The notes beneath the pieces are model-generated. The model worked only from the letters and a program-made list of their open reading frames with translations. It ran no database searches and was not told the origin of the DNA. Positions 1 to 64,000 of a DNA stretch of 64,000 nt are shown piece by piece. The translations under genes were made by a program, and so were the position numbers. Origin of the DNA: an uncultured Clostridia bacterium (GTDB taxonomy: Bacteria > Bacillota > Clostridia > Christensenellales > UBA1242). How positions within the stretch are numbered: the stretch's first letter is position 1; each line of letters begins with the position of its first letter. The DNA lies in contig CAMSQA010000003.1 of NCBI GenBank assembly GCA_947062475.1, forward strand, positions 31,990 to 95,989. The letters are read 5' to 3'.

Positions 1-366
1 GTGCGGATAGGGTTTTTAAGTTCAATTCTTCTTTTATCCACATCAAAGCCCTTTTCACTGAGTGAGTCAGCGATTTCCTTTGCTGTCACCGAGCCAAAAG
101 TCTTTCCATTTTCACCACATTTGATTTTGACAGAAAATTTTTGCCCTTTAAGCTTTTCCGCTAATTTTACAGCATCCTGTCTTTCCATCTCTTTGTGATA
201 ATCATTTGCTGCCATTTTATTTTTATTTTCACTTATTGCACTATTGTCAGCTCGTTTTGCTTTGCCAGTTTTAATCAAAAAGTTGTTTGCATAGCCATCG
301 GCGACCTCTTTGATTTCTCCTTTTTTGCCTGTGCCTCTTACATCTGTAAGTAATAAAACCTTCATA
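1..366 (-). CDS. rplI: 50S ribosomal protein L9; the C-terminus runs off the window edge
   Basis: Open-ended, so absent from the ORF track. Reverse-strand translation from the ATG (366-364) gives [39 protein letters not shown]...[13 protein letters not shown]...[12 protein letters not shown], a canonical L9 sequence. AAGGAG RBS (reverse complement of 374-379). Confidence 0.95.
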
Positions 367-495
367 AGTTTGCTCCTTTTTTTTCTTCTACAATTTTTAT
401 TTTAATTAAGATTTTTTTATTTGTCAAATAAATAGAATAACCAAGTGATTAAATCACATGATTTTGTCAATAATTTTTTTTAAGGAGGCGTTTTT

Positions 496-810
496 ATGGA
501 TATTAGATGTAGAAAGGGGCTTTGCAAGTATAATGATAGATTCACTTGCAAGGCGAAAAAGATTTTGGTGGATGGAGAAATTGTTTGTTCAACTTATGAA
601 AAAGAAGAGGGGAAAGAGGTGCAAGACGTGACTAAAAACATGTTTACGCAGGTGCCAGATTATGCTCCTCAACGTGACAGCAAGGCTCTTGAAATAAAAT
701 GCAAGGCTGATTGTTTATTTAATCATAATGGAGAATGTGTTTCCAATGGCATTACCTTAAATTCAATCAAAGAAAAGCCCTTTTGTGTGTCTTATTTGAG
801 GAAAACTTAA
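496..810 (+). CDS. Small Cys-rich protein, DUF1540-like (two repeats)
   Basis: GGAGG RBS before the ATG at 496. Two C..C...C-type segments (CRKGLCKYNDRFTCKAKKI / CKADCLFNHNGECVSNGI) resemble the DUF1540 pattern. Confidence 0.5.
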   Translation: MDIRCRKGLCKYNDRFTCKAKKILVDGEIVCSTYEKEEGKEVQDVTKNMFTQVPDYAPQRDSKALEIKCKADCLFNHNGECVSNGITLNSIKEKPFCVSYLRKT

Positions 811-819
811 AAAAATATT

Positions 820-848
820 TTGACAAAAGTAAACTTTTAGTTTATAAT
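820..848 (+). promoter_or_regulatory. Sigma-A type promoter for the 903 gene
   Basis: TTGACA (820-825), 17-nt spacer, TATAAT (843-848). This places the ORF-track starts at 735 and 855 upstream of or at the TSS. Confidence 0.7.
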
Positions 849-902
849 AATTTTATGAAAATTTTTAAAGAAGTTGGCTTTGCTAGCGAGCAGGAGAAAT
901 CT

Positions 903-2294
903 ATGGCAAGTGCGAATGATGTGAAAGATGAAAAAAAAGAAGAAAAAGTGTCCGAGCAGGTAAAACCATATCCAGTTTTTGGAAGTGATTTTCAGGTGAG
1001 TCAACCTGATTTTATCATTTATTATAAATACAGAATGAGAATGATGAAATTGAAATATAAGCTTGTTGGCAGGGTGGATGAAAATGGTCAATATGTAATT
1101 GACAAGCTCATTATGAAAGATCTCATCAAAATGGAAAAGGAAATTGAAGATCAGGGCGAGAATTTTTATAAAGCCATTGCTCTTTATATGAAAAAACATT
1201 TTTATTATACAGTAAAAATTCAAAAGAAAGAAGATGGAAAAGCTGTTGCGTCTCTATATCTGGCTGAATATGTTGACAATTTTTTGGGTCATGAATATAT
1301 TGTCTCTCATATTGCCAATTTTTCTGACGTGTATGATCAAGATTTTCGCGTTAAAGTGAGAAAGGCCTTTAATCTAGTTGATGTCAATGTCAAGGTTGAC
1401 GATTTTGCAGTGCCAGATCTTGCGGTGATCATGCAAGACGCGTTTGATTTCGAGCTTATTGCTGGCGGTCTTTACGATTCTGCATCACAAATCTTTGTTA
1501 TGAGTATGCTTAAAGAGCTTGAAGGGGCAGGTGATATTGGAAAAGAACTTCTTGCAAAATATAGGATGCTTCTTTCTCAAAGCGATATTGAAATAAATGA
1601 AAAATTTAGATATATCAGCTATAAAGCTCTGCTTGACAGGCTTATTGATGAATATGGTGGATATGAAAAAATTGGTCTTGACCCAAAGAAAGTGCAACAA
1701 ATTGTCCTTGAGATGAACAAAACCTTGATGCAGATTGACAAAGCATCTGCAAGAGGACCAATGGAAATGGAAGTCCACAACAAATCTGACAAACAAAAGG
1801 TGCTTTCTGCTGGAAAAAAGAATGCAAGCAAAAAGGCCTCGGGCAAAAAATCAGACTCATCAAATGCAGAAAAAAAGAAGGATGCTAAGAAAGATAAAAT
1901 AGAGGCAAAAGGTCCTGGTGTGACTCTTGACAGTTCACCTCAAACTTCAACGGCTGGCAGCAGTGGTGGTGTGGTTGAGTTTTTAAAGGATATGGCGGAT
2001 ATTGCACTGGGTGCGGCAACAATTGCTTTGGGTGGCGGTTCAATACTATCAGATTTAAAAGATATATTCAGTTCTGGATTAGGTAGCCAAAAGCTTACTG
2101 GTGAAACGGACTCTGGCAAAGGTAATGATGTGAAAGAGCCAGAAATCAATGAATTTGATATTGACTATTCCGTTCAACCTTCATCGGCACGTGAAGCCGA
2201 AATTGAAGTTGAAACTAATGGCCCTCAAGTCACAGCTGGTAGTATGGATGCTGAAAACGTTGCAAGTTCTCTAGGTCCAGAAATTACGCTTTGA
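903..2294 (+). CDS. Hypothetical protein with a Lys/Ser-rich low-complexity C-terminal half
   Basis: Long ORF. The start was moved to ATG 903, which follows an AGGAG RBS (891-895) and lies downstream of the promoter at 820-848. No recognisable family. Confidence 0.6.
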   Translation: MASANDVKDEKKEEKVSEQVKPYPVFGSDFQVSQPDFIIYYKYRMRMMKLKYKLVGRVDENGQYVIDKLIMKDLIKMEKEIEDQGENFYKAIALYMKKHFYYTVKIQKKEDGKAVASLYLAEYVDNFLGHEYIVSHIANFSDVYDQDFRVKVRKAFNLVDVNVKVDDFAVPDLAVIMQDAFDFELIAGGLYDSASQIFVMSMLKELEGAGDIGKELLAKYRMLLSQSDIEINEKFRYISYKALLDRLIDEYGGYEKIGLDPKKVQQIVLEMNKTLMQIDKASARGPMEMEVHNKSDKQKVLSAGKKNASKKASGKKSDSSNAEKKKDAKKDKIEAKGPGVTLDSSPQTSTAGSSGGVVEFLKDMADIALGAATIALGGGSILSDLKDIFSSGLGSQKLTGETDSGKGNDVKEPEINEFDIDYSVQPSSAREAEIEVETNGPQVTAGSMDAENVASSLGPEITL

Positions 2295-2353
2295 TATAAA
2301 TTGAAAGAAAATATAATCTTTCATTTCATTCTGAAATGGAAAAAACCGAAGAG

Positions 2354-2389
2354 AAACCTAAACCAAAACACGGCTTAGGTTTTTCTTTT
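2354..2389 (+). terminator. Rho-independent terminator
   Basis: AAACCTAA (2354-2361) pairs with TTAGGTTT (2375-2382), followed by a T-rich run. Confidence 0.6.
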
Positions 2390-2610
2390 ACAAGCAAGTT
2401 TTGGTTTTAATAATTTCTAAATGAAAAAGTCCAAGTTTGTGCCACTTATATTAATAATAAGTCTTTTTAAAAAGAATAAATTTATCGTTTTATGTTTTAT
2501 TTGTTGTAAAAAAAATGCGTATGTTATAATCAGTTTTTATCGAAGATTTTTAATTATAATTAGAAAAAAATTATTTGCATACTTTTTTGTTGTTTAGACA
2601 TCATAAAACC

Positions 2611-4137
2611 ATGAAAAAGAGTGTTGGACATGGGGCTTTTATTTTAATTTTAAGCGGATTAATCTGCAAATTTTTTGGTGGACTTTTTCGCCTTCCTCTT
2701 ACAAATATTATTGGAATGGAAGGAATTGGCATTTTTCAGATGATAATGTCAATATATTCTCTTGCTTTGGTTTTTGTATCAGGTGGTGTGACCAACGCTC
2801 TTTCAAAGTTGGTGTCAAGTGCAAGGGCAAGAGGTGATCACAAAATCATAGGCTCGTATCTCAGATATGGTCTTTTGTTCAGTCTGGGACTAGGAATACT
2901 TTTTGCTGTTTTATTTTTCTTGCTTTCAAGACCCCTTGCAGCAGTGCAAGGTATAGACGAAGGGGCAAATTGTTATCTTCTGGTTGCAATAATCCTTCCG
3001 CTTGGAGGTTTTGTCGGAGTAATGAGAGGACTGATGCAGGGCTATAACAATATGACGCCAACAGCAGTCAGTCAAATTATCGAGCAGGTGGCAAAATTCG
3101 GCTTTGGTCTGGTGTTTGCATATCTACTTAGTAGAGCAGGAGTGGCTAGAGGGGTGTTTGGTGCATTTTTGGGCATTTTGACAAGTGAAGTGCTTGCTTC
3201 AATCTATCTTGCTTATCGTGGTTTGCAAATAAAAAATTTGGAATTTAATAAAGCTGGCAGAAGGGAGTTTTTTGTTGCCTCCTTGCCTCTGTCATTTGGT
3301 GGAGTGATTGTGCCATTAGCACATGCAATTGAAGCCCTCTTTATCATATCCCTGTTGACGCGAGCGGGGCTTTCAAAGGCGGTTGCGACCTCCCTTTATG
3401 GGCTTCAAACTGGAGTAGTTGGGGCGATTTTAAATTTTCCGCTTATTATATCGGTGGCGGTTGCTGTTTCGCTTTTGCCAAATATATCATTTCTTGTTGC
3501 GAAAGGTGATAGGCAGGGACAGAAACTTCTGATTGAAAAATCATTTCTTGCAATGTGGTATATCTTGCTTCCTCTTGTTGTCGGGATTATGGCAGTTGCT
3601 GGAGGGCTTTATCCAATCATTTATCCAGGTTTGCTTGACGGCTTCAATAAAATTGCTTTGCAGCTAACATACTTAAGTGGTCTATCAATTATTCTCACTG
3701 CAATCATGCAATTTTTGCTTTCTATTTTGCAGGCCAATGGATATTATAGTTATTCCTTAGCTTTCAGTCTTATAGGCGGAATTGGAAAGATAGCATTTAT
3801 CTTTATTTTCGCACCTATGCCTCAAATTTCCATATATGCAATTGCAATAAGCAATATTGTGCTTTCACTTATCGTTTCTATTTGTGTGCTGATTAAACTT
3901 GGTTCACTTATCAAACTTCCTTTTTTTGACAGCGTTTTGCCTATATTGTCAGCTGCAATAATGTTTATGATTGTCAAAATTTTTCTTTCTTTGATGAGTG
4001 GATATTTTGCTTTATTTATTGCTGTCATTCTTGGCATGGCGACATATTTTATTTTATCACTTCCGCTCACTTCAAAATATTTTAAAATAGTGGTTGATAA
4101 ATTTAATCGAAAAGATGAAAAACTGGAGGAGCAATAA
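2611..4137 (+). CDS. MOP-superfamily flippase (MurJ/SpoVB-like polysaccharide or lipid II flippase)
   Basis: About 14 predicted TM segments. The N-terminus, MKKSVGHGAFILILSGLICKFFGGLFRLPLTNIIGMEGIGIFQ...GGVTNALSKLVS, is typical of SpoVB/MurJ-type proteins. The start (2611 vs 2575) is uncertain. Confidence 0.75.
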   Translation: MKKSVGHGAFILILSGLICKFFGGLFRLPLTNIIGMEGIGIFQMIMSIYSLALVFVSGGVTNALSKLVSSARARGDHKIIGSYLRYGLLFSLGLGILFAVLFFLLSRPLAAVQGIDEGANCYLLVAIILPLGGFVGVMRGLMQGYNNMTPTAVSQIIEQVAKFGFGLVFAYLLSRAGVARGVFGAFLGILTSEVLASIYLAYRGLQIKNLEFNKAGRREFFVASLPLSFGGVIVPLAHAIEALFIISLLTRAGLSKAVATSLYGLQTGVVGAILNFPLIISVAVAVSLLPNISFLVAKGDRQGQKLLIEKSFLAMWYILLPLVVGIMAVAGGLYPIIYPGLLDGFNKIALQLTYLSGLSIILTAIMQFLLSILQANGYYSYSLAFSLIGGIGKIAFIFIFAPMPQISIYAIAISNIVLSLIVSICVLIKLGSLIKLPFFDSVLPILSAAIMFMIVKIFLSLMSGYFALFIAVILGMATYFILSLPLTSKYFKIVVDKFNRKDEKLEEQ

Positions 4138-4222
4138 AAAAGAGACTGATTTTTCAGCCTCTTTTTGTTTTAAAATGCAAAAATATCACAAATATAATGA
4201 GAGTATAATAAACTCGAATTTA

Positions 4223-5842
4223 TTAAAGTGGAAGGTCTTTCTTTTTGAATTTAAAGATAGAAATTACAAAGCAAACTATTCCCACGGCAAGAAGGATTGC
4301 TCCCTTCCAGATAAAGGCAGTTGTTCCATGAAGGATTGACAGACAGTCAAACAGGGTGATGATTGAAAGATAATTGAAAAAGTCCATTGCACCCACTCTC
4401 ATCATGCTTGGCACTGTTGGAGAGCCAAATAAACCAAGTATAGTCGCTACAAAGAAAAACATTGAGAGACCGCCACCAATTGACATAGCAAGTTTGCTTC
4501 TATTAAACCAGCTGGAAGTCAGAAAGCATATTCCTGCAATTGCAAACATTGTTATGAAAGCGCCTAGATTTAGAAGTATCATTTGAGAGTAAGTGATTGA
4601 GATTGAACTTCCTGCAATTGCAAGACAAACAAGCCCCACAATCGTTGTGCAGAAAAACATTGCAAACAGTGAAAGGACAAGAAATGCCATTTGAGTGAAT
4701 GAAATTGTCGTTCTCTTTGTAGGCGTTGAAAGCACAAATGCCATTGACCCGCTGTCAACTTGGGAGGAAATGAGGTTGTTTGAAGCCATTATTATATAAA
4801 CTATTGGCAATAAAATACCAGCCATTTTGAAAAACATTGAGCCTATTACAAGTTCACTCATATTCATATTTCCAAGTTCTTGAAGAGAGGATGAAACATC
4901 AGCAGGGAGGCTGTCAAGCATGCTGCCAGATAGAGAATTTATGTAATTTAATTTTTCTTGTTGCACTCTCTCAAAAAGCAATGCTTCAATTTCAGCTTCA
5001 CTAAGCTCCGGATTTGACAATGTAAGTTCATTTTTGATTTCATTTGTTTTATAGTCGATTTGTGCTCTGTAAGATAATATGACTGATAAAGAGCTTTCGC
5101 CTATTTGAGCTTTGGAAAAATAATCGCTGACTCTTATAATTTGTCCTTGATTATCAAATTCTTGAGTGAAAAACACCTCTTTTAATACATTTGGAATATA
5201 GCCAGTGGCAAAGGTTGTTGGGTCTGCTGTCTGCCCAGAAGGAAGGGCAGATGAATAGCTTATGTAATCATTTACAGCCTGATGTATAAAAATTTTGGCA
5301 GAGTTTGCCATTTCTTCTCCACTTTCTTCCAAAAGCTTTTCATAGACAGTAATTTCAATCTGTCTAAGCACATATTCGTTGATAGAACTTTTATCATAGT
5401 TTTCACCCATGACACGATAATAATCAATAAAGGTAGAAACGCCAAGCTTTTGCTCGTTTGGAAGATTGGCAAGAATTGTATCTTTGGCCTCTTCTTCATC
5501 TTTGCCTTGCTCTAAGAGTGTGTTATAGAATGAAATGATTATCGTTTTTTGTTGAGATGAAAGAGCTTCATTTAAAAGCTGATCAAGAGAATTTGCATTG
5601 TCATCAAAGTTGACAAGTGCCTCATCTGTCAAATTAAAATAGGTAAGTGATTGTTTTTTAATGGATGCTTCCACAGAGTCTTTGACAAACATATCAACCA
5701 TGCTCTTGCTTACAGTGCCAACATTTAAGTTGCCAATCACAAGGATAAGCACTGCAAGAATAATGCAAGTGATAACTGTTACAAAGCTCCATAGACCAAG
5801 ATTTGCCTTGCAAGATTGTTTGAAAAGTGGCTTGCTAAACAT
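4223..5842 (-). CDS. ABC-2 type transporter permease with a large extracytoplasmic loop
   Basis: N-terminal TM, a soluble loop of about 300 aa, then about 5 C-terminal TM segments. Overlaps the upstream ATPase gene by 8 nt (operon). Confidence 0.7.
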   Translation of the reverse strand: MFSKPLFKQSCKANLGLWSFVTVITCIILAVLILVIGNLNVGTVSKSMVDMFVKDSVEASIKKQSLTYFNLTDEALVNFDDNANSLDQLLNEALSSQQKTIIISFYNTLLEQGKDEEEAKDTILANLPNEQKLGVSTFIDYYRVMGENYDKSSINEYVLRQIEITVYEKLLEESGEEMANSAKIFIHQAVNDYISYSSALPSGQTADPTTFATGYIPNVLKEVFFTQEFDNQGQIIRVSDYFSKAQIGESSLSVILSYRAQIDYKTNEIKNELTLSNPELSEAEIEALLFERVQQEKLNYINSLSGSMLDSLPADVSSSLQELGNMNMSELVIGSMFFKMAGILLPIVYIIMASNNLISSQVDSGSMAFVLSTPTKRTTISFTQMAFLVLSLFAMFFCTTIVGLVCLAIAGSSISITYSQMILLNLGAFITMFAIAGICFLTSSWFNRSKLAMSIGGGLSMFFFVATILGLFGSPTVPSMMRVGAMDFFNYLSIITLFDCLSILHGTTAFIWKGAILLAVGIVCFVISIFKFKKKDLPL

Positions 5843-6749
5843 GTTTTACCTCCTTTTGTTGTTTGTTGAGAAAATTTAAAAAGTGCCTTTCCAGATTATA
5901 TTTGATTTCAGAAATAAATTTGATGTTTTTGTTTGATATATATTTAAATAAATTTGAGATATCATCTCTTTCGATTTTGATTGTGACCTGATTATATTGT
6001 GGCTGTTTGCGTATGATTTCAAATTCGCTTTTGCAAAAGTCAAGATAGTCTTGCTCTGAATTAAATTCAATTTTGTATTCTCGCACCGATCTGTTTCTTA
6101 ATTTATCCATGTCTGTGATTTCAATAATATGACCTTTATCGATAAGAGCAACATAGTCACAAACTTTTTCAAGCTCTTCATAGAGGTGAGAGCTTATAAA
6201 AATGGTCTTTCCTTTTTGTTTTTCTTTTTCGATTAATTCTAGAAAAGCCACTCGCATAAGTGGGTCAAGTCCTGTTGTTGGCTCATCTAAAATCAAAATC
6301 TCAGCATCATAAGATAGGGCAGTGACTATTGCAGTTTTTTGTTTCATACCTTTGCTCATTCGTTTAAGATTGGCTGTGGGGTCAAGATGAAGTGTTTTTA
6401 AGAGTTCATTTAGATTATCAAACTCTTTATTCCCACGAAGCTCTGCCTGAGATTTTAAAAATGCTGTTCCACTTTTTAAATCTGGAAATCCAATTTCGCC
6501 AGGCACATAACCAACAAAAGCTTTGATTTTGTCAGATTGCGTCCAAGAGTCAAAGCCTTTGACATGCACCTTGCCTTTATCAGGTTTAATAAATCCAAGA
6601 ATTGCTCGAATAGTTGTTGTCTTTCCTGCTCCATTTGCACCAACAAAGCCAAGTGTAACCCCTTTTTTTATAGAAAAGTTTAAATCAAAAACGCCGCGAC
6701 CATTGCCATAATCTTTGGTGAGATTTTCAACGGTTATGACCTCTTCCAT
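5835..6749 (-). CDS. ABC transporter ATP-binding protein
   Basis: Walker A GANGAGKTT, signature MSKGMKQK, Walker B ILILDEPTTGLD. Confidence 0.9.
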   Translation of the reverse strand: MEEVITVENLTKDYGNGRGVFDLNFSIKKGVTLGFVGANGAGKTTTIRAILGFIKPDKGKVHVKGFDSWTQSDKIKAFVGYVPGEIGFPDLKSGTAFLKSQAELRGNKEFDNLNELLKTLHLDPTANLKRMSKGMKQKTAIVTALSYDAEILILDEPTTGLDPLMRVAFLELIEKEKQKGKTIFISSHLYEELEKVCDYVALIDKGHIIEITDMDKLRNRSVREYKIEFNSEQDYLDFCKSEFEIIRKQPQYNQVTIKIERDDISNLFKYISNKNIKFISEIKYNLERHFLNFLNKQQKEVKHV

Positions 6750-6761
6750 AACTTTTTCCTC

Positions 6762-7655
6762 CTATCTATAAAATTTCATAAAGTATTCTTCAAGACTCTC
6801 TTTATTATGACGAAAATCAGATATCTTTCTTTTTGAGAGTGCATTTACAAGCAGGTTTATGTTCTTGTCATTGATAGAGACAACAATTTCTGACTTTGTT
6901 TCTGACAAAATCTGCAACTTTTCAAGCTTGCTGATTGACAAACTGAACTTCTCTCTTTCTTGTTCGCTAACAAAAATTATAGAATAGACCTTTTCATTGT
7001 TGTGCGTTAGGCTTGAAGTGGCAAATTGACTGACAATTTTGCCCTCTTTGATGATTGCAATACGATCGCATGTTGCTTCGACTTCACTGAAAATATGACT
7101 TGAAAGAAGAATTGTTTTGCCCCTCTTTTTTTCTTGTTTGACAAATTCAATAAACTTTTGCTGCATTTCAAAATCAAGTCCGCTGGTCGGCTCATCTAAA
7201 ATCAATATATCTCCATCATTTAAAAATGCTGCCACGATTGCAAGTTTTCTTTTATCACCAAGACTCATTTTTTTTGTTTCGCCTTCAGGATTTAATTCAA
7301 AATATTCAAGAAGAAAGTTTAGACGCTTATCATCTTTTACGCCCTTAAGTTTTTTCATCATATCAATAAATTGCCAACCTGACAATCCGCTCGGCAATGC
7401 AATTTCACCAGGAAGGTATCCAACATTTGCCATAAACTTGTCAAAATGAGAAAAACTTTCAAGACCAAGAATTTTAGTTTCTCCACTGTCAGGATGGCTG
7501 AAGCCTAAAAGATGGCGGATTGTGGTTGATTTTCCTGCTCCATTTGGCCCTAAAAATCCAAAGACTTCGCCTTCGTCAATCTTAAAAGAAACATCAAAAA
7601 CGCCGCGACCATGTCCATAATCTTTTGTGAGGTTGTTTACTTCAATTTTTGCCAT
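6762..7655 (-). CDS. ABC transporter ATP-binding protein (second ATPase of the operon)
   Basis: Walker A GPNGAGKST, signature MSLGDKRK, Walker B ILILDEPTSGLD. GGAGG RBS. Confidence 0.9.
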   Translation of the reverse strand: MAKIEVNNLTKDYGHGRGVFDVSFKIDEGEVFGFLGPNGAGKSTTIRHLLGFSHPDSGETKILGLESFSHFDKFMANVGYLPGEIALPSGLSGWQFIDMMKKLKGVKDDKRLNFLLEYFELNPEGETKKMSLGDKRKLAIVAAFLNDGDILILDEPTSGLDFEMQQKFIEFVKQEKKRGKTILLSSHIFSEVEATCDRIAIIKEGKIVSQFATSSLTHNNEKVYSIIFVSEQEREKFSLSISKLEKLQILSETKSEIVVSINDKNINLLVNALSKRKISDFRHNKESLEEYFMKFYR

Positions 7656-7884
7656 GAATCTCCTCCTAAGTAATAATAATTTTTAGACATATGTATATTT
7701 TTTTGACATCAGTATAATTATATGGTAAAATATTATAAAACTCAACTTTTATAATGGACGACAAAAGATTATTTGTAAAATAGTTGACAAAAAGTAAAAT
7801 TATGTCGAAAAAAAAGTTATTTAATTTGAATTTTTTAGGTTATAAAAAATAATTGAAGTGAGATAAAACAAGGGAGAAAATTTT

Positions 7885-8457
7885 ATGGAAAAAGAGGGAG
7901 ATTTGAGAATAAGAAGGACGAAGAAACTTTTGCTTGACTCGCTTATGCAACTTTTGCAAGAACATGCTTTTGAAAAAATTGGTGTCAACGATATATGTGA
8001 AAGAGCAATGGTGCATAGGGCAACATTTTATAATCATTTTGACGACAAATATGATTTGTTTAATTATGCTCTTTCCCAACTTGAAGATGAAATGTATTTA
8101 AGCACAATTGAAAAAGGAAGTTATACCTCCTCTGTGGAAATGTATTGCAGTATTTTGAGAAGTGTTTTTGATTTTATTGAGCAAAACAAATTAAAATTCA
8201 AACTTATAATAGATAATAATTCATCAAAATTGATATTTTTAATTTCGACAACAGTAAAAAGAAGTATAACTTATTTGATCAAACAAAATGAACTTAATCA
8301 AGAGTTTGTTGTGCCTCTTAATATCATAATTGACTTTTTTATGGGAGGAGTCACCTTTCTCTGCCTTGACTGGATTCAGTCAGATCTCTATTCTAAAGAA
8401 GAAATCATAAAATTTTTAGAGGTGTTTATTCAAAATGAAGAATTCTTAAAAAAATAG
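7885..8457 (+). CDS. TetR/AcrR family transcriptional regulator
   Basis: N-terminal HTH, RRTKKLLLDSLMQLLQEHAFEKIGVNDICERAMVHRATFYNHFDDKYDL. Divergent from the ABC operon. Confidence 0.85.
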   Translation: MEKEGDLRIRRTKKLLLDSLMQLLQEHAFEKIGVNDICERAMVHRATFYNHFDDKYDLFNYALSQLEDEMYLSTIEKGSYTSSVEMYCSILRSVFDFIEQNKLKFKLIIDNNSSKLIFLISTTVKRSITYLIKQNELNQEFVVPLNIIIDFFMGGVTFLCLDWIQSDLYSKEEIIKFLEVFIQNEEFLKK

Positions 8458-8468
8458 GCAACAACTGC

Positions 8469-8876
8469 CTATTTTTTATTATTAAAATCTTCATAATTAC
8501 ATTTCTTGATTGGGTGTGAAAGCAATTCCTCATCAAAATAGACCCTTTCAAGAAAATTAAAAGAAGAGACGCATCTTGAAGGATTGACGCCATGAAAGGA
8601 ACGAAAAGCTCGAGAGAAACCTTCACGTGTGTTGTAACCACATGCGATGGCTACATCAATAATACGATCATTTTTTATCATAAAAACTGCCTCACTTAGC
8701 CTTCTTTTTCTGATATAATCTTTTATGGTATAGCCAACAAAAAGTTCAAACACTGGGTTTGCAACCGAACTATTGAGTTCTAAAATTTGATATATCTTCT
8801 TATTGTCATGATCTTCAAACAAATTGTTTTCGATGTAGTCTATTGCAGAATTTAATCTTTTATAAATATTTATCAT
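8469..8876 (-). CDS. AraC family transcriptional regulator (small, MarA/SoxS-size)
   Basis: Double HTH: ELNSSVANPVFELFVGYTIKDYIRKRRLSEA...DVAIACGYNTREGFSRAFRSFHGVNPS. The start was trimmed to M24 (MINIYKRL). Confidence 0.8.
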   Translation of the reverse strand: MINIYKRLNSAIDYIENNLFEDHDNKKIYQILELNSSVANPVFELFVGYTIKDYIRKRRLSEAVFMIKNDRIIDVAIACGYNTREGFSRAFRSFHGVNPSRCVSSFNFLERVYFDEELLSHPIKKCNYEDFNNKK

Positions 8877-8989
8877 ATATTTTATTATAAGAAAAATAAA
8901 AACCTTGTCAAGAAAAAATGACATTTCTAAAATAAAAAAAGTCATTCAATTGCATTTTTGTTATGTTAAAATATATGCGAGGTAAAAAA

Positions 8990-9493
8990 ATGGAACAAAA
9001 ATTTCAATTTCATGGAAAAAGTTATGATTTCTCAGAGATGTGTATTGTTGTTGGCAAGGCTTTAGAAGAGAAGGTGAAAAGTTTCAAAGAGATGAAAGAA
9101 GTTCTTGTCAAATTGAAACAAGATTTAAGATTTTGCTCTATAAGCAAAGGATCTGATTCGCACGTTAAAGCGGTATTGAAAAAATATAATAGACTAATGG
9201 CACTTACTGATGAGCATGCAGTTGAGTCTATAAAAAAAATGAAAAAATGTTTATATACCGAAAATTATCCACTCATATTAGAGGGGATTGAAAAAGATTT
9301 AGACCGTCATAATGATATGCTTCTTACTCTTAACAGACATTTGCATAAATATATAATAGAAGTTGTTGACAAACGTATTGTTGAAGTGGCTTTAGAGCAT
9401 GACTTAATGATTATTGATATATCACTTAAAACTCTTGATATGCAAAAAGAATTTATCAGTGGCGAAGCTAAAGAATGTGAACATATAATGTAA
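8990..9493 (+). CDS. Hypothetical helical protein, paralog A
   Basis: GAGGT RBS + ATG 8990 (MEQKFQFHGKSYDF...). Paralogous to the 9589 gene, including its upstream region. Confidence 0.65.
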   Translation: MEQKFQFHGKSYDFSEMCIVVGKALEEKVKSFKEMKEVLVKLKQDLRFCSISKGSDSHVKAVLKKYNRLMALTDEHAVESIKKMKKCLYTENYPLILEGIEKDLDRHNDMLLTLNRHLHKYIIEVVDKRIVEVALEHDLMIIDISLKTLDMQKEFISGEAKECEHIM

Positions 9494-9588
9494 AAGTTTA
9501 GTAAAAAGATAAAAAGTGATATTTTTGAGACAAATAAAGTCACTCAAGGCTCTGCAAATTATGCTAAAATATTTGTGAGGTGAAAGCT

Positions 9589-10095
9589 ATGGCACAAAAA
9601 TTTAAATTCATCGGTGAAGAATATTCCAAAGAGGAACTTGCAAAAGTTCTCAAAGAGTCTTTGCTGTCAATGAAAAAAGATATTGATAAAAGACATAGTG
9701 TATATCTTGAAGCGAAAGAACTTTTAAAGGGTGGAGCAATTGTTGAAAACTCTTATGAGATAAATATGCTTTTGAATTTGAATAAAGAGCTGGCAGATTT
9801 TATAGCCAGCACTCACAAAAGAACTATTGAAAGATTGAAAGATGATATAAAAAATCATGATATCGCACATTTTGCAAAGATGGTAGAGAGAGATGTTGAA
9901 AAGCATCAAGAAACTCTTAGTATGCTTGATTTAAATATAGCAGATATATTAAATGAAGAAATCAATCAACAAATCCTTATGGCAACAATAAATAATGATA
10001 TGAATATTATGGAATTTGTTTTAGACAAACTTCAACTTCAAAATGAATTTGTTGATGAGCTTTCTTCTTCAAGAGAAGACGGAATGTCATTATAA
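9589..10095 (+). CDS. Hypothetical helical protein, paralog B
   Basis: GAGGTG RBS + ATG 9589 (MAQKFKFIGEEYSKEEL...). Same N-terminal pattern and similar length to 8990-9493. Confidence 0.65.
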   Translation: MAQKFKFIGEEYSKEELAKVLKESLLSMKKDIDKRHSVYLEAKELLKGGAIVENSYEINMLLNLNKELADFIASTHKRTIERLKDDIKNHDIAHFAKMVERDVEKHQETLSMLDLNIADILNEEINQQILMATINNDMNIMEFVLDKLQLQNEFVDELSSSREDGMSL

Positions 10096-10311
10096 AAATA
10101 AATCAAAATTTTAGTATACTTTCAGATAAAATATTCATAGATTGTCTATGTATAACTTTTTAAGGCTTGTTTTTCTAGGTTTAAAAAGATTACAATGTGA
10201 ATAGATGTTTTTAAATTCCCTTATGTTTTAAGCTATTTTTTAAGCATTACAAAAGGGAATAGTTTCAGTATTAAAGGCAGATAAAGGGAAATAATTACAA
10301 AGGGAGTTAAT

Positions 10312-10485
10312 ATGAAAGGCAAAAACAAGCTAAGTTCAGAATATGACATGATAAATCAGTATATTGAAGAGGCGATTAGTCTCGTTTTAAAGAAAAAAGA
10401 AATTGAGTGCATAAGAGTGCTTGAAAGTTTGAAACTTTTCAGTAGAAGCGTTTTGATGTCTCACTCAATTTTTGATGATGATTAA
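10312..10485 (+). CDS. Small hypothetical protein (57 aa)
   Basis: Below the track cutoff. AAGGGAG RBS (10300-10306) then ATG 10312: MKGKNKLSSEYDMINQYIEEAISLVLKKKEIECIRVLESLKLFSRSVLMSHSIFDDD. Confidence 0.4.
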   Translation: MKGKNKLSSEYDMINQYIEEAISLVLKKKEIECIRVLESLKLFSRSVLMSHSIFDDD

Positions 10486-10604
10486 TTTTTATTTTAAATG
10501 ATATTTTTAAAAAGAGTTTTAAATAAACCCTTTTTTAAATTTAATATTGACTTACTATGAATTTTTTGTATTATATTAATATAACAAATAAAAGGAATTG
10601 TATT

Positions 10605-10964
10605 ATGAATGATATTTTGGGAAATCCACTTTTAAAATCATTGAAGAAATTTAAATTAAGTTTTCAGTTGGCACTGTCAAAATATGGCTTTAAGGCTTTT
10701 TATGTTGCAGCGGCTATCGCAACTGAAGTGGTTGGTATTGAAAAAGAGCCATCATATATACCAGGATCTGCGAGTGTAATTATGGCAATGGGAATTGCTT
10801 TGGATAATGAGATCGACAAATTAAATCCTGAAAAAATTCAATATCAAAATCAACTTAAAGAAGAAATTGATAATCTTAACAAAAAACCTATTATAGACAT
10901 AGTCAAACCAGAAGATGAAATTGAAGAGTTTGATGAAGAAAAAGAATATGAGAGCGAAATTTAA
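10605..10964 (+). CDS. Hypothetical protein with an acidic C-terminus
   Basis: AAGGAA RBS before ATG 10605 (MNDILGNPLLK...). No family recognised. Confidence 0.5.
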   Translation: MNDILGNPLLKSLKKFKLSFQLALSKYGFKAFYVAAAIATEVVGIEKEPSYIPGSASVIMAMGIALDNEIDKLNPEKIQYQNQLKEEIDNLNKKPIIDIVKPEDEIEEFDEEKEYESEI

Positions 10965-11127
10965 ATTCTATTTACATTAAAGCGGATGATAACTGAATTG
11001 TCTGCTTTTTTTGATATAAAAAGACAATTTTCTTGCAGTTTCCAAAAATTTCTTGCCTTTTAAAGTTGAATAGTGATCAAAAATGCGTTATAATTTAAAT
11101 TAAGAAAACTACAAAGCGAGGTTTTGC

Positions 11128-12477
11128 ATGAAGTCATGCGAGCAATATATCTATTGTAACAATCTCTTTGAAAGAGGTGATAAAATTGGAGTTGGGTGCA
11201 GTGGAGGAAGTGATTCTATTGCACTGCTTCATTTTTTGTCAAAAAATCAGGATAAATTTGGCATTGAAGTTTCAGTAATTCATGTGGATCACAGCATTCG
11301 AGAAAATAGTGGAAACGATTGTGAGTTTGTCAGAGATTTTGCTGAAAAACTTGGTCTGCGATTTCATAGTTTTAAAATTGATGTGCCAAAACTTGCAAAA
11401 GAGGATAAAAAAAGTCTCGAAACTGCTGCAAGAGAGGCAAGAGCAAAGGTTTTCAATGCTCTTGTTGAACGCGGAGTGGTAAATAAAATTGCTCTAGCTC
11501 ATCATAAAAATGATCAAGCAGAGACTATTCTTATGCATCTTTTCAGAGGTTCTGGTCTTGCTGGTGCAAGAGGAATGGAATCTGTCAGTGGATATTTTAT
11601 CAGACCTATGCTTGATACAGGTAAGGATGAAATTTTAAAGTATATTAAAAAAAATAAACTTAGATTTGTCGATGATTACACAAACGTAGACAATGTTTAC
11701 AATCGCAATTATGTGCGTAATGTGATTATGCCAAACATTCTTTCTCGCTGGCCAAATGCAATTGATTCTATCGTAAATTTTGGTAGATCGGCAAGTGAGG
11801 ATGATGAATTTATAAACAGTCAAATTTATCAAGATGCGGTGATATTTGAAAAGGCAGTTGCAAAAATACCTACGTCATATTTTGTCTATTCATCTTCAAT
11901 TGTGTCGAGAATAATTTTTAAAGCGATGAAGGGGCTGGGAGTGAACAAAGATATTGAAAGAAGGCATATCTCACTTATCAGTAAACTTGCACTAAATGGC
12001 GATAATGGAAACAAACTTAATTTGCCATTTGGATTTTGTGCTGTCAAAGAATATGATTATATCACCATTCATACAGGGCACGCCGCTCCAAAGAAGGATA
12101 AAGAATTTCAGCGAGCATTTAGGAGCGGCGAATTTAATTTGGCAGGTTTTGGCAGGGTGATTATCAAAAAAGTGAAGAAGGAAAATGTCTTTCAAAGTGA
12201 TGAAAACACTCTCTTCATTGATGGCGAGAAGTTGCCTAAAGGTGTAGTATGGCGTTTTAGACAAGAGGGTGATAAGTTTTGCAAGTTTGGCGGCGGAATG
12301 AAAAAATTAAAATGTTTTTTAATTGATAAAAAAGTGCCAGCAAGACTTAGAGATTTTATTCCTGTGCTTGCAAGTGAAGATGAGGTATTTGTCGTTGCTG
12401 GAATGGAAATTTCAGAAAAAATAAAGGTGACAGAAGATAGCAATAAAATTTATATGATAAAAGCTATACCTAGTTAA
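11128..12477 (+). CDS. tilS: tRNA(Ile)-lysidine synthase
   Basis: PP-loop GVGCSGGSDSIALLHFL, then IHVDHSIR and ALAHHKNDQAETILMHLFRGSGLAG. Length is typical for TilS. Confidence 0.92.
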   Translation: MKSCEQYIYCNNLFERGDKIGVGCSGGSDSIALLHFLSKNQDKFGIEVSVIHVDHSIRENSGNDCEFVRDFAEKLGLRFHSFKIDVPKLAKEDKKSLETAAREARAKVFNALVERGVVNKIALAHHKNDQAETILMHLFRGSGLAGARGMESVSGYFIRPMLDTGKDEILKYIKKNKLRFVDDYTNVDNVYNRNYVRNVIMPNILSRWPNAIDSIVNFGRSASEDDEFINSQIYQDAVIFEKAVAKIPTSYFVYSSSIVSRIIFKAMKGLGVNKDIERRHISLISKLALNGDNGNKLNLPFGFCAVKEYDYITIHTGHAAPKKDKEFQRAFRSGEFNLAGFGRVIIKKVKKENVFQSDENTLFIDGEKLPKGVVWRFRQEGDKFCKFGGGMKKLKCFLIDKKVPARLRDFIPVLASEDEVFVVAGMEISEKIKVTEDSNKIYMIKAIPS

Positions 12478-12548
12478 AAATTAATTTTATATAATTGTTT
12501 ATATAAGAATTAATTGAATAATCATAAAATTTTTATGACAACTTTAAA

Positions 12549-12582
12549 TGCAGGCGGAATAATTCAATTCGCTTGCATTTTT
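12549..12582 (+). terminator. tilS rho-independent terminator
   Basis: TGCAGGCG (12549-12556) pairs with CGCTTGCA (12570-12577), followed by TTTTT. Confidence 0.7.
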
Positions 12583-12601
12583 GTCTTATATATTGTATAA
12601 T
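12573..12601 (+). promoter_or_regulatory. Sigma-A promoter driving the large ncRNA
   Basis: TTGCAT (12573-12578), 17-nt spacer ending in TG, TATAAT (12596-12601). The predicted TSS at about 12608-12610 coincides with the 5' strand of the closing helix. Confidence 0.7.
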
Positions 12602-12609
12602 CTATTTAT

Positions 12610-13206
12610 AGAAGGTGCAGTATTCTAGTCAGAAAGTTGACTTAGGAAGGTGAAGTAATAGCACCGAAGGGCATATCTGTGAAGTTTCTGGTGCTGGCTT
12701 TGGTTGCCCAAACTGGGGCTGGTGCTGGAAGTTAAGAAATTTGGGCGAGCTGTAATGGCATACAGAAGCCGACCCATTTTTCGTGGAGACCTAGTTTAGG
12801 TGGATGTCAAATCATCTACTTTCTAGGAAGAACCTGCATTGCGATAAAAGTTGTGTGCAGTGTAGCCTGCTTTGAGTGAGTGGTAAGGGATATGGCGTAA
12901 ATGATATAGTTTGTAAAGCGCTTATCAAAGGATATCATTGTCATTGAAATTTCACTTGCAAAACAAGCTAATAAGTCTTCTGCCTGTCAAGGAAAACTTC
13001 TAGACTGTTGCTTATGCAGATACATTGAGGATTATAGTGCGACCTAAGTGGCGATTCGGTGTTATGTCTTGCTTAAAAGGAAACTGCTTAATCGGTGACG
13101 ATGAGTGCGAGAATGGGAAATCCGACCGAACCTATGGCGCAAGGTTTACTCAGTAGATTGCCTTCTAAAAAGGGGAAAGGATAATAAGTCGCTTCCTCTT
13201 TTTTTA
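12610..13206 (+). ncRNA. Large (~560-nt core, ~600 nt with terminator) highly structured ncRNA; OLE/ROOL size class, family unresolved
   Basis: It has its own promoter and terminator (stem 13171-13199 + T7), no credible ORF, and visibly higher G+C than the flanks. Closing helix 12610-12617:13159-13166. Nested hairpin CCTAG/CTAGG (12790-94:12823-27) with GTGGATG/CATCTAC (12800-06:12813-19). Perfect 8-bp AATGATAT/ATATCATT (12900-07:12932-39). CTGTA/TACAG (12750-54:12761-65). GNRA hairpin ATCG-GTGA-CGAT (13091-13102). Long-range TTCGGT/ACCGAA (13055-60:13125-30). Confidence 0.75.
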
Positions 13207-13346
13207 AACTTTTTGGCAGTTTTTTATTCATTTTTTATTGATTTTTATATGTTATATTTAAATTTATTTTTTTATTTTTTGTCTTTGATAAAATCTTATC
13301 TTTAAATTTGAGATTTCTTAATATTTTAAATATTTTAAATTAGACC

Positions 13347-13373
13347 TTGACAATTCCCCCCCCCATGTATAAT
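13347..13373 (+). promoter_or_regulatory. Promoter with a C9 homopolymer in the spacer (phase-variation candidate)
   Basis: TTGACA (13347-13352), 15-nt spacer ATT-C9-ATG, TATAAT (13368-13373). Homologous to the promoter at 27156-27182. Confidence 0.6.
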
Positions 13374-13401
13374 AGAGGTATGGATATAATGGAGGTGAAA
13401 A

Positions 13402-14409
13402 ATGGGAAGAATAAGAGATTGGTTTGAAGAAGAAAATGGATTTTGTAAAATGGTATTTGGCGGAATTGCATCGGTCGTATTTGCAGGTGTTTTTACTTTT
13501 GTTTCTTGTGTTACCAATGGTATTGTTTCAACTAAATATTTAAGCAAAACAAAAAAAGATTTAGAAGAAAAAAGGGTTGTTTTGCAAGAAAATATTGCAA
13601 GTTATGTGAAAGATATCAATGATTTTGAGCTTGCATCTGTAGAACTTCTTCACAACAATGAAAATTATATTTGCAAAGCTTTTGGTAGGACTGGAATAAA
13701 ATCAGTGCTGGGACTTGAAGAAGATAAATATGTCAACATTTTTTTCAATATTTCACAAGATAAAGCTCAAACAATTTTGGATAAAATCGAAGCCTTTGAT
13801 AAGACAGGGCGAATGAAGAAAAATGATAGCCCAGAAAATTCTTTAGTAATTAAAGGCGGAATAAAATGTATAGATTTATCAGTAAAAGGTAAATTGAAAA
13901 AGTCAGTTGATGCTTGCATGCAGGTGTTTGATGCTATAGACAATGCTGTCAAGAATGCTTATGAATATAAAATTGAAGAAATTGCAAATTCAAAACAGTT
14001 TAATGAAAAATTGGCAAAAGATTATAGATATGTAAAAAATGAAATTTCAACAAGAGTCGATGGTCTCTTCGTCCATTCAAAATTTGTAAATAGTGGAATT
14101 ATGACAACAGGAATTTCAAGCGTAGCGAGAAATGAAGAAACAAATGAGAGCTATTTTTATGTTGACACACTTCAAGCAATCGCAAATGGAAAGCCTGGTG
14201 AAAAATTTGATAAATTCAAACTTGAGACCTGCAGAACAATGGTTGTTGTAGATGGTGCAAACCTTACAGATGAAGAGGTTTATGCAAAGTTTATCAGAGG
14301 TGAGCATAAGGAATTTCTTGAGCTTGTCAGAAATACAAATAGTGAAAAAGTAGGTATTTTTAATGGCAAAGTTGAAGAAGATGTTGAAGAAATCGAATTT
14401 TTGTTTTAA
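13402..14409 (+). CDS. Hypothetical membrane-anchored or possible lipoprotein
   Basis: GGAGGTG RBS. N-terminal hydrophobic segment MVFGGIASVVFAGVFTFVSC with a lipobox-like FVSC. The rest is soluble, with no family recognised. Confidence 0.6.
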   Translation: MGRIRDWFEEENGFCKMVFGGIASVVFAGVFTFVSCVTNGIVSTKYLSKTKKDLEEKRVVLQENIASYVKDINDFELASVELLHNNENYICKAFGRTGIKSVLGLEEDKYVNIFFNISQDKAQTILDKIEAFDKTGRMKKNDSPENSLVIKGGIKCIDLSVKGKLKKSVDACMQVFDAIDNAVKNAYEYKIEEIANSKQFNEKLAKDYRYVKNEISTRVDGLFVHSKFVNSGIMTTGISSVARNEETNESYFYVDTLQAIANGKPGEKFDKFKLETCRTMVVVDGANLTDEEVYAKFIRGEHKEFLELVRNTNSEKVGIFNGKVEEDVEEIEFLF

Positions 14410-14441
14410 TTGAACTGTGAACAAAATTTAAAAATAAAAAT

Positions 14442-14471
14442 AAAAAAACGTGGAAAAATCCATGTTTTTTT
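14442..14471 (+). terminator. Rho-independent terminator
   Basis: AACGTGGA (14447-14454) pairs with TCCATGTT (14459-14466), flanked by an A-run and a T-run. Confidence 0.7.
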
Positions 14472-14687
14472 GTTAATTGTGAAAAATAAAGAAAAAAATA
14501 ATATTTCACAGTAAAAAATTGAAAAAATATCAAATAAATAGCAAAAAAAATAAAAATTGACAAAAAAATAAAAATAATAATTATTCAAACTGCAAAAATA
14601 ATAAAAATTAATTATAAAAAAATCAATCAAAAAATTATTAAATTTAATATAATTTATGATATAATATTTTAAAGGAGTTTTATTTTT

Positions 14688-16481
14688 ATGGAAAGCAAAA
14701 AGGCAAAGAAGGCAAAACCGTCAAAATTTGCTATTTGGTGGAAATGGCCTCTTATTGTGCTTGCATTGTCATTTTCGTTGTCGCTTGCATTTGGTGTGCT
14801 AAGTCAAGTTGCCCTCACAGGAGCTGGTATTGCGATAAGTGTGGCTGTCATTTTGATTTTTATTGCAATCTCAATTGTGGCTGACATGGTCGGGGTTGCA
14901 ATTACGGCAACAAGTTTTGAGCCCTTTCGAGCAATGGCGTCAAGAAAGATAAGAGGGGCAAAGGAAGCAATCAAACTTATTCATAATAAAGAAAAAGTTG
15001 CAAGTGTTTCTGCCGATGTTATTGGCGATATATGTGGAATTTTGTCAGGTGCAGCAGGGGCGTCAATTACCGTTGTTTTTATTGTGAATTATGCTGGCAC
15101 ATTTTGGGAAGTGCTTATTGCATCAATGGTTTCTGCTGTGATTGCCGCACTCACTATATTTGGCAAGGCATATTGCAAAAAATATTCAATTGTCCACTCT
15201 GAGAAAATCATCTTAATTCTTGGCAAGTTTATAAGCCTTTTTCATATTCAGAGGAAAGGCAAAGAGGTAGGCGATAAAAAGAAGAAGGACGACAAAAATT
15301 TACAGCTTGAAAAGAGTGAGATAGGAAATAATATTAAGCTTATTAAACCAGATTTTGAAAACAATATTATAAATGTTTCAGCTTCTTTAGCAAAATTTCT
15401 TAATTGTGGAAATAAAAATGCAACTTTAAAAATACTTGACGAGAAATTTAAGAAAAATTATAAAAATATTATTTTTATAGTCTTTGATGGAATGGGGAAA
15501 AATCCTATTGAAGTCAACTTGGGCGAAGATACTCTTTTGAGGAAAAGTATTGTAAAAGAACTCACTTCGGTTTTCCCTGCAACCACGACAAATGCTGCTA
15601 CAACTTTGCTTACAAACAGTTTTCCACTTGAGCATGGCGTGTTTGATTGGTCGATTAATTTTGAAGAAATTGGTAAAAATGTTGATGTTTATCTTTCATC
15701 AGATTCTCAAACGGGTGAAAAAATCAATTGTAAATTTTTAGAAAACAGGTTGCCAGTTGTCCCTTTTTACAAGGATGCAAAAACCGATTATAAGATAAGC
15801 AATGTTGTCCCTTCCTATTGGCATGATGGAATAGAAAAAAATAGGCATGAATGTTTTGACCTTAAACAATATTTTCAAGAAATAAAACAAATTTGTGAAG
15901 ATGAAGGCAAACAGTTTGTCTATTGCTATTGCCCAGAACCTGATGCGACCATGCATAAATATGGTGTTTCATCAAAAGAGGCAAAAACTCTTTTAAATGA
16001 TATCAACAAAGAAATTGAAAATTTGGTTGAAAGTTGTAAAGATACACTTTTTGTCATAATTGCCGATCATGGTCAGATTGATGTTGAAGGCTATATTGAA
16101 ATATATAAAAATAAAAAACTTTACTCTCTTTTAAGTTGCCCTCCATATTTAGAGTCTAGAGCAACTGCATTCAAGGTGAAAAAGGGGAAAGAAAAGCAAT
16201 TTGAAAAACTTTTCATAAAAAATTATGGTGAAGATTTTGACCTTCACGCAAGTGCAAAGCTTATTGAGGATGGTTATTTTGGTGACCCAGCAACTCAGAA
16301 ACATAGAAAACTTTTGGGTGATTTTGTGGCAATATGCAAAAATCATAAACAACTTGTTTTGTCAAAAGATTCAAATAGATTTAAAGGTCATCATTGCTCA
16401 CTTACAGAAGAAATGATTGTGCCACTTATAATTATTGAAAAAAGTAATTTCACGTCAAGTATTGACATTCAGACACTTTAA
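14688..16481 (+). CDS. Membrane-anchored alkaline phosphatase / nucleotide pyrophosphatase superfamily protein
   Basis: N-terminal multi-TM domain of about 190 aa. The C-terminal domain has FIVFDGMG...TSVFPATTTNAATTLLT...EHGV and IIADHGQ, matching metal- and nucleophile-site motifs of the type I phosphodiesterase / AP family. Confidence 0.65.
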   Translation: MESKKAKKAKPSKFAIWWKWPLIVLALSFSLSLAFGVLSQVALTGAGIAISVAVILIFIAISIVADMVGVAITATSFEPFRAMASRKIRGAKEAIKLIHNKEKVASVSADVIGDICGILSGAAGASITVVFIVNYAGTFWEVLIASMVSAVIAALTIFGKAYCKKYSIVHSEKIILILGKFISLFHIQRKGKEVGDKKKKDDKNLQLEKSEIGNNIKLIKPDFENNIINVSASLAKFLNCGNKNATLKILDEKFKKNYKNIIFIVFDGMGKNPIEVNLGEDTLLRKSIVKELTSVFPATTTNAATTLLTNSFPLEHGVFDWSINFEEIGKNVDVYLSSDSQTGEKINCKFLENRLPVVPFYKDAKTDYKISNVVPSYWHDGIEKNRHECFDLKQYFQEIKQICEDEGKQFVYCYCPEPDATMHKYGVSSKEAKTLLNDINKEIENLVESCKDTLFVIIADHGQIDVEGYIEIYKNKKLYSLLSCPPYLESRATAFKVKKGKEKQFEKLFIKNYGEDFDLHASAKLIEDGYFGDPATQKHRKLLGDFVAICKNHKQLVLSKDSNRFKGHHCSLTEEMIVPLIIIEKSNFTSSIDIQTL

Positions 16482-16511
16482 ATGTAAAATTATAATTATG
16501 AAGGAGAGATT

Positions 16512-17411
16512 ATGAAGAAGAAAGATATTCAAGCAAAAATAGAAAAGTCAATATACTACTCTACAATGATATTTCATGATTTAAAAATGAATATTGAAAG
16601 ACAGGAAATAATAAAAGAAATTAAAGAAGAACAAAAAAAGAGTGAAATAATAAACTATTTTTTAAAGACAGAAGCTAAAAAGTTGCTTGAAAAGAATGAA
16701 AGATATAATAATGCTTACAAAGAGTTTCATCTTCTATGCAAGGCATATGGCATAAATAGAAGTGACTCGAAGAGTAGCCAAGAATATTTTGAAAACTATG
16801 TTTTCGCAACTGGTGGTAGATGGATTGACGACAAAGATTTGTTTTCTAATAATTTCTGGAATGGTTCAAATTCAATAAGTGCTAATATGGTTCGCAATTT
16901 TGCAGAAAGAGCTTATTATGCTGATAAGAGAGTCGCTGAATGGGAAATAAAAAAGGCAGAAATAGAAGCAATGCTTTCTAACACCAGCAAGGATAAAACA
17001 AAAGCGAAGCTGAAGAAAAAAATTAGTCAGGGCGAAGAAAAAATCAAAGACGATATAGAAATTGCTATGGCAAGAAGAGAGGCCATTAAACATTTTAATG
17101 AAGATAGATTATGTTTCCATAATGCTATTTTTCGTATGAGAGAATTAGAAGAGAATGCTGTTGCAGATGTAATCAAAGCCAATTTCAATAATCCAATTAT
17201 CGAAGATTTAAAAAATGATAGAACAAAATTTAACAGTGGAAGATTTCATCAATATGGAAAAGATATTATCAAAAAGATGCCTGAGAAATTATCTTCAGAA
17301 AATATTGAAAACAATGAATTTGACCCCAAAGTTTATTTGGAAGAACTTATAAATAAAGTAAACAATGAAAATACTAAAACCAATGAATCAGATGAAGAAA
17401 TAGAAATGTAA
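16512..17411 (+). CDS. Hypothetical protein (charged, helical)
   Basis: GGAGAG RBS. Long ORF with no family recognised. Confidence 0.5.
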   Translation: MKKKDIQAKIEKSIYYSTMIFHDLKMNIERQEIIKEIKEEQKKSEIINYFLKTEAKKLLEKNERYNNAYKEFHLLCKAYGINRSDSKSSQEYFENYVFATGGRWIDDKDLFSNNFWNGSNSISANMVRNFAERAYYADKRVAEWEIKKAEIEAMLSNTSKDKTKAKLKKKISQGEEKIKDDIEIAMARREAIKHFNEDRLCFHNAIFRMRELEENAVADVIKANFNNPIIEDLKNDRTKFNSGRFHQYGKDIIKKMPEKLSSENIENNEFDPKVYLEELINKVNNENTKTNESDEEIEM

Positions 17412-17457
17412 GTTATACAAAATTAATATTACGACTTTGTTGTTTTTGAGGGTGTGA

Positions 17458-18036
17458 ATGATTAAAAGAAGGGAACTAAAAGAAAAAGCCAAAGCTCTTG
17501 AAAAAGAGGAAAAACAGGCTTTTGATGAAGAAGGTAGAGCCGTAATAAAGCTTACGGTGCTTGATGACAGCAGTTTTCTTTCGCCTTATGACGAGGATAA
17601 TGACATCTTAATAAGCGGTGAAACGGCTGCATTTTTGGAACATTCGACAAAGGCTATCCATTACAATCAAGAGTTGACATTGAAAATTTATAGCAATGTG
17701 ATTGATGACCGAGAAAAGGTGCTTTATGAAAAAGGGATTCGCAACTATTATGAAAATTCCTTTATAGCCCATCAGAAAGAGCTTAAAAATAATTTTTGGC
17801 TGACCATACTTCTTACTTTTATTGGGTTTATCTATTTCGCAGTGCTAATAGTTATATCATTTTTTGTGAATTATGATTTAATTTTGGAAGTGTTATCAAT
17901 TTTTGGTTGGGTGTTTTTGTGGGAGGCGGTTGACATTTTCTTCTTCGAGCGGCCTAAAATCAAGCATGCTCAGTTTCGTGCTTATGCTCTTATGAACGCA
18001 AAAATCAGTTATTTAAACCTTGACAAAAAATTGTAG
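17458..18036 (+). CDS. Hypothetical membrane protein (2 C-terminal TM)
   Basis: GAGGGTG RBS. Soluble N-terminal half, then two hydrophobic helices (WLTILLTFIGFIYFAVLIVISFF / VLSIFGWVFLWEAV). Confidence 0.55.
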   Translation: MIKRRELKEKAKALEKEEKQAFDEEGRAVIKLTVLDDSSFLSPYDEDNDILISGETAAFLEHSTKAIHYNQELTLKIYSNVIDDREKVLYEKGIRNYYENSFIAHQKELKNNFWLTILLTFIGFIYFAVLIVISFFVNYDLILEVLSIFGWVFLWEAVDIFFFERPKIKHAQFRAYALMNAKISYLNLDKKL

Positions 18037-18095
18037 AAAATTTGATTGTGTTTAAATAATAATTAAAATAAAAATTTTTATCTAAGCTTAAATGC

Positions 18096-18281
18096 TTGAC
18101 AAAAGCGATGAAAGATTATATAATACACTTTGCAGGAGTTTGGACAAGGCAATATGTCCAAACAGTGCAAGGTGTTTTTTTTAAGCACCATCCTTGTCTT
18201 TTTAAAAAGATTTACTTTGCTTTTGCGAGTAAAACAATCTTTAAGAAAAAGACCATTTTGTCCAAAAGGAGGTAGAAAAGT
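18096..18281 (+). promoter_or_regulatory. rpsF promoter and structured ~150-nt leader
   Basis: TTGACA (18096-18101), 17 nt, TATAAT (18119-18124). The leader contains the hairpin GTTTGGAC/GTCCAAAC (18138-45:18156-63) and a long hairpin AAAGATTTACT...AGTAAA..AATCTTT (~18205-18243). Confidence 0.6.
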
Positions 18282-18563
18282 ATGAATAAGTATGAACTTC
18301 TTTATATCATTTCATCTGATGTTGCCGAAGAAAAAAGAGAAGAAATAATCTCTAAATTTGCTTCTTATGTTGAAGCAAAGGGTGGCACTGTTGAAGGAAT
18401 TGATAAATGGGGAATGAGAAAACTTGCTTATCCAATCAACTTTAAAAATGAAGGATTTTATGTTCTCATGAACATGACTTTTGACGCAAAAGAAGTTGAC
18501 GCAATGGCAAAACTCATGAACATTACTGAAGGTGTTGTTCGTCAAATGTTTGTTCGCAAATAA
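18282..18563 (+). CDS. rpsF: 30S ribosomal protein S6
   Basis: MNKYELLYIISSDVAEEKREEIISKF...GTVEGIDKWGMRKLAYPI is the canonical S6 sequence. AGGAGG RBS. Confidence 0.95.
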   Translation: MNKYELLYIISSDVAEEKREEIISKFASYVEAKGGTVEGIDKWGMRKLAYPINFKNEGFYVLMNMTFDAKEVDAMAKLMNITEGVVRQMFVRK

Positions 18564-18605
18564 TTGATGTCTGTTGTGGCTTCTGCCACAGGAAAGGAGC
18601 TTATT

Positions 18606-19016
18606 ATGAATAAAATAATTTTAATCGGGAATTTGACAAAAGATCCTGAAATCAATACTACAAATAGTGGTGTTTCTGTCTGCAGATTTACTTTGGCTGT
18701 TCAAAGAAACTTTGCAAGCAGCACTGACAATGGCCCTCAAGCTGACTTTTTTAATATCGTGGTTTGGAGAGGTCTTGCCGACAACTGTCACAGATTTTTA
18801 AAGAAAGGTTCTAAATGTTGCGTAGTTGGAAGAATCCAAAACGTTTCTTATGAAGCACAAGATGGCACAAAACGCTATACAACTGAAATCACTGCAAGTG
18901 ATGTTGAATTTTTAAGCACAAAGAATGCCGATTCAACTGGCGATATGCCAAAGCCTACAGGCGCTGGCTCTGCTGAACTTGAACCTATCGATGATGACGA
19001 CAGTTTACCATTTTAA
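18606..19016 (+). CDS. ssb: Single-stranded DNA-binding protein
   Basis: MNKIILIGNLTKDPE...CRFTLAV...FFNIVVWRGLAD (OB fold) and an acidic tail DDDDSLPF. The start was moved to ATG 18606, after a GGAAAGGAG RBS. Confidence 0.93.
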   Translation: MNKIILIGNLTKDPEINTTNSGVSVCRFTLAVQRNFASSTDNGPQADFFNIVVWRGLADNCHRFLKKGSKCCVVGRIQNVSYEAQDGTKRYTTEITASDVEFLSTKNADSTGDMPKPTGAGSAELEPIDDDDSLPF

Positions 19017-19032
19017 TTAAAAGGAGAATATT

Positions 19033-19293
19033 ATGGCTGAAATGAAAACAGAAGAGAAGGTTTTTGTTAAAAAATTTCGCAGACCTTCTAAGAAAAAAGT
19101 TTGTGCATTTTGTGTAGCTGGTGAAAAGGCTATTGATTATAAAGACGTTGCTAAAATCAGAAAATATATCACTGAAAAAGGCAAAATTCTACCAAGACGT
19201 CAAACTGGTGTTTGCTCTTTCCATCAAAGAGAACTCTGCACAGCAATTAAAAGAGCAAGAAATGTTGCACTTTTACCTTATGTAGGAGACTAG
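19033..19293 (+). CDS. rpsR: 30S ribosomal protein S18
   Basis: KKVCAFC..IDYKD...[33 protein letters not shown] is the canonical S18 sequence. Confidence 0.95.
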
Positions 19294-19349
19294 TAGATTG
19301 CCTAAAGGGCAGTTTTCAAAAATTTTTAAAAATAAATATGGAGGTTGTT

Positions 19350-19556
19350 ATGCAAAAGGAAATTCATCCTGACTATCATGAAGTAAATGTCACTTGTGCT
19401 TGCGGAAATACCTTTAAGACAAAGTCTTGCTCTAAAGGTGAAAACCTCAGCATTGATATTTGCAACAAATGCCATCCTTTCTTTACTGGAAAGAAGAAGG
19501 TTGTTGATACAAGCGGAAATGTTGAAAAGTTCAACAAGAAATATGGCTTAAACTAA
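19350..19556 (+). CDS. rpmE: 50S ribosomal protein L31 (Zn-ribbon type A)
   Basis: [22 protein letters not shown]...[19 protein letters not shown] before ATG 19350. Confidence 0.93.
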
Positions 19557-19570
19557 ATACAAGTGAAATT

Positions 19571-19597
19571 GCACTCAAAATTATTGAGTGCTTTTTT
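19571..19597 (+). terminator. Rho-independent terminator after rpmE
   Basis: GCACTCAA (19571-78) pairs with TTGAGTGC (19584-91), followed by T6. Confidence 0.8.
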
Positions 19598-19711
19598 ATT
19601 TAAATTCTTTAGAAATGTTCTCTAGTTATTAAAAAATAGAAATTAAATGTATTGCTATTTGAATTATTATATGATATTATTAAAATATAGATTTTTAATT
19701 TTTTTATAAAC

Positions 19712-22045
19712 TTGGATGGAGGAGAAGTGCAAACTCAAGAAGATAGACTCGAATATTTTGCGCAAAGAATTATCAATAAGGCAACAGCAGATGAAATTAA
19801 CGAGGATTTAATGGTATTGACGCTTACAAAGGCGCAGCTGATTGACCCAATGCTATTGTCATGTCTCAAAAACAAGGTATTTGACAAGGAATTTGCTGGC
19901 AAAAAAATCAAATTCAAATGTGCAGATGGCGATCTCTTCTTTAAAGCTGGCGAGTTTGAGACTTTGGTTGAAAACTATAAGGCAATAGAAGAGTATAAAG
20001 CCTCTCTTGTCTTTGAAGAGACAATAAATCTTGGCACTGGCTCTTTTCACAATAATGAAGAGCAATTGATTGCCATGTTTAAAAAGCAGGATAAAGTTGA
20101 AAGGTCCTTTGAAGATATTGTGCAGATAAACAAAAAGCTTGCTGATATAGCAGAAAAAATCAATGGCGGCTATGTCGACGAAGATGGAAATAAAAAAGAA
20201 CTTTCGCCACTTGAAAAATATTTTGTATGTTATCAAATTGCAAGAAGCATTTCTTATTTGGTTGAAAATGAAGAAGATAGAAAAAAGGCTGGATATAGCT
20301 TTACGCGAAGCGTAGTTGACTTGATAAAAAATCAAATTGGATGTTGTGTGGGAATTTCAGAATATTTTCGTGCGATACTTGAAATGGTGGGAATAAACAA
20401 TTGTTGTTTAAGTGTTGACTCAGATAGAGAGGGTCTGCTTTATAAGCAAAATTTAAATGAGAATATCGCAGAGTTATTCAGTTTTAAAAAGCTTTTTAAT
20501 AATTATACAAATAGGGAAAGCAATATATTAGAAGAACTTGATAAATTAAATAACTTTCAATATGTTACTTCACACAAATCAAATTTGGTCTATTTAAAAG
20601 ATGAGAAATATGGCATTGATGGTGTTTTTTTGGGAGATGCAACTTTTGGTGACAAATACGATATTGTTGCAATAGGTGATAATTTTGACATACTCTTTAA
20701 TTTTGCGACTTTCTTTCAGTCAGGAGATGATATATCAAATTTATTAGATAAAGCAAGCAAGCTTGATCTGCTTGAAAAGAATGAGAACAGTTTGGATAAA
20801 GATTATTATTTTAATTATGCAAAAAGTTTATTGGTTCAAAGTTTTAAAGCTGCGTTTTATAGCAATACTTTATTATCGCCTCGTTTGTCACTTGATCAAG
20901 CAAGGTTTGTATTAAAGCTTGAAGGCTGCAAAAGTTATGATGAGGTTTTTGATCTGATTGAAGAGAAATGTTCTGAAAAAGACATGACAACAGGACAACC
21001 AAACGAATACGCCGCTGCTTATTTACAAAGCTTTGAAAAGGTGCTGTATGATCAAGACCAAAAATTCTTAAAATCAACAGAAATCAAAAAAATATATGAA
21101 AAACTTGAAAATACAAAATTTATAAAGAAAGTTTCTCAAGAGATAAGCACCGCGTCAAAGGTAAGCCATAAAATCTTTGACCAAATTTTTGAGGGAAGTG
21201 AATATGCTTTTATGAATGGTATAAAAAATATGACGGAGACAAATGATTTTCTCAAAAATGCCTCACCAGATTTAAAAGGAAGTAAAAATATAGTTTTGGA
21301 AATTGTTCAAAAAAATGGGCTTGAACTTGAATTTGCTTCAAAAAATTTGCTAGATGATTATGATGTGGTGTTGGCAGCGGTGAGCCAAAATGCTGAGGCG
21401 CTCAAATTCGCCTCAGAAAGATTGAAAAACAAATATGAACTAGTTTTGAAAGCTGTTCAAGGAAATGGTGAAGCGCTTAAGTTTGCATCAGAAGAAATGA
21501 GGAATAATATTGAAATTGCTTTGACTGCTATAAGAAGTGATTGTTCAGCCCTTCTATATGTGCCAATAGATGGCCGTAATTACAATGAAATCGTGCTTGA
21601 AGCTGTCGATATGGACGGGCTTGCTTTAGAGTTTGCATCAAAAGAAATGCAAGATGATTTATTGGTGGTTATGACAGCTATTCAAAATGACAGGGAGGCG
21701 TTGAAGTTTGCCTCGCCAAGATTTCAAAATAACAGAGTGCTTCAAGAAGGGAAATTTGAAGTTTTGGAAGACATGATTTCTTGTTATGACAGTGTCAAAA
21801 ATATCCAAGATTTTCCACTAAGTTATTTTCAAGAGGAAAATAGATATATCCTTGATTTTGCAATGGAAATCATTGCGGAAAGACTTGAAGATTCAGTCAT
21901 TAAAGAGGAATATTATGAAATGATTGAAGAAATAATTAATTCAAAACTTGACGATCTTGCAAGTTTGGAAGAGATGAAAAAACTAAAAGACGAAATGCAT
22001 TTCTTAGATTTTGAACAGGATTTTGAGCTGGATGACGATGAATAG
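19712..22045 (+). CDS. Large protein: possible transglutaminase-like Cys-His-Asp core + DUF4116 repeats
   Basis: Central repeats NGLELEFASKNLLDDYDVVLAAVSQNAEALKFASERLKNKYELVLKAVQGNGEALKFASEEMRNN... fit the DUF4116 pattern. Upstream, GCCVGISEYFRAILEMVGI ... SHKSNLVYL ... GDATFG is weakly transglutaminase-like. TTG start uncertain. Confidence 0.6.
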   Translation: MDGGEVQTQEDRLEYFAQRIINKATADEINEDLMVLTLTKAQLIDPMLLSCLKNKVFDKEFAGKKIKFKCADGDLFFKAGEFETLVENYKAIEEYKASLVFEETINLGTGSFHNNEEQLIAMFKKQDKVERSFEDIVQINKKLADIAEKINGGYVDEDGNKKELSPLEKYFVCYQIARSISYLVENEEDRKKAGYSFTRSVVDLIKNQIGCCVGISEYFRAILEMVGINNCCLSVDSDREGLLYKQNLNENIAELFSFKKLFNNYTNRESNILEELDKLNNFQYVTSHKSNLVYLKDEKYGIDGVFLGDATFGDKYDIVAIGDNFDILFNFATFFQSGDDISNLLDKASKLDLLEKNENSLDKDYYFNYAKSLLVQSFKAAFYSNTLLSPRLSLDQARFVLKLEGCKSYDEVFDLIEEKCSEKDMTTGQPNEYAAAYLQSFEKVLYDQDQKFLKSTEIKKIYEKLENTKFIKKVSQEISTASKVSHKIFDQIFEGSEYAFMNGIKNMTETNDFLKNASPDLKGSKNIVLEIVQKNGLELEFASKNLLDDYDVVLAAVSQNAEALKFASERLKNKYELVLKAVQGNGEALKFASEEMRNNIEIALTAIRSDCSALLYVPIDGRNYNEIVLEAVDMDGLALEFASKEMQDDLLVVMTAIQNDREALKFASPRFQNNRVLQEGKFEVLEDMISCYDSVKNIQDFPLSYFQEENRYILDFAMEIIAERLEDSVIKEEYYEMIEEIINSKLDDLASLEEMKKLKDEMHFLDFEQDFELDDDE

Positions 22046-22117
22046 CATAAAATAATTTTCACTATTGACAACAATCATAGTAAAGTGATATAATATTTAT
22101 AGATAAAGGAGGGGAAT

Positions 22118-22651
22118 ATGATTTGTATTTTCAAAGCACAAGCACTTAAGGCTGTAAGAAAAAATGGGATGAACCTTTCAAAACTTTCAAAAAAATGGCA
22201 AAATGATTTGGATGTCGTATTGGCGGCAGTAAGTCAAAATGGAAAAGCCATTCGTTATGGACATCCAAGATTTACTCGTGATAAAATGGTGATGATGGCA
22301 GCTGTCACAAATGATGGAATGGCAATCTATTATGGCACACCTTCAATTAGGGGCAATAAAGATGTAGCTATGGTTGCTCTCAAGCAAGCACCTGAAGCAT
22401 TTGATTTTATTTTACCTGAATTAAAAAAAGATGATGAAATTCTTATCGCAGCAGGCATGGCAGTTTCTGAAAAGAAAGAAGAAAACAACACAGAAGAGAA
22501 TGCTGACAAATCAGTAAAAATGGAAAAAATTTTTAATAAATTTAATTCAATGGAAACAAACATAGAAACACTATCAAACCAAGCTGGCTTGCAAAAAAAT
22601 TATTCAAACAATGATGTGCTTGAATTTGATGATGATGAAATGCAAAGTTGA
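22118..22651 (+). CDS. DUF4116 repeat protein
   Basis: Repeats: NGMNLSKLSKKWQNDLDVVLAAVSQNGKAIRYGHPRFTRDKMVMMAAVTNDGMAIYYGTPSIRGNKDVAMVAL. GGAGGGG RBS. Confidence 0.65.
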   Translation: MICIFKAQALKAVRKNGMNLSKLSKKWQNDLDVVLAAVSQNGKAIRYGHPRFTRDKMVMMAAVTNDGMAIYYGTPSIRGNKDVAMVALKQAPEAFDFILPELKKDDEILIAAGMAVSEKKEENNTEENADKSVKMEKIFNKFNSMETNIETLSNQAGLQKNYSNNDVLEFDDDEMQS

Positions 22652-22667
22652 AATCTTTATTTAGGAG

Positions 22668-22701
22668 AAAAAAAGACATATCAATTGATATGTCTTTTTT
22701 G
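22668..22701. terminator. Bidirectional rho-independent terminator
   Basis: Perfect palindrome AAGACATATCAATTGATATGTCTT, flanked by an A-run and a T-run, between convergent genes. Confidence 0.8.
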
Positions 22702-22844
22702 TTGAAAATCATCGAAAATTAATTGAAATAAACGAAAAATAATTAAAACAATCGTTTTTTGCTTAATCAAATCGAAGTTTGCTTAAATAACAGTAGAAAT
22801 ATTTATAGAAAGAGATTTATATTTAATTGTGTCAATTTTTCTTT

Positions 22845-23291
22845 TTATATATTTTCAATCTTATTTTTTGATAGATTTTCAGTAGAATTATTCATTAGTG
22901 TTGCTAAACCTTCATTATGTAATTGATATATCCGTTTGATTGAATAATTCAACGTTTCGGCAATTTCTTCAAATGACATCAATGAGATATATTTCAGATA
23001 AAAGATAGTTTGATAGGGTTGTGGTAATTTGTTTATGTATTCTTCTATTTTCTGTTTCTTATTGAGAATTGTCAATAATTTATTCTCTTCAACAATTTGT
23101 CTTTCTATAAATGAATTGAAATTGTTTTCAATTTCTGTCGAACTTATCTGGCTCATTTTATAAACCTTGTTGCTTTCTGCAAGTTTGGATATGTCGTTTT
23201 TTAATTTGTTTACATCCTTTAATTTTTCATTAAACAATTGCACATCATATTTGTATGATTCGAGCAATCTTTTGATTTTTTCTTTTGTCAT
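22845..23291 (-). CDS. Sigma-70 region-4-like HTH protein (ArpU/DUF1492-like regulator)
   Basis: C-terminal LPQPYQTIFYLKYISLMSFEEIAETLNYSIKRIYQLHNEGLATL resembles sigma region 4. No region 2 is evident. Confidence 0.55.
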   Translation of the reverse strand: MTKEKIKRLLESYKYDVQLFNEKLKDVNKLKNDISKLAESNKVYKMSQISSTEIENNFNSFIERQIVEENKLLTILNKKQKIEEYINKLPQPYQTIFYLKYISLMSFEEIAETLNYSIKRIYQLHNEGLATLMNNSTENLSKNKIENI

Positions 23292-23362
23292 TTTTTTACC
23301 TCTTTAAATTAATTTTTCTTTAGTTTAGGGAAATCCCTTTTTGGTGAAATCTCTTTGAAGAT

Positions 23363-24193
23363 CTAGAAAATATTTATTGCATATGATGCGTCAATGCAAG
23401 AAAGATCGTTGATCCTTAAAAAGCCCATAGAGTCATCACCAAATGATGAAAGCAGATAATTATCAGTCCTTATTAGCTTGTTATCTTTATAAAACTTATA
23501 TTGGCGATAGCCAAATACTGCTGCAACATGGGCATTTGTGCTTTTCTTGCCAATCAAACTACATTCAGTGTCGGCAATATAAGAGCCGCCGTCATAATAA
23601 TATTCATAATTATCCAGAAACACAATTACAGGAATTTGTCTTTCGAAATAGCTGTTTGCTGTTGCAACATTAAATTTGCTTCCGCATGAATTATAAGTGA
23701 TATTATAGCCTTTGCCTTTGACATATGCGGTAAAGCCTTTTTTAAATTGGTCAATACTTGTGCCTGGTGCTATTGTGTTTGTGCCCATAAGGTCATAAAG
23801 CTCTGCTTCAAGGTCTATTGTTGTGTAAGTATTTCCGTAAAAATAATATTTTCCTTCATACTCTCGGCCTGGCTCAAAATCTGGGATTAGGTCGGGCAGA
23901 GTTACATCATAATAGCCTATTACGGTAAGAGCAGCGACGCATGCACAAGAATTTGTTTTTGTCACATTTGAATAAACAGGCAAAAACATGTCAAGGCTTG
24001 TCCCAGTGCTTGTATAATAGTCATATTTAAATTGAAGCGTGGTATCAACCGTGTTGCCGCCCGTGTTGCTGTATGACGTATCACAATAAAAACCCTCTGT
24101 CATCGTATGCAATTTCGCCAGTGGCAAGAAACTGATTGATATTAGACAGAGAGCAATTATTAATAGTGGTAAGTTTTTTAATTTTATTTGCAT
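23363..24193 (-). CDS. Secreted putative cysteine peptidase (C39-like/papain-like fold)
   Basis: Signal-like N-terminus MQIKLKNLPLLIIALCLISISFLPLA. Candidate catalytic Cys (NSCACVAALTVIGYY) and His (TNAHVAAVFGY). The start was set to the ATG after the AAGGAGG RBS. Confidence 0.5.
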   Translation of the reverse strand: MQIKLKNLPLLIIALCLISISFLPLAKLHTMTEGFYCDTSYSNTGGNTVDTTLQFKYDYYTSTGTSLDMFLPVYSNVTKTNSCACVAALTVIGYYDVTLPDLIPDFEPGREYEGKYYFYGNTYTTIDLEAELYDLMGTNTIAPGTSIDQFKKGFTAYVKGKGYNITYNSCGSKFNVATANSYFERQIPVIVFLDNYEYYYDGGSYIADTECSLIGKKSTNAHVAAVFGYRQYKFYKDNKLIRTDNYLLSSFGDDSMGFLRINDLSCIDASYAINIF

Positions 24194-24246
24194 TTTATCC
24201 TCCTTCATATACTAAATGTCATCAAAAGGATAAAAAGGGTCAAATT

Positions 24247-24900
24247 TTAACAAAATTTTTCAAAAAATTCTTGATCATTTATTTCAAAATTGAGATAAAG
24301 TTTATAATTTTTATATTCGAAGAGAGAAAGAAAACGATTGCTTATTAAAGAGATCTCTTTATTGATATATAATTTATAATCTTCAGTTTGAGTTATTTCA
24401 GCATTTAAAATATAATTTTTATGCTGGCTGTATATAAAATTCTTTTCCATAACGAGTATTGCATTACACTTAGTATATGGAATATCATATTTTTCTAATC
24501 TAAATGTCATTGCAAGAAGTTTATTTTCCTTATCAGGGGAAAAATATCCATACATTGATTGCAATTTGCAATCATCAAAGATAAAATTATATTTTGGATA
24601 TTTTGTTGAAATAATATCTTGCACGTATTCCCTTTCAAGCAGGGTTTGTGAAAGTTGGTTGTCTCCATAAGATTTTTTATTTTGTCTTAGCGTCAGGGGA
24701 AGGACAATGCAAGGGGTGATGATCAATATAAGTAGACAGGCTAATATTGATGTCAATTTGAGATGATATCTACAAGGTTTGGCATTTTTATTTTCATTTA
24801 TTTTATTCTTCAGTCTATCTTTCTCTGCATTGTCTAGTTGCGGAATACTTTTATTATCGAAATATGAATTTATCTCATTTTCAAGCTCTTTCTTTTTCAT
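24247..24900 (-). CDS. Putative anti-sigma factor (single-pass membrane protein)
   Basis: Overlaps the sigma gene by 20 nt. One TM (LTSILACLLILIITPCIVLPL) separates a short N-terminal domain from an extracytoplasmic domain. Confidence 0.55.
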   Translation of the reverse strand: MKKKELENEINSYFDNKSIPQLDNAEKDRLKNKINENKNAKPCRYHLKLTSILACLLILIITPCIVLPLTLRQNKKSYGDNQLSQTLLEREYVQDIISTKYPKYNFIFDDCKLQSMYGYFSPDKENKLLAMTFRLEKYDIPYTKCNAILVMEKNFIYSQHKNYILNAEITQTEDYKLYINKEISLISNRFLSLFEYKNYKLYLNFEINDQEFFEKFC

Positions 24901-25411
24901 TTAAGTTCTCCTTTATATAATCGTAGATTAAATTCAATCTTCTTTTGACAGTCGATTCTGAAATCTCTGTCAATTTAGCAATTTCTTTAAGTTTCAATCC
25001 TTCATGAAATTTAAGATATACCAGTTGTCTATCAATGTCGCTGAGATTATCGAGAAGTATTTTGACCGAAAAAGTGTTTAAGTCAATATTATAAATTTCA
25101 CTTGAAAACTTTTCATCCAAAGAAATGGTTCTGTTTTCTTTTCTGATTAAATTTCTCAAATGATTGCGTGCAATTGCTAAAATCCAGTTGTAACAATTTG
25201 TGTAAAACAATTTCGTTTTTGACTTTTCAAAGATAGTTTCAAAAGTTGCGATAATAGCATCCTTTATCACTTCTTCGTTTGACCAATATTTTCTTAGAAA
25301 ACAAAATAAAACGTTATACATTAGAGAATAAATATCATCAAAGGCTTCTCTTTCGCCAAGCGACACTTTCTTGATAAGTTTATTTAATCTTGTTTTATCT
25401 TCTGATGTCAT
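24881..25411 (-). CDS. ECF-type sigma-70 family RNA polymerase sigma factor
   Basis: Region 2-like FDDIYSLMYNVLFCFLRKY...DAIIATFETIF and region 4 LKEIAKLTEISESTVKRRL. Confidence 0.8.
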   Translation of the reverse strand: MTSEDKTRLNKLIKKVSLGEREAFDDIYSLMYNVLFCFLRKYWSNEEVIKDAIIATFETIFEKSKTKLFYTNCYNWILAIARNHLRNLIRKENRTISLDEKFSSEIYNIDLNTFSVKILLDNLSDIDRQLVYLKFHEGLKLKEIAKLTEISESTVKRRLNLIYDYIKENLNEKERA

Positions 25412-25954
25412 AAATCCTCTCTCATTTTTTTTATTTTATAGCAGTCATTCAGTTAAGACTGTTTTTAGTTTGAAAACTTTGATTATGTGTTTATTGCAAG
25501 CCTTAGACGCTGCACAAAAACTACATATATATTTTATAACTCAAGAAAATTAAGTCAAATATATTAAAGGGAATTTTTTTAATATTGGATAAATTTATTG
25601 ATTAATAGCAGTCTTTGTCAATGATTTGCAGATTTTAGAAAGCATAAGTAGTTGTTCAAATAGACTTATCAAGAAGGAAGAAAATTTTTAAAAATGTTGT
25701 CGAATAATAATATGACCTGTTGCTTTTTCTCTAGCTATATTTTCTTCGAGATAAAGAAAGTATCCGTATTTGCTGTGGGACAAAACATTTTGAAGCTCTT
25801 GGTGTAGATGTAGCCTTTGGAGTTGCAAAAAGGTTTAAAGATTTTAAAGCAAAACAATAAATTTTTGACAATCAACATTGATAAAGTTGTTATATCTGTG
25901 ATATTATGATTATGGTTTAATTAAACTTAAATTATAAAAAAGAAAATATAAATT

Positions 25955-26536
25955 ATGGGAATGTTTGACTATTCGATTGTTACACATAATGGAAAGGTAT
26001 TTTTTAATAATTGGATTGAATGGCAAGAGATTAACTTGCCAACCGAGCCTAAATGGTTTAGAATAATAATACAAGGTATTTTATCATTCTTTGGTCATTG
26101 TGGGGAATGCATTGCTATTGGTGGTTGCTATTTTGTTGATAGAAATATGCCTGAGCAACCTTTACACCCTAAATGTCATTGTGGGAAATTGTCAATTGCT
26201 ATTGATAAAGTTTCAGCAAATATAAATGCAAATTGTCCACTAGAAAAATTTATAAATTATATATTTACTGATGATACAAAATCAAAAGGCAAGAAATCTT
26301 TATTTGAGTCTTTGGGATATACACGAGAAAATTCAATGCAATTAAAGTTTGATTATGAAAATCAAGCTAGAGAACAATATTTAAAAGGACTATATGAACT
26401 TGATACATTAGACGAATATGGACAAAGGATAAATATTGAAATAGATTTGAATGGACATAAAATATTATCTGGTTGGATGCTTGAACCGAAAGGTAAAATT
26501 AGAAATATCACACCATTTGGAGGATGGGCAATATGA
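25955..26536 (+). CDS. MuF-C-terminal-motif protein with a DUF6883-like C-terminal domain (toxin-like)
   Basis: GHCGECIAIGGCYFVDRNMPEQPLHPKCHC matches the C.EC..L.G....P..HPNCRC motif of SPP1 gp7/Mu F head-morphogenesis proteins. The C-terminal EKFINYIFTDD..KGKKSLFESLGY... resembles DUF6883. Confidence 0.45.
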   Translation: MGMFDYSIVTHNGKVFFNNWIEWQEINLPTEPKWFRIIIQGILSFFGHCGECIAIGGCYFVDRNMPEQPLHPKCHCGKLSIAIDKVSANINANCPLEKFINYIFTDDTKSKGKKSLFESLGYTRENSMQLKFDYENQAREQYLKGLYELDTLDEYGQRINIEIDLNGHKILSGWMLEPKGKIRNITPFGGWAI

Positions 26537-26805
26537 AAAAATTTGATTTAGTAAAATTAATAGATGCAACTAAATATCTCGAAAGAGGTTTATATAAAGA
26601 TTTGCATGGTGTAGTATTAAATATTGGTATTAATGAAAGTGAAATTTTGTTTGTTAATGAAACAAACATAGGCGAAGCGATTATTGTAAAGGTATCAAAT
26701 AAAGACTTGATTATAGAAAAGGAGAAATTACCAGAATATATAATTGATGAGATACAAGAAAAGTTAGATATTAATAAATTAATGAAAAAAACAAACTTGA
26801 AATAA
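26533..26805 (+). CDS. Small DUF4926-like protein (immunity candidate)
   Basis: The ATG overlaps the upstream stop (ATGA at 26533-26536). GGAGG lies 9 nt upstream. MKKFDLVKLIDATKYLERGLYKDLHGVVLN... Confidence 0.5.
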   Translation: MKKFDLVKLIDATKYLERGLYKDLHGVVLNIGINESEILFVNETNIGEAIIVKVSNKDLIIEKEKLPEYIIDEIQEKLDINKLMKKTNLK

Positions 26806-27014
26806 TAAACTTAAAAGCTTATGATTTTGTAGAATTATTAGTTGAAGATGAAAATTATGCAAAGTTTGGATTACACAAAGGAGATACAGGTTGTGTATTA
26901 GAAGGCGAAATAATAAAAGGAAAGTGTCTGGTTGATTTTACAGGAATAGATAATGCAGGAAATATATATGGTAGTTGTATAAAAGTCAAAGTAGAAGATT
27001 TAAAAAAAATGTAA
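26778..27014 (+). pseudogene. Second DUF4926-like reading frame without a canonical start codon
   Basis: The frame is open from 26778 to TAA 27012-27014 and encodes ..AYDFVELLVEDENYAKFGLHKGDTGCVLEGEIIKGKCLVDFTGIDNAGNIYGSCIKVKVEDLKKM. The 5' end offers only ATT/CTT/ATA/TTA codons. Confidence 0.4.
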
Positions 27015-27021
27015 AATTCAT

Positions 27022-27053
27022 AAAGCCGAGATTTCGTGATGAAGTCCCGGCTT
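27022..27053 (+). terminator. Rho-independent terminator
   Basis: AAGCCGAGA...TCCCGGCTT GC-rich stem. Confidence 0.55.
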
Positions 27054-27155
27054 AACCATCTGCATTAACCTATGCAAACGATACAAGCAACGAAAGGCAA
27101 TATATAAAACCGGAGAATTATTAAAAAAAGTTTTATGTATTTTATAGAAAAATGT

Positions 27156-27182
27156 TTGACAAAATTCGGGGGGGGGTAGAAT
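27156..27182 (+). promoter_or_regulatory. Promoter with a G9 homopolymer in the spacer (phase-variation candidate)
   Basis: TTGACA (27156-27161), 15-nt spacer AAATTC-G9, TAGAAT (27177-27182). The flanks are homologous to the 13347-13373 promoter. Confidence 0.6.
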
Positions 27183-27233
27183 AGAGTAAGGAATGAATTG
27201 TTTTAATCATTACAATTATTAAAAGGGGAAGTT

Positions 27234-27662
27234 ATGACTAAGAAAAATACATTATCAAATAAAATCACTATTTCTATTCTTGTTCTTTTATTGTCAATCG
27301 TCACTTTATTGATGGCATCGTGCGGAGGCACTAAAGATCCAAAACCTTTCAAAGACATCATAAATGATTCGATAAATCAAAGGGTTGTTGTTTTAAATGC
27401 CAGTGTCTCGGCTGAGGAAGCCCCTCAGGCAGGTGGATTTTGGACTTCTGTTGATTATAATAATGAAGATGACTATAAGGCTTATAATATGTATTATGAC
27501 AAAACAGGAAAACTTATCTCTTATATCACATATGAAAATTCTAGATTACAAGGTAATGATTCATGGGTGGGAATTGACACAGCTTTATCAATAGAAGAAT
27601 TCCACAAAAATTCAAAGATTTTTTGGAATTTCATTCTTGAAACATATTCAAGAAACCGTTGA
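27234..27662 (+). CDS. Lipoprotein (possibly disrupted at its 3' end)
   Basis: Signal peptide with lipobox LLMASC. AAGGGGAAG RBS. Protein-like sequence continues in another frame up to 27816 (see the next feature). Confidence 0.6.
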   Translation: MTKKNTLSNKITISILVLLLSIVTLLMASCGGTKDPKPFKDIINDSINQRVVVLNASVSAEEAPQAGGFWTSVDYNNEDDYKAYNMYYDKTGKLISYITYENSRLQGNDSWVGIDTALSIEEFHKNSKIFWNFILETYSRNR

Positions 27663-27816
27663 AGCTGGAAAAGTTTGAAAACAAGAAAATGGCAAATATT
27701 TTGTTTTCGGAGATGCACATTATGAAGTTGAGGCGAAAAACGATTTGATTTCACAAATCACATTCGATATTGAAGATGATTTAGTGATGCATTATATAAT
27801 GAATTTTTCTTATTAA
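27595..27816 (+). pseudogene. Out-of-frame, TGA-interrupted continuation of the lipoprotein gene
   Basis: The +1 frame reads ..QETVEAGKV*KQENGKYFVFGDAHYEVEAKNDLISQITFDIEDDLVMHYIMNFSY* (in-frame TGA at 27679-27681). This suggests a frameshift plus nonsense, or homopolymer assembly errors (A5/T6 runs at 27606-27625). Confidence 0.35.
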
Positions 27817-27837
27817 GAATAGCTGGTGATTTAAATT

Positions 27838-27868
27838 GAAACAACTCTAAAAAATGAGTTGTTTTTTA
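27838..27868 (+). terminator. Rho-independent terminator
   Basis: AACAACTC...GAGTTGTT stem followed by TTTTT. Confidence 0.75.
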
Positions 27869-27937
27869 TTTTTATATAGTCAACTGATTTTGCTCCGTGA
27901 AAAATTTAAGTTTAATTTTAAAATTTGTTTTATATTC

Positions 27938-27966
27938 TTGAAATTGTCGCAAAATTATGATATAAT
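27938..27966 (+). promoter_or_regulatory. typA promoter
   Basis: TTGAAA (27938-43), 17 nt, TATAAT (27961-66). Confidence 0.65.
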
Positions 27967-27991
27967 CGTAAGGTTAAAAAGGATGAAAATT

Positions 27992-29824
27992 ATGAAAAAC
28001 GAAAAAATTAGAAATATTGCTATTATTGCCCATGTTGATCACGGCAAAACTTCGCTTGTAAATGAGCTTTTAAAACAAGGAAGCGTATTTAGAGACAATC
28101 AAGTTGTTGAAGATAGGGTTATGGACTCAAACGCACTTGAAAGAGAAAGAGGAATCACTATTCTTTCAAAAAACTGCTCTTGTCTTTATGGTGACACAAA
28201 AATCAACATCATTGACACACCAGGACATGCCGATTTTGGTGGAGAAGTTGAACGCGTTTTGAAGATGGTTGATGGTGTTTTGCTTGTTGTAGACGCTTAT
28301 GAAGGTCCTATGCCTCAAACTCGTTTCGTGCTTGAAAAGGCACTTGCTCTCAAACTTAAAGTAATTGTAGTTGTCAACAAAATCGACAGAGCTGATGCAA
28401 GAATCAGTGAAGTCATTGATGAAGTGCTTGAACTTTTCCTCGAACTTGATGCTGATGAAGAACAGCTTAATTCTCCTTTCATTTTTGCGTCTGCAAGAGC
28501 TGGAATTGCCAGTGAAAACCAAAATGAAAAGGGCAGTGATATGAGTGCCCTCTTTAATAAAATCATCGAATATGTCCCAGCTCCTGAAGGTGAAGAACAA
28601 GAGGCATGTCAAATGCTTGTTTCTTCTGCTGAGCATAATGAATATGTGGGAAAGCTTGCTGTTGGGAAAATTTCTAGAGGTTCAATCAAGGTTGGTCAAA
28701 GTGTCACTCTTTGCAATTATCATGACGAAAGCAAAAAAACAAGATCAAAAGTTGTCAGTCTTTTTGTTTTTGAAGGTCTCAAAAAAGTGCCTGTTGAAAG
28801 CGCCAGTGTTGGCGAAATCGTCTGCATTGCTGGTCTTGAAGGTGTGCAGATTGGCGATACAATCTGTGACAGCAATGTGGTTGAACCAATTGAATTTGTC
28901 AAGATTGCTGAGCCAAGTGTAGAAATGACGTTTATGGTAAATGATAGTCCGCTTGCAGGACGAGAAGGCAAGTTTGTGACATCTCGTCACCTTCGTGACA
29001 GACTTTATAAAGAGGCAATCAAAGATCTCTCACTTCGCGTGCAAGATGGAGAGACCGCCGAGCAATTTAAGGTGAGTGGAAGAGGTGAAATGCATCTTTC
29101 AATCCTGATAGAAAACATGAGAAGAGATGGCTATGAATTTCAAGTTTCAATGCCAAAAGTTCTCATCAAGGAGATTGATGGTGTCAAGTGCGAACCAATC
29201 GATAGACTTATACTTGATGTCCCAGAAGATTGCACAGGTGTTGTTATGCAAAAAATGGGCGTTCGTAAGGGAGAACTTGTGCAGATGAATCCACATGGAA
29301 ATCGTATTAAAATGGAATTTTTGATTCCTTCAAGAGGTTTGTTTGGATTTAAGAGTGAACTTTTGACTGATACAAAGGGTGAAGGCGTCATCAATTCAGT
29401 ATTCTATGATTATCAGCCATGGAAGGGTGAAATCAAACGTCGTGATGTTGGCTCTTTGGTTGCTCATGAAGATGGTGAAGCAATTGTTTATGGTCTTTTC
29501 AATGCTCAAGAGAGAGGAGAACTTTTTGTTGAAGCGGGAATGAAGGTCTATGCTGGCATGGTTGTCGGCTCAAACCCAAAAGGCGGAGACATCGTTGTTA
29601 ATGTTTGCAAGAAAAAGCATCTTTCAAACTGTCGTGCCTCTGGTTCTGACGATGCACTTAGGCTTACACCAGCAAAAAAGATGAGTCTTGAGGATGACAT
29701 TGAGTTTTTGGCAGATGATGAAATCCTTGAAGTCACACCAAAGAGTTTAAGAATACGCAAGATTATTCTAGACCATAATCTTAGAAATCGTGAACGCGGA
29801 AAGGCTTTAAGAGGTGAAATTTAA
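27992..29824 (+). CDS. typA: Translational GTPase TypA/BipA
   Basis: [18 protein letters not shown] (G1), [14 protein letters not shown] (G3), NKID (G4). About 610 aa with EF-G-like domains. The start was trimmed to the ATG downstream of the promoter. Confidence 0.93.
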
Positions 29825-29897
29825 GATTAAAAAAATCTAAAGAAATCTTATAAAAAATTTTTATCAACAAATTTGTTTTTGTTGAAGGGAGGGTGAT

Positions 29898-30167
29898 ATG
29901 ATTATCAATCCAGAAGAAAAGAGAGATTTAAAAAAATCAAGCAAAAGACTTGCTATATTTCTACTCTTAATCTTTATCATTGATGGTTTTATCGCCTTTC
30001 TCTTTTTTAAATATACCAAAATTCACACCGCACTTTGTGTGTTTATATTGCTGGTTGCTACCACAATATTTTACTTGCTGTTTTTGTGGATTTGTGGTAA
30101 AATTGACAAAAAGCGGGAAAAGCGACTTTCAGAAAGTGGCAAGAAAGACCCATTCACTAAAGAATAA
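29898..30167 (+). CDS. Small membrane protein (2 TM)
   Basis: GGGAGGGTG RBS. Two hydrophobic helices. Confidence 0.5.
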   Translation: MIINPEEKRDLKKSSKRLAIFLLLIFIIDGFIAFLFFKYTKIHTALCVFILLVATTIFYLLFLWICGKIDKKREKRLSESGKKDPFTKE

Positions 30168-30244
30168 AAACTTTAAAATTAAAAATCTTGAAAAGATTAA
30201 AGTTTTAAAGCTTAAGTTTCAAACTTTATGCATAGGAGGAGAAA

Positions 30245-31681
30245 ATGGCAGAATATAAAATTATGCCACACAATATTGAGGCAGAACAGTCAGTTTTGGG
30301 GGCTATTCTCATTGACTTGCAGGCACAAATTGATATTTTTGGCATGATGAAAGAGGATGATTTTTATTCTCAGGCTCACAAAAGCATTTATGCTGTGATG
30401 AACAAAATCTATCAGCGTTCAGAGCCTGTTGATTTTGTCACGCTCACCGATCAACTTGATCAAGACAAGGTGCTTGACAAGGTTGGTGGAATAGAATATA
30501 TTACATCACTGACAAATGTTGTGCCATCTGCAGCAAACTTTAAGTTTTATTGCGAGATTGTCAAATCTGATTCTGTCAAAAGAAAACTCATTTATTCAGG
30601 ACAAAAGATAATTGAAAGTGCTTATGAATTTGAAGATAAAGAAAAATGTCTACAGCTTGCTGAAAAAGAAATCTTTGATATAGCTGAAAAGCAATCACGG
30701 TCAGCACTTGAACATGTTGGCAGCAGTGATGGTGCAGTCAAGCATGTCATAGACAAGTTTGATCAAATAGCAAAAGACCCTTATTCAATTAAGGGTATTC
30801 CAACTGGTTATCGAGACCTTGACGCAATCACAAATGGCTTGCATAACAGCGACCTTGTTTTGCTTGCAGCCCGTCCAGGTATCGGAAAGACATCCTTTTC
30901 AATGAATATACTTGTCAATGCTGCGATTGATCATGGCAAAAAGTGTGCAATATTTTCGCTTGAAATGAGCAGAGATCAGCTTATGCAAAGGGCAATTTGC
31001 TCGCTTGCAAAAGTGCCAATGTCAAGGGCACTAAATGGTTCTATGGATGGTGAAGAATGGAAACGCATATGGACTGCAGCTAAAAAACTTGAATCAAGCG
31101 GACTTTATATAGATGATAGTTCGCTCACAACACCTGCCGATATCCTCACAAAATGCAGACGTCTTAAAGCAAAAGATGGTCTTGATATTGTGATGATTGA
31201 CTATATTCAGCTTATGAGTTCTGCTGGCGGAAGAAAGAGTGATAATCGTCAGAATGAAATCAGCGATATTTCAAGAAACTTAAAAATTGCGGCAAAGGAG
31301 TTGAATGTGCCAATTATTGCTCTATCTCAGCTTTCACGTGGTGTTGAAAGTAGACAGGGTGATCATAGACCTATGCTGTCTGACCTTAGAGATTCTGGTG
31401 CGATTGAGCAGGATGCCGACATTGTAATGTTTTTATATAATCCTGAAAAGTATAACGATGTTGAACAGGAAGATGAACCTGGCACTATCGAACTTATAAT
31501 TGCAAAACACAGAAATGGTGGGACGGGGACTGTTAAACTGCGTTGGATTGGCGAATATACAACCTTTGTCAATCTTGGTGAAAAAACTCAGCCTATAAAA
31601 AAGGCAGAAAAAGTAGAAGTTGATGAGGTAGAAGAAATGCCTATTGACAACATGACTGATGTTGATGTTTTTGATAATTAA
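30245..31681 (+). CDS. dnaB: Replicative DNA helicase DnaB
   Basis: PHNIEAEQSVLGAIL, Walker A ARPGIGKTSF, IDYIQLM, IALSQLSR, IAKHRNGGTG. Confidence 0.95.
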   Translation: MAEYKIMPHNIEAEQSVLGAILIDLQAQIDIFGMMKEDDFYSQAHKSIYAVMNKIYQRSEPVDFVTLTDQLDQDKVLDKVGGIEYITSLTNVVPSAANFKFYCEIVKSDSVKRKLIYSGQKIIESAYEFEDKEKCLQLAEKEIFDIAEKQSRSALEHVGSSDGAVKHVIDKFDQIAKDPYSIKGIPTGYRDLDAITNGLHNSDLVLLAARPGIGKTSFSMNILVNAAIDHGKKCAIFSLEMSRDQLMQRAICSLAKVPMSRALNGSMDGEEWKRIWTAAKKLESSGLYIDDSSLTTPADILTKCRRLKAKDGLDIVMIDYIQLMSSAGGRKSDNRQNEISDISRNLKIAAKELNVPIIALSQLSRGVESRQGDHRPMLSDLRDSGAIEQDADIVMFLYNPEKYNDVEQEDEPGTIELIIAKHRNGGTGTVKLRWIGEYTTFVNLGEKTQPIKKAEKVEVDEVEEMPIDNMTDVDVFDN

Positions 31682-31806
31682 TATAAAAAATTTAAGATTT
31701 TCAAGTTTTCGCTTGAAAGTGCAGTTAAAATGATGTAATATAATATTGTAAAAAAATTGGTTATTCGACTTATTTTAAACTTTAAAAAAATAAAAAAGGA
31801 GGCGAC

Positions 31807-32799
31807 ATGGCAAAAGGTAATTCAAAAAGTTATTCTGCAGGTGGCGGGAAAAAATGGCTTATAGCAATCGCACTTGTTGTGCTTGTTGCAATTGTCGTTG
31901 TGGTGGTTTTGATTTGCATTCCGCCAAACACTTATAATGCAATTCAAACTTTAAATAGGACTACTCAAACTTCCTTTTTGGTAAACTCGTCAAAGGATCG
32001 AGAAATTTATGATGATCTTCAAAAAAGAATAAATGAAAGCTCGAAGTTCAGTGGCTATGCTCAAGAACTTGAAGATCTAAAAAAAGTATCTTATTCAATT
32101 CACGAAGTGCTTGATTTTTACAATAGCAGTCTGATTTTTGCGTCAAACAATAAAAATTTAAAAAAGAATTTCAAACCTATCAAAAACAACCTAAACCAAG
32201 CAAAAGATATACAAGCAAGATTGACAAAGTCATTAAATAAGATGAAGGATATAAACAAGGAATCTGATTCAATAAGAAATGCATTTGTTGACTTCAGGGC
32301 TGATTATATAAGCTGGTTAAAGGCAAATCAAGGTGCAATTCATGCATTAAATTCTGCTTATACAGGCTCTATGGGCAATATTTTGGAAAACAATCTTGCA
32401 AGCAAAAATATTTTGAGAGCGGTTGATGACATGATTAGTGTTATGATTTCAAGTCTTGAGAAAACAAAAGAGGGAGACAAAAAAGGCAGCTCGCTTGCTT
32501 CAGGATATTATAAAAGTCATGAAGTGACATCGCTTTTTGTAGATTTTGTAGCAAACAATTTGTCAAAAAACAAGCCATTGACTCCAATAAAAAATTATTA
32601 TTTTAATGAAACTATTCAAGAAAACTATTCAAAATTTGACAAGTTTTTCAAGTTCTACAATCAAAAAGACCTCACTGAAATAATCTCTTCTGTGCGAAAG
32701 AATGATGATAAATATGTTTTCAATAAAATTTTTAATGATGTAGAAGATACTGAGAATTTATATGACACAGTCAAAGCAATTTTGGGAGGTGCATTGTGA
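31807..32799 (+). CDS. Hypothetical N-terminally anchored protein
   Basis: AAGGAGG RBS. One N-terminal TM (WLIAIALVVLVAIVVVVVLICI). Confidence 0.55.
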   Translation: MAKGNSKSYSAGGGKKWLIAIALVVLVAIVVVVVLICIPPNTYNAIQTLNRTTQTSFLVNSSKDREIYDDLQKRINESSKFSGYAQELEDLKKVSYSIHEVLDFYNSSLIFASNNKNLKKNFKPIKNNLNQAKDIQARLTKSLNKMKDINKESDSIRNAFVDFRADYISWLKANQGAIHALNSAYTGSMGNILENNLASKNILRAVDDMISVMISSLEKTKEGDKKGSSLASGYYKSHEVTSLFVDFVANNLSKNKPLTPIKNYYFNETIQENYSKFDKFFKFYNQKDLTEIISSVRKNDDKYVFNKIFNDVEDTENLYDTVKAILGGAL

Positions 32800-33821
32800 A
32801 AGTGAAAAAGTTTATTTTACCAATTGTGCTTTCTCTTGTGATTGCCCTTTCTGGGTTCACTCTTTTTGGATGTGGAAAAAAGGAAGATAAGCAAGAAACA
32901 TATAAGTTGGTTTCTGGCGTAATAGATACTTTAAAAGCAGATGATACACTTTTTGAAACAAAGACAACGCATGGTCTTTCAACAGAATTTTCAATCAAGG
33001 ATATTGGTTATAAATCATCTCAAAATTCTTCACTCACAGGATATCAATATTATATTTCAGTTTTAGGTGGCGGTCTTAATTTTATAAATGATTACTATGG
33101 CTTGCTTAACACTGAACAGGGTGTAGTGAGAAATCCAGCATTAAATGAAGCAACAAAGACAATGAAGAATAGCTATGACAACATGAAGATTGAGCATGGC
33201 AAATTGCTGGATGCAAAAAATGTTTCAAATCTCAATTATGAAATTTATAATGGATATTTCTATAATTATAGAATTTCAGTTTCAAACTTTATAAGCAAAG
33301 TTTATGATTGTGCTTTCTCGCTTGCAAACTATCTTGACAGATATTTAAATATTTCTGCAAATGTGGGAAAGGAAAGCATGACTCAAGAGAGTTTTGAATT
33401 TTATATAGATTATGAATATTTGAAAGTTTATGATGATTTCAAAGTTTTGTATATGAATTCTGCATGCGGTGCAGATTTGAATGTCAGCCTTGTTGAAAAT
33501 CAAATTAAAAATGTATTTACAAAGTTTAATGAGCTTACAGCAAAAGAAAAAGCACCTGCAGGAGGGCTAAAAAACGCAGAAAGTTTGGTGACGATGTTTA
33601 AACAACTTGCTCAGTCACGCGTTGATGCACAACAGGCAATGAATGGTTTTTCGATATACCGATTTGTCGAAGTTTATGGTCAAGATTTGGCAGCATATAA
33701 AAAAGACAGCGAAAATGCTGAGACATATTATAATAAAATCATCAATTATTTTACAAGTGACTCTTCAACTATAAATCTTTTGATAAACAAACTTGAAAAT
33801 GATGTTGTAAATTCAATATAA
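32796..33821 (+). CDS. Putative lipoprotein
   Basis: The GTG start overlaps the upstream stop (GTGA). Lipobox FTLFGC. Confidence 0.55.
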   Translation: MKVKKFILPIVLSLVIALSGFTLFGCGKKEDKQETYKLVSGVIDTLKADDTLFETKTTHGLSTEFSIKDIGYKSSQNSSLTGYQYYISVLGGGLNFINDYYGLLNTEQGVVRNPALNEATKTMKNSYDNMKIEHGKLLDAKNVSNLNYEIYNGYFYNYRISVSNFISKVYDCAFSLANYLDRYLNISANVGKESMTQESFEFYIDYEYLKVYDDFKVLYMNSACGADLNVSLVENQIKNVFTKFNELTAKEKAPAGGLKNAESLVTMFKQLAQSRVDAQQAMNGFSIYRFVEVYGQDLAAYKKDSENAETYYNKIINYFTSDSSTINLLINKLENDVVNSI

Positions 33822-33911
33822 AAAAACTTTGTGTAAAAAATAAATATAAAGTAAAATTAAATTCTCCTATGAGCATACTTCTTGAAACATTGGATAGAAA
33901 GATAAATATTT

Positions 33912-33944
33912 AAAAAAAATATCGCAACGTTGCGATATTTTTTG
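33912..33944. terminator. Bidirectional rho-independent terminator
   Basis: Perfect palindrome AATATCGCAACGTTGCGATATT, flanked by A8 and T6. Confidence 0.8.
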
Positions 33945-34071
33945 TTTTGAAAGGTATGAAAAACGTATATAATGTGAGCGAGTTATTGTTTTTATTTCAG
34001 ATATGAAGTTAATATTTCTTTTAATTCATTGTTTGCACTTCAAACTATCAAAAATTAGTGAGCTTATATGT

Positions 34072-34099
34072 TTGATTTTTTTTAGTTTTGTGCTATAAT
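34072..34099 (+). promoter_or_regulatory. gltX promoter (extended -10)
   Basis: TTGATT (34072-77), 16 nt including TGc, TATAAT (34094-99). Confidence 0.6.
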
Positions 34100-34125
34100 G
34101 ACAATATATTTTTTAAGGAGCTTTT

Positions 34126-35763
34126 ATGAATTATAATGATATTGCAAATCTTATCTTTCCAGATGTGACATTATCAACCGATGAAATATTTGATAGATAT
34201 CCAAAGCGTAAACTAAAAGAAGGGCAGATGGTGACAAGATTTGCACCAAGCCCAACAGGTCTTGTGCATATTGGTAATTTTTTTCAAGCATTTATAAGTT
34301 ATAATATCGCCAAAAATACAGATGGTGTGCTTTTTTTAAGAATTGAAGATACAGACCGAAAACGTGAAAAGGTTGAGGCAAAAAAGGTGCTTTATGATGT
34401 GCTTGATAATTTTGATATGAAATTTGATGAATACCAAACTTTGGATGGGGCGGATAAGGGGGATTATGGCCCTTATGTGCAAAGTCAGAGGGTGGAAATT
34501 TACAAAGCTTTTGCCAAAAAATTGGTAAGCGAAGGTAAGGCTTTTCCTTGTTTTTGCAAAAAAACAGAGGGCAAGGAAGATGTTTTAAAGTTGAGAGAAA
34601 CAAAATTTGTGGAAGATGATGAAAAAGAATATGACCCTTGCAGAAATTTGAGCTATGAAGAAATAAAAAAACATATCGACAATGGCGAAAGTTTTGCAAT
34701 TAGATTAAAAACAAAAAATCAGGGCAATGAAAGAATCAAGTTTAATGACCTTATAAAAGGAGAACTTGAAGCCAAAGCCAATGCAAAAGATTTTGTAATC
34801 TTAAAGAGTGATGGCACACCTCCATATCCTTTCGCTCATGCCATAGATGATACTTTGATGGGCACAACTATAGTTGTGAGAGGAGAGGAGTATATTGCAT
34901 CAACTCCTGCTCATATAGAACTTTTTGAGGCACTTGGTTTCAAGCAAATTCAATACTGTCACAATCCTCTTATATATAAACTAAATGAGCTTGGCAATCG
35001 TCGTAAAATTTCAAAGAGGTATGACCCAGAATCAAATATGATGTTTTTTGTGGAGAATGGATATCCAAAAGAAGCGGTTTTTGAATATCTTTTAAATATG
35101 ATAAATTCAGGATTTGAAATTTGGAGGAAGAATAATCCAGAAAAAAGCTGGAAGGAATTTAAGTTTAAGCCTTCCCAAATCACAACAGTTGCACCTATAT
35201 TTGACCTTGTCAAGCTGAACGATATTTCAAAAAATGTAATTTCTCTTATTAGCGGAGAAAAGCTTTTCAACTATTGGCTTGAATGGGCAAAGGTCTATGA
35301 TGAGTCTCTTGCAAAAGTGCTTGAAAATGATAGAGAAAAATTTGTCCGTGTCTGCCAAATGGACAGAGATGGAAAAACAAAGCCAAGAAAGGATATTTTT
35401 AATTATGCAATGATGAAAGACAAATTCCATTATTTTTTTGATAGACCTGTTAAGTTTAATATAGATGATGAAGATAGAGAAAAGGCAGAAGAATTTTTGA
35501 GCGAATATAGAAAAAATTTCAAAATGCCATCATCAAATGAAGAATGGTTTGAATCAGTAAAAATCCTTGCAGGAAAACTGGGATATGCCACTGACAACAA
35601 ACTTTACAAGGCAAATCCAAACGAATATAAGGGCAATATTGCAAAAGCATGTGAATTTATACGCCTAGCTATTACTGGCGAAAAGGATTCTCCAACCCTA
35701 TTTACTATTATGGAAATTTTGGGTGAAGAAGAAGTCAAAAATAGACTTAATGTAAAGTTTTAA
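34126..35763 (+). CDS. gltX: Glutamate--tRNA ligase (long form, 545 aa)
   Basis: RFAPSPTGLVHIGN (HIGH motif), KISKR (KMSKS motif), class I GluRS architecture. Confidence 0.85.
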   Translation: MNYNDIANLIFPDVTLSTDEIFDRYPKRKLKEGQMVTRFAPSPTGLVHIGNFFQAFISYNIAKNTDGVLFLRIEDTDRKREKVEAKKVLYDVLDNFDMKFDEYQTLDGADKGDYGPYVQSQRVEIYKAFAKKLVSEGKAFPCFCKKTEGKEDVLKLRETKFVEDDEKEYDPCRNLSYEEIKKHIDNGESFAIRLKTKNQGNERIKFNDLIKGELEAKANAKDFVILKSDGTPPYPFAHAIDDTLMGTTIVVRGEEYIASTPAHIELFEALGFKQIQYCHNPLIYKLNELGNRRKISKRYDPESNMMFFVENGYPKEAVFEYLLNMINSGFEIWRKNNPEKSWKEFKFKPSQITTVAPIFDLVKLNDISKNVISLISGEKLFNYWLEWAKVYDESLAKVLENDREKFVRVCQMDRDGKTKPRKDIFNYAMMKDKFHYFFDRPVKFNIDDEDREKAEEFLSEYRKNFKMPSSNEEWFESVKILAGKLGYATDNKLYKANPNEYKGNIAKACEFIRLAITGEKDSPTLFTIMEILGEEEVKNRLNVKF

Positions 35764-35790
35764 GCTTTCTTTTATAGATATAAATAAAAA

Positions 35791-35820
35791 AATCACAAAC
35801 TTCTGCTTGTGATTTTTTTT
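35791..35820 (+). terminator. Rho-independent terminator after gltX
   Basis: AATCACAA/TTGTGATT stem followed by T8. Confidence 0.8.
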
Positions 35821-35895
35821 GAACATAAAAATTCAACAAAATATTTCTTCTTTGTAAAAAGAACAATTTGAGCAGTATATTTCATAAATAATTTT

Positions 35896-36111
35896 ATGAT
35901 AAAAGATGATAGCTTTGAAAGTAAAAAAGACAAAAATTGCAATAAGACTGCCAAAATATGTTTGACAGGCCCTGAGATTGTCACTTTGGCAGGCAGTATA
36001 GCTATTTGTTTGAATGAAAAATATTGCAAGGATGATTTAAAAAAATTAAAACATCTCTTTTCGACAATTTGTGCAAATATCTCAGTTATTGAGCATGACA
36101 AACATGACTAG
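35896..36111 (+). CDS. Small hypothetical protein (71 aa)
   Basis: The + strand ORF has protein-like composition (PEIVTLAGSIAICLNEKYCKDDLKKLKHLFSTICANISVIE). The overlapping minus-strand ORF looks like an antisense artefact. No strong RBS. Confidence 0.4.
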   Translation: MIKDDSFESKKDKNCNKTAKICLTGPEIVTLAGSIAICLNEKYCKDDLKKLKHLFSTICANISVIEHDKHD

Positions 36112-36618
36112 TTAAATAATTTTGCAAATTAAACAAGCGACAACTGACCCTACTACTGTGGCAATCAGTGCGATAGGAATTGCATACAAAAGACGTTTGA
36201 CTTTTGTTTGTGATGTGTAAACCGCAGTCACATAAAAGATTGTTTCACTGCAGCCTAATATCACACAAGCACATCGTGAAATATAACTATCCGCCCCATA
36301 TTCTATAAGCACATCATTTAAAAGTGCAAAACTGCCTGAGCCTGTGAAAGGTCGAAGCAAAACAAGTTCAATAAGCTGGCTTGGGACACCAAGAAATGTA
36401 AAAATAGGCGAAAAAAATTTGGCAAGAAGTATTGTTATTCCACTTACACGCAAAAGTGCAACCGCAATCATTATTGTCGCGATATATGGAAAGATATCAA
36501 TTACAAGAGGAATTGCTTTTTTCCCGCCTTTGACAAAGGTAGAATAAGTATTGATTTTTTTATATTTTGAATAACAAAAGAGGGCTACAAAGATGATGGG
36601 AAGAATATATGCACTCAT
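36112..36618 (-). CDS. spmB: Spore maturation protein B-like (nucleoside recognition domain membrane protein)
   Basis: Polytopic membrane protein. 4-nt overlap with the upstream spmA-like gene. SpmB-size, with a typical pattern. Confidence 0.7.
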   Translation of the reverse strand: MSAYILPIIFVALFCYSKYKKINTYSTFVKGGKKAIPLVIDIFPYIATIMIAVALLRVSGITILLAKFFSPIFTFLGVPSQLIELVLLRPFTGSGSFALLNDVLIEYGADSYISRCACVILGCSETIFYVTAVYTSQTKVKRLLYAIPIALIATVVGSVVACLICKII

Positions 36619-37226
36619 TTTCTTCCTCCATTATTTTTTATTCTAATAGCTGTTTTTTTATGTTTCAGTTTTTCTCTTATTCTTCCGCAGATTTTTACTA
36701 AAAAAACGCCTACTATGCAGGTGCAAATTGTGGAGATAAGTGTGGGCAAAATGATATCAGCTGGCGTGGCAGAACCTGCACTTGCCCGCAAGCCTATAAT
36801 AGTAGAAGGAAGAAGTTGTATTGATGTTGCATTTAAGACAATAAGCATAATCACAGCATGGGTGGCAACTCCGCTACCGTCGTCCAGTCGTTTCATTGCA
36901 GCTATGCCCATTGGCGTGGCAGCATTGCCAAGTCCAAGCATATTTGCTGACATGTTGAGTGCAATCATTTTTTCGGTTTCTTCGTCATCGATTTTAAAAA
37001 GCCATTTGATTAGTGGATGTAGAAGTTTGGCAAGTTTTTGGCTTAATCCACTTTCTTCAACAATCTCCAAAATTCCAAGCCAGACCATATAAACACCGCA
37101 AAGCTCCACCGCAAGCTTAAGTGCGTCAGAAGAAGCACCAATCATCGTGCTGAGCATAAGCGAAGGATTGCTGAAAACCAAAAAACAAATTGATAAAACC
37201 ACCATTAGCAGCCAAATTAAATTCAT
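36615..37226 (-). CDS. spmA: Spore maturation protein A-like (nucleoside recognition domain membrane protein)
   Basis: MNLIWLLMVVLSI...GVYMVWLGILEIVEESGL...ALNMSANMLGLGNAATPMGI is typical of SpmA / Gate-domain proteins. Confidence 0.72.
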   Translation of the reverse strand: MNLIWLLMVVLSICFLVFSNPSLMLSTMIGASSDALKLAVELCGVYMVWLGILEIVEESGLSQKLAKLLHPLIKWLFKIDDEETEKMIALNMSANMLGLGNAATPMGIAAMKRLDDGSGVATHAVIMLIVLNATSIQLLPSTIIGLRASAGSATPADIILPTLISTICTCIVGVFLVKICGRIREKLKHKKTAIRIKNNGGRK

Positions 37227-37365
37227 AAAATAATTTATTCATAAATTCTATCAATTAGAATAGCTTGTCCATAAAAACGAAAATTTAATGTGCTTAAAAA
37301 ATTGACTTTTGTACTTATTTTATGCACAATATATAGAAAAGAAGTATTAGCTTAAGGGGACAATA

Positions 37366-38169
37366 ATGGAGAATGAAAATACCAGCACTAATAAACTAAT
37401 AGGTTTTGTTGACACTCATGCACACCTGACTGACAAAGCTTTCGATGAAGATAGGGTAGTAATAATTGAAAAAAGTAGACAACTTGGAATTGAAAAAATT
37501 ATTACTTCAGGTTTCAATATTTATTCTTCTATCGAGGCTCTTAAACTTGCAAAGAAAAATGAAGGGATTTATGCGTCTGTTGGAGTTTACCCAGAAAATA
37601 TTTTAGAACTTGACGATAAGGCAAAGACTGAGCTTGAAAAACTTGCACAAAATGAAAAGGTAGTTGCAATAGGTGAAATAGGACTTCAATACATTGGCAA
37701 CATGCCATCAAAAGAGAAACAAATAGAGGGATTTATCTATCAATTAAATCTTGCAAATACCCTTCATCTTCCTGTAGTTATTCATTGTAGAGAAGCAATT
37801 GGCGATATGCTGGAAATATTAAAAGCAAACAGACATCTATTAAATTTTGGTGGAACAATGCACTGCTTTAGTGGCAGTCTTGAAATGTCTAAAGAACTTT
37901 TAAAGCTTGGTCTGTATATCTCTGTGGGCGGTGTTTCAACCTTTAAAAATGCAACATCACTTCAAAAGACCTTGAGAGAAATTCCGATTGAAAGAATTTT
38001 GCTTGAAACAGATTGTCCATATCTTACCCCACATCCTTATAGAGGAAAGAAAAACAGTCCTTGTTATATTCCAACCATTGCAGAAAATCTTGCTAAGATT
38101 AAGGGTGAGGATCTTGAAAAAGTGATAAAACAAACAACTCAAAATGCGAAGGAGCTTTTTAAATTATGA
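37366..38169 (+). CDS. tatD: TatD family metal-dependent DNase/hydrolase
   Basis: DTHAHL, GEIGLQY, VVIHCREA, METDCPYLTP motifs. The TGA stop overlaps the rsmA ATG (ATGA). Confidence 0.9.
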   Translation: MENENTSTNKLIGFVDTHAHLTDKAFDEDRVVIIEKSRQLGIEKIITSGFNIYSSIEALKLAKKNEGIYASVGVYPENILELDDKAKTELEKLAQNEKVVAIGEIGLQYIGNMPSKEKQIEGFIYQLNLANTLHLPVVIHCREAIGDMLEILKANRHLLNFGGTMHCFSGSLEMSKELLKLGLYISVGGVSTFKNATSLQKTLREIPIERILLETDCPYLTPHPYRGKKNSPCYIPTIAENLAKIKGEDLEKVIKQTTQNAKELFKL

Positions 38170-38945
38170 TACAACACAATTTTAAGAAAAAATTTGGTCA
38201 AAACTTTATATCAGATAAAAATTTACTTATTGCAATTTGCTCTGACGCAAATGTGGAAAAAGAGGATGAAGTTTTAGAAATAGGTGCAGGTATGGGAAGC
38301 TTGACCTCCGCTCTCTCTAAAAATGCAAAAAGGGTTGTCAGCTATGAAATTGATAGAGACCTTAAAGAACAGCTTTTGTCACTTAAACTTGAAAATGTAG
38401 AATTTGTATTTGGCGATGTGATGAAGTTTTCGCTTGACCAAATTGAAAATGTCTTTACTGGAAGTTATAAATTGATAGCCAATCTGCCATACTATATTAC
38501 ATCACCTATTATCTTCAAATTTTTAAAATCTGATAAACTTAAATCACTGACCATTATGGTGCAAAAAGAGGTTGCAGAGCGGATTGTTGCGAGGGCAGGT
38601 GATAAAAATTATGGTGTTTTGTCTGTCTTGACAAGTTTTTATGGAAGTGCTGAAATTAAAAGAATTGTATCAAGAAAACTTTTCTATCCTCAGCCAAATG
38701 TTGACTCTGCAATCGTAACAATAATAGTCGATAAGGATAGAAACGCAGCCATTGATGAAAAAAAATTTTCAAAGTTTATCTGTTCGGCATTTGCAATGCG
38801 TAGAAAAACTTTAAAAAACAATCTCCTTCAAAGTGGGCTGTCAAAAGAAAGTTTGTCTGTCCTTAGTCCAGAGATACTTGCAAAAAGACCTGAACAATTC
38901 ACTTTAGAGCAGTTTATAGAAATTTATTTGAAAATATTTGATTGA
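38166..38945 (+). CDS. rsmA: 16S rRNA (adenine1518/1519-N6)-dimethyltransferase RsmA/KsgA
   Basis: KKKFGQNFI, SAM site EIGAGMGSLT, NLPYYITSPI. Confidence 0.92.
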   Translation: MIQHNFKKKFGQNFISDKNLLIAICSDANVEKEDEVLEIGAGMGSLTSALSKNAKRVVSYEIDRDLKEQLLSLKLENVEFVFGDVMKFSLDQIENVFTGSYKLIANLPYYITSPIIFKFLKSDKLKSLTIMVQKEVAERIVARAGDKNYGVLSVLTSFYGSAEIKRIVSRKLFYPQPNVDSAIVTIIVDKDRNAAIDEKKFSKFICSAFAMRRKTLKNNLLQSGLSKESLSVLSPEILAKRPEQFTLEQFIEIYLKIFD

Positions 38946-39082
38946 ATTTCTGACTTTTTCTTGTTTTTTGTATTTTTATTTGTTATAATGAAAATGATAA
39001 ATAGTATAACAAGGGTTAAGTTTGGCAAATTTCTTGACTGGTGTAATTTAAGCAGTGACTTATGCACTAAAAGGAGGAAAAC

Positions 39083-41686
39083 TTGAATAATCATTCGCTT
39101 TTATTAGGTTTTTTTGATTGGGTTATCTCATTACTCGATAATATTCCTAGAGTGGTCTATTTCTTTTTTGCCGCCTTTACAAGTGGAATAGATGCCCTTC
39201 AATGCATGATCCGAAAGCTTGCTGGACTTGATATATATTGGACAAAATCTGTCAGCAGTGATGCAAATGGCACAGTTGTTGATAAAGCCGTGTTCGGACA
39301 AGATCCTCTTACTGAGTTTATTTATGGAATTTTAGGCATTGGTGACAGTTCTGTCGCTTATAAAGCTTTGAATACAGTTTTTATTTCATTATCAATATTT
39401 GCTCTCATTGTGCTTGCAGTGACAACAATGGTTGCAATAATAAAATCACATTACAGTGAAGAATATCAAAATACCAATCCTTGGAAATATATTTACACTG
39501 CAATAAAGTCAGTTCTTACCTATGCGATATTGCCAGTGGTTGTGGTGATTGGACTTCAACTTTCAGGTCTTATATTAAGGACTCTTGATAATATTACTTC
39601 AGGCACAAGTGCAGAAAAAATTGTAGGAATATATGGAAACAATGTTGTGCAAAATCACTTTGTGTCACAAGAAATTCCAGGCTCTGGTGGAAAAAAATCT
39701 TACACGAGGTATGATTTCTTTGGTGCAGGGACTCCTACAACCTCACAGACCTTTGGCGGAATGCTTTTTAATGCGGCGTCATATTCTTCAAACCGAACAA
39801 GAAATTTTGAGATCACACTACAACAAGCTCAAGCAACAGAAATTTTTGGTCAATCTTGTCCCGAATTTGATAAATTAAGTTCTACCGAAGAAAGACAAGA
39901 ATATGTTGCCTATCAAGTTGATTTTGCATTCTCAAATAATATTGGTTTGAAAAGTAGATTAAAGATAAGTGATTTGCAAGATACTTTCGAAGACGTCAGA
40001 TATTATAAGTCAACAGATTTTCTTGGTGGATTTGGTGTGACGGGATTTATTTCTTCATTCTCAAAATACAATGTTCCTCTTGTTTGGATGTTCTATGACC
40101 TATGGAAATTCCAGTTTATTGTTGCCTTTGGTGGCGGTGCATCTGTTTTGGGACTTATGTTGTCAATCATTATCGGTCTAATGTCAAGACTTATAAAGGG
40201 TGCAGTATTATTCTTGTTATATCCTCCTGTGCTTTCAATAGCACCACTTGATAGTTTTAAAGCATTCAAGTCGTGGGGCGGCGAATTTATGAAACAGATT
40301 TTGATGGCCTATGGTATGGTTGTCGGATTCAACCTGTTGATGATTGTGTTGCCGCTAGTCCAAAATATATCATGGTTTGGACCAGGAATGGGCGTCATTG
40401 ACGCATTGATAAATATGATAATCTTAATAGTCGGTCTGCTTATGACAAAAGACATCATCGCTCTTGCAAGTGGCTTTGTTGGAGGCGCGGATGCTGCCAG
40501 CGAAGGTGATAAATACAAAGCTCAAGTCGCAAGCACTGTCAAAACAGGCTTTGGGACAGCTGCAACTATTGGAGCTGGTGCAATCAGAGCGGGCATGGTT
40601 CCAGGAAGACTGGCTGGAGTTGGTGTTAAATCTATTTCCAGAAAAGTTACTGAACATCGTGATAAAAAAGCTTTGGATGCTTTTGAAGGTGCTGATGGCA
40701 AATTAGATAGCAGCAAATTAGATAAAAATTTCAAAGATGCTCATGTTCTTGACAATGAAATTGATAAAATTGCGCAAGCTGGAATTAATAACAATTTCAC
40801 AAGTTTACAGGGAGACAATAATTTATCTAAAGATCAAAAAGAAAACATTGCAAGAGTTGCAAGACAAACCAACAAAGATGCAAAAGCGGCTGGCAAGTCT
40901 AAAGAAGAAAGAGAAAGCATGGTTAGGGCTGCTGTTGAAAATGAGTTGAAAACTACTAAAGGTGCAGATGGTAAATCAGTTTATAAAAATCTTAGTCAAC
41001 AGCAAAAAGATAATGTTGATGCTTACAAGAAGAATAGCAGAGATGGTGGTCTCTTTATGTCCAAAGAAGATAAAAGAATTGATAAAGAATACAAACAATA
41101 TAAACGTGCAGAAAAAGCTCGAGCAAAAACTATTGTTGGTAAAGATGGTAAGACTGAGCTTAAATATGTGAAAGAAAAAGGGACTACTAAATATAGTAAA
41201 ACTAATTATTCTGATGAAGAAAAAGCATTGCATGCAAAAAATAAGAGTTTGGAGTTCAGAGGTCGTCTAAATGCAACTGGTGCATTTATTAAGAATGGCA
41301 CTATGAAAGGACTTGATAAGTTCTTTGATGCTAAGGCTGCAGGAAAGTCTATGGGTGATGCATTCCTTAAGACTACGATGAAGATGGGGCAGACAGCAGG
41401 TATCGACAAGATGATCAGCGGAATGAAAGATATCTTCAAGGATTCTATGACAATGACTACCAAGAAGTTTACTGGTGATAATCTTGCCAAAGAAAATGCT
41501 GCACAAGCTAAAGCAAGTGCAAATAAACAAGCTGAAATTAGCAGTCAGACTAATAAGCTTCTTGAAAAACTCATCAAGAGCAATGATGAAGTTAAGAGAG
41601 CAAACAATGCAAGCTTTACAAATCTTGCAAATATCATGAAAGAAAACAAACCAAAAGACAACAACGATTCAAAATCTAAAAAATAA
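39083..41686 (+). CDS. Large polytopic membrane protein with a Lys-rich C-terminal tail of about 390 aa
   Basis: AAGGAGG RBS + TTG start. About 8-10 TM in the first 470 aa, then a charged, low-complexity K/A/D-rich tail. No family recognised. Confidence 0.6.
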   Translation: MNNHSLLLGFFDWVISLLDNIPRVVYFFFAAFTSGIDALQCMIRKLAGLDIYWTKSVSSDANGTVVDKAVFGQDPLTEFIYGILGIGDSSVAYKALNTVFISLSIFALIVLAVTTMVAIIKSHYSEEYQNTNPWKYIYTAIKSVLTYAILPVVVVIGLQLSGLILRTLDNITSGTSAEKIVGIYGNNVVQNHFVSQEIPGSGGKKSYTRYDFFGAGTPTTSQTFGGMLFNAASYSSNRTRNFEITLQQAQATEIFGQSCPEFDKLSSTEERQEYVAYQVDFAFSNNIGLKSRLKISDLQDTFEDVRYYKSTDFLGGFGVTGFISSFSKYNVPLVWMFYDLWKFQFIVAFGGGASVLGLMLSIIIGLMSRLIKGAVLFLLYPPVLSIAPLDSFKAFKSWGGEFMKQILMAYGMVVGFNLLMIVLPLVQNISWFGPGMGVIDALINMIILIVGLLMTKDIIALASGFVGGADAASEGDKYKAQVASTVKTGFGTAATIGAGAIRAGMVPGRLAGVGVKSISRKVTEHRDKKALDAFEGADGKLDSSKLDKNFKDAHVLDNEIDKIAQAGINNNFTSLQGDNNLSKDQKENIARVARQTNKDAKAAGKSKEERESMVRAAVENELKTTKGADGKSVYKNLSQQQKDNVDAYKKNSRDGGLFMSKEDKRIDKEYKQYKRAEKARAKTIVGKDGKTELKYVKEKGTTKYSKTNYSDEEKALHAKNKSLEFRGRLNATGAFIKNGTMKGLDKFFDAKAAGKSMGDAFLKTTMKMGQTAGIDKMISGMKDIFKDSMTMTTKKFTGDNLAKENAAQAKASANKQAEISSQTNKLLEKLIKSNDEVKRANNASFTNLANIMKENKPKDNNDSKSKK

Positions 41687-41710
41687 GTTTTCTATGATAC
41701 TTGATAAAAA

Positions 41711-41740
41711 AACACATTGATTTCTCAATGTGTTTTTTTT
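41711..41740 (+). terminator. Rho-independent terminator
   Basis: AACACATTGA/TCAATGTGTT 10-bp stem, TTTC loop, T-run. Confidence 0.85.
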
Positions 41741-41831
41741 ATTTAATCTAAAAGTTATCAGACCGTGTAATTTAAAAAGCAGAAAACATTTATAATAAAA
41801 ACAGATTTTTTAATTTTTTTTGAAAAAAGAG

Positions 41832-41860
41832 TTGACAAATAAATTAAAGTTTGATATATT
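41832..41860 (+). promoter_or_regulatory. tRNA-Val promoter
   Basis: TTGACA (41832-37), 17 nt, TATATT (41855-60). Confidence 0.65.
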
Positions 41861-41871
41861 AATAAGGCAAT

Positions 41872-41947
41872 GGAAGTTTAGCTCAGCTGGGAGAGCATCT
41901 GCCTTACAAGCAGAGGGTCATAGGTTCGAGCCCTATAACTTCCACCA
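41872..41947 (+). tRNA. tRNA-Val (anticodon TAC), CCA encoded
   Basis: Manual cloverleaf: acceptor GGAAGTT/AACTTCC, D arm GCTC/GAGC, anticodon stem TCTGC/GCAGA with loop CTTACAA, T arm ATAGG-TTCGAGC-CCTAT, ACCA end. Confidence 0.92.
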
Positions 41948-41954
41948 TTGCAAA

Positions 41955-41984
41955 AACACACCACTATATATGGTGTGTTTTTTA
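41955..41984 (+). terminator. Rho-independent terminator after tRNA-Val
   Basis: AACACACCA/TGGTGTGTT stem followed by a T-run. Confidence 0.8.
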
Positions 41985-42352
41985 ATTATATACTATATAT
42001 TGTATATTTTGTGATATTAATTTTTTTAGGAACAAAAAAGGCACAACTATACTAAATAGGCCATTAGATAATTTTTATTTTTTATTTCAAAATAATTTAA
42101 ATTTTTTTATTCCATTTATGCACTTATTTTACTCAAAATATGCTTAAAAAGCCGTTATATTAAAATAAAAATTAAAAGATTAGCACTAATTCTTACTTTT
42201 TCGCTTATATATTTATACAATACTACGTTAAAAATTATTTTTATACTGTCAAACTATTGACAAAATTTATTATTTAATTTATATTATTTACATGATAACT
42301 TTATCTTATTGGATTTTGTTATACATAAAAAAGTCAATGTAGGGAGGTAATA

Positions 42353-45300
42353 ATGACTTCAATAAAAAAGCATTTTCTTTTACTTTTTATAGCATTATTT
42401 TCAATTTTTACTCTAGTTTTTGGCACAGCATTTTTAAAATTTAATTCAAATGCTTTAGTAGAAACTGATAATGTGAATGCTGGAAAAGTAGATGGCAAAA
42501 AATATTTCTACAACAACTTGACAACAACTGACAGCAAGGGAGACAGGGTAGAATATACTTTAGCCAAAAAATTTTATAAAATTTTAGACAATTTAAATGA
42601 TGCTGGCGATTTTATCAAAGGCAAAGTTTCTTATGAGCTTAGCGATGTTATATCTTCAGCTCAAATAAAAAGTTGGGTCAGAGATGGCAACCTTGAAATA
42701 CCAAAAGCATTTAGTGCTGCTCGTGATTCTTTCTTAATGGACCATCCAGAGCTGTTTTATATTGATATGTATAAACTTACCATAAGTGCTGGATATTCAA
42801 ACGGTGTTTATTCTGCATACATCGATACTGGTAGAGAGGCAAATGTTTATCGTGATAAAACATTTAAAACAGAATCAGAAGTTCAAAATGCAATTATCAA
42901 TTTCAACAATAAAGTTGAAGAAATTGCCGAAAAAGCAACACAATCTGCTAATCTTGATGAGAGTAGTCAAGGGTTTGATTTAAAATTGGCAAAAGCAGTT
43001 AATGAAGAAATTGCAAACAACGTTGAATATGATTTTGGCACATTAAACGATGCAATAAATGGTCAAAACGTTTTGATTTCAAATATGACATTTTCATCAT
43101 ATGGTGCACTTGTTTACAACAAGGCTGTTTGTGCAGGTTATTCATCTGCTTATAAAGTAATCATGGACTATTTAGATATTCCATGCGTTATGGTAAGTGG
43201 ATATAGCAAAGGCAAAGACGATAGCGGTAACAATACTGGCAACAATGTTGGTCATTCTTGGAACTATGTTTGGTTGGAAACTGCAGAAAAAGAAACTGCT
43301 GATCAACAAAGAAATTCAAAAAGTGTGGAAGAAAAAGTTGGAGAATGGTTTGCTTTTGATACCACATGGAATAGTTTAAGTGCAAATAAAAACAAATACT
43401 CTGCCCTTGATTCAATTTCAGAAGCACGTGAACATATTCCTGATGGAGTAGTTTCTTCTTCTGGTTATGAATTAACATATCCTGCACTTTCAAGTATCAG
43501 TTACAACGAAGCAAATAATCCTGAAATATTGGATCGTGAAATAGAATCTTTTGGTTTGAGTTATAAAAGCGAACACATTTATAATATTGATTTAGATGCT
43601 TATAATGTTTATGAATATTTAAGTTATAATGGCAAAAACTCAAGTGAATTATTGTCTCAAGACGGAATGCGTATGATTGCTCGTTCTCAATATATGAAGG
43701 ATGGCGAAATCAAATGGACTAAATGGCAAGATGTTTACAATTCTACTTTGTATGAAAATTCAGGTTTTGAAGATAAAGAAGGATGTACTTCTATATATGT
43801 AAATCAAAATATTTCTCATTCTCAATATGCAATAATCAAAGATCTAGAACCCGATACAGATTCAATAATCACTGGAAATATCTATTATAGTGATGATGAT
43901 TTGGTTGAAGAACATTTAGTGATTAAAAGTCAATTGTTTGTAAATCAAGCATATGGAACTTATACTGCTCCTCCATATATTGTAAATTCTAAGACTTATC
44001 CAAATGTGGGCGCTGGCGTGATTATAAACGATAATATGGCTGGGTCATCTTCAAGTGCAATTGTGTCAGACAAAAATGCTATTCCTTTTAAAATAGTTTA
44101 TGATGAACCACTTCATATACTTGATAAAACTAAACCTATAGGAATAGATTATAAATCAGACCATGAAAACACTAGACAGTATGCAATTTTTGTTCCATTC
44201 TCAGACGGAAAATATGTTCACTTAACTGCTGATGAAAATGGAGTGATGAATACATTAGAATTTAAGTTTAAGCCAAGTCTTATGTATGAACATAATATGG
44301 AAAGCTATATCTTTATGTTCAATAATGTAGGATCTGCTAAAATTGTTGATAAGAAAATAAATGGAGATTTTGTAAGAACTACTTCAGATAAAGCTCCAAA
44401 TTATGCTTATTATAGCTTTAGTCGTTTTTATATGGCTTGCCCACTAGTATTTGGAGACGGTAGATTATGGGTAGACTGCTGTGCTCAACCTGTTTTGGTT
44501 GACAATTCAGACTTGTCTGAAAATAATTTTAAAGATGAAGAAAACAACAACACCTTCAATGATACTTTAAGAAGTCAAATGATGCTTGTTGTTGATAAAG
44601 TTTCAAAAGAAGTTGAAAATTCAATGTTGAATGAAATCGAAGATGCTGATTCTATAAACATAGATAAAAAAGACATTAAGTCAAGTCAAACTTTTGATAT
44701 TAATTTGCAAATTTGCGGAAAATATAAGAAAATTCCTGATGGAAGCTATGTAAAGATAGCACTTGGTTTTCCTGAAGGTTATGGTCCAAAAGATGAAGGT
44801 GTTACATTTAAGCTATTCCACCGCAAACATTTAGGTGGTGATGAATATCAAATTGAAGAAGTTCCATGTGTTGTCACTAAATTTGGAATTGTAGCTACTG
44901 TAACAAGTTTCTCTCCATACATGGTGGCTGTAGTCCCAACCAACAAAGTTGAAGATAAATCTATTTACGCTTCAATTGATGGCAAAGGCGGAAAGCTTAC
45001 GATGGAAGATGGAAAAATCAGACAAATTGAAGAAGGCGGCAGTTACACTTACACCATCAATCCTGACGAAGGCTATAAGCTTTATAATGTTTCCTTAAAT
45101 GGTGAAAACATCACTGATAGAGTAGTTGACGGAAAACTTGAAATCTCTTATGACGATTTAAAATTCAATAATGAATTGACTATTCAATATATTGCTGAAG
45201 AAGCTGCAGAGCGTTTTGAAGCAAATAATATTGTTGACACTGTAAAAGTAGTGGTTTCTACAGAAGGCAAAGTTGAAATATATGATTATGATACTGATGG

Positions 45301-45421
45301 TTTACCTGTCAGCAACTCAAATGTTAAAATTATCATGATTGTATCAATAGTTGCTGCAGTAATAGTTGTTGCTGGTGTTTCTGTTCTTTTAATAAAAAAG
45401 AAAAAATCTGCAAGACAGTAA
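42353..45421 (+). CDS. Large cell-surface protein with a transglutaminase-like core and a C-terminal TM anchor
   Basis: N-terminal signal/TM. AVCAGYSSAYKVIMDYLDIPC...GHSWNYVWL...FDTTWN (Cys-His-Asp transglutaminase-like). C-terminal anchor IIMIVSIVAAVIVVAGVSVLLIKKKK. Confidence 0.65.
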   Translation: MTSIKKHFLLLFIALFSIFTLVFGTAFLKFNSNALVETDNVNAGKVDGKKYFYNNLTTTDSKGDRVEYTLAKKFYKILDNLNDAGDFIKGKVSYELSDVISSAQIKSWVRDGNLEIPKAFSAARDSFLMDHPELFYIDMYKLTISAGYSNGVYSAYIDTGREANVYRDKTFKTESEVQNAIINFNNKVEEIAEKATQSANLDESSQGFDLKLAKAVNEEIANNVEYDFGTLNDAINGQNVLISNMTFSSYGALVYNKAVCAGYSSAYKVIMDYLDIPCVMVSGYSKGKDDSGNNTGNNVGHSWNYVWLETAEKETADQQRNSKSVEEKVGEWFAFDTTWNSLSANKNKYSALDSISEAREHIPDGVVSSSGYELTYPALSSISYNEANNPEILDREIESFGLSYKSEHIYNIDLDAYNVYEYLSYNGKNSSELLSQDGMRMIARSQYMKDGEIKWTKWQDVYNSTLYENSGFEDKEGCTSIYVNQNISHSQYAIIKDLEPDTDSIITGNIYYSDDDLVEEHLVIKSQLFVNQAYGTYTAPPYIVNSKTYPNVGAGVIINDNMAGSSSSAIVSDKNAIPFKIVYDEPLHILDKTKPIGIDYKSDHENTRQYAIFVPFSDGKYVHLTADENGVMNTLEFKFKPSLMYEHNMESYIFMFNNVGSAKIVDKKINGDFVRTTSDKAPNYAYYSFSRFYMACPLVFGDGRLWVDCCAQPVLVDNSDLSENNFKDEENNNTFNDTLRSQMMLVVDKVSKEVENSMLNEIEDADSINIDKKDIKSSQTFDINLQICGKYKKIPDGSYVKIALGFPEGYGPKDEGVTFKLFHRKHLGGDEYQIEEVPCVVTKFGIVATVTSFSPYMVAVVPTNKVEDKSIYASIDGKGGKLTMEDGKIRQIEEGGSYTYTINPDEGYKLYNVSLNGENITDRVVDGKLEISYDDLKFNNELTIQYIAEEAAERFEANNIVDTVKVVVSTEGKVEIYDYDTDGLPVSNSNVKIIMIVSIVAAVIVVAGVSVLLIKKKKSARQ

Positions 45422-45442
45422 AATTTTTATAGAAATTATAAG

Positions 45443-45476
45443 AAAAAAAGTCCAGAATTTGCTGGACTTTTTTTTA
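45443..45476. terminator. Bidirectional rho-independent terminator
   Basis: AGTCCAG/CTGGACT stem, flanked by A7 and T8, between convergent genes. Confidence 0.8.
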
Positions 45477-45512
45477 ACTTGATAAGAATATTATTTTAAT
45501 CTTTAGAAAATT

Positions 45513-46178
45513 TTAATTCTCGATTATTGTATTTTCTTGTTGTTGCATTTGAGCCTGTCTAAGTTCTTTATTCTCTTTTAGCAGATCTCTTATTTCTTTT
45601 AAGAGATATTCGGTTGAATTTTTCATTTTTTCTTCCTCTTCTGCCTTTGCTTTTTCATCTGCTTCAAGTTTTGCCTTTTCTTCTTCTTGTCTCTTTCCCT
45701 CAAGATAAAGAGCAACAGCTTCTTTGTCTTTTTTATTTATTCCAAGTGATTTAAGTTCTTGCTTTTGCTCTTTTGTAAGTCTGCCTTGTTTTGCTTTGTC
45801 GCTTGCCTCTCTAAGTAGTGCAGAACTTTTCATGACTGCCTTTAGAATCATAAAAAGCACAAACGCGATAAGCAAGAAATCGATGATTGCAGTGATGAAA
45901 GCACCCCAATCGATGTAAATACTTTTGCTTAAATCGATTACATCTGTTGCAAGTCCAGTAGTTGGATCAATTTCATATGCCTTTTTAAGAAAGGTATAAG
46001 CAGCATCAAGCCCACTTCCGCCAAGAGCCAACAGCCAATTTATAATAGGCATAATTATTTTGTCAGTCAGGGCTTTGACAATAGTGCTGAAAGCACCGCC
46101 TATAATCACACCGACAGCCATATCAATAATATTGCCACGACTGATAAAGGCTTTAAAATCTTTAAAAAACTTTTTCAT
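45513..46178 (-). CDS. mscL: Large-conductance mechanosensitive channel MscL with a charged C-terminal extension of about 80 aa
   Basis: MKKFFKDFKAFISRGNIIDMAVGVIIGGAFSTIV...IMPIIN is the canonical MscL N-terminus with TM1. At 221 aa it is longer than usual MscL proteins (about 130-150 aa as I recall). Confidence 0.85.
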   Translation of the reverse strand: MKKFFKDFKAFISRGNIIDMAVGVIIGGAFSTIVKALTDKIIMPIINWLLALGGSGLDAAYTFLKKAYEIDPTTGLATDVIDLSKSIYIDWGAFITAIIDFLLIAFVLFMILKAVMKSSALLREASDKAKQGRLTKEQKQELKSLGINKKDKEAVALYLEGKRQEEEKAKLEADEKAKAEEEEKMKNSTEYLLKEIRDLLKENKELRQAQMQQQENTIIEN

Positions 46179-46319
46179 ATACTTTTATATTCCTCCTTAA
46201 TATTTGATAATTTATTGTATAATAATTTAATATAAAAATCAAATAAATTCTCAATTTTGTCACCGCAAATTTTTAAATAATATAATGATATCGTGGGGGT
46301 GGCAAAAAAGGAGGAAATT

Positions 46320-46460
46320 ATGCCTTGCAATTTAAATTTTAACCAATGTTTTACTGGCCGAAATTATCCAGAGCCAATTTTTACATGCGGAAATATATTT
46401 ATTTCCCTTTTCAACAATGCTTCACCAAACGTTATTGTTTTGCCTGATTTGTTTAATTGA
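46320..46460 (+). CDS. Small Cys-containing peptide (46 aa), function unknown
   Basis: Near-perfect AAGGAGG RBS (46308-46314), 5 nt before ATG 46320: MPCNLNFNQCFTGRNYPEPIFTCGNIFISLFNNASPNVIVLPDLFN. Confidence 0.4.
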   Translation: MPCNLNFNQCFTGRNYPEPIFTCGNIFISLFNNASPNVIVLPDLFN

Positions 46461-46516
46461 TTCAAACTTTGCTTTTAGAAAAAGAAGTTTAAAAATTTTT
46501 TAAGTTAAATTTTTAT

Positions 46517-46602
46517 TTGAGTGGCGGAAAAAACTTAAAAGTTTGCAAAGAATGGTAAGATTACCCATTTAAAAGCGAAGGTCTTTTCCGTTTGCACTCA
46601 AA
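46517..46602 (+). other. Intergenic element with a 15-bp interrupted long-range stem (candidate sRNA or cis-regulatory structure)
   Basis: TTTGAGTG (46517-24) pairs with CACTCAAA (46595-602), and CGGAAAA (46526-32) pairs with TTTTCCG (46584-90). Together they enclose an AATGGTA-AGAT-TACC(C)ATT hairpin (46551-69). Confidence 0.35.
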
Positions 46603-46839
46603 ATTTAATAATGGATTAAAATTTTTAATAAGAAACAAATGCGGAAAAGCAACTTTTTTTGCCATTGAAAAAATTTTTTTAACAAAATAATCAAATTTAA
46701 GCATTTTTTCTTGTTATTTTGCATAAACTAAAAATAGACAAGCCAAAAAAACTCGACAAAGTTGTAATAATTTTATCAAAAAAGTTTGTGTGTTTTAAAG
46801 ATTTTGGTATATACTATATTTACAAGGGAGGGAGAAATC

Positions 46840-46998
46840 ATGGAGGTAAATCTAGCTACTGCAAGAGAGAATATGCTTGAATGGTGGGAAATTTTCAGTT
46901 TTACTGGTGATATCGAAGATGCTCGGGGGCTGATTGAAGCTTCAAAAAATTATGATTTACTTCTCTTAGCAGAGGAAGAAGGAGAATTGGAATTATAG
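46840..46998 (+). CDS. YqzL-like small protein
   Basis: GGGAGGGAG RBS. MLEWWEIFSFTGDIEDARGLIE resembles the YqzL W..F..TG.I..Y pattern. It sits immediately upstream of recO, as yqzL does in Bacillus. Confidence 0.5.
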   Translation: MEVNLATARENMLEWWEIFSFTGDIEDARGLIEASKNYDLLLLAEEEGELEL

Positions 46999-47001
46999 AA
47001 G

Positions 47002-47709
47002 ATGGCATCAACAAAAGTTAAGGCTATAGTTTTAAGCGGGATAAATATAAAAGAAAAGGACAAGCTTATTTCACTTTTCACATTAGAAAAAGGCAAAATC
47101 GTTGTTTCGATGAAAGGCGTGCGAGGTGAAAAGGCAAAACTCAAGGCTGCAAAAGAAATTTTCACGTTTGGTGAATATTGTATTGAAGAAGGCAAGACAA
47201 ATGTAATCACTGCAGTCGACATAATTGACAATTTCTATGACTTATCGAAAGACATTGACAAATATTATGAAGCTTGTGCAGTGATAGATATCGCAAACAA
47301 GATTGCCACAAATGAATCAAATCCAACTCTTTTTATCGAAATTATAAAGGCAATCAAAACATTATGTTATGAAAATGTCAGAAAATATTATGTTTTTGAT
47401 AAATTTATGCTTTCAATTTTGAAAAATATGGGTTATGGTTTTTTATCTGATAAATGCTCTTCTTGTGGACGGGAATTGGAACACAAGTTTTTTAATTTTG
47501 ATATAGGAGAAATAGTATGTGCAAGGTGTCAAAATAGTCTTTGTGAAAAGCTTTCTGATGCGACTTACAGTGCTATGAAACTATTAGATAATGTTGGTTA
47601 TGAAAAACTATCTACAGTCAGACTTGGCGGAATGGGTGAAGTGCAAGCTTATCATGTTTTGACTAAAGACTTTCTTTTTAGGACAGGTCAAAATTTTATA
47701 AATTTTTAA
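47002..47709 (+). CDS. recO: DNA repair protein RecO
   Basis: N-terminal OB-fold pattern (KAIVLSGINIKEKDKLISLFTLEKGKI...KGVRG) and Zn finger CSSCG...CARC. Confidence 0.88.
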   Translation: MASTKVKAIVLSGINIKEKDKLISLFTLEKGKIVVSMKGVRGEKAKLKAAKEIFTFGEYCIEEGKTNVITAVDIIDNFYDLSKDIDKYYEACAVIDIANKIATNESNPTLFIEIIKAIKTLCYENVRKYYVFDKFMLSILKNMGYGFLSDKCSSCGRELEHKFFNFDIGEIVCARCQNSLCEKLSDATYSAMKLLDNVGYEKLSTVRLGGMGEVQAYHVLTKDFLFRTGQNFINF

Positions 47710-47846
47710 GTTTCAACTTTTTAGTCTTTTAATTTAATTTTATCAGTTTCAAAATAACTTGGGCGTAAATAATTTACGTCTTTTTTGTTTGTAATTTTTA
47801 TTTGACTGGAAATTAAGATTTTGATATAATAAACTTGGAGAAAAAA

Positions 47847-48194
47847 ATGAATAAACTACATTCACTTAAACTTAAATCGCAATATTTTGATTTGATTGCA
47901 AATGGTTTTAAAACATATGAAGGCAGGTTGAATGATGAAAAAAGACAGCTGTTTAATATTGGTGATAAAATAATATTCATAAAAGAGCCAAAACAAGATG
48001 AAAAAGTTGAAGCAAAAATTATAAATAAAATTTTTTTTAAAGACTTTGAAGAAATGGCTGAGAAACTTGATAAATCCAAATTGGGATTTCAAGATTCAAC
48101 AAAGCAAGAAATAATAAATACATATTATTCTATCTATGACCATGAGCGAGTTGAAAAGTATGGTGTTGTAATTTTTGAAATTGAATTGATATAA
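47847..48194 (+). CDS. ASCH domain protein
   Basis: LKLKSQYFDLIANGFKTYEGRLNDEKRQLFNIGDKIIF is a typical ASCH N-terminal beta-barrel motif. GGAG RBS before ATG 47847. Confidence 0.7.
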   Translation: MNKLHSLKLKSQYFDLIANGFKTYEGRLNDEKRQLFNIGDKIIFIKEPKQDEKVEAKIINKIFFKDFEEMAEKLDKSKLGFQDSTKQEIINTYYSIYDHERVEKYGVVIFEIELI

Positions 48195-48222
48195 ATTTTT
48201 ATTACTTGAAGGAAAAATTGAT

Positions 48223-48795
48223 ATGAGAATAGGAATAGACCTAGATGGCGTAATTTTTAATAGTGAAAGATTGTATAGAACCTATGGTGAAATATTTGAT
48301 ATGAAGAACGGAGGGAGTGGACAAAAATTCCCAGACTCTCCCGATGTTTGTTATTCTTATGGATGGAGTGAAGAGCTGGCAAACGAATTTATTGAAACAT
48401 ATTTTTATTACATTCAAATGCATTCACCTATTATGGACAATGCAATTGAGATAATAAAAAAGCTTAAAAGTGAGGGGAATGAGCTTATATTAATTACTGC
48501 AAGAGGCTGTATCTCTCAACAAGAGATTGATATTTCGATTAAAAGACTGAAAGAGCATGGCTTGGAATTTGATGGCTTTCATTTTGTTTCCACTGATAAA
48601 CTAAAAGTTTGCCAAGAAGAAAAAATTGATGTCATGATTGATGACTGTATTAATCATATCGAAAAAATTTCAAGTGCAGGCATAAAATGCCTCTATTTTC
48701 GAGATATATGGGCAAGGCCGTGTCACAATAAAAATGTCCTTGAAGTGCATAATTGGGGAGAAATATATAGAAAAATCTTGTCTATGAAAAAGTGA
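48223..48795 (+). CDS. HAD-superfamily 5'(3')-deoxyribonucleotidase-like phosphatase
   Basis: HAD motif I IGIDLDGVI, motif II LITAR, C-terminal DDC motif. Confidence 0.65.
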   Translation: MRIGIDLDGVIFNSERLYRTYGEIFDMKNGGSGQKFPDSPDVCYSYGWSEELANEFIETYFYYIQMHSPIMDNAIEIIKKLKSEGNELILITARGCISQQEIDISIKRLKEHGLEFDGFHFVSTDKLKVCQEEKIDVMIDDCINHIEKISSAGIKCLYFRDIWARPCHNKNVLEVHNWGEIYRKILSMKK

Positions 48796-48909
48796 AAGTT
48801 TTTAAAATAACCTCTGTTTTTGCGATAAAAAAAGAGTTGTTGAAATCAAAAAATATTTTTACATATTTAAAAATATAATATTTAAAATGAATTTATTTGG
48901 GAGGGAAAA

Positions 48910-50451
48910 ATGAAAATTGCACTTACTGGTGCGACTGGCAATATGGGACAGGCGACTGTAGATGAACTTTTAAAAATCGAAGAGGTTGAAAAGCTGAAGG
49001 TGCTTGTTTTGGAAGATGATAAACATACAAAGAAAATTTTTAAAAGGCATAAAAAAGACAGAAATAAGATTGAGGTGATTTGCGGAAATTTGGCAGACAA
49101 AAATGCATGTGAAAAGCTTGTCGATAAAGCTGATTATGTGATCAACTTAGCAGCAGTTATTCCTCCTCATTCAGACAAATATCCTGAAAAAGCAGTAGAG
49201 TGTAATGAAATTGGAGTTAAAACTCTTGTTGGTGTTATTGAAAAAATAAAGAAAAATCAACCTAAGCTCATCCACACATCTACCGTTGCATTGTATGGAA
49301 ATAGAAATTCATTGCATCCTTGGGCTCAGGTTGGAGATCCTCTGCTTGTAAGTCCTTTTGACATTTATTCTGCCACCAAATTGCGTGGGGAATTTTGCGT
49401 GCTTGAAAGCGATATTGAAAATTGGGTAGTTTTGAGACAGTCTGCAATGCTTCATAAAAACATGCTAAGTGATAATATGAGTGACGGACTTATGTTTCAT
49501 ACCTGCTTCAATGCTCCTCTTGAATGGGTGACTGCAGAAGATTCTGGCAGACTTATTGCAAATATTTTAAAAGAGGACGCAAGCAAAGATCTGAGCAAAA
49601 CGTTTTGGAAAAGATGCTTTAATATTGGTGGTGGCACTGAAAATTGTCTCACAGGTTATGATACTCTTAATGATGGTTTTAAAATTATAGGAGGCAGTGC
49701 AAAGGATTTCTTTGAGCCAAACTTTAATGCAACAAGAAATTTTCATGGAGTGTGGTTCTATGATGGTGAAAAGCTTGATAATTTGTTTCATTATCAAACT
49801 CAAAAAGCTGAAGATTTTTGGGCGCATTTTGCAAAAAGTCACCGCTATTTTAAATTAGGTAAGATTGTGCCAAAATCATTAATAAAAAAAATTGCAATAA
49901 AGAGACTTTTTAAAAATCCAAATTCTGTGAAATATTGGTTTGATCATGATGACCAACCAAAACTTTTTGCATATTTTGGTGGAAAAGAAAGTTATCAAAA
50001 AATATCAAATGACTGGAAAGAGTTTAATTTATTGATTGACGGTAAAGATGAAAATGGTAGAGAGCTTGATTATCTTTTACTTAAAACAAAAGAAAAAGCC
50101 AATATGATTGACTATGGCTTTGATATTTCAAAAGAAGATGTCACTCTTGAGGATTTAAAGAACGTTGCAGCTTTGCATGGAGGAAAACTTCTTTCAAAAA
50201 ATTTTGATAATATATATCAAAAACTTGAATGGTGCAACAGTGACGGTCAAAAATTTGAAGCCAGAGCATATTCAATTTTGAAAGCTGGCCATTGGGTTAA
50301 CAATACCTATTTTGACAATGTCTGGGAATTTGATCGTCTTGCAAAAACAGACAAAATATATTCTCAAATTTGGTATGATAGCCATGTTAAAAATGAAGAT
50401 AAATATTACTATTTAGATGAAAATTTTACAGCAAGGATGAAAAACTTATGA
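48910..50451 (+). CDS. NAD(P)-dependent epimerase/dehydratase family protein with a long C-terminal extension
   Basis: Rossmann motif IALTGATGNMG. YSATK (Y..xK catalytic motif). 513 aa. Confidence 0.7.
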   Translation: MKIALTGATGNMGQATVDELLKIEEVEKLKVLVLEDDKHTKKIFKRHKKDRNKIEVICGNLADKNACEKLVDKADYVINLAAVIPPHSDKYPEKAVECNEIGVKTLVGVIEKIKKNQPKLIHTSTVALYGNRNSLHPWAQVGDPLLVSPFDIYSATKLRGEFCVLESDIENWVVLRQSAMLHKNMLSDNMSDGLMFHTCFNAPLEWVTAEDSGRLIANILKEDASKDLSKTFWKRCFNIGGGTENCLTGYDTLNDGFKIIGGSAKDFFEPNFNATRNFHGVWFYDGEKLDNLFHYQTQKAEDFWAHFAKSHRYFKLGKIVPKSLIKKIAIKRLFKNPNSVKYWFDHDDQPKLFAYFGGKESYQKISNDWKEFNLLIDGKDENGRELDYLLLKTKEKANMIDYGFDISKEDVTLEDLKNVAALHGGKLLSKNFDNIYQKLEWCNSDGQKFEARAYSILKAGHWVNNTYFDNVWEFDRLAKTDKIYSQIWYDSHVKNEDKYYYLDENFTARMKNL

Positions 50452-51350
50452 AGAAAATTTTGATTTGTTATTTTTCAGGAACAGGAAACACTAAGAAGGT
50501 GGTGGAAAAGGCTTGCCAGAGTTTGCAAGGAATGAACTGTGAAGTGAAATTACACAACATAGATGATGGCGAGTTTAAGGAAAATTTAAACGAGTTTGAT
50601 ATGCTAGGCATTGCCTATCCTGTTCATGCTTTCAATGCACCATCAAATGTAATAAAATTTACTAAAAGCTTAAATAAACTTGAAAACAAGAAAAGCGCTA
50701 AGAAGCCGCTATTTATTATTAAAACTTCAGGAGAACCTCTTGCGTTAAATAATATTTCATCTGTGAAAATAAAATCGATATTAAAGAAAAAAGGTTTTAT
50801 TCTTAATAATGAATATCATTATTGCATGCCATACAACATTATTTTCCGACATACTGATAATATGGCATACAAGATGTGGAACACAGCTGAAAAGGTTATT
50901 CCAATTGATTGCAAGGAAATCGTAGATGGAAAAAAATCTAAACTAAAATATGTTCCTTTTGGAAGATTATTGGCTTGGATCTTTAGAATTGAACATTGGG
51001 GCGGAAGAGTGAATGGAAAACGATATAAAGTCAATGACAAATGTATCAGTTGTCAGTTGTGCGTTAAAAGATGTCCTACTCACAATATCACAATCGAAGA
51101 TGGGGAATTTAAGTTTGGCAAAAATTGTTTGATGTGTATGAGATGCTCTTTCCATTGTCCTAAAAATGCAATTAAGATTGGATGGTTTGAAAAATGGAAG
51201 GTCAATGGTGCATATAATTTTGGCATTCCAAACGAAGTAGAAGAGGAAAAACACAAAAGATATTGCAAAAAGGCTTATAAGAAATATTTTGCAAAAAACC
51301 AAAAAAAGATTGAAGATTTTGAAAAGTCAAACAAGAAAGAAAGTTGTTGA
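50448..51350 (+). CDS. Flavodoxin-like + 2x[4Fe-4S] ferredoxin fusion (EFR1-family type)
   Basis: ILICYFSGTGNTKKV flavodoxin-like N-terminus. CISCQLCVKRCP and CLMCMRCSFHCP cluster motifs. 4-nt overlap with the upstream gene. Confidence 0.75.
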   Translation: MKKILICYFSGTGNTKKVVEKACQSLQGMNCEVKLHNIDDGEFKENLNEFDMLGIAYPVHAFNAPSNVIKFTKSLNKLENKKSAKKPLFIIKTSGEPLALNNISSVKIKSILKKKGFILNNEYHYCMPYNIIFRHTDNMAYKMWNTAEKVIPIDCKEIVDGKKSKLKYVPFGRLLAWIFRIEHWGGRVNGKRYKVNDKCISCQLCVKRCPTHNITIEDGEFKFGKNCLMCMRCSFHCPKNAIKIGWFEKWKVNGAYNFGIPNEVEEEKHKRYCKKAYKKYFAKNQKKIEDFEKSNKKESC

Positions 51351-51556
51351 AAATACAAAATTTTAAATAAAATAATAAAAATAATTAAAAAAATTGAAAT
51401 TTTTTGCAATTTTTATGTTTTTCTACAAAATTATTGCTTAAATCTTAAAATATTTTCAAAATATAAAAATATTCAGTTTTATAATTATGTTTTTGATTTT
51501 GTTTGTTTTTTTTGAAAATAAAGTTTATACTAAATTTATAAACTCGGAGGAAATTT

Positions 51557-52117
51557 ATGGATAGAATTAGAAGGAAGCCTTTTGTGCCTTATAATGAGGC
51601 TCTTGAGAAATTTATGGAAATTCGAAAAGACCTAAATGATAGCAGACTTAAAGATGAAGATCTTTTTCTTGATAAGTTTGAAGAATTGAAGGAGAGAGCG
51701 GCAAATGAAGATGCCATTGCGATGGACGTGCTTGCTTATTACTATAAAAACGGAGTTTCGGGTTTGGTTCCTGAAAACTATTTAAGATATATTAATTGGG
51801 AAATGGTGGCAGCTGCAAGGGGCAACGAACTTGCAATTGAAAAACTTCAATTTTTGATTAATTTGGCTTGTAAAAAGATTATTGATTGTGAAGATTATGA
51901 AACAATAAAATATAAAAATGACATAGATGATTCAAACGAACTCTATGTCGTTGCAAAAAATCTCTGCAAAGTTTTAGTTAAAGAATTTTTAAAAGCATAC
52001 CCAGTAAATCTTGTAAAGCTTGAAGATGATTATCAACCTTTTGAACAAAAGTATTTTGTTACTCTTAGAAGATATATAGAAGAGGCTGTTCCTAAAACTA
52101 TCGAATTTATGAAATAG
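51557..52117 (+). CDS. Hypothetical protein
   Basis: GGAGG RBS. Helical, with no confident family. Confidence 0.5.
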   Translation: MDRIRRKPFVPYNEALEKFMEIRKDLNDSRLKDEDLFLDKFEELKERAANEDAIAMDVLAYYYKNGVSGLVPENYLRYINWEMVAAARGNELAIEKLQFLINLACKKIIDCEDYETIKYKNDIDDSNELYVVAKNLCKVLVKEFLKAYPVNLVKLEDDYQPFEQKYFVTLRRYIEEAVPKTIEFMK

Positions 52118-52134
52118 TTTTTTAAATTAATAAA

Positions 52135-52578
52135 TTAAATGCTTAGAATTTCACTGAGTAAGTTTAAACGCGCATTTATCATATCACGAAGTTGACTTTC
52201 ATAACTTGTTCGTTCGCTAAGAACGATCAAGTTTTTTATTAATTGACATTCTGTTGAAAGAAACTTTAGCAGGCATTTTGTTTTATCACGAGGAGGACTG
52301 ACTTTGAAATCTTTTCCATCGTGGTCAAATAATATAGATAATTTTTTAAGCTGGCGTTCATTCAAAGAATAAAATTTGCTTGTGTTTAAAAAACCTCCTA
52401 GACAAAAAAGATAGGATTTAATATTGTAGATATTATTAAAAACCTCATTAAGCAAAATTCTATTTTCTTCATTATCAACCTGAACAATCATAAATCCTTT
52501 GCTTTTCAAGGCAGAAGAATATGCTTTAGCAAGATTTTCATAATCATTTATGCTTAAAAGTTGTTCATCATTATACAT
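52135..52578 (-). CDS. Hypothetical protein
   Basis: ORF with protein-like composition, convergent with the 51557 gene. No family recognised. Confidence 0.45.
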   Translation of the reverse strand: MYNDEQLLSINDYENLAKAYSSALKSKGFMIVQVDNEENRILLNEVFNNIYNIKSYLFCLGGFLNTSKFYSLNERQLKKLSILFDHDGKDFKVSPPRDKTKCLLKFLSTECQLIKNLIVLSERTSYESQLRDMINARLNLLSEILSI

Positions 52579-52848
52579 TTAAAAGCCCTCTGTTTTATTT
52601 ATGAAAAAAATTAATAAAAGGTGCAAAGGGATTTTCTTAGGTATTATGGCAAGCTTACATAAATGCTTTTAATTAGTCTTAAATTTTAAAAAAAGTATAT
52701 TCTGATAGATAAAAACTTGATTTTAGAAGAGAAATAATTTATAATAAAAATGAAACCAATACAATTTACTATTCAAAGATTTGAAAAAACTATTTTAGCG
52801 GTATTACAGCTAGCCAGACAAGGAAGAATATAAATTAATTAAGAATTT

Positions 52849-52923
52849 GCGTCCATAGTGAAATGGATATCACATAAGTCTTCGGAACTTAGATTTCGGG
52901 TTCGAGCCCTGATGGACGCACCA
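52849..52923 (+). tRNA. tRNA-Arg (anticodon TCG), CCA encoded
   Basis: Manual cloverleaf: acceptor GCGTCCA/TGGACGC, D arm GTGA/TCAC, anticodon stem TAAGT/ACTTA with loop CTTCGGA, T arm TCGGG-TTCGAGC-CCTGA (one G-U), ACCA. Confidence 0.9.
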
Positions 52924-53186
52924 AACATATTGTATAAAAAGTCTTTTTTAAGAAAGGCAAAACCATACTGCATGCAGTGGTGTTTGATTGATTTTGACAC
53001 TGGATACAGTGGTGGAAGAAAAGATAAGACAAAAATTTTGAAAGGAATAAGAAAGTGGCGTCTTTTCTGAATTGTGGGGATTTGATTTTTTGATAAAATA
53101 ATCAAAATTTTATAGAAATCAAAAATCAACCTTTGATTTGACGACAGTGATTGTTTGATTTCTTGAAAATCAAAAAAAATAAAAAC
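52898..53186 (+). repeat. Cassette-boundary module copy 1 (right half only, fused to the genuine tRNA-Arg 3' end)
   Basis: Shares with copies 2 and 3 the core ATAT(T/G)GTATAAAAAGTCTTTTTT (52926-52949), hairpins (52975-79:52998-53002; 53017-24:53061-68), TTTGATTTGACGAC (53132-45) and ATCAAA iterons. Confidence 0.85.
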
Positions 53187-53199
53187 GGGAGTGGAGAAT

Positions 53200-53841
53200 A
53201 TGAGTAAAATTATTTTAACATCAGATGGAATTGATAGTAAAGAATTATATGAATATTTTAATATCATAGTGGACAAGAATCTTAGAATAGGAATAATCAC
53301 TACGGCAAAAGATGAAAAAGAGAAAGCAAATGGACCTCAAAGACATAAAAAATTATTTCTAAATATGTCGGCTCAAACCGTTGATTTTATAGATTTGGAA
53401 GTTGAAAATCCAAAGATTATGCTAAATTATGATTTATTATTTATAGAAGGTGGCAATCCAGTTAGACTAATGTATTGGATTAGAGAAAGCAAAAGTGAAC
53501 CAATTTTTAGACAGTTTTTAGATAATGGCGGAGTTTTAGTAGGTAGAAGCGCAGGTTCTATGGTGTTAGGAAAAAATTTCTCAATTTGCAACTATTTAAC
53601 TCCAGAAATGAATAATGTTGGCATTACAGATTTTTCTGGGCTTGGTTTATGTGATTTAAATATATGCCCACATTATAATGCGTTTCCAAACATGTATGAA
53701 AACTGTGAGCAAAAATTAAGAAAATGCGAAAATGAACAAAACATAAAAATTACCAAGTTATTTGATGGACAAGCGTTTGTAGTATTGGATAAAATTGTTG
53801 AAAAGATAGCGGGAAATGTTGATCCTGAATTAACAAAGTAA
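53200..53841 (+). CDS. Peptidase S51 (dipeptidase E-like) family protein; cassette 1 cargo
   Basis: GGGAG RBS + ATG 53200. IILTSDGI, FIEGGNPVRL, nucleophile elbow GRSAGSMV. Confidence 0.7.
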   Translation: MSKIILTSDGIDSKELYEYFNIIVDKNLRIGIITTAKDEKEKANGPQRHKKLFLNMSAQTVDFIDLEVENPKIMLNYDLLFIEGGNPVRLMYWIRESKSEPIFRQFLDNGGVLVGRSAGSMVLGKNFSICNYLTPEMNNVGITDFSGLGLCDLNICPHYNAFPNMYENCEQKLRKCENEQNIKITKLFDGQAFVVLDKIVEKIAGNVDPELTK

Positions 53842-53845
53842 TTTT

Positions 53846-54276
53846 TTGATTTTCGCAAAATCAAAAGCGCGATCGCAAAATCAAAGTTTGATTTTTATTT
53901 TGATTATTTTGATTATTTTTGATTTTTTAGACCAAAAATTGCCGTCGCGAAATCAAAACTGAAAGATCAAAAATTCGACTTTGTTGTTAGTTGACACAAA
54001 TATATGGTATAAAAAGTCTTTTTTTGAAAAAACTTTGGCACACTGTTTGCAGTGGTTTGATAACGGTTTTGCCACTGGATACGGGGTTGAGAGGAAAAAC
54101 AGGCATAAAATTTTGAAAAAGTTGAAAAGTTAATGTCTTTTCTGGCAATGTAGAATTTTGAATTTTTAATATAATAATCAAAATTTTAAAGAAATCAAAA
54201 ATCAAAGTTTGATTTCGCGACAGAAACTTTGATTTCGAAGAAAAATCAAAATAAATCAAAAAATCAAATTACAAAA
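53846..54276 (+). repeat. Cassette-boundary module copy 2 (complete, ~430 bp)
   Basis: Left arm with palindromes TGATTTTCGCAAAATCA and AAAATCAAAGTTTGATTTT. GTCGCGAAATCAAA (53944-57). Degenerate tRNA 3'-end copy + core (53974-54025). Hairpins (54050-55:54072-77; 54092-101:54134-43). TTTGATTTCGCGAC (54208-21). About 17 ATCAAA/TTTGAT iterons. Confidence 0.85.
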
Positions 54277-54287
54277 GGAGTGCAACT

Positions 54288-54959
54288 ATGAGAAAATGGT
54301 TTAAAGGTTTGAGCGATAAAAAGAAAAAGATAATATCAATTTCATTGACAATCATTGGAATTATTTTTTGTTGTGTGGGAATTGAAAATTATTATTTAAT
54401 TATACCAGGACTTGTTTTTATTGTTCCTGGAATTATTTTTGTTGATTGGTACAATAAAGATAAAAAAGAACAAGAAGATAAAAATATACATAGCGAAATG
54501 GAGAACAATAAGCAAAAAACAGAAGTTCAACAATTTGATGATGAAATAGAAAAAGTTGAAACAACACTCCGCAATGAGAAACCTAATTCAGTACTGAACG
54601 AAGAAAACTTTTTGTATACCCCTCCCGAAGGTTTTGAATTAGTAGATTGGACATATGCAACTACATTAGTTAGAGGATGTAGTAACTATATTGATGAAGA
54701 TTATGAAATTGACATAGATAGCGAGGTAGAAATAATACATGAACCAACAGATAAGTATCCAGAAAATACGTCTATCTATATTGACAATGATAAGGTTGGC
54801 TCTTTGAAACAAGATATGGCAATAGAATGGTATCAGAGGTTTGGAAGTAACTATAATTTTATAGGGCGAGTTGTAGAATATGAGCAAGGAGAATATCCAA
54901 GACTACTGATAGAAATAAAAAAGCCAATTATTAGAAAAATAAAGAAAAAACAAAATTAA
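54288..54959 (+). CDS. Membrane-anchored protein with a HIRAN-like C-terminal domain; cassette 2 cargo
   Basis: AAAGGAG RBS. Two N-terminal TM. C-terminal EVEIIHEPTDKYPENTSIYIDNDKVGSLKQDMAIEWYQRF resembles the HIRAN pattern (EP.N.yD.nAI.V....iGyl). Confidence 0.45.
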   Translation: MRKWFKGLSDKKKKIISISLTIIGIIFCCVGIENYYLIIPGLVFIVPGIIFVDWYNKDKKEQEDKNIHSEMENNKQKTEVQQFDDEIEKVETTLRNEKPNSVLNEENFLYTPPEGFELVDWTYATTLVRGCSNYIDEDYEIDIDSEVEIIHEPTDKYPENTSIYIDNDKVGSLKQDMAIEWYQRFGSNYNFIGRVVEYEQGEYPRLLIEIKKPIIRKIKKKQN

Positions 54960-54982
54960 TATTTACTAAAAGGAGAATTACA

Positions 54983-55180
54983 ATGAAAAATTTGAACGAT
55001 ATTTACAGATCACTTATGCATTTAGTTAAAATTCCTATGAAGCATTCAGAAGAGTTGAAAGAAATAGGATTAGACATTGATGAAGTAATTGAGAAAATTA
55101 GTAAATTGCAACCAGATCTTCAATTTGAAAGTGCTATTTTATTTGCCAAATCAATGCAAAAATATGGACTAATTAAATAA
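54983..55180 (+). CDS. Small hypothetical protein (65 aa)
   Basis: AAGGAG RBS. Helical. Confidence 0.45.
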   Translation: MKNLNDIYRSLMHLVKIPMKHSEELKEIGLDIDEVIEKISKLQPDLQFESAILFAKSMQKYGLIK

Positions 55181-55241
55181 AATTGAGATTCTATTTAGAC
55201 GAAAATGAAATTATCTGTTAATTTGAAGAAGGAGAAAAACT

Positions 55242-56027
55242 ATGGAAGATTTTGAGAACTGTCCTTTATGTGGACATAAAACTGCAAGTATTCTGGGAAC
55301 ACAAGAAGGATTTAATTGGAGCGATGTTAGATGTAAGAATTGCTTTGATTATGTTATTCATCAAAGTGTTTTATTTCAAATTAGTGATGGTGATAAAAAA
55401 GAAATTAATAAACGAAAAAGACTTAATTGTGTTTACAAATTTCTAATGGAAAAGCCATTATTTAATAATAGCTATCTATATCAATTTTTTTATGAAGAAC
55501 AAACTAAAAATATGGAAACATCAGATCCAAGACGTGTAAATGTTGCATCTTTGATGGAAAATCTTCCTTCTAAAACAATTGATAGAATCAATTTTACATT
55601 AAAGAATTTAATTGTTAAATATGATATAGGAAATACGGTTGATGTTAGTGAGATAGATTTTGGATTAGTTCTTATTGACAACGAAAGAGAACTACAGGAA
55701 TTCTTGACTTATTATCAAGGCAAAGATTTGATAAGAATTTTGGAAATGAAGGATGACAAAATTAAAAAATTTTCATTAAATATAAAATCAAAAATTTACT
55801 TGGAGGATGGAGAAAAGTTGAACGAGGAAAAACAAACATTGATTACAAATATAACGAATAATGATAATAGCATAAGTATTGGCGATGTAAAGAATCTTAA
55901 AAAATCTAATATAGGGCAAAATAAAGTTGTTACCGAGAAAGAAACAAAAGTTAATACAGCGTTAGAACTTAATGTTGGCAAAGAGAATAAAAAGGTAGCT
56001 CGAAGAAGTTTTTTTAAGAAAAAGTAA
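55242..56027 (+). CDS. Hypothetical protein with an N-terminal zinc-ribbon
   Basis: AAGGAG RBS. CPLCGH...CKNC four-Cys motif at the N-terminus. Confidence 0.5.
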   Translation: MEDFENCPLCGHKTASILGTQEGFNWSDVRCKNCFDYVIHQSVLFQISDGDKKEINKRKRLNCVYKFLMEKPLFNNSYLYQFFYEEQTKNMETSDPRRVNVASLMENLPSKTIDRINFTLKNLIVKYDIGNTVDVSEIDFGLVLIDNERELQEFLTYYQGKDLIRILEMKDDKIKKFSLNIKSKIYLEDGEKLNEEKQTLITNITNNDNSISIGDVKNLKKSNIGQNKVVTEKETKVNTALELNVGKENKKVARRSFFKKK

Positions 56028-56033
56028 TTGTGA

Positions 56034-56482
56034 ATTTTGATTTTCGCAAAATCAAAACTTCGTCGCGAAATCAAAGTTTGATTTTATTTTTGATTTTTTT
56101 GATTATTTTTGATTTTATGTTAAAATAAACTCGTCGCAAAATCAAAACTGAAAAATCAAAAAACCGACTTCGTTGTTAGTTGACACAAATATATTGTATA
56201 AAAAGTCTTTTTTGAGAAAGGCTTTTTTCATTGCCAAAACCACAATATGCAGGGGTTTAGCATCAAAATTTACACTGCATACAGACCGACATTGAAAAGG
56301 AAGAAAAATTTTTAAATTTTAAGTCTTATTTCCTCTCATCACTGGGCTCGACAAGTTTTGATTTTTACATAAAATTTTGATTTTTTTACCGAAAATCAAA
56401 AATCAAATTTTTGATTTCGCGACAGCCAGCTTTTGATTTCCTTAAAAAATCAAAAATAATCAAAATAAATCAAAAAATCAAA
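56034..56482 (+). repeat. Cassette-boundary module copy 3 (complete, ~450 bp)
   Basis: About 85% identical by eye to the copy 2 left arm. GTCGCGAAATCAAA (56062-75) and GTCGCAAAATCAAA (56133-46). Degenerate tRNA 3' end + core (56164-56214). Hairpin (56298-307:56325-34). TTTGATTTCGCGAC (56410-23). Iterons. Confidence 0.85.
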
Positions 56483-56527
56483 GTCTAATATTTTTTCAAT
56501 TATTTAGGATGCTTTAACTTAAATTTA

Positions 56528-56536
56528 TGCTATAAT
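56528..56536 (+). promoter_or_regulatory. Extended -10 promoter element for the 56568 operon
   Basis: TGcTATAAT (56528-56536), about 30 nt upstream of the AGGAGAG RBS. Confidence 0.5.
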
Positions 56537-56567
56537 GAATTAATAATTATTCAGGAGAGTGCACTAT

Positions 56568-59500
56568 ATGAAACTAATCACAAGCGTACAAATTCAGGAG
56601 TTTTTTAAGGGAACTAGTAGGCGGGGACAGGAGATTTTACCTGAGTTAGTAAGAAAACTTATCCGACTAAGTATAAATAGGAATGGTTCAGTCCATTTCC
56701 CATGTGGCGATGCAATTTACACAAAGGGATGGGACGGAACTGTTCAAGATAATACTATAACAAATGAATATGTGCCAATTTCTAATTCTTTTTGGGAGAT
56801 GGGAACTAATGCTCGTACATTAAACAAAATTAAGGCTGATTATGATAAAAGAAAAATACTTGCTACAAATTATAATAAGAGAGAATATACCTATGTAGCT
56901 GTAACTCCTAAAATATTGGATAGTTGTAAGAAGTTGGAACTTGAAGAGAAGTGTAATAAAGAAAAAATTTTTAAAATTGTTAAGATTATCGACGCAAATG
57001 ATTTAGAATGTTGGATAGAGTACCATATAGATATTGCGTTGTGGTTATTATCTGAATTTAATAAAAAATTTGAAGATATAGGTTTATCATTATTAGTTGA
57101 TGAATGGAACAAAATTTTAGAGTTTGCAGAACCACAGTTAACTTATGATGTAATTGTGAGTGGGAATGAAGCGAAGGCACATAAGTTTTGTCAAGACATT
57201 TCTTGTTTGCAAGGAGATAATATCTATTCAATTTCTTCGCCTTATGGCAAGGAGCCAGCATTTCTCTTTGCTATGGCAAGTTTAATCCAAAATGTGGATA
57301 TATCCATACAAGAAAAGGTTGTTATTGCAAAAAAACAAAATGATTTAGATATTATAAATGTGTGCTGTACTGGAAAAATAATTTTAATTATGTTTAATTG
57401 TTCTGATGATAAAATTAAAATTGGGAACAATAATATTTATGTAGTATTCAATTCGTTGTATAGTGACGATTTAAAATTAGATTATATTAGTTTTGTAGAT
57501 TTTGCAAACGCATTAAAATCTATGAAAATACCGTCTGGCATCACATATAATGTAGCGAAAATGGTAGAATGTAATATAAGTGTATTAAAAAGGTTATATG
57601 CACGAAATCCTTTAGCGAGAATCCCAAAATGGGTTAGGACTAAAGACAGATTGGAACTTATTCCATTAATGTTAATGTCAGAAATAGATCTTGAAGATGC
57701 AAGCAGCATTGAAATACTAAAAACAATAGTCGGATCTAATTATGACGAATATATTGAGAAATTAGACTTTTGGGCGGAGATGGATGATGCTCCCGTATTG
57801 CGTTTTGAGAATTGCTATACGATAAATTCTAGAAAAGAATGTTTTGACTTAATGCAAATTAATATTTATTCAATTAAGGTGGGAAAATTAGAAAAAATTA
57901 TCAAAGCTATATTGTTAAATGAAGATAATGATTCGTCTATAGATGGAATGGTAAACGAGTTTGATCATAATGGAATGATTTGGCATGGCAAAGTTATCAA
58001 CAATATCTTAGATACTTTTATCATTCTTTCGATGAAAAATGCAAAATTCCAAAGACATTATGATTATTTTGTACAAGAAATTTTTAATAGATGCAGTAGT
58101 GATATTAACATGTTAGAGAGATCTTCAAAGTATTTCAGTAAATTAGCAGAATTATCACCGTATGCTATTATCAATTATGTTAAGGGTATGTTATACGATA
58201 ACAATACTTTATTTAGAACATTGCTTGAGGATAAGAGTAAGGGATTTTATAATCATATTAAATGGGCATTGGAGATTTGCCTAAAATTTGAAGACCATGC
58301 TATAGATGCTCTTAGAACGGTGTTAGATTTATATTTTTCTGACATGAAACTTCCCAATTTTGAAAGTTTAAAAGAATTTGTTATACAATGTTTTTCGCCA
58401 ATTTCCACAGGGATAATTCCGATTGCACAAAAATTGAAATTAAATCTCCTGTTTAATAGCATAAATGACTATTATATAGATAAAGCTAAACTTATTGTTA
58501 AAAAGCTAGTAGATGGAGGGGAGAATATTATATCTTATGGTGTATACTATTCGTATAAGTTGCCATATAGAACGCAATCAGATTTATTAATGCAAGACTT
58601 CTATGATACTCAAAAATTGGCTACAAGTTGGTTGATTTCAAATTCAGAGATCCATGAAAAAGCTGAACTTCTAAAAAATATTTTGTCAACAATTCATACA
58701 AATAGTTTAGAGTCTATCACTGAAAAGCTTGCAGAGTTTAAGGAGTTTTTACCTAAGGATATAGATGATAAGATAAAAAGTGAAATAAATTTAGTTGCAT
58801 TGAAAAATATCCATGATATTAAACAGTTTCGTTCTAATTGGACTCATGAGCAAGCATTTTTGCCTTTGTTAGAAGACTTGTATAGCTTTACATTACCAAA
58901 AGATGTTTATATGAAGTATCAATATATATTTAAATTAGAAGGATTCCCGATACTAGACCCTCCAGATTTTGATAGCGATAGAGATAATTGGTATGAAATG
59001 GATAGTGTAAAAAGATGGGATGAGACTCAAAATGCTATTCAAACACTTATTTCGGAATATGGGGATGGTATCATTACTAGAATAATTGAAGATGCTAGTG
59101 GTAAACGAACATATAGATTTTGGTCAATATTATATGATTTTTCAGCCAATCATGATAGGGATTTTAAGAAATTTTTAGAGCTTAAGAATACTGAAGGGGC
59201 CACTGTATATTTACAAAGATATGATGAAAAAAAAGTAATAGATCAAGTTAAAAATTGTGACCAAAGACATAAAGAGTTTTTATATTCTGTATTACCAATT
59301 AATGAATCGCTTATCAAATATTTTAATGGGAAAGAAGATGAAATATTATATTGGAAGAATAAAAGATTTCTATTGCAAGATGTCCCTTGCCGCGAACAAG
59401 TTTTTGAGAAATCGCTTATTTTTAATCCGATTGTTTTGTTAGATTCATATGCCTATAGGAATAAGGATTTTTCTTACGAAGATGGAATAAAGATTTTAAA

Positions 59501-60284
59501 GGCGGTGGTAGAAAAGAGCAAAATCGAAAAGCTTTTCACAGGATCAAATGCCCATGAAGAATATGCTTTACAGGAAATAATTACAAATATGGATAAAAGA
59601 TTCTATACGGATGAATTAGCATTGCTTGAGTTTCAACTTTTGCCATTTTTGCTTAATGGATATATTCAAGATTACCCGATGGGAGTAAAAAATTATTTTT
59701 GGAAAAATCCACAGGAGTTAGGTAAGTTGTTGTGTAAATTGTATAAGGAAAGAGGAAACTTTGATATAAATAGTGTTGGGGCAAAAATTTACTATCAAGG
59801 AATTGTAAACTTAAATAAAAGCTGTTTAATTCCAAGGGAGTATATAGTACAAAAGAAAGATGATTTACAAGAGTGGGTGCAAAGAGTAATTGAGGTTGTG
59901 GATGAAAGTGAAGTTGAAATCAAAAAATATATTGTTCAATCGATAGTTTCCATTATGGCATTATGTCCAGAGGATTCTGTGAATAAAATATGGCCAACAA
60001 GAGAAGTTGCAAAAATACTAGAAGATATAGACAAATTAAAACTATTTGAGAGGGATGCTGTTTCGTCATCATTTTATTTTGCGAAAATTAATTCTCAAGG
60101 TATGAGATGCGTTGGCAATGGAGATTATGAACACAATGAATCTCTAAAATATAAACAGTTTGCAAATGAATATCGTGCAATATATCCTGTTGTATCAAAG
60201 GCTCTTGACTTTTTATCGGATTCCTTTGCCAGAACGGGAGATGAGGATAAAAGGAACGCTGTGCGAGGTAGTTATTATGTTTAA
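56568..60284 (+). CDS. Large (1238 aa) hypothetical protein: conserved-looking N-terminal domain + long alpha-helical repeat region; no P-loop seen
   Basis: AGGAGAG RBS, 8 nt, ATG 56568. The N-terminus, ..GQEILPELVRKLIRLS...FPCGDAIYTKGWDGTV...SFWEMGTN...KADYDKRK, could be a nuclease-like (D...E) domain. I found no GxxxxGK[ST] motif. Confidence 0.6.
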   Translation: MKLITSVQIQEFFKGTSRRGQEILPELVRKLIRLSINRNGSVHFPCGDAIYTKGWDGTVQDNTITNEYVPISNSFWEMGTNARTLNKIKADYDKRKILATNYNKREYTYVAVTPKILDSCKKLELEEKCNKEKIFKIVKIIDANDLECWIEYHIDIALWLLSEFNKKFEDIGLSLLVDEWNKILEFAEPQLTYDVIVSGNEAKAHKFCQDISCLQGDNIYSISSPYGKEPAFLFAMASLIQNVDISIQEKVVIAKKQNDLDIINVCCTGKIILIMFNCSDDKIKIGNNNIYVVFNSLYSDDLKLDYISFVDFANALKSMKIPSGITYNVAKMVECNISVLKRLYARNPLARIPKWVRTKDRLELIPLMLMSEIDLEDASSIEILKTIVGSNYDEYIEKLDFWAEMDDAPVLRFENCYTINSRKECFDLMQINIYSIKVGKLEKIIKAILLNEDNDSSIDGMVNEFDHNGMIWHGKVINNILDTFIILSMKNAKFQRHYDYFVQEIFNRCSSDINMLERSSKYFSKLAELSPYAIINYVKGMLYDNNTLFRTLLEDKSKGFYNHIKWALEICLKFEDHAIDALRTVLDLYFSDMKLPNFESLKEFVIQCFSPISTGIIPIAQKLKLNLLFNSINDYYIDKAKLIVKKLVDGGENIISYGVYYSYKLPYRTQSDLLMQDFYDTQKLATSWLISNSEIHEKAELLKNILSTIHTNSLESITEKLAEFKEFLPKDIDDKIKSEINLVALKNIHDIKQFRSNWTHEQAFLPLLEDLYSFTLPKDVYMKYQYIFKLEGFPILDPPDFDSDRDNWYEMDSVKRWDETQNAIQTLISEYGDGIITRIIEDASGKRTYRFWSILYDFSANHDRDFKKFLELKNTEGATVYLQRYDEKKVIDQVKNCDQRHKEFLYSVLPINESLIKYFNGKEDEILYWKNKRFLLQDVPCREQVFEKSLIFNPIVLLDSYAYRNKDFSYEDGIKILKAVVEKSKIEKLFTGSNAHEEYALQEIITNMDKRFYTDELALLEFQLLPFLLNGYIQDYPMGVKNYFWKNPQELGKLLCKLYKERGNFDINSVGAKIYYQGIVNLNKSCLIPREYIVQKKDDLQEWVQRVIEVVDESEVEIKKYIVQSIVSIMALCPEDSVNKIWPTREVAKILEDIDKLKLFERDAVSSSFYFAKINSQGMRCVGNGDYEHNESLKYKQFANEYRAIYPVVSKALDFLSDSFARTGDEDKRNAVRGSYYV

Positions 60285-60786
60285 TAGTGAAGAGGGTAAA
60301 AGAGAAATGGCATACATTATTACTCGGTATGCTTACAGAGATACAGCACTTGAATATTATCATTCAAAATCAATAATGATGGATATGTTGTTTTATAAAA
60401 AGATTTATAATATAGTCTTTGCTAAATTAAAAAAAGTAGGCTTATTACACAAATATATTGAAAACTATCAAGTAGATGAACTTAAAAATAAAGAAGATTA
60501 TGAAAATTTACTGGCTACAGTGCCAGAAGAACTCAAATTTAAGTTTATGAGATATTTTATTGAAGTTACTGAGCTTTTGCGAGAGTATTTTGAATTTAGT
60601 TGGGACCCTGCGGAAATTGTTGATTGTAATTTGTACGGAAAAAGTCCTGCTTATTATGTTTTATCAGGGCATTTCACTGAGTGTTGTAAAGATGGCGCAA
60701 TTTTAGATGATAAAACAATGTGCTACATTAATAAAGATATACATAACAGAATTTACACCTTGTTGATAAATGGATATTTCAGTTAA
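60277..60786 (+). CDS. Hypothetical 169-aa protein, translationally coupled to the 1238-aa gene
   Basis: ATG 60277 overlaps the upstream stop by 8 nt (ATGTTTAA). MFNSEEGKREMAYIITRYAYRDTALEYYHS... The track start at 60160 lies inside the upstream gene. Confidence 0.6.
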   Translation: MFNSEEGKREMAYIITRYAYRDTALEYYHSKSIMMDMLFYKKIYNIVFAKLKKVGLLHKYIENYQVDELKNKEDYENLLATVPEELKFKFMRYFIEVTELLREYFEFSWDPAEIVDCNLYGKSPAYYVLSGHFTECCKDGAILDDKTMCYINKDIHNRIYTLLINGYFS

Positions 60787-60787
60787 A

Positions 60788-61024
60788 CTATTTGAATAGT
60801 TCTTTGCAGACCTTATATGTAATTTCAATAATATGGTCAATTTCAAGAGAATGAAGTTGACCTTTTTCATTGTCTAAGTTTATATATTCACGCCATTTTT
60901 CTTTTGAAAAACCTTTTGTGAATTTATCTTCTAGCTCACAAATTTTGTTTAATTGAAGTTGTGTTTCGGCACTTAGTTTTTCCGATTCAATTATGTTCAT
61001 AACAATTTCTATAATATGTTTCAT
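60788..61024 (-). CDS. Small hypothetical protein (78 aa), divergent from the Fic gene
   Basis: GGAGG RBS on the minus strand. Helical. Its stop is 1 nt from the convergent 60277-60786 gene. Confidence 0.5.
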   Translation of the reverse strand: MKHIIEIVMNIIESEKLSAETQLQLNKICELEDKFTKGFSKEKWREYINLDNEKGQLHSLEIDHIIEITYKVCKELFK

Positions 61025-61137
61025 AAAACCTCCGTAAATTTTGTTGTGTGTTGTATAGCGTAAATAAAATTCTTTTGCAAGTCTTTTTGTGAAGTTTTTG
61101 AAAATATCTTATCGGCAATAATTATTGTGAAAGTTGG

Positions 61138-61166
61138 TTGACTTTTTGCCGATATCGGTATATAAT
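61138..61166 (+). promoter_or_regulatory. Fic gene promoter
   Basis: TTGACT (61138-43), 17 nt, TATAAT (61161-66). This excludes the track's TTG start at 61138. Confidence 0.65.
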
Positions 61167-61194
61167 AAAGTTAATAAATTTAGGAGAAAAATCA

Positions 61195-62085
61195 GTGAAA
61201 TTTTTATCAGTTGCAGAGATTGCTAAAAAATGGGGAATGAGTGATAGGTCTGTTAGGAACTATTGTGCGCAAGGACGCATTAAAGGAGTCTTCCTAACTG
61301 GAAAAACTTGGAACATTCCAGCAGATGCAGTTAAACCAGAAAGAGAGAATAAAGCAAAATTTAGTGATAATGAACTTTTGAATGTATTGAAAGAACAAAA
61401 AGATATGAAGCTTCAAGGTGGAATCTACCACAAAACTCAAATTGAATTGACTTACAATTCGAACCATATCGAAGGCAGTAAACTTACAGAAGACCAAACA
61501 AGATTTATCTTTGAAACCAATACAATTGGTGTAGTAAATGAAACGATCAATATTGATGATGTTATTGAAACTTCAAACCACTTTAAATGTATTGACTATA
61601 TTATAGATAATGCAAAGAAATCTTTGACCGGATTAATGATAAAAGAATTGCACTTCATCTTAAAAACTGGCACTTCGGATAGTCGCAAAGATTGGTTTAA
61701 TGTTGGAGCATACAAAAAACTCCCCAACGAAGTTGGTGGTGAAGAAACCTGTAAACCAGAAGATGTTGCAACTGAAATGAAAAAACTGCTTGAAACTTAC
61801 AACGCAAAGAAAATGAAAACCCTAGAAGATATAATAGAGTTTCACCAGCACTTTGAAAAAATCCATCCTTTCCAAGATGGTAACGGCAGAGTCGGACGCC
61901 TTATTGTATTCAAAGAGTGCTTGGCAAACAACATCGTTCCATTTATAATAGATGACAACTTAAAATTTTACTACTATCGCGGATTAAAAGAATGGAACAA
62001 TGAACGAGGTTATCTATGCGATACCTGCCTGTCAGCACAGGATAAATATAAGCAGTGGTTGGAGTATTTTGAGATTAAGTTTTAA
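61195..62085 (+). CDS. Fic/DOC family protein (class II, internal inhibitory helix) with an N-terminal HTH
   Basis: AGGAG RBS + GTG 61195. HTH LSVAEIAKKWGMSDRSVRNYCAQGRI. Inhibitory motif SNHIEG (S/TxxxE[G/N]). Fic motif HPFQDGNGRVGR. Confidence 0.88.
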   Translation: MKFLSVAEIAKKWGMSDRSVRNYCAQGRIKGVFLTGKTWNIPADAVKPERENKAKFSDNELLNVLKEQKDMKLQGGIYHKTQIELTYNSNHIEGSKLTEDQTRFIFETNTIGVVNETINIDDVIETSNHFKCIDYIIDNAKKSLTGLMIKELHFILKTGTSDSRKDWFNVGAYKKLPNEVGGEETCKPEDVATEMKKLLETYNAKKMKTLEDIIEFHQHFEKIHPFQDGNGRVGRLIVFKECLANNIVPFIIDDNLKFYYYRGLKEWNNERGYLCDTCLSAQDKYKQWLEYFEIKF

Positions 62086-62125
62086 AAGAAATTACAGCCT
62101 AACTAAGTAAAAGAGCAGAGGTAAT

Positions 62126-64000
62126 ATGCAAAATATATTAAAAAAATACTGTCTAGAAGACAACGAAAATGGAATTATATTAATTGATATGCCCACTGGA
62201 AGTGGTAAGACGCACAATGTTATAGAGTTTATATATAAAAACTATGAAAACTTTGCCAAAAAAGTATTTTTTATTACTCCATTGAAAAAGAATCTAGGAT
62301 ATGATGACTTGAGAAAGAGATTTATTGAAAATGGGAAAGAAGAAATCTTTAATAAGAATGTATTATATATAAAAAGTAATATGGATATGTTGATAGAAAA
62401 CTTTAACGAAGCATATCAAGAAATACCTGATAAAATTAAAAGTGATAAAACAACAAAACATGTTAAAACACTTATAAAAATAATAGATTCCAATGTAAAT
62501 TCAGATTTTAAGACTGAAGCAATAGAAAATTTAAGAGAAGAATGGGAACCTAAATTTAGATCTGTTTTAGAAAATTATGTTATTTTTAACGATAACGGAG
62601 AAAAAAGAAACTACGCAGAACGTTTAAGATTTGTTGAGGAAAACAATCCATGGATTATAAAACTATACCCTTCAGTAATCACAGATAAAGCTAAAATCAT
62701 ATTTATGACCGTGGATAAGTTTTTGTCAATGAACTCAACTATAATTAAACCTTCTTATACTATTCTTAGTGATGATATAGTAAAGGATTCAATTATTTTC
62801 ATAGATGAGTTTGATTCAGCGAAAGAAAATATCCTAAGCAATATAATAAAAAGTTCGCTTAATAACAAAATTGGATTGTTAGATCTTTTTCATTTAATAT
62901 ATGCCGGTTTGACCGTTTGTGATTTTACCAAAAAATTAATGACTCCATCTCAGTATAATATTGAAAAGAAGAAAAATTCTACTAATTATTATAATCCTAT
63001 TGAGATTATTGATAAATTTAAGAAAAGGGCTGATGAAATTAAGGATAAGTATAACTTGCAATTTTTACATAAGTTAATTGGTAATCCCAAAGATAATGCG
63101 TATTTTATGTTTCAGGACTACAGATTTATTAGTATACTGCCATCACAAAATAATTATCTATTGTTAAAAACTAACAAAACTGACAAAATCAATCAAATAG
63201 AACCTATGCCGAATAGAGAAGAAAATAAAGATGAGCTGAAAGATCTTTTATTTGACATTAAGAACTTTATAAATTATTTTCAAATAGGGGTTGGATTTAT
63301 AGCCAATAATTATAAACAGCTCAAGATTGACTTAAAAGAAGATATGAATTTAATTTCGGACGATGCATGTGTAAGAACGGTACTTGCGGAATTTGGTATA
63401 GAAGGGAAATATTTAAGTTATTTAACGAAAGCCATCGTTAGAAGAAAGAAAAGCAAAGAAATGAGTAGTAATTCATTATCTGATGATTTAGATTTCTCTT
63501 TTAATGAAAAAGGTTTTAGATTTTATAGTATTATCGATAGTGACACTCACGACACACAATCAAAAATTCAATATGTAACAGTTGACGACACTCCGGAAAA
63601 AATATTATTGGGCTTATGTAATAAAGCAAAAGTGGTCGGTATTTCAGCTTCTTCATCACTAAGGACATCAACGGGTAATTTTGACATAAAATATTTAGAA
63701 ATTAAATTAGGTAGAAAATTTAAACATTTGAGCAAAGAAGAAAGAAAACAGCTAGAAGAATATTTTGATAGGCAAACCTGTGATTATGGCAAAGTAAATA
63801 TATTCACAAAAGAAATAAACGTTAATGAACTTAATTTGGAAGATAACATAACTAAATTTAGTGAAAATATTCAAGTTATAATAAATAAAAAATTTCAGAC
63901 ATTAAGAGGTTATATAAGAATAAGGTATATTAAATTATTTTTATGTATGCTGGAATTCTTAAAAGATAATAATTTGTATTCCTATTTGTTCTTAACTAGT
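62126..64000 (+). CDS. SF2 helicase/translocase-like protein; the 3' end runs off the window
   Basis: Open-ended, so absent from the track. ATG 62126 is followed by 625 sense codons to the window end. Motif I DMPTGSGKTH, motif Ia FFITPLKKNL, motif II IIFIDEFDS. Confidence 0.7.
   Translation, partial: MQNILKKYCLEDNENGIILIDMPTGSGKTHNVIEFIYKNYENFAKKVFFITPLKKNLGYDDLRKRFIENGKEEIFNKNVLYIKSNMDMLIENFNEAYQEIPDKIKSDKTTKHVKTLIKIIDSNVNSDFKTEAIENLREEWEPKFRSVLENYVIFNDNGEKRNYAERLRFVEENNPWIIKLYPSVITDKAKIIFMTVDKFLSMNSTIIKPSYTILSDDIVKDSIIFIDEFDSAKENILSNIIKSSLNNKIGLLDLFHLIYAGLTVCDFTKKLMTPSQYNIEKKKNSTNYYNPIEIIDKFKKRADEIKDKYNLQFLHKLIGNPKDNAYFMFQDYRFISILPSQNNYLLLKTNKTDKINQIEPMPNREENKDELKDLLFDIKNFINYFQIGVGFIANNYKQLKIDLKEDMNLISDDACVRTVLAEFGIEGKYLSYLTKAIVRRKKSKEMSSNSLSDDLDFSFNEKGFRFYSIIDSDTHDTQSKIQYVTVDDTPEKILLGLCNKAKVVGISASSSLRTSTGNFDIKYLEIKLGRKFKHLSKEERKQLEEYFDRQTCDYGKVNIFTKEINVNELNLEDNITKFSENIQVIINKKFQTLRGYIRIRYIKLFLCMLEFLKDNNLYSYLFLTS

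What the first reader, a model, noticed from the sequence alone, without database searches (positions are those of the whole stretch)
12549..13206. Stand-alone ~600-nt highly structured RNA gene between tilS and a surface-protein gene
The tilS terminator is followed directly by a good sigma-A promoter (TTGCAT-17-TATAAT). The predicted TSS coincides with the 5' strand of an 8-bp helix (12610-17) that pairs with 13159-66, just before an intrinsic terminator (13171-13206). The ~560 nt in between are visibly G+C richer than everything around them and have no credible ORF. They contain many local and long-range helices, including a nested 5+7-bp hairpin at 12790-12827, a perfect 8-bp helix 12900-07:12932-39, a GNRA-capped hairpin at 13091-13102 and the pairing 13055-60:13125-30. 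The size and the Firmicutes host fit the 'large ornate' ncRNA classes (OLE ~610 nt, ROOL ~580 nt). The usual OLE partner, a 4-TM oapA-like gene immediately downstream, is not evident. I cannot assign the family by eye; it may be a divergent member or a new class.
Basis: partly seen in the sequence, partly recalled or inferred. Interest (0 to 1): 0.8.

Follow-up and report, generated by a model that had tools for sequence, protein, structure and literature searches.

The report
OLE RNA gene, enzyme-fused OapA partner
The structured RNA is an ordinary member of the long-known OLE family of large bacterial non-coding RNAs; the only unusual point is that its membrane-protein partner OapA lies one gene further downstream and is fused to a phosphodiesterase-type enzyme domain.

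Summary
Rfam's OLE model (RF01071) matches window 12596-13180 (+) end to end at 387.9 bits (threshold 50, E 2e-110). No other large-RNA family matches. In ten related OLE genes the named helices are 88.5% paired (35-49% in slid controls), with 19 pairs carrying compensatory changes. The -10 box is invariant. Every relative has a hairpin plus U-tract at the same 3' position. The RNA lacks the P13 hairpin, the main OapB site, like the published 'variant 1' OLE RNAs.

It is the second gene downstream (14688-16481). It has four TM helices, an invariant DxxxD motif and weak CNNM similarity, and its stand-alone homologs sit directly after OLE in other genomes. Here it is fused through a Lys-rich linker to an NPP-type phosphodiesterase domain with intact alkaline-phosphatase-superfamily core residues.

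The fusion occurs in one narrow clade of uncultured gut Clostridia. In a sister species the two genes are adjacent but separate. I found no report of it in the literature I could search. The gene between ole and oapA is a variable insert with a C9 tract in its promoter. Verdict: known RNA, low interest; the fusion is a modest lead.

The parts
11128..12477 (+). tilS (tRNA-Ile lysidine synthetase), the upstream neighbour; the tilS-ole order is conserved in the close relatives
   Evidence: Pfam ATP_bind_3 5e-52 plus TilS_C 5e-12. tilS also precedes OLE in L001, L006 and L009.
12546..12582 (+). tilS intrinsic terminator hairpin (12546-58 : 12568-80) with a U-run; its 3' arm overlaps the -35 element of the OLE promoter
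   Evidence: RNA fold -15.7 kcal/mol, z -5.55, 0 of 200 shuffles as stable.
12573..12601 (+). ole promoter: -35 TTGCAT (12573-78, 3 of 6 to consensus), 17-nt spacer, -10 TATAAT (12596-12601)
   Evidence: Read from the sequence. The -10 is TATAAT in 9 of 10 homologous loci (TATACT in L020), with a TGn extension in 8 of 10. It falls below the scan tool's -35 threshold.
12596..13180 (+). OLE RNA (Rfam RF01071 match). The inferred transcript runs from about 12608-12610 to about 13206, and the core closed by the terminal helix is 12610-13166.
   Evidence: cmscan 387.9 bits, gathering 50, E 2e-110, model positions 1-616 of 616. Covariation on 10 homologs.
12610..12617 (+). 5' strand of the closing helix (AGAAGGUG), pairing with 13159-13166 (UGCCUUCU)
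   Evidence: 100% paired in 10 sequences, with a GC->AU double change in L022 and L013 and UG->UA/CG changes at the neighbouring pair. These positions are unpaired in Rfam's structure line, but the consensus letters GUGGUG...CAcCAc are complementary.
13159..13166 (+). 3' strand of the closing helix
13055..13130 (+). P12.2-P14-P14.1-P15 region. P12.2 is 13055-60:13125-30. The P13 hairpin (19 model positions, the primary OapB site) is replaced by 1 nt after 13062. The P14.1 GUGA hairpin is 13091-13102.
   Evidence: cmscan alignment shows *[19]* in the model against *[1]* in the sequence. Stem assignments follow PMC7936274. All 10 relatives lack the insert.
13167..13206 (+). Intrinsic terminator of ole: hairpin 13167-13203 with a U-tract to 13206
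   Evidence: -14.2 kcal/mol, z -1.97. A hairpin plus U-run occupies the same position in all 10 relatives with different stem sequences.
13347..13373 (+). Promoter of the inserted gene: -35 TTGACA (13347-52), a 15-nt spacer containing a C9 tract (13356-64), and TG-TATAAT (13366-73). Probably phase-variable.
   Evidence: Sequence. Similar C8/C9/G10 tracts precede the inserted genes in L009 and L001.
13402..14409 (+). Variable insert between ole and oapA: a 335-aa protein with one N-terminal TM helix and no Pfam or NCBIfam family
   Evidence: It is 40-45% identical to three tandem paralogs at the same position in L009. It is absent in L006/L016 and replaced by a 1242-aa Flg_new protein in L001.
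14657..14677 (+). Extended -10 (TGATATAAT, 14657-65) and RBS (AAAGGAG, 14671-77) of the oapA fusion gene. A hairpin plus T-run follows the preceding gene at 14446-14471.
   Evidence: Pattern positions; consensus matches only, and the 14446-14471 hairpin was read by eye, not folded
14688..15257 (+). OapA domain (aa 1-190) of the 597-aa fusion protein: four TM helices, with the DxxxD motif D110-D114 at nt 15015-15029
   Evidence: TM prediction. AF2 helices. CNNM weak hit E 4e-4, and in 41 of 49 relatives. D110/G113/D114 are invariant in 49 sequences. Stand-alone homologs lie directly downstream of OLE in L011, L013, L017, L020 and L022.
15258..15344 (+). Lys-rich disordered linker (aa 191-219), variable in length among the fusion proteins
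   Evidence: pLDDT below 50 for aa 194-215. Length variation in alignment A1.
15345..16481 (+). NPP-type phosphodiesterase / alkaline-phosphatase-superfamily domain (aa 220-597) of the fusion protein
   Evidence: Pfam PF01663 1.2e-20, 74.9 bits against a cut-off of 23. D267, T299/T300, H316, D419, H423, D460, H461 and H569 are invariant in 68 homologs. Foldseek: ENPP5/6/4 and Xanthomonas NPP, probability 1.00, TM about 0.6.

Best explanation
Window 12596-13180 (+) is the gene for an OLE (ornate, large, extremophilic) RNA of the shortened 'variant 1' type. Shown here: it matches the OLE covariance model over its full length, its helices covary, it has no coding frame, and it is bracketed by a conserved -10 promoter element and a positionally conserved intrinsic terminator. 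It is therefore probably made as a discrete transcript of about 600 nt (about 12609 to 13206), closed by a 5'-3' terminal helix, and not cut out of a long operon transcript as reported for H. halodurans. Inferred from published work on other OLE RNAs: the RNA dimerises, is bound by the membrane protein OapA and tethered to the cell membrane, and the resulting ribonucleoprotein helps the cell cope with stresses such as alcohols, cold, excess Mg2+ and poor carbon sources. Shown here: it lacks the P13 hairpin, so it has no primary OapB docking site. Its OapA partner is encoded 1.5 kb downstream behind a variable inserted gene. In this lineage OapA is fused at its C-terminus to an NPP-type phosphodiesterase domain whose core metal-ligand and nucleophile residues are intact. 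Inferred: the C-terminus is cytoplasmic, by the positive-inside rule and because the stand-alone enzyme homologs have no signal peptide. The particle in this organism would then carry a phosphodiester- or pyrophosphate-cleaving enzyme at the membrane face, in the position where the related Mg2+ transporters MpfA/CorB carry their cytosolic CBS and CorC domains.
For: The OLE model matches at 387.9 bits against a gathering score of 50, E 2e-110, positions 1-616 of 616, and no other Rfam family matches the region. Homologous OLE genes score 371-418 bits in 10 distinct related loci (some fetched under two locus ids), all followed by an OapA homolog. The helices are 88.5% paired against 35-49% in slid controls, with 19 compensatory pairs. 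There is no conserved ORF or codon periodicity. The -10 is TATAAT in 9 of 10 relatives, and terminators are present at the same position in all ten. The P13 segment is absent, matching the variant 1 description in PMC11332333. For OapA: four TM helices, an invariant DxxxD motif, weak CNNM similarity in 41 of 49 relatives, and 760 homologs (the 120 listed are stand-alone, 179-280 aa), six of which were checked and lie downstream of OLE. For the enzyme domain: PF01663 at 74.9 bits, invariant core residues, and an NPP fold. The fusion is found in five protein clusters, in five species-level assemblies counting the window's own (window, L015, L016/L006, L019/L001 and P0005); P0004 alone lies on 44 contigs. 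The two genes are adjacent but unfused in L017/L018.
Against: Nothing argues against the OLE assignment. Several points are weaker. The -35 is poor (3 of 6), and the terminator z-score is modest (-2.0). The transcript ends are predicted, not measured. RNP formation, membrane localisation and stress function are extrapolated from H. halodurans and C. acetobutylicum. A functional coupling between the fused enzyme and OLE is not demonstrated. More distant stand-alone homologs of the enzyme (about 50-54% identity) are not near ole or oapA, and the closest relative by OapA sequence (L009/L021, 90% identity) has an unfused OapA with no such enzyme beside it. The fusion could therefore be a lineage-specific accident of gene adjacency.
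Confidence: 0.95

Rival explanations
1. It is a new class of large structured RNA, or a member of another large ornate class (ROOL, GOLLD, HEARO, raiA), not OLE.
Against: The OLE model matches end to end at 387.9 bits. No other Rfam family reaches its gathering score anywhere in 12.4-13.4 kb; the window's only other hits are two tRNAs. The OLE-specific conserved blocks are invariant in the alignment.
Confidence: 0.01
2. It is a decaying or orphan OLE remnant that has lost its OapA partner. The literature mentions rare defective ole genes in organisms lacking OapA.
For: oapA is not in tandem with ole here, and the P13 hairpin is missing.
Against: All model positions are matched with high posterior probability. 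Ten orthologs keep the helices through compensatory changes and keep the promoter and terminator. An intact OapA domain with an invariant DxxxD motif is encoded 1.5 kb downstream. Loss of P13 is a described feature of functional variant-1 OLE RNAs.
Confidence: 0.02
3. It is a long cis-acting 5' leader (riboswitch- or T-box-like) controlling the downstream 335-aa gene, not a trans-acting RNA.
For: It is on the same strand as the downstream gene and ends in a terminator-like hairpin, as attenuators do.
Against: About 200 nt of AT-rich spacer and a separate TTGACA/TATAAT promoter (13347-73) lie between the terminator and the gene. The downstream gene varies among relatives (absent, one or three paralogs, or a Flg_new protein) while the RNA is constant. 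The RNA belongs to a family known to act in trans as an RNP.
Confidence: 0.02
4. The region encodes one or more small proteins (for example the 50-aa ORF on the minus strand at 12625-12777, or the 66-aa ORF at 13105-13305).
For: The mechanical ORF list contains these two ORFs.
Against: The longest open frames differ in strand, frame and position in every homolog. Substitutions are spread evenly over the three phases. The variation is compensatory in helices.
Confidence: 0.01

Closest known systems
OLE RNA, full-length type (Rfam RF01071; Halalkalibacterium halodurans, Clostridium acetobutylicum)
   Same: It has the same family-defining conserved sequence blocks and stem architecture, with a full-length model match at 388 bits. 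It co-occurs with OapA and has a Bacillota host.
   Different: It is shorter (about 557 nt between the closing-helix ends), several stems are trimmed, and the P13 hairpin (the primary OapB site) is absent. It has its own promoter and terminator, not an operon-embedded position. oapA is not in tandem with it.
OLE 'variant 1' (Fernando and Breaker 2024, PMC11332333; commonest in the TANB77 gut clade)
   Same: It has trimmed stems, lacks the OapB-binding nucleotides at P13, and comes from an uncultured, low-GC gut Clostridia host.
   Different: I could not confirm stem-by-stem identity with the published variant-1 consensus, because the figure is not held. I also could not confirm the GTDB order of the host. 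That paper excluded variant species from its protein analyses.
OapA (OLE-associated protein A, about 21 kDa, four TM helices)
   Same: The N-terminal 190 aa have four TM helices, a basic cytoplasmic loop, the DxxxD motif and weak CNNM homology, and the gene is linked to ole.
   Different: Here it is the N-terminal third of a 597-aa protein carrying an NPP-type enzyme domain, and it lies one gene away from ole. Among the best 150 family representatives, only this clade has such a C-terminal extension.
MpfA / CorB / CNNM Mg2+ transporters
   Same: They have a related transmembrane domain followed by a cytosolic C-terminal module, so the overall layout (TM domain plus cytosolic domain) is the same.
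   Different: Their cytosolic module is a CBS pair plus a CorC domain, not a phosphodiesterase. They lack DxxxD, and they anticorrelate with OLE.
Nucleotide pyrophosphatase/phosphodiesterases (ENPP4/5/6, Xanthomonas NPP; Pfam PF01663)
   Same: They share the fold (TM about 0.6) and the conserved positions of the two-metal site and Thr nucleophile.
   Different: Identity is only 12-18%. This domain is predicted to be cytoplasmic, whereas NPPs are secreted or ecto-enzymes. The substrate is unknown. It belongs to a family of about 370-aa stand-alone proteins, several from Clostridia-labelled MAGs, that has no characterised member in the libraries searched.

Membership tests
OLE RNA (RF01071) | Covariance-model score above the curated gathering threshold over the whole model | tested here: met
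   387.9 bits against 50; model 1-616 of 616; E 2e-110
OLE RNA (RF01071) | Conserved multi-stem secondary structure supported by covariation | tested here: met
   40 reader-named pairs are 88.5% paired against 35-49% in slid controls, with 19 compensatory pairs and 0 of 500 shuffles as high. Only a subset of the OLE stems was tested explicitly; the rest rests on the CM alignment.
OLE RNA (RF01071) | Co-occurrence with an oapA gene, normally immediately downstream | tested here: met
   An OapA domain is encoded at 14688-15257, 1.5 kb downstream. It is not in tandem, because one gene intervenes.
OLE RNA (RF01071) | Host in Bacillota, typically anaerobes or extremophiles | tested here: inconclusive
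The nearest genomes are MAGs labelled uncultured Eubacteriales/Clostridia bacterium. The gene content (tilS, rpsF-ssb-rpsR, low GC) is consistent.
OLE RNA (RF01071) | Forms a membrane-localised RNP or RNA dimer | not testable with these tools
   Known only from experiments on other species (PMC12265935, PMC12286853)
OLE full-length type | P13 hairpin with GNRA loop and bulged nucleotide (primary OapB site) | tested here: not met
   19 model positions are replaced by 1 nt, and the segment is absent in all 10 relatives. It is therefore filed as variant-1-like.
OapA | Four predicted transmembrane helices | tested here: met
   Hydropathy segments at aa 19, 41, 111 and 136; AF2 helical bundle over aa 13-185
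OapA | DxxxD motif | tested here: met
   D110-V-I-G-D114; D110 and D114 are invariant in 49 homologs and in all 5 fusion proteins
OapA | Weak homology to the CNNM/DUF21 domain | tested here: met
   PF01595 E 4e-4 for this protein; 41 of 49 relatives hit, best 4.8e-9, all below or near the gathering score
OapA | Gene linked to ole | tested here: met
   Homologs lie downstream of confirmed OLE genes in L011, L013, L015-L022 and L009
OapA | Direct sequence comparison with an experimentally studied OapA (H. halodurans BH2780 or C. botulinum CLB_RS09010) | not tested
   Neither reference sequence could be fetched with the tools used
OapA | Small stand-alone protein (about 21 kDa) | tested here: not met
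   597 aa; the OapA part is aa 1-190, followed by a linker and a 378-aa enzyme domain
NPP / alkaline-phosphatase superfamily (PF01663) | Pfam score above the gathering threshold | tested here: met
   74.9 bits against 23, aa 281-569
NPP / alkaline-phosphatase superfamily (PF01663) | Conserved two-metal ligands and Thr/Ser nucleophile | tested here: met
   D267, T299/T300, D419, H423, D460, H461 and H569 are invariant in 68 homologs. Assigning roles to these residues is by analogy with NPPs, not by superposition.
NPP / alkaline-phosphatase superfamily (PF01663) | NPP-like fold | tested here: met
   Foldseek top hits are ENPP5, ENPP6, ENPP4 and Xac NPP; E 1e-13 to 1e-11, TM (target) 0.57-0.65; model pLDDT is about 95-98 in this domain
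ROOL, GOLLD, HEARO, raiA, RNase P, tmRNA, 6S, SRP | Rfam model score above the gathering threshold in 12.5-13.2 kb | tested here: not met
   The only hits in the 64-kb window are OLE and two tRNAs

The most novel reading that the evidence does not exclude
In one narrow clade of uncultured gut Clostridia, the essential OLE partner OapA has recruited an NPP-type phosphodiesterase. The two are adjacent genes in one species and a single polypeptide in five others. If this Rosetta-stone fusion reflects function, the OLE ribonucleoprotein works together with a membrane-proximal hydrolase of phosphodiester or pyrophosphate bonds, acting on nucleotides, signalling dinucleotides, lipid head groups or the RNA itself. 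That would give the first enzymatic handle on a particle whose biochemical function has been unknown since 2006. I found no mention of such a fusion in the OLE literature I could search.
Probability: 0.3. Interest if true: 0.6.

Novelty: already known. Interest (0 to 1): 0.25.

Why it matters
The RNA itself adds one more instance of a well-catalogued family; a 2024 survey already counted 2,822 OLE hits in Bacillota. Its value is as a clean example of a self-contained ole transcription unit of the P13-less type. The side finding has some value. OLE is one of the largest conserved bacterial RNAs without a known biochemical function, and OapA is its one indispensable partner. A natural OapA-enzyme fusion, with an adjacent-gene intermediate in a sister species, suggests a concrete and testable activity to look for near the particle. 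The link is confined to one small clade, so it may say nothing about OLE in general.

Tried and rejected
1. Other four-TM ORFs as OapA candidates (36112-36618 and 36615-37226, minus strand). These were rejected. They have no DxxxD-type OapA similarity, NCBIfam gave only a sub-threshold hit to an uncharacterised-protein model (PRK10519), and by size and synteny they correspond to the paired PF07670 'Gate' genes next to tatD/ksgA in L011.

2. The 335-aa immediate neighbour as a cryptic OapA. Rejected: it has one TM helix and no family hit.

3. Exact look-up of the window's 597-aa protein in the contig index failed. Context was obtained from its homologs instead.

4. The profile of 49 OapA-like sequences against PDB sequences gave no hit even at E 10, so the CorB/CNNM relationship rests on Pfam only.

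5. The first mixed alignment (A3) mis-aligned the N-termini of the stand-alone enzymes onto the OapA domain. Residue conservation was therefore recomputed on the domain-specific alignments A4 and A5. The AF2 model built from A3 was nevertheless confident.

6. I tested whether the enzyme is generally linked to ole. Stand-alone homologs in L023, L025, L026 and L029 have neither OLE (Rfam was run on L023, L025 and L026 only) nor OapA (tblastn) nearby. The 0.6-1 kb gaps upstream of two of them hold tRNA genes or nothing. L027 is cut 220 nt upstream and is uninformative.

7. The pattern-based promoter and terminator scan found neither the ole promoter nor the terminators, because of its thresholds. 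These were checked by folding and by conservation instead.

8. I could not verify from text alone whether the closing 5'-3' helix is labelled P1 in the published OLE model.
Full report
**Identity of the RNA.** A gathering-threshold scan of the whole window against Rfam 15 gives three hits. Two are tRNAs. The third is OLE (RF01071) at 12596-13180 on the + strand, at 387.9 bits against a gathering score of 50 and E 2e-110, covering model positions 1-616 of 616 with no truncation.

**The observation itself.** The region is a G+C island, 41.7% against 25-33% on either side.

I collected nine homologous OLE genes from related metagenome-assembled genomes. With the duplicate locus copies included, they score 371-418 bits. 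I aligned them with the window sequence (alignment A2).

Nineteen pairs show changes on both sides, and none of 500 column shuffles reaches the observed values.

The 5'-3' closing helix (12610-17 with 13159-66) has 6 Watson-Crick plus 2 G-U pairs. It is paired in all ten sequences and carries a GC-to-AU double substitution in two of them. Rfam's structure line leaves those positions unpaired, although the consensus letters (GUGGUG ... CAcCAc) are complementary.

No reading frame is conserved. The longest stop-free stretches change strand and frame from homolog to homolog, and substitutions fall evenly on the three phases (302/279/285).

**Ends of the gene.**
- The -10 hexamer TATAAT (12596-12601) is TATAAT in nine of the ten loci (TATACT in L020), and eight add a TGn extension.
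- The -35 (TTGCAT) matches only 3 of 6, which is why the consensus scan did not list the site.
- The tilS terminator hairpin is strong (-15.7 kcal/mol, z -5.6). The hairpin after the RNA is moderate (-14.2 kcal/mol, z -2.0).
- All ten loci have a hairpin followed by a U-run beginning 8-10 nt after the closing helix, with unrelated stem sequences. That is the signature of a conserved terminator.

I infer a discrete transcript from about 12609 to about 13206. In H. halodurans, by contrast, the ole cluster is reported to be transcribed as one polycistronic RNA (PMC12265935).

**Which kind of OLE.** In the model alignment, 19 consensus positions between the P12.2 strand and P14 are replaced by a single nucleotide. 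According to the OapB-OLE crystal-structure paper, that segment is the P13 hairpin with its GNRA loop and bulged U, the primary OapB-binding site. All ten relatives lack P13.

Trimmed stems and loss of the OapB site define the 'variant 1' OLE RNAs described by Fernando and Breaker. Variant 1 is commonest in the uncultured gut clade TANB77, which also largely lacks OapB and OapC (PMC11332333). The low G+C content (31.8%) and the labels of the nearest genomes ('uncultured Eubacteriales/Clostridia bacterium', several of them MGBC-prefixed isolates) fit that picture. I could not determine the GTDB order.

**The partner protein.** The literature states that ole and oapA 'almost always reside in tandem' (PMC9723947) and that OapA is the one indispensable partner. 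OapA is described as a four-TM protein, weakly homologous to the CNNM/DUF21 domain and distinguished by a DxxxD motif (PMC11332333).

The gene directly after ole (13402-14409) is not OapA. It encodes a 335-aa protein with one TM helix and no family assignment. The next gene (14688-16481, 597 aa) begins with four TM helices. It has a weak CNNM hit (E 4e-4) and contains D110-VIG-D114.

Searched alone, its first 192 residues find 760 homologs; the 120 listed are all stand-alone proteins of about 180-280 aa. Those I looked up are encoded just downstream of confirmed OLE genes (L011, L013, L009), as are the OapA homologs found by the genome scan (L017, L020, L022). In 49 of these proteins D110, G113 and D114 are invariant, and 41 give the same weak CNNM hit. 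The domain therefore meets every sequence- and context-based criterion for OapA that I could test. RNA binding cannot be tested here.

**The fusion.** Residues 220-597 match Pfam PF01663 (type I phosphodiesterase/nucleotide pyrophosphatase) at 74.9 bits against a cut-off of 23. An AlphaFold2 model is confident: mean pLDDT 88.5, about 95-98 in this domain, with a disordered Lys-rich linker at 194-215. Foldseek places the domain with ENPP5, ENPP6, ENPP4 and Xanthomonas NPP at probability 1.00, TM about 0.6 and 12-18% identity.

In a clean alignment with 67 stand-alone homologs of about 370 aa, the positions expected for the two-metal site and the nucleophile are invariant: D267, T299/T300, D419, H423, D460, H461 and H569. 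The homologs start directly at the catalytic domain, with no signal peptide. The OapA N-terminus, the TM2-TM3 loop and the linker are all strongly basic. I therefore infer a cytoplasmic location for the enzyme domain.

**How widespread the fusion is.**
- The full-length architecture occurs in only five protein clusters, at 58-100% identity; one of them is seen on 44 contigs.
- It is present in the species-level genomes L015, L016 and L019.
- In L017/L018 the order is OLE, then a separate oapA (269 aa), then a separate enzyme gene (377 aa). This is the adjacent-gene state expected for a Rosetta-stone pair.
- L009/L021, whose OapA is 90% identical to the window's, has an unfused OapA with no enzyme beside it.
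- Stand-alone enzyme homologs at about 50-54% identity lie in unrelated contexts with neither OapA nor (where scanned, L023/L025/L026) OLE nearby.
- Among the 150 best representatives of 693 OapA-like clusters, only this clade (P0002 and a fragment, P0007) has a C-terminal enzyme extension.

The fusion is real but narrowly distributed, and its functional meaning is open. I found no mention of it in the indexed OLE papers.

**The variable slot between ole and oapA.** This position holds nothing in L006/L016, one gene here, three tandem paralogs (41-53% identical to each other, 40-45% to the window's) in L009, and a 1242-aa Flg_new surface protein in L001/L019.

The promoters of these inserts contain homopolymeric tracts: C9 here at 13356-64, between TTGACA and TATAAT with a 15-nt spacer; C8 and C9 in L009; G10 in L001. 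A similar G9 promoter sits at 27168-76. In a 32% G+C genome this is far from chance and suggests slipped-strand phase variation. This is a side observation, separate from the OLE question.

**Verdict.** The feature is a typical member of a family known since 2006, of an already described shortened subtype. The supposedly missing partner gene is present. Interest in the RNA as such is low. The enzyme-fused OapA is a modest lead that I could not find reported, and it is worth a systematic co-occurrence analysis and a simple enzymatic test.

Noticed in passing
window 13347-13373 and 27150-27190; L009 3651-3658 and 4990-4998; L001 4052-4061: Homopolymeric C or G tracts of 8-10 nt lie inside promoter spacers, between TTGACA and a TATAAT-like box. 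They sit upstream of membrane or surface protein genes, including every gene inserted between ole and oapA. In a 32% G+C genome this is far beyond chance and points to slipped-strand phase-variable promoters. The window's C9 promoter has a sub-optimal 15-nt spacer.
   Followed up: partly
window 13402-14409; L009 3692-7493: A family of about 335-390-aa proteins has one N-terminal TM helix and no Pfam or NCBIfam match. It occupies the slot between ole and oapA, with one copy here and three tandem paralogs in L009 (40-53% identity). The slot is empty in L006 and holds a 1242-aa Flg_new surface protein in L001.
   Followed up: partly
L017 5032-8205 (also L018): In a sister species the order is OLE, then a separate oapA (269 aa), then a separate NPP-type enzyme gene (377 aa). 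This is the unfused, adjacent state of the two halves of the window's 597-aa protein.
   Followed up: yes
window 16512-18036; L009 8937-10550: Two further genes of unknown function (299 aa, and 192 aa with two TM helices) follow the oapA gene and precede rpsF-ssb-rpsR. They are conserved in L009 at 41% and 78% identity. They could be additional clade-specific members of the ole neighbourhood.
   Followed up: no
window 8963-10095: Two adjacent paralogous genes (176 and 171 aa, 22% identical, no family hit) lie upstream of tilS. Similarly sized unannotated genes occupy the same place in L006.
   Followed up: no
window 36112-37226 (minus strand): A pair of overlapping four-TM genes (168 and 203 aa) superficially resembles OapA in size and topology. 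By synteny with L011, they correspond to paired PF07670 'Gate' domain proteins next to tatD and ksgA.
   Followed up: partly
L029 4022-4684: The gene called in the public record contains an in-frame stop near its 3' end when translated with table 11. This is either a mis-called end or a different genetic code in that organism.
   Followed up: no

Follow-up and report, generated by a model that had tools for sequence, protein, structure and literature searches.

A C9 tract in the −35/−10 spacer of an orphan-gene promoter as a probable length switch in low-GC gut Clostridia

A run of nine cytosines separates −35 and −10 boxes that are both perfect, upstream of an orphan gene in the DNA analysed here, a stretch of 64,000 nucleotides from an uncultured Clostridia bacterium (the window), and by analogy with characterised systems we consider that it probably works as a hypermutable switch of spacer length. 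In the mechanism that we propose, replication slippage would add or remove single C's in the spacer of this sigma-A-type promoter, changing the distance between TTGACA and TATAAT. Nine C's give a spacer of 15 nt, and since this is 2 bp under the 17-nt optimum, low transcription would be expected at the modal length, with C10 (16 nt) and C11 (17 nt) giving progressively stronger transcription. This direction of change, and the dependence of promoter strength on a spacer of 15, 16 or 17 nt, would follow what is seen in E. coli, Neisseria and Mycoplasma systems. If slippage is as frequent and as reversible as we suppose, each cell lineage would carry a heritable but reversible expression level of the gene starting at 13402 (gene 13402). 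The putative lipoprotein gene starting at 27234 (gene 27234) would be switched separately, in like manner, by a second promoter at 27156 that has a G9 tract, and the presence of the same cassette before many lineage-specific genes in relatives would yield a collection of loci that each switch on their own.

For a handful of pathogens, switching by a homopolymer in a promoter spacer is textbook material. No such switch was reported for gut Clostridia in the literature that we searched, nor did we find there a description of these lineages or of this cassette. Most likely we are dealing with a known kind of switch in bacteria where it had not been described before.

Two tract promoters in the window

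The features of the two promoters and of the genes that follow them, all on the forward strand, are these:

13347–13352, +, −35 hexamer TTGACA, perfect consensus (read in the sequence; kept in 23 of 24 C-type family members)
13353–13355, +, 5' spacer flank ATT (ATT or TTT in most family members)
13356–13364, +, C9 homopolymer, the proposed hypermutable spacer element (orthologous and paralogous tracts in relatives are C8, C9 or C10)
13365–13367, +, 3' spacer flank ATG (G at −13 in 23 of the 24 aligned C-type members)
13368–13373, +, −10 hexamer TATAAT, perfect consensus, 15-nt spacer to the −35 box (read in the sequence)
13391–13395, +, Shine-Dalgarno sequence GGAGG, 6 nt 5' of the ATG at 13402 (read in the sequence)
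13402–14409, +, gene for a 335-aa orphan protein with one N-terminal transmembrane helix at about residues 18–36
27156–27161, +, −35 hexamer TTGACA of the G-type tract promoter (read in the sequence)
27162–27167, +, AAATTC, the 5' part of the G9-promoter spacer (read in the sequence)
27168–27176, +, G9 homopolymer flush with the −10 box, 15-nt spacer (the same architecture occurs in the related locus L012)
27177–27182, +, −10 hexamer TAGAAT, five of six matches (read in the sequence)
27234–27662, +, gene for a 142-aa putative lipoprotein, an orphan, with a signal peptide ending LLMAS-C (a lipobox-like LLMASC)

An earlier sequence-only reading had described the promoter as TTGACA-ATT-C9-ATG-TATAAT at 13347–13373 with a 15-nt spacer, and direct reading bore this out. 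The repeat between the two boxes is uninterrupted in both promoters, which lie 28 nt (C9) and 51 nt (G9) from their respective start codons, and the lone exception to the G at −13 among the C-type members, at position 1630 of contig L009, has a T. The two promoters of the window share the −35 box, the length of the spacer and an AATAGAG after the −10 box, but differ in that the G9 promoter carries the complementary base and its tract abuts the −10 box. The G9 site had been called a homologous promoter; its position and its 15-nt spacer are real, but the resemblance is better called analogy than demonstrated homology.

Both tracts are rare far beyond chance. The window has a G+C content of 31%, and the C9 and the G9 are its only C or G runs of at least 6 in the full 64 kb, both inside consensus promoter spacers. 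From base composition about 0.0007 C runs and about 0.013 G runs of at least 9 are expected, against about 1.9 runs of exactly 6. Moreover, 100 dinucleotide-preserving shuffles gave a mean of 0.53 matches to C9 with at most one mismatch, compared with 6 overlapping matches observed, all of which fall at the C9 and G9 sites.

Several other readings of these sites were considered and rejected. A second TATAAT at 13385–13390 directly abuts the Shine-Dalgarno sequence and has CCCATG, with no −35-like hexamer, 16–18 nt upstream, and was therefore not accepted as the true −10 box. An extended −10 element at the C9 promoter fails since its TG is at −14/−13 instead of −15/−14. A G-quadruplex or i-motif was discarded because a single run is unable to fold intramolecularly, and an antisense promoter at the G9 because the minus strand has neither TTGACA nor TATAAT in register. 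Upstream of the C9 promoter there is also a weak promoter-like TTGAGA-17-TATTTT at 13308–13336.

The cassette in related genomes and its preference for nine

In total about 30 promoters of the form TTGAC(A/T)-N3-C9-NNG-TATAAT or N6-G9-TA(G/A)AAT were found in low-GC gut metagenome-assembled genomes (MAGs). Most carriers are Clostridia related to the window that share its OLE (ornate large extremophilic) RNA, and some are Mucispirillum-labelled contigs with lpxK; the labels of the carriers are mostly Clostridia or Eubacteriales. A scan of one genome per species, with a pattern that tolerated C6 to C15, contributed 17 further copies in low-GC MAGs, including seven C-type copies in MGBC127298, and a metagenome scan added four more. 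The same search of viral contigs gave 0 matches, arguing that the cassette is not phage-borne. Matches from high-GC genomes, in which C6 is followed by other bases and spacers are 16–18 nt (class B), were set aside as ordinary promoters and kept as a contrast.

Two architectures recur: a C-type, in which C9 is flanked by three nucleotides on each side, and a G-type, in which six nucleotides precede a G9 flush with the −10 box (27156 in the window, and L012). In further variants the tract is placed differently (8+9+2, 4+9+3 and 2+9+3), and its length is still nine. Other common features are an A-rich stretch, usually with a C, before the −35 box, and the sequence nrAGnTA after the −10 box; the leaders are short and their Shine-Dalgarno sequences strong. 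In L001, L002 and L011, homologues of the 335-aa protein have TTGACT-TTT-C9-AAG-TATAAT upstream, and the promoter of the homologue in L052 is also C9. In L003, L004, L005 and L010, TTGACA-ATT-Cn-ATG-TATAAT precedes two of three tandem paralogues which, like the window gene, sit between OLE RNA (94% identical) and an OapA-like gene. The uninterrupted tract is thus conserved across species, before homologues that are only 40–66% identical, which argues that it is maintained by selection.

With a tract of modal length, the spacer of the cassette falls 2 bp below the optimum of the organisms that carry it. Ordinary TTGACA/TATAAT pairs without a tract, with 0–1 mismatch in the same DNA, have their spacer peak at 17 nt, in agreement with the optimum that the sequence-only reading had assumed: 5 of the 11 perfect pairs are spaced by 17 nt, as are 25 of the one-mismatch pairs, versus a background of about 6–12. 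Tract promoters with perfect hexamers have instead spacers of 14 (n = 3), 15 (n = 17), 16 (n = 2) and 19 nt (n = 1).

In 218 kb of low-GC related DNA there are 23 G or C runs of length 5, none of length 6 or 7, two of length 8, 30 of length 9 and one of length 10. All but one of the 33 runs of at least 8 lie between TTGAC and TAnAAT, the remaining one being intragenic. About 90% of tracts are exactly nine long, and so are those that the search pattern had played no part in selecting (the window G9, L009b, L012b, L016b and L032b).

These numbers bear on the idea that the promoter is constitutively usable, adequately active at 15 nt, and merely contains a slippery tract, which descent, or gene conversion between copies of the promoter, would have preserved and which would be no more than a weak rheostat. 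In E. coli promoter studies a suboptimal spacer is better tolerated by consensus promoters, and here both hexamers are perfect, the −35 box follows an A-tract that looks like a proximal UP element, and all downstream ORFs are intact. However, an unselected tract decays by substitution, and the bimodal distribution, with runs of 6–7 absent and runs of 9 confined to promoters, indicates that something actively keeps long tracts in place. The tract is moreover maintained before homologues that are only 40% identical, and we regard an incidental tract as very unlikely.

Why nine should be preferred may be explained by mutation. The polyG/C tracts of Campylobacter jejuni have a modal length of nine because G8 and G9 mostly gain a unit and G10 and G11 mostly lose one, that is, an insertion bias at G8/G9 and a deletion bias at G10/G11 (PMC3401435). 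The stationary distribution that we computed from the C. jejuni rates (PMC3401435) is 6% for length 7, 15% for 8, 49% for 9, 28% for 10 and 3% for 11. Length-10 tracts are far fewer than independent draws from C. jejuni-like rates predict (P ~3e-4). An assembly consensus reports the majority allele, which at a C. jejuni-like equilibrium would nearly always be nine, and the observed mode fits such a mutational attractor seen through assembly consensus. The length distribution being too narrow otherwise, hypermutability needs this argument, or selection. The argument predicts a sizeable minority of cells with C10 or C11, and tract variation would be hidden in assemblies, since these report the mode.

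What most qualifies the switch is how tightly the tracts cluster at nine, and this keeps alive a second explanation, namely that promoters whose 15-nt spacer holds exactly nine C:G pairs form a class apart. A factor of its own, such as a tract-binding activator or an accessory protein of RNAP, would recognise such a fixed element, or else the element would be tuned to DNA supercoiling; the driven genes would then form a conventional co-regulated regulon, and length variants would be deleterious or neutral slips. It would account for the exact nine found in about 90% of tracts across species and two phyla, for the conservation of the ATT and NNG flanks, the nrAGnTA and the A-rich stretch, for interrupted variants that retain the 15-nt spacer, for a non-tract spacer total of 6 nt in C-type and G-type promoters alike, and for the many driven genes whose products look cytoplasmic. 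The conservation of the spacer flanks, even between Clostridia and Mucispirillum-labelled MAGs, counts directly against the switch, as a pure length device has no need of it.

A fixed element is nevertheless doubtful. Nine is kept even where changed flanks bring the spacer to 14, 16 or 19 nt, so that the attractor is the length of the tract and the spacer is not the constant. The position of the tract relative to the −10 box and its strand (C or G in the sense direction) also vary, which would be intolerable for a positioned binding site and is easier to reconcile with a length device. Near-identical assemblies differ by indels at the tracts only, and no candidate factor was identified. Finally, the same clade has a G9 inside a coding region: in a related MAG, the G9 of L023 (4471–4479) directly follows, in frame, the part of an ORF (4364–7270) that encodes the signal peptide of a 968-aa repeat-rich secreted protein. 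This is the classical layout of an intragenic switch, making the gene a candidate for translational phase variation, and it shows that C9/G9 is not merely a promoter-recognition motif in the clade.

The same contig carries, at minus-strand coordinate 4915, the sequence TTGACAATT-AAACTA-ATGTATAAT-ATAAT, which resembles the cassette with its C-tract replaced. An overlapping TATAAT gives this site an ordinary 17-nt spacer, and judging by its sequence it may be a locked-ON fossil of the switch.

A length switch has several precedents with which the cassette can be compared. In Mycoplasma hyorhinis, a low-GC Firmicute relative, a polyA tract between the −35 and −10 boxes of the vlp genes sets the spacer length, and a conserved promoter cassette is repeated before several independently switching surface lipoprotein genes. 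The cassette described here shares the homopolymer in the −35/−10 spacer and the repetition, but vlp has about 17–20 A's before paralogues in one cluster, whereas here nine C's or G's precede mostly unrelated, dispersed genes. In Bordetella pertussis fim2 and fim3, a promoter polyC of about 13–15 C changes the spacing needed for transcription by separating the BvgA activator site from the −10 box; a polyC run is common to both, but no activator site is evident here. In Neisseria meningitidis porA and opc, the number of units in a core-promoter homopolymer sets high, intermediate or low expression, and in fetA a promoter-located polyC tract likewise sets the expression level (PMC13293289). As in these three genes, the tracts reported here are polyG or polyC in a core promoter, have lengths within 8–14, and belong each to its own gene. 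In contrast to the Neisseria systems, which come from Gram-negative pathogens and have a broad length distribution, ours are found in uncultured low-GC gut Clostridia and Mucispirillum-labelled MAGs, have perfect hexamers and a mode 2 bp short of the optimum, and stand as one cassette before many unrelated genes. C. jejuni is also an AT-rich gut coloniser whose G/C runs of at least 7 are confined to a few dozen loci, with the same modal length of nine, generated there by length-dependent insertion and deletion bias (PMC3401435). Its tracts are, however, about 80% intragenic and switch genes ON and OFF by frameshift, while 32 of 33 lie in promoter spacers here.

Tract length in near-identical assemblies

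The sequence-only reading had invoked slipped-strand gain or loss of C's, to be contradicted by an invariant tract length across strains; we found that two orthologous promoters vary in a close relative. L003, L004 and L005 encode an identical protein with 100%-identical flanks, and their two poly-C tracts read C8/C9/C9 and C9/C9/C10, respectively. A three-way alignment of these assemblies has 5355 columns, 24 of them variable, and its only two indel columns are the two poly-C tracts. None of the 14 A/T runs of at least 7 in this alignment, including two T9 runs, varies, and L003 and L005 do not differ by a single substitution. The chance that two random indels would both hit the tracts is about 1e-5. 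The polymorphism is therefore specific to the tracts, which supports the slipped-strand spacer switch proposed by the sequence-only reading. In L005 the C10 tract falls within a predicted gene of 430 aa, but this call was rejected as an extension by the gene caller and is not evidence of a coding tract.

These differences come from assemblies, and homopolymer consensus error is a formal possibility. If all were sequencing or assembly errors, there would be no length variation in vivo. The evidence of variation is all from short-read metagenome assemblies, some at 3–5x coverage, and L003 and L005, having no substitutions between them, may derive from the same or closely related samples. Against this, the tracts occur at the same places in MAGs of many independent studies, so that the tracts themselves are real; the only two indels in 5.3 kb coincide with them, while T9 and A8 runs never differ; and a whole-base error at two tracts in contigs of 16–141 kb is improbable unless the reads were mixed, which is the biological claim itself. 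We therefore consider it extremely unlikely that the differences are an artefact.

Six promoters are represented by more than one assembly: the tract differs in length in two of them, is interrupted by a substitution at unchanged length in another two, and is the same in the last two; that four of them show no length change counts against the switch. One of the identical cases is the P0001 promoter, which is C9 in all three assemblies. The interrupted cases are L048, where the C9 of L028 is replaced by C8A, and L053, a 99.5%-identical contig that has GGAGGGGGG (GGAG6) at the position of the window G9, each with the 15-nt spacer kept. Both variants were assembled at low coverage (3–5x for L048 and L053, with L053 at 3x in a contig that ends in adapter sequence), and they could mean that 15 nt is itself the selected state.

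For the window's own species the comparison consisted of three short ENA contigs, L006 (C9), L053 (GGAG6) and L054 (no promoter). The length differences were seen in a relative, and the C9 of the window is also C9 in L006, the sole other contig that covers it. In five of eight loci represented by whole short contigs (L014, L043, L047, L052 and L006) the cassette lies at most 70 nt from a contig end, which may reflect a heterogeneous tract in the reads, a drop in coverage, or the 27-nt cassette acting as a genomic repeat.

Should heterogeneity be confirmed at the level of reads, roughly ten or more promoters per genome would switch independently. The switch, if real, would mark lineage-specific orphan proteins as being under fluctuating selection (from host immunity, phage or niche), and TTGACA-N3-C9-N3-TATAAT would be a simple signature for finding such genes in metagenomes.

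Driven genes, their carriers and the OLE RNA locus

The driven genes comprise the anchored family of gene 13402, lipoprotein-like products (gene 27234 of the window, two in L009 and one in L026), a small membrane protein (L012) and, without export signals, DUF4116-repeat proteins, an ankyrin protein and several orphans. Promoter of a surface protein, the description given to the C9 site by the sequence-only reading, therefore may fit gene 13402 but is too narrow for the family, as about 12 of 22 driven genes (DUF4116, ankyrin, orphans) have no signal peptide. This proportion is atypical for classical contingency loci and is a further point against the switch. What the downstream genes have in common is that they are orphans or fast-diverging: the L028 and L048 loci, for example, are 99% identical upstream of the promoter versus 84% in the driven 98-aa gene.

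Many C9-driven proteins (13402–14409 in the window; L010, L011, L016 and L032) have an acidic C-terminus of the form E-E-[IM]-E-hydrophobic, examples among the C9-driven proteins being EEIEFLF, EEIELY, EIEEMEW, EIAEMEW, DEIKL and NDFEM. On sequence grounds this motif may be a shared sorting or secretion tag. The window protein at 16512–17411, which has no tract promoter, ends in DEEIEM. There is also, at 19712–22045 (+), a 777-aa protein with DUF4116 repeats of the same family as those in the C9-driven genes of L008 and L040, and no G/C tract upstream.

Among the carriers, L009 stands apart. This Mucispirillum-labelled MAG contig has two C9 promoters, at 28–54 and 1630–1660 (spacers of 15 and 19 nt), before two paralogous lipoproteins. 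Also on it are genes for LpxK (187 bits, cut-off 92) and for a protein resembling LPS heptosyltransferases, from which we conclude that its source is a diderm. A subclass of the cassette, 'GTG' (L009, L014, L026 and, probably, both L043 and L047), may thus belong to a second phylum. In that event the two phyla would seem to have converged on one design, drawn there by a mutational attractor at nine that they have in common.

A broader interpretation, which we judge unlikely, is that the C9/G9-spacer promoter is a distinct cross-phylum design of low-GC gut bacteria that would keep a large set of genes independently and stochastically dimmed, with nine perhaps enforced beyond mutational bias. 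The promoter is seen in the OLE RNA Clostridia and in the LPS-bearing Mucispirillum-labelled MAGs; the non-exported repeat proteins (DUF4116, ankyrin) with the acidic C-terminal tag might be secreted effectors; and nine might be enforced by a factor or by a structural property that reads the tract.

Neither the 335-aa nor the 142-aa protein matched a family in Pfam and NCBIfam searches, and exact-protein look-ups for both, for TilS, BipA and P0007 returned nothing on record. The only matches of the 142-aa protein are an identical 142-aa sequence and an 80-aa fragment that is identical over 56% of the query. For the 335-aa protein, six homologues were found among 5.8 billion proteins. It has an alpha/beta C-terminal domain, ending in the acidic EEIEFLF listed above; an AlphaFold model from five sequences was mediocre to moderate (pLDDT 67.7, pTM 0.69), and a Foldseek search of this model against the PDB gave no match with E <0.05. 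Its single N-terminal transmembrane helix agrees with the N-terminal anchoring proposed earlier, and the product of gene 13402 is, as predicted from its sequence, a single-pass, N-terminally anchored orphan. The N-terminal flank of the helix is the more basic one in most homologues, which suggests an N-in/C-out anchored extracytoplasmic domain for the family, the window protein itself being ambiguous. The earlier suggestion that the protein is possibly lipidated is unsupported, since Cys36 (FVSC) is conserved in none of four homologues; its n-region is acidic.

The window is chromosomal, with tilS, bipA, dnaB and a class I (Glu/Gln-type) tRNA synthetase gene. An OLE RNA (RF01071, 388 bits), which marks the organism as a Clostridia-type Firmicute, lies directly upstream of the C9 promoter, and gene 13402 stands alone between it and the gene for an OapA-like membrane protein. 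A hairpin followed by a T-run is visible by eye at about 14448–14471, 3' of gene 13402, where a terminator scan did not call a terminator. One other contig, L006 (ENA ERZ13692150), matches window positions 13288–13572 with 100% identity through the promoter and the first 57 codons, past which it has an unrelated ORF and then frr. At 3x coverage, L006 is probably a chimeric assembly; it could alternatively be a recombinant allele with a different C-terminal domain.

The OLE RNA locus comprises 12596–13180 (+), the RNA itself, together with 11128–12477 and 14688–16481. Adjacency of ole and oapA is usual, and in the window the C9-driven gene 13402 comes between them. In the relative L003, three tandem paralogues of gene 13402 lie between ole and the OapA-like gene. 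Either the 13402 family could consist of OLE-associated proteins specific to the lineage, or the locus could be a hotspot of insertion. The OapA-like protein of the window (14688–16481, +, 597 aa), so called by position only, is a fusion of an N-terminal multi-TM domain, for which L003 has a separate 239-aa protein (8310–9029) with 91% identity, and a type I phosphodiesterase/alkaline-phosphatase-like domain (PF01663, 1e-20).

Follow-up and report, generated by a model that had tools for sequence, protein, structure and literature searches.

A homopolymer of nine guanosines dominates the 15-nt spacer of a site in the window (the whole 64-kb stretch of DNA analyzed here, 31.8% GC) that is supported as a predicted sigma-70-type promoter lying directly before a gene for a putative lipoprotein. 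Our preferred reading, to which we assign a probability of roughly 0.58, is that this site is a sigma-A promoter whose strength would be set by the length of the tract through replication slippage; that is, a contingency locus. The reading draws on four observations: the anatomy of the promoter, the non-random occurrence of its homopolymer, the recurrence of the layout in relatives, and the length polymorphism of analogous cassettes.

On the forward strand, positions 27156 to 27182 read TTGACA-AAATTC-GGGGGGGGG-TAGAAT, where GGGGGGGGG is G9 (Table 1). The two hexamers together match the consensus at 11 of 12 positions. The A/T-rich stretch upstream of the −35 hexamer is possibly UP-element-like, and the predicted transcription start falls near A27188/A27189. 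The TG of an extended −10 element is absent from positions −15/−14, where GGG precedes TAGAAT. The tract is intergenic (27016-27233): no ORF of at least 50 aa overlaps it on either strand, and no Rfam family overlaps the promoter site. A consensus scanner applied to the forward strand of this interval found no promoter-like site with 16- to 18-nt spacing, which leaves the G9 promoter as the only promoter candidate of the lipoprotein gene. Alternative registers with 17-bp spacing were rejected, both for the −35 hexamer (GTTTGA, only 2/6 consensus matches) and for the −10 hexamer (GAATAG and TAATAG, without the conserved final T).

Table 1. Coordinates of the two homopolymer promoters and of the features around them (position 1 is the first letter of the window).
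Feature	Position	Strand	Description and basis
C9 cassette	13347-13373	+	TTGACA-ATT-CCCCCCCCC-ATG-TATAAT, then AGAG; direct reading
C9 cassette, −35 hexamer TTGACA	13347-13352	+	
C9 cassette, homopolymer CCCCCCCCC	13356-13364	+	
C9 cassette, −10 hexamer TATAAT	13368-13373	+	
335-aa gene downstream of C9 cassette	13402-14409	+	No family match
Sigma-70-family (ECF-like) gene	22845-23291		Profile match
Sigma-70-family (ECF-like) gene	24881-25411		Profile match
Stable hairpin	27023-27053	+	−17.9 kcal/mol, z = −4.3; 0/200 shuffles fold as well
A/T-rich stretch upstream of −35	27100-27155	+	Direct reading
G9 promoter, −35 hexamer TTGACA	27156-27161	+	6/6 consensus matches
G9 promoter, spacer (15 nt)	27162-27176	+	AAATTC (27162-27167), then G9; direct reading
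G9 homopolymer	27168-27176	+	Abuts −10; proposed slippage-prone length element; direct reading, run count
G9 promoter, −10 hexamer TAGAAT	27177-27182	+	5/6 consensus matches
Discriminator AGAGTAA	27183-27189	+	G two nt after −10, as in many related cassettes
Shine–Dalgarno-like AGGGGA	27224-27229	+	4 nt before ATG; direct reading
142-aa predicted lipoprotein gene	27234-27662	+	ATG at 27234; signal peptide and lipobox LMAS|C30
Terminator-like hairpin and T-run	27838-27875	+	Precedes separate bipA promoter (27938-27966)

The promoter ends 51 nt upstream of the start codon of the 142-aa gene, whose predicted product is a surface-type lipoprotein with a lysine-rich N-terminus followed by a hydrophobic core and the lipobox. 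The protein is an ORFan. It has two matches among 5.8 billion proteins, which are itself and its own fragment; an exhaustive HMMER search of 1.84 billion representative proteins returned only that fragment, and searches against Pfam, PHROG, and NCBIfam assigned it to no family. A single-sequence AlphaFold model of it reached a pLDDT of 51 and was unusable. Upstream, a stable hairpin directly follows the stop codon (27013-27015) of a coding stretch (less than 50 aa listed) and probably marks the 3′ end of that transcription unit; as it has no U-run after it, it is not a canonical intrinsic terminator. This hairpin, the terminator-like hairpin downstream of the lipoprotein gene, and the separate bipA promoter beyond it indicate that the lipoprotein gene is monocistronic.

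The gene resides in an island of approximately 8.5 kb that is specific to the lineage and separates the S6-SSB-S18 operon from bipA. By BipA sequence, the nearest relative (96% identity) is the MAG MGBC127298 (“uncultured Eubacteriales,” GCA_949077035.1), followed by a broad clade of “Clostridia bacterium” MAGs with 85 to 92% identity. Gene order downstream of bipA (DnaB, GltX, and others) is conserved in these relatives, and the order upstream is not. In two related species (the P0006 and P0020 groups), the S6-SSB-S18-L31 operon sits almost directly next to bipA, and MGBC127298 has five DUF4116 genes between the two. The island of the window contains DUF4116 genes, two sigma-70-family genes, several genes of unknown type, and the lipoprotein gene, of which no orthologue was found in the bipA flanks of three related species (12 loci, 229 kb). 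A phage or defense origin of the neighborhood was considered and rejected; PHROG, NCBIfam, and Pfam support only the sigma factor-like genes and DUF4116.

Runs of G or C are exceptional in this DNA. Only two of at least 6 nt occur in the entire window; each is 9 nt long and falls within a promoter spacer, the second in the C9 cassette of Table 1. Runs of at least 9 nt are expected 0.0129 times (G) and 0.0007 times (C) in the window, and among 300 first-order Markov simulations 6 yielded a G or C run that long. Searched with the composite pattern TTGACA-N0-3-ATTC-N6-16-TANAAT, the window gives these two sites and no others, compared with a mean of 0.08 matches in 100 shuffles, none of which had two. 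A chance origin of the two runs is excluded. The sequence-only reading of this DNA had argued that the layout is shared rather than coincidental, and these counts, together with the recurrence of the layout in relatives and in low-GC Clostridia MAGs, bear it out. The same 229 kb of bipA flanks in relatives (12 loci, three species) contain no G or C run of at least 6 nt.

The run could in principle be a sequencing artefact, since two-color Illumina chemistry can yield spurious poly-G. A metagenome contig of this species that comes independently from another sample (L001, ERZ13692132) has the same promoter in the same place, which rules out that the G9 promoter is a product of assembly, and the run is short, internal to its contig, and flanked by promoter hexamers. 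An invertible promoter would be expected to lie between inverted repeats, and none flank this one within 26700-27700. The two ECF-like genes nearby would suit a promoter of unusual spacing that is read by an ECF sigma factor, but the hexamers are of the housekeeping type and not of the ECF type (AAC / CGT). For a promoter remodeled by a MerR-type or other activator, a spacer of 19 to 20 bp and a dyad operator would be expected; here the spacer is 15 bp, and there is no such dyad. We regard all of these accounts, even taken together, as very improbable.

The C9 cassette, which ends 28 nt upstream of the 335-aa ORF, has the same 15-nt spacer as the G9 promoter. Direct reading thus upholds the earlier description of the G9 site as TTGACA-AAATTC-G9-TAGAAT with a 15-nt spacer like that of the cassette at 13347, as well as the statement that the homopolymers fall on opposite strands: both promoters read on the forward strand, where one run is G and the other C. 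In the C9 cassette too, TG is not in the −15/−14 position; its ATG abuts TATAAT directly. Common to the two sites are the consensus elements, an ATT preceding the run, and an AGAG following the −10 hexamer. The shared prefix ATTC proposed earlier holds for ATT followed by the run, but the C that completes it in the C9 cassette is the first C of the homopolymer itself. The description of the two cassettes as homologous is not borne out: they do not align outside the core of approximately 40 nt, and their flanks score at background (z of 1.5 and 0.6). It had also been proposed that each cassette precedes a gene for a surface-exposed protein. The lipobox agrees with this for the lipoprotein, but not so the 335-aa protein, which has a single N-terminal transmembrane helix with a lysine-rich C-terminal flank; by the positive-inside rule, the bulk of it is more likely cytoplasmic.

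We scanned species-representative genomes with the pattern TTGACA-N0-3-ATTC-S7-N0-8-TANAAT (S being G or C) and obtained at least 119 matches. Identity of the TTGACA, ATTC, and TANAAT elements among them is not evidence in itself, as these were forced by the pattern. The purity of the run, the recurrent AGAG after the −10 hexamer, and the constant layout of the cassettes with C runs (C-type) were not forced. Any mixture of G and C was allowed, and a pure run of 7 to 12 nt of one base occurs in 22 of the 119 matches listed; pure runs are expected at approximately 1.6% if G and C are drawn independently. Among the matches listed, the form TTGACAATT-C9-nnG-TATAAT-AGAG occurs at loci L027 and L098, with close variants at L061 (AGGG after the −10 hexamer), L025 (C8), and L105 (4-nt linker, TACAAT). 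The corresponding form with G (G-type), TTGACA(A)AATTC-G9-TATAAT, occurs at L045, L031, L091, and L068. Locus L027 (TTGACAATT-C9-GAG-TATAATAGAG) comes from MGBC127298, the MAG that also holds the closest BipA relative, and L068 is from Pumilibacter muris, whose cassette reads TTGACAAAATTC-G9-T-TATAAT.

Genes located 20 to 50 nt downstream of the cassettes are mostly of surface or secreted types among the matches listed. They encode lipoproteins at L061 (Big_3), L098, and L068 (BspA-type LRR with Listeria-Bacteroides repeats), a secreted Big_2 protein at L063, a 1317-aa repeat protein at L021, a DUF4116 repeat protein at L027, a small membrane protein at L091, and an AAA_5/DUF6273 protein at L045. 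As a check unbiased by the pattern, all other G or C runs in the fetched low-GC loci were inspected. Each of the three additional runs of at least 9 nt in low-GC bacterial loci that could be evaluated lies between TTGAC(A/T) and TA(T/A)AAT, with spacers of 16 bp (L091), 19 bp (L098), and 16 bp (L186). Outside the core, the flanks of the cassettes are unrelated, with the exception of a low-complexity A/T match between the C9 cassette of the window and L027. A mobile promoter cassette with extended homology was rejected on the background scores of these flanks; the cassettes would instead share a design or a short consensus, and not demonstrable homology.

The spacing of these cassettes bears on what the run does. 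Among 62 independent nonphage cassettes, spacers of 15 or 16 bp are the commonest (37/62), a 17-bp spacer occurs in only 7, and a small group has 19 bp. In the C-type cassettes, the run is C9 at seven of eight independent loci, in a constant arrangement of 3 nt, C9, and then 3 to 4 nt. The layout depends on the strand: G runs abut the −10 hexamer, whereas C runs keep a 3-nt linker that usually ends in G. A contig of 208 kb from a jumbo phage (Ga0172382_10000034, IMGVR_UViG_3300015214_000001) carries at least 13 such promoters close to genes, each with TTGACA, 7 to 10 A/T-rich nucleotides, G8 or G9, and TA(G/A)AAT; run length is held at 8 to 9 and the spacers measure 15 to 18 bp. The genes of this phage have no PHROG match.

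Such regularity would suit a G or C run that is a fixed functional element of a special core promoter working at 15- to 16-bp spacing, a reading that we hold to be rather unlikely. The element would comprise the −35 hexamer, a short A/T segment, and a run of 8 to 11 nt that abuts the −10 hexamer or stands 3 nt from it, and it would act through DNA structure or stiffness, through sigma contacts just upstream of the −10 hexamer, or through a factor that binds the run. Changes in length would then be deleterious noise and there would be no switch. The mode across independent cassettes, at 15 to 16 bp and not at 17 bp, speaks for such an element, as do the near-constant C9 of the C-type loci, the conserved run length in the phage, and the strand dependence of the layout, which a pure length device would not need. 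Against it, G and C versions both occur on the coding strand, which is difficult to reconcile with sequence-specific reading. Cassettes with longer runs also tend to have less spacer outside the run (Spearman −0.31, p = 0.013, a correlation that is partly due to the search pattern), and such compensation suggests that the quantity under constraint is total length. In addition, the design is rare in viruses (11 contigs among 2.9 million viral contigs), and no promoter element of this kind was found described in the literature.

In its broadest form, that of a core-promoter element conserved across phyla, functional at 15 to 16 bp and more than a length dial, the proposal is unlikely. We are equally doubtful that one cross-phylum architecture comprises TTGACA, a short A/T segment, either G8-11 abutting the −10 hexamer or a C9 run kept 3 nt away from it, and in many cases AG(A/G) after that hexamer. 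If it were true, RNA polymerase or a run-binding factor would read the spacer in a manner that is undescribed, and this would be a main promoter type of a jumbo phage and would serve accessory surface genes in gut Clostridia.

At the locus itself, two samples bear on variation in tract length. In L001, the only other sample of the species, the tract is GGAGGGGGG, again 9 nt, with a G>A substitution at 27170 that could be an error at the approximately 3× coverage of that contig; the two sequences differ at 5 of approximately 1018 positions (~99.5% identical). No length variation at 27168-27176 is present between these two samples, and a metagenome scan for the exact locus that allowed a tract of 4 to 16 nt gave 0 matches. 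Retention of the 9-nt length in the second sample would also be expected of a fixed element.

Analogous cassettes do vary. A metagenome scan with the G-type pattern gave 78 matches, which were clustered by their flanks into loci, 10 of which were sampled more than once. Tract length differs at 4 of these 10 loci, with flanks at least 85% identical (identity was confirmed base by base for P. muris only, where 300 nt upstream are identical). The P. muris cassette (L068/L193) has G9 in the isolate genome and G8 in a metagenome. In a high-GC human-gut organism, tracts of G11, G12, and G13 correspond to 15-, 16-, and 17-bp spacers, and two Microcystis loci range over G8-11 (18 copies) and G7-9. Short-read metagenome assemblies are not free of error in the lengths of homopolymers. 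No variation was observed at loci fixed at G7-G8, among them a Planctomycetota locus seen nine times at G8, and these loci serve as a control against sequencing noise. That these are constant while longer runs vary is the length dependence expected of slippage. The variation in nature of orthologous cassettes with runs of at least 9 nt also counts against a fixed element.

The interrupted tract of L001 also bears on a different possibility, namely that the tract is a nonadaptive leftover. A strong promoter would have acquired a slippage-prone run, or would have come in with the island through horizontal transfer, and would now have contracted to a crippled 15-bp spacer, leaving an ORFan gene effectively silent and decaying. 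The substitution in GGAGGGGGG would stabilize the short state, the gene lies within a lineage-specific island, and its sole match in the representative proteins is its own fragment. Nevertheless, the ORF, Shine–Dalgarno sequence, lipobox, hexamers, and terminator are all intact, and the 80 residues of the protein covered in the second sample show 100% identity. Moreover, the window has the layout twice and its relatives have it repeatedly, in every case with an intact gene, and the near absence of other G and C runs from the window and its relatives shows that this DNA does not ordinarily tolerate them. We therefore consider decay improbable, even more so than a conserved cross-phylum element.

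Under the preferred reading, a promoter tuned by slippage, the parts would fit together as follows. The predicted promoter is built of near-consensus parts: the −35 and −10 hexamers, an A/T-rich upstream region, and the G located two nucleotides after the −10 hexamer. A G at that position favors contact with sigma region 1.2. The sole nonoptimal feature is the distance between the hexamers, most of which is the G9 tract. G or C runs of this length gain and lose units through slipped-strand mispairing during replication, and each unit gained or lost would shift the spacer by 1 bp and thereby alter the fit of the −35 and −10 hexamers to RNA polymerase. With slippage in G9, spacer length would range from 14 to 17 bp or more. 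As 15 bp is two short of the 17-bp optimum, the assembled G9 state is predicted to be one of low expression, and G10 and G11, with spacers of 16 and 17 bp, would be stronger, giving progressively more transcription of the lipoprotein gene. The C9 promoter at 13347 would follow the same design. Slippage at this locus, the link between its length and expression, and an adaptive value of the variation are what we infer from the anatomy of the site and from its analogs; tract-length switching is proposed to produce a population in which a minority of cells differ in the level of a surface protein.

The prevalence of 15- to 16-bp spacers qualifies the assignment of G9 as a low state. A freely drifting tract would be expected to spread more widely, so selection may have favored 15 to 16 bp with a run of about 9 nt as a working state, which would then not be “off.” For a switch, the same mode could reflect a population that is off by default, a bias of long runs toward contraction, or moderation of a consensus promoter that is otherwise too strong. 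Together with the strand-specific layout and the phage with at least 13 such promoters, it raises the question of whether the spacer has a function beyond its length.

If tract length does tune this promoter, the repeat-driven, stochastic control of surface proteins familiar from pathogens would extend to uncultured low-GC gut Clostridia, in which phase variation has until now been tied chiefly to DNA inversion. Consensus −35 and −10 hexamers bracketing a G or C run of at least 8 nt would then be a signature by which variably expressed surface or accessory genes could be recognized in MAGs. Such promoters would bear on strain-level heterogeneity, on escape from IgA and phages, and on what is treated as “indel noise” in metagenomes.

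Several known systems place a simple repeat in or near a promoter. For porA of Neisseria meningitidis, van der Ende is said to have assigned the 9G allele to a 15-bp spacer state, the same as that of the window G9. In porA, the poly-G tract lies between the −35 and −10 hexamers, and expression is high with 11G, 2.2-fold less with 10G, and 13-fold less with 9G (PMC3639595). Like the window site, porA has a G homopolymer in a sigma-70-type spacer and encodes a surface protein. It differs in belonging to a Gram-negative pathogen and in that its variation was shown experimentally, whereas the window promoter belongs to uncultured low-GC Clostridia, has hexamers closer to consensus, and is predicted from sequence. 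The opc promoter of N. meningitidis is not known to have a good −35 element. The length of its poly-C tract dictates expression, and a change from 11C to 12C raises Opc (PMC3447861). It resembles the C9 cassette in having a C homopolymer in the promoter, but its tract is longer (11-13), and the C9 cassette has a perfect −35 hexamer and a 3-nt linker before the −10 hexamer.

In Mycoplasma hyorhinis, a poly-A tract between the −35 and −10 hexamers switches each of the vlp lipoprotein genes through its length. The vlp genes share with the window promoter a lipoprotein product, a low-GC, Firmicutes-derived lineage, and a homopolymer in the spacer. The vlp tracts are poly-A in front of a multigene family of related lipoproteins, whereas the window has G and C runs, one ORFan lipoprotein, and partner genes that are unrelated. 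At hifA/hifB, fim, and sabA, a simple repeat is reported to alter promoter geometry and to produce on/off or graded output (van Ham 1993; PMC4081817). Unlike the window promoter, Haemophilus influenzae hifA/hifB have TA dinucleotide repeats in overlapping promoters, and Bordetella pertussis fim (poly-C) and Helicobacter pylori sabA (a T-tract rheostat) differ from it in the type or position of the repeat, with tracts between an activator site and the −10 hexamer or upstream of the −35 hexamer.

A description of this G/C-run spacer design in gut Clostridia was not found in the literature. The G9 site combines the structural features of a repeat-contingency promoter, with a repeat of at least about 8 units, a position within the spacer of a predicted promoter, and a predicted surface-type product; the product of the sister 335-aa gene is of uncertain type in this respect or not of the surface type. 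The nearest counterparts are the cassettes of P. muris (L068/L193) and of MGBC127298 (L027): although their downstream genes are not homologous to those of the window and their flanks outside the core are unrelated, their cores are nearly identical to the window cassettes.

The promoter carrying a G9 run (TTGACA-AAATTC-G9-TAGAAT) stands before a 142-aa lipoprotein gene that belongs to a lineage-specific island, at about 19700-27700 of the window, bounded by the S6-SSB-S18 operon and bipA. The corresponding position holds one or two small genes in two related species and DUF4116 genes in the closest relative. At the bipA boundary, the longest bipA ORF starts at 27854, spans 656 aa and overlaps the gene's own predicted promoter (27938-27966). 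Because BipA is 610-611 aa long in relatives, we place the true start, probably, near 27989-27992.

The sister promoter, which carries a C9 run, lies on one side of a full-length OLE RNA, with tilS on the other. The 335-aa gene driven by this promoter is the immediate downstream neighbor of the OLE RNA, and its product has no family match in Pfam, NCBIfam or PHROG.

Features of the window and second homopolymer promoters of two retrieved loci
Feature	Sequence	Position	Strand	Details
tilS	window	11128-12477		
OLE RNA, full-length	window	12596-13180	+	RF01071, 387.9 bits, model positions 1-616
DUF4116 repeat-protein gene	window (island)	19712-22045		
DUF4116 repeat-protein gene	window (island)	22118-22651		
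Sigma-70-family/ECF-like gene	window (island)	22845-23291	-	
Possible anti-sigma gene	window (island)	24247-24900		
Sigma-70-family/ECF-like gene	window (island)	24881-25411	-	
DUF6883-like gene	window (island)	25955-26536		
Second promoter	L098	1644		TTGACA-AAATTTTT-C9-GT-TATAAT, 19 bp
Second promoter	L091	792		TTGACT-TTTTTTC-G9-TATAAT, 16 bp

Such promoters also recur within other sequences. In two loci from low-GC metagenome-assembled genomes (L098 and L091), a second homopolymer promoter lies 1.6-2.9 kb from the first, and these pairs hint that homopolymer promoters form local clusters. On a 208-kb viral contig of jumbo-phage size (Ga0172382_10000034, IMGVR_UViG_3300015214_000001; loci L143, L146, L153, L196 and L207-L210), at least 13 gene-proximal promoters, one divergent pair among them, combine TTGACA, 7-10 A/T-rich nucleotides, G8/9 and TA(G/A)AAT. 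Among these promoters the spacer varies between 15 and 18 bp in length, but the length of the run is conserved. A few G8-TAGAAT units on this contig have no visible -35 element. The genes downstream of its G8/9 promoters gave no PHROG matches.

Tract length differs between samples at several loci. The Microcystis element aaaaacggagaatacTTGACAAATTC-Gn-TAGAAT, found in two flank variants (L109, L123-L189; contigs of, for example, the VYL* series), has runs of 7 to 11 G across samples. In three samples, the human-gut metagenome locus TTGACAATTC-Gn-TATAAT carries G12 with a 16-bp spacer in L158, G11 with 15 bp in L168 and G13 with 17 bp in L175, the three being treated as one locus on flanks that match over the ~45 nt shown (contig GC about 0.58). 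In the second sample of the window's own species (L001), the end of the metagenome contig, at 1019-1060, consists of Illumina adapter (AGATCGGAAGAGCGTCGTGTAGGGAAAGAGTGT); the underlying assembly was made without adapter trimming, and single-base differences in L001 are therefore read with caution. In Pumilibacter muris, the promoter of a 948-aa BspA-LRR/Listeria-Bacteroides-repeat lipoprotein gene has G9 in the isolate genome (L068, 4683-4710) versus G8 in a metagenome copy (L193, 3297-3323) and is otherwise identical. As P. muris is cultured, the model in which run slippage alters -35/-10 spacing, and hence expression, is testable in this species.

Follow-up and report, generated by a model that had tools for sequence, protein, structure and literature searches.

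An integron-like array of probable mobile gene cassettes abutting a tRNA gene in an uncultured Clostridia bacterium

The window analysed here is a stretch of 64,000 nucleotides from an uncultured Clostridia bacterium. Comparison with related genomes indicates that mobile gene cassettes have probably built an integron-like array in this window, at the 3' end of a tRNA-Arg(TCG) gene. A first-pass annotation had proposed that circular units composed of a core, a right arm, cargo, and a left arm integrated successively at this tRNA. This reading is supported by genome comparison, because the S51 peptidase cassette occurs at three different tRNAs, homology ends at the predicted boundaries, and the orthologous site is variable. 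All of the related sequences are metagenome-assembled genomes of a single clade, and the support for mobility is comparative throughout.

The coordinates of the array are displayed in Table 1. As first described, the intact tRNA-Arg is followed by three copies of a complex non-coding module, delimited here as 52924-53190, 53842-54287, and 56028-56558, and this arrangement was confirmed by ARAGORN, Rfam, motif counts, and a profile HMM. The HMM, built from six modules, has matches in the 64 kb solely at 52921-53186, 53843-54286, and 56032-56475. The core ATAT[T/G]GTATAAAAAGTCTTTTTT, correctly noted as near-identical in all three copies, occurs 3 times in the window (52927, 54002, and 56191) against 0 expected from 100 shuffles. 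Similarly, the end motif GACTTYGTTGTTAGTTGACA occurs twice (53977 and 56166; 0 expected), and TTTGATTTCGCGAC, with 2 mismatches or fewer, has 11 matches in the window compared to 0.44 expected, 9 of the 11 lying within modules. A MAFFT alignment verified that the left arm of ~150 nt is confined to copies 2 and 3, and that the tRNA occupies its position at copy 1. The AAATCAAA/TCGCGAAATCAAA repeat motifs are inverted between the two arms of the module. A degenerate tRNA 3' end, claimed for copies 2 and 3, is not borne out as a tRNA relic: the likeness is weak, TTCGA is present in copy 2 only, and the sequence conserved at the cassette ends is no remnant of a tRNA.

Table 1. Positions in the window of the tRNA, the proposed cassettes, and their parts
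Feature	Position	Strand	Basis or detail
tRNA-Arg(TCG), intact, ends GCACCA	52849..52923	+	ARAGORN; Rfam tRNA, 58.8 bits
Cassette 1 (S51 peptidase), starts directly 3' of CCA	52924..53998	+	Homology limits against related genomes
Cassette 1 5' core, AACATATTGTATAAAAAGTCTTTTTT; junction to GTC, 17 nt	52924..52949	+	Spacing kept in 16/16 junctions
Cassette 1 leader, optional; inverted repeats CTGCATGCAGTG/CACTGGATACAG and AGAAAAGA/TCTTTTCT	within 52950..53186	+	
Cassette 1 right-arm AAATCAAA/TTTGATTT repeat block, 3' of leader	53081-53186	+	
S51 peptidase, 213 aa, cassette 1 cargo	53200..53841	+	Pfam PF03575, 1.2e-21
Cassette 1 left arm, from cargo stop codon on	53842..53998	+	
Cassette 1 minimal 3' site, ending GAC-17 nt-CA	~53945-53998	+	
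Cassette 2	53999..56187	+	Core 53999-54024; leader and right arm to 54276; left arm 56028-56187
Cassette 2 ORFs	54288-54959 (223 aa), 54983-55180 (65 aa), 55242-56027 (261 aa)	+	
Cassette 3 start	56188..56558	+	Core 56188-56213; right-arm repeats 56351-56482
Cassette 3 extended -10-like element, TGCTATAAT	56528-56536	+	
Cargo beyond module 3	56568..64000	+	1241-aa protein, 208-aa ORF, Fic protein, helicase; 78-aa ORF on minus strand

The cargo genes between the modules all lie on one strand, as had been reported, and the assignment of the first of them to the S51 peptidases was borne out by Pfam. The ORFs of cassette 2 have no family match in Pfam, NCBIfam, or PADLOC, and the earlier description of its 223-aa protein as HIRAN-like thus finds no backing. 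The leader of cassette 3 belongs to a second sequence type, common to loci L001 and L045, and the end-motif search of the window gave no end for this cassette before position 64000. Downstream of module 3, the Fic protein corresponds to PADLOC PDC-S04, and the helicase, which is ResIII/DdmD-like, extends past the window edge. The 1241-aa protein was rejected as a candidate enzyme on account of its lack of similarity in Pfam, NCBIfam, PADLOC, or PDB and its neighbours, which resemble defence genes. One 147-aa protein of the window is 100% identical to P0011.

A cassette opens with a 5' core, to which a leader and the AAATCAAA repeat block may be added; cargo follows, as a single gene or as several, and a 3' site closes the unit. 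At the 5' junction, the arrangement CA, then the boundary, then A-17 nt-GTCTTTT was found in 16/16 junctions, and all 12 of 12 3' ends show GAC-17 nt-CA immediately before the boundary; the spacer sequence is variable in both. The consensus of the 26-nt 5' core is A-[A/C]-[T/C]-ATA.. followed by AAAAGTCTTTTTT. From 12 cassette ends in 9 loci, the consensus of the 3' end is AAAGACTTYG-N7-TTGACACA, and the 3' site, beginning at the cargo stop codon, comprises ~57 nt or more. When the cassette ends are joined, inverted AAAGAC/GTCTTT elements lie 17 bp to each side of a central CA, and an inverted repeat centred exactly on this dinucleotide is compatible with the action of a dimeric site-specific recombinase. 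The sequence common to the tRNA and cassette ends is limited to CA. Terminal cassettes end in TTGACACA, followed by unrelated sequence or a terminator without duplication, and no target-site duplication was seen at any cassette end inspected. Both cassette ends have hairpin potential, and the two end hairpins are unlike each other.

The leader and the repeat block are missing from the first cassettes of L003 and L004, and L005 is without the repeats. Since other mobile cassettes are without them, the leader and the AAATCAAA repeats are not needed for mobility. The functional site is much smaller than the modules of ~440 bp previously regarded as 'att' regions: it is predicted from the alignments that the essential site is only ~85 bp, consisting of the 57-nt 3' site and the 26-nt 5' core. 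Other identities for these parts were considered. The core is not a mere sigma-70 promoter, for the -10-like TATAAA varies (GCAACA, ACTAAAC, TTAACT) while AAAAGTCTTTTTT and the spacing are kept. A conserved structured or guide RNA in the leader (riboswitch, ribozyme, or bridge-RNA-like) is also unsupported: at the gathering score Rfam reports the tRNA alone, with no credible match when the limit is relaxed to E=5, RNAalifold gives 11 pairs of which 1 is covarying, and other mobile cassettes lack the leader.

The S51 cassette (52924-53998) was found in other uncultured Christensenellales-like genomes with ~95% DNA identity, always directly 3' of CCA. Its position is tRNA-Arg(TCG) in the window, tRNA-Leu(TAA) in L002, L043, and L044, and tRNA-Gly(CCC) in L042. 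Homology is restricted to 52918-54012 for L002 (95%) and to 52918-53970 for L044, with unrelated flanks, and the peptidase homologue P0001 has 99% protein identity. Other cassettes behave similarly. In L005 a YdjC cassette lies 3' of tRNA-Gly, and in L003 it takes second place in the array at tRNA-Leu(TAG); an FMN-reductase cassette has 98% identity between the arrays of two species. Additionally, a collection scan yielded five species in which arrays begin exactly at the tRNA CCA (Leu-CAA, Leu-TAA, Leu-TAG, and Gly-CCC), and at least 5 different tRNA species are occupied overall. All 13 of the 13 distinct occupied tRNA genes end in GC[A/T]CCA; among the distinct unoccupied tRNA genes of the same loci, 6 of 11 are without that end. 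The blocks common to genomes are cassettes, that is, two half-modules plus cargo, rather than whole modules. The cargo includes GNAT, glyoxalase, methyltransferase, GrpB, YdjC, hydrolases, and defence-like genes, which resembles chromosomal-integron cargo. Beyond these genomes, no plasmid or phage sequence matched the module in blastn. Four module patterns found nothing in viral contigs, or chance matches in giant-virus and phage contigs. One scan of JGI metagenomes gave 0 matches, and the other gave 28, all without the core and end motifs and attributable to chance.

The predicted variation in cassette content among strains was found at the orthologous tRNA-Arg locus. In one species (L048-L053) the site is empty, the tRNA being followed by a terminator; in L045-L047 a different array of at least 6 genes is present; and among strains L054-L058 of a third species the array differs from strain to strain. 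Sequence downstream of the empty tRNA sites is not conserved, which is unusual for attB sites of serine integrases. L054 and L055 differ by a change whose breakpoints fall not at CA but within a 25-nt repeat with which the left arm begins, so homologous recombination explains part of the array variation.

According to the proposed mechanism, a cassette would be excised as a circle, whereby its ends would join into the symmetric ~85-bp site. Strand exchange would then occur at the central CA, catalysed by a dimeric site-specific recombinase whose gene would lie at another place in the genome, and the partner would be the terminal CA of a tRNA gene (GC[A/T]CCA) or of a resident cassette. Integration of this kind would leave the tRNA intact and duplicate no target, and the terminal CA of the tRNA would serve as an anchor, equivalent to the attI position in an integron. 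Repeated integration beside the tRNA may produce head-to-tail arrays, in which blocks may later be deleted or swapped through homologous recombination between the repeated modules. A serine recombinase is favoured over a classical tyrosine integrase, because the partners have just 2 nt in common and a dinucleotide forms the centre of the site; this enzyme class is the least certain part of the proposal. The trans-acting enzyme may be a serine recombinase with relaxed attB needs, a host enzyme put to a new use, or a member of a new family.

The earlier observation that the cassettes carry no integrase agrees with the searches made here. The tested window ORFs have no match to Phage_integrase or any other recombinase Pfam family, a Resolvase or Recombinase domain is absent from all tested ORFs, and no recombinase was seen beside the arrays in L001-L005, L037, L042-L047, and L054-L058. 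Related loci totalling roughly 300 kb likewise showed no cognate integrase, either in the cassettes or in an autonomous relative with the same att site.

Several other explanations of the array can be weighed against the same evidence. The cassettes could be stripped-down integrative elements, CIME or tycheposon remnants, moved in trans by a lambda-type heterobivalent tyrosine integrase, in which case the 440-bp module would be an attP with the AAATCAAA/TCGCGAAATCAAA motifs as its arm-type sites, and the tRNA would be a classical attB. The use of a tRNA as target, the inversion of the repeat motifs between the two arms, and the occupation of the same tRNA-Arg by other elements (L065 and L060, described below) are in line with this, as is the size of the module, which lies within the range of complex attP sites. 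However, tyrosine integrases normally require an identical overlap of 6-8 bp, compared to the CA alone shared here, and no tRNA-derived direct repeat flanks the cassettes. Moreover, the number of tRNA species used, the dispensability of the right arm and most of the left arm, and the symmetry of the site around a dinucleotide all argue against a tyrosine integrase, and this explanation is considered unlikely.

Non-autonomous single-strand transposons, inserted 3' of GCWCCA without duplication by an HUH/Y1 (IS200/IS605), IS91-like, or Helitron-like enzyme, would account for insertion exactly 3' of a short conserved sequence whatever lies downstream, for the fixed orientation and the lack of target-site duplication, and for the hairpin potential at both ends. 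Such an origin is nevertheless highly improbable: no TnpA-like gene is present in any locus examined, the ends form one dyad-symmetric junction site as a dimeric recombinase of duplex DNA would use, and the two end hairpins differ, unlike IS608, in which the left and right end hairpins are alike. Least probable is an absence of site-specific mobility, by which the modules would be conserved promoter or UTR units or a MITE, and the arrays would change by duplication and homologous recombination. The promoter-like and leader-like parts of the modules and the position of the L054/L055 breakpoints inside the module repeat point in this direction. Yet homologous recombination cannot explain how one cassette came to lie flush with the CCA at three tRNAs that are unrelated in themselves and in their flanks. 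Scattered modules with target-site duplications had been named in advance as the mark of an ordinary MITE; the three window copies all lie in the array, and in the window and related loci modules were seen only in tRNA-anchored arrays. As the homology blocks between genomes are limited to cassettes rather than whole modules, this explanation is largely refuted. Retro-transposition with template switching onto the tRNA CCA was also put aside, the 5' boundary lying upstream of any plausible transcription start and the ends forming a DNA dyad.

Among known systems, the array is comparable in function to an integron or to an SCC array without ccr, yet by their diagnostic features it belongs to neither. 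Integrons, including sedentary chromosomal integrons and CALINs (clusters of attC sites without an integrase), likewise consist of head-to-tail arrays of small, mostly single-gene cassettes in one orientation, with a recombination site that begins at the stop codon of the ORF and leaves a few nt 5' after integration. The cargo spectrum is similar, array content varies by strain in both, and same-orientation arrays with strain-variable content, a criterion for integrons, are present here. In contrast to integrons, the arrays are tRNA-anchored without an adjacent IntI (tested window ORFs and related arrays), and the anchor is the CCA of several tRNAs instead of attI. The boundary here reads TTGACACA followed by A[A/C][T/C]ATA, with no GTTRRRY at the junction and no R or L boxes, and the crossover falls in the middle of the palindrome instead of at the base. 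A leader or promoter of their own is carried by many cassettes, and the host belongs to a Gram-positive Clostridia lineage, in which complete integrons are reportedly essentially unknown.

The SCC and pseudo-SCC elements (CcrAB, rlmH 3' end) and the Enterococcus cassette chromosome also insert 3' in a conserved gene, which they leave undisrupted, form tandem composites that include recombinase-less units, and are delimited by inverted repeats at the ends of each unit; as with them, a serine recombinase is a plausible enzyme for the tRNA-array cassettes. The differences are the size of the units (1-2 kb here compared to 20-60 kb), the target, which is tRNA genes of several identities rather than rlmH, the lack of a ccr-like gene in the tested ORFs, and unrelated site sequences. 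The pdif modules of Acinetobacter plasmids and the Xer-exploiting elements (IMEXs) are small and recombinase-less, with short inverted recombinase-binding sites and an enzyme presumed to be encoded elsewhere, which is also the arrangement proposed here; a tRNA end rather than dif is targeted by the cassettes. By-eye comparison showed no 11-6-11 arrangement of XerC/XerD arms, so a dif/Xer site was rejected as the identity of the junction.

Like the first-pass annotation, which knew of no described system with this architecture, literature searches gave no published account of one. It is tentatively suggested, at somewhat less than even probability, that the cassettes represent a system of gene capture, so far undescribed, in Gram-positive anaerobes of the gut. 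Such a system would be an integron analogue using several tRNA CCA ends as its landing pad, in which a trans-acting enzyme moves recombinase-less cassettes of 1-2 kb with a symmetric ~85-bp site between tRNAs and species. Complete integrons are hardly known outside Gram-negative lineages. If the suggestion is true, a flexible gene pool based on cassette arrays evolved more than once, here in gut Clostridia, and some of the differences between strains of these uncultured bacteria in the vicinity of tRNA genes would be accounted for. The site definition is unusually clean and testable (CA, inverted AAAGAC/GTCTTT at 17 bp, target GCWCCA), and a recombinase that inserts seamlessly 3' of CCA at many tRNA genes could serve genome engineering.

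Accretion at tRNA genes is also known from tycheposons, in which repeated integration pushes older units inward and produces islands of variable cargo (bioRxiv 10.1101/2020.12.28.424599). Repeated integration at tRNA genes and variable cargo islands are common to tycheposons, CIME accretion, and the arrays described here. Tycheposons differ in having their own integrase, replication genes, and partial tRNA repeats; the tRNA-array cassettes have neither integrase nor replication genes and are bounded by a dedicated symmetric site. In related species, elements of other kinds use the same tRNA-Arg. In L065 an integrative mobilizable element carries a 423-aa integrase, an HTH_17 protein, and MobL. 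In L060 tandem integrase-less units are bounded by full and partial copies of tRNA-Arg, and tyrosine recombinase genes lie ~2.3-4.5 kb beyond the partial copy. The true partial-tRNA repeats in L060 and L002 belong to elements other than these cassettes.

Directly behind the intact tRNA-Arg(TCG) gene of the window, one non-coding module occurs in three copies. The first-pass annotation had proposed as much from the sequence alone, and its proposal is borne out by a multiple alignment, by a core search and by a module profile HMM, whose matches in the window are the three array copies only. The 26-nt core, AACATATTGTATAAAAAGTCTTTTTT, starts directly 3' of the tRNA CCA and occurs at two other positions, with no further site in 64 kb and a chance expectation of 0. 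The alignment also agrees that the left arm is confined to copies 2 and 3 and that the tRNA occupies its position in copy 1. The module arms are rich in AAATCAAA/TTTGATTT units and in the motif TCGC[G/A]AAATCAAA, with the orientation of both in the left arm opposite to that in the right arm. The genes between the modules are co-oriented and unrelated; the earlier label HIRAN-like is not supported for the 223-aa ORF to which it corresponds, as a family match was lacking. The Fic protein and the ResIII/DdmD-like helicase downstream of the array look like a defence island. The 208-aa ORF has a homologue (DNA 84% identical) in the related locus L045, situated past the end of the array there and partnered by a 363-aa gene, not by the 1241-aa one.

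Features of the tRNA-Arg array, of the window and of related loci in other uncultured genomes (L handles)
Feature	Sequence	Position	Details
tRNA-Arg(TCG), intact	window	52849-52923	
Module copy 2	window	53842-54287	extra left arm ~150 nt
Module copy 3	window	56028-56558	extra left arm ~150 nt
Core, second and third sites	window	54002; 56191	
First cargo gene	window		S51 peptidase, Pfam 1.2e-21
Next cargo	window		three ORFs of 223, 65 and 261 aa; no family matches
Later cargo, in order	window		1241-aa unknown protein, 208-aa ORF, Fic protein, ResIII/DdmD-like helicase
208-aa ORF	window	60277-60787	downstream of 1241-aa gene
Fic protein, then helicase	window	61195-64000	N-terminal excisionase-type HTH in Fic protein; PADLOC PDC-S04, 1.8e-112
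Core-like string near tRNA-Val(TAC)	window	41985-42010	ACTATATATTGTATATTTTGTG
OLE RNA	window	12596-13180 (+)	Rfam RF01071, 387.9 bits
Homologue of 208-aa ORF	L045	1114-1624	
Truncated YdjC cassette	L003	~4209 (minus strand)	
S51 cassette end and tRNA-Leu(TAA) copy	L002	6100-5920 (minus strand)	
Integrative mobilizable element	L065	1-10000	423-aa tyrosine integrase, HTH_17 protein, MobL relaxase
Recombinase-less tandem units	L060	89-2770, reverse complement of 1-10000	

The core pattern was scanned across 185,579 species genomes and found at five loci, all in uncultured, metagenome-assembled Christensenellaceae, Christensenella or Eubacteriales. At three of the five, the core is flush with a tRNA CCA end (Leu-CAA in L001, Leu-TAA in L002, Gly-CCC in L005), and in L003 (Leu-TAG) and L004 (Gly-CCC) a variant core adjoins the tRNA and is followed by the first cassette, the scanned core being that of the second. 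As seen in L002, the S51 cassette of the window is present behind a different tRNA, and blastn homology between the two sequences is limited to 52918-54012 of the window, at 95% identity. Protein look-up located the S51 cassette again at Leu-TAA in L044 and behind tRNA-Gly(CCC) in L042, where a glutamine-amidotransferase cassette follows; in L037, an S51 gene that is 77% identical stands behind tRNA-Leu(TAG), with recognisably diverged ends. The YdjC cassette follows tRNA-Gly in L005; in L003 it is second in the array. An FMN-reductase cassette is shared at 98% identity by the arrays of L045 and L055, which belong to two different species. Because cassettes recur whole at different tRNAs and arrays in relatives, the mobile unit appears to be the cassette (half module, cargo and half module) and not the module. 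All of this evidence is comparative, and the sequences are metagenome assemblies from one clade. In each of its three genomic contexts (four loci), the S51 cassette, which has spread recently, is the unit next to the tRNA; this fits insertion at the tRNA junction, by analogy to attI of integrons. In L003, the YdjC cassette is cut 40-50 nt into its ORF and unrelated coding sequence continues, the result of a deletion or of chimeric assembly.

The orthologous locus was fetched from relatives via homologues of the 147-aa gene adjoining tRNA-Arg. In L045-L047 (84% protein identity), a different array stands behind tRNA-Arg, comprising GNAT, OmdA/DUF8412, FMN reductase, a 141-aa ORF, a hydrolase and an aldo-keto reductase, and ending in ...GACTTCGTTTTGTGTTGACACA^TAACATGG, then a terminator (^ marks a boundary here and below). 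In L048-L053 (77%), a terminator lies directly behind tRNA-Arg, and the site is empty. Array content varies by strain in L054-L058, which are presumably one species since their flanking protein is identical: L055 holds 3.2 kb of additional cassettes, and the first ORF is intact in L058 where L054 carries a deletion. The breakpoints between L054 and L055 fall inside a repeat of 25 nt with which the left arm begins; therefore, homologous recombination between modules also reshapes the arrays.

Alignment of 12 cassette 3' ends revealed an obligatory 3' site of ~57 nt, TCGCAAAATCAAAAC..AAATCAAAAAAAAGACTTYG-N7-TTGACACA, and an optional longer left arm. Leader and right arm are wholly missing in several cassettes (cassette 1 of L003, L004 and L045), and the demonstrably mobile YdjC cassette is without right-arm repeats. 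Since left arm, leader and right arm are dispensable among cassettes, the essential parts appear to be the 26-nt core and the 57-nt 3' site. Joined, these measure ~85 bp, inside the size range of attC, which corrects the earlier description of 'att' regions far larger than attC.

The 5' junction consists of CA^A, a 17-nt spacer of variable sequence and GTCTTTT (16 of 16), and the 3' end consists of AAAGAC, 17 nt and CA^ (12 of 12). Where two cassettes meet, AAAGAC and GTCTTT make up an inverted repeat whose exact centre is the terminal CA, and the cassette circle presumably holds the same CA-centred repeat. Behind the last cassette of an array comes unrelated DNA, and no duplication is seen. 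When the tRNA end (GC[A/T]CCA) is compared to the cassette end (GACACA), only CA is common at the exchange point. The GC[A/T]CCA end is present in all 13 distinct occupied tRNAs; the same loci also contain 11 distinct tRNA genes that are unoccupied, and 6 of these lack it, namely Val, Lys, Ile, Ser, Ala and a second tRNA-Arg ending GGCCA. Folding of the junction in single-stranded form yields the hairpin that was expected (z -2.2 to -2.6 in 3 of 4 cases), which would put the crossover in the loop, unlike the arrangement of attC sites. In the window, tRNA-Val(TAC) and its terminator are followed after ~45 nt by a string that resembles the core start ACTATATTGTATAAAAAG; it could be a chance occurrence in AT-rich DNA, or a relic.

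The best explanation is that a cassette would leave as an excised circle and undergo site-specific recombination catalysed in trans; the exchange would take place at the central CA, and its partner would be the terminal CA either of a resident cassette or of a tRNA gene. A serine recombinase is favoured as the enzyme because the identity is two bases long and the dyad has a dinucleotide at its centre; alternatively, the enzyme may be an HUH enzyme, one of the host's own, or a tyrosine integrase of the lambda type. In agreement with the earlier remark that no recombinase was in sight, none was found beside any array in the window and related loci, nor among the tested window ORFs (those of at least 100 aa, save four between 35.8 and 38.9 kb and any nested in longer ORFs).

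The system can be classed as a recombinase-less cassette array with a distinctive target and site. In its working, the array resembles an integron or SCC composites without ccr; however, integrons are defined by an adjacent IntI and G^TTRRRY, and SCC by ccr and rlmH, all of which are missing here. The cassettes also differ from tycheposons and CIMEs; those are bordered by partial tRNA repeats, and either carry an integrase or have integrase-bearing ancestry. The module was not found in IMG/VR, JGI metagenomes, PLSDB or a phage collection. The first-pass annotation knew of no described system of this kind, and the literature likewise yielded no description; there is a substantial chance that enzyme and system are both new.

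Other elements occupy the same tRNAs. At the tRNA-Arg ortholog of L065, a more distant relative, an integrative mobilizable element is present; upstream is an additional, degenerate tRNA-Arg copy, and further on come a retron-like RVT_1 gene and an AAA_5 protein. L060, from a more distant species, carries at tRNA-Arg another type of small recombinase-less tandem units, in the order full tRNA-Arg, two cargo genes, full tRNA-Arg, NUDIX gene, 44-nt partial tRNA-Arg and native terminator. The locus contains GGCACCC repeats; ~2.3-4.5 kb further on are an HTH_17 gene and two small Phage_integrase (tyrosine recombinase) genes. These elements are not of the window's cassette family, but their presence shows that the tRNA-Arg site is a general hotspot. 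In L002, the S51 cassette end (TTGACACA) is followed after ~165 nt by 20 nt that exactly match the tRNA-Leu(TAA) 3' end (GACTCCCACCACCAGCACCA); TACATTATGT[A/G]TAAT stands after both, and a CAT gene comes next. It looks as if a second integration had left its mark here, one of the classical type that is bounded by tRNA repeats.

Two conserved inverted repeats, CTGTATGCAGTG/CACTGGATACAG and AGAAAAGAC/GTCTTTTCT, are contained in the leader, which has no Rfam match and shows 1 covarying pair among 11 predicted. The -10-like TATAAA of the core is unconserved across cores, and in some right arms the last element is a near-consensus promoter, TTGCAA-17-TGGTATAAT. The leader and right-arm parts may be accessory elements for expression or regulation, and the AAATCAAA repeats are putative extra sites for a protein that would also bind the minimal site.

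Elsewhere in the window, a full-length OLE (ornate large extremophilic) RNA is encoded, in a setting that is notable because the relatives are gut Christensenellales-like genomes.
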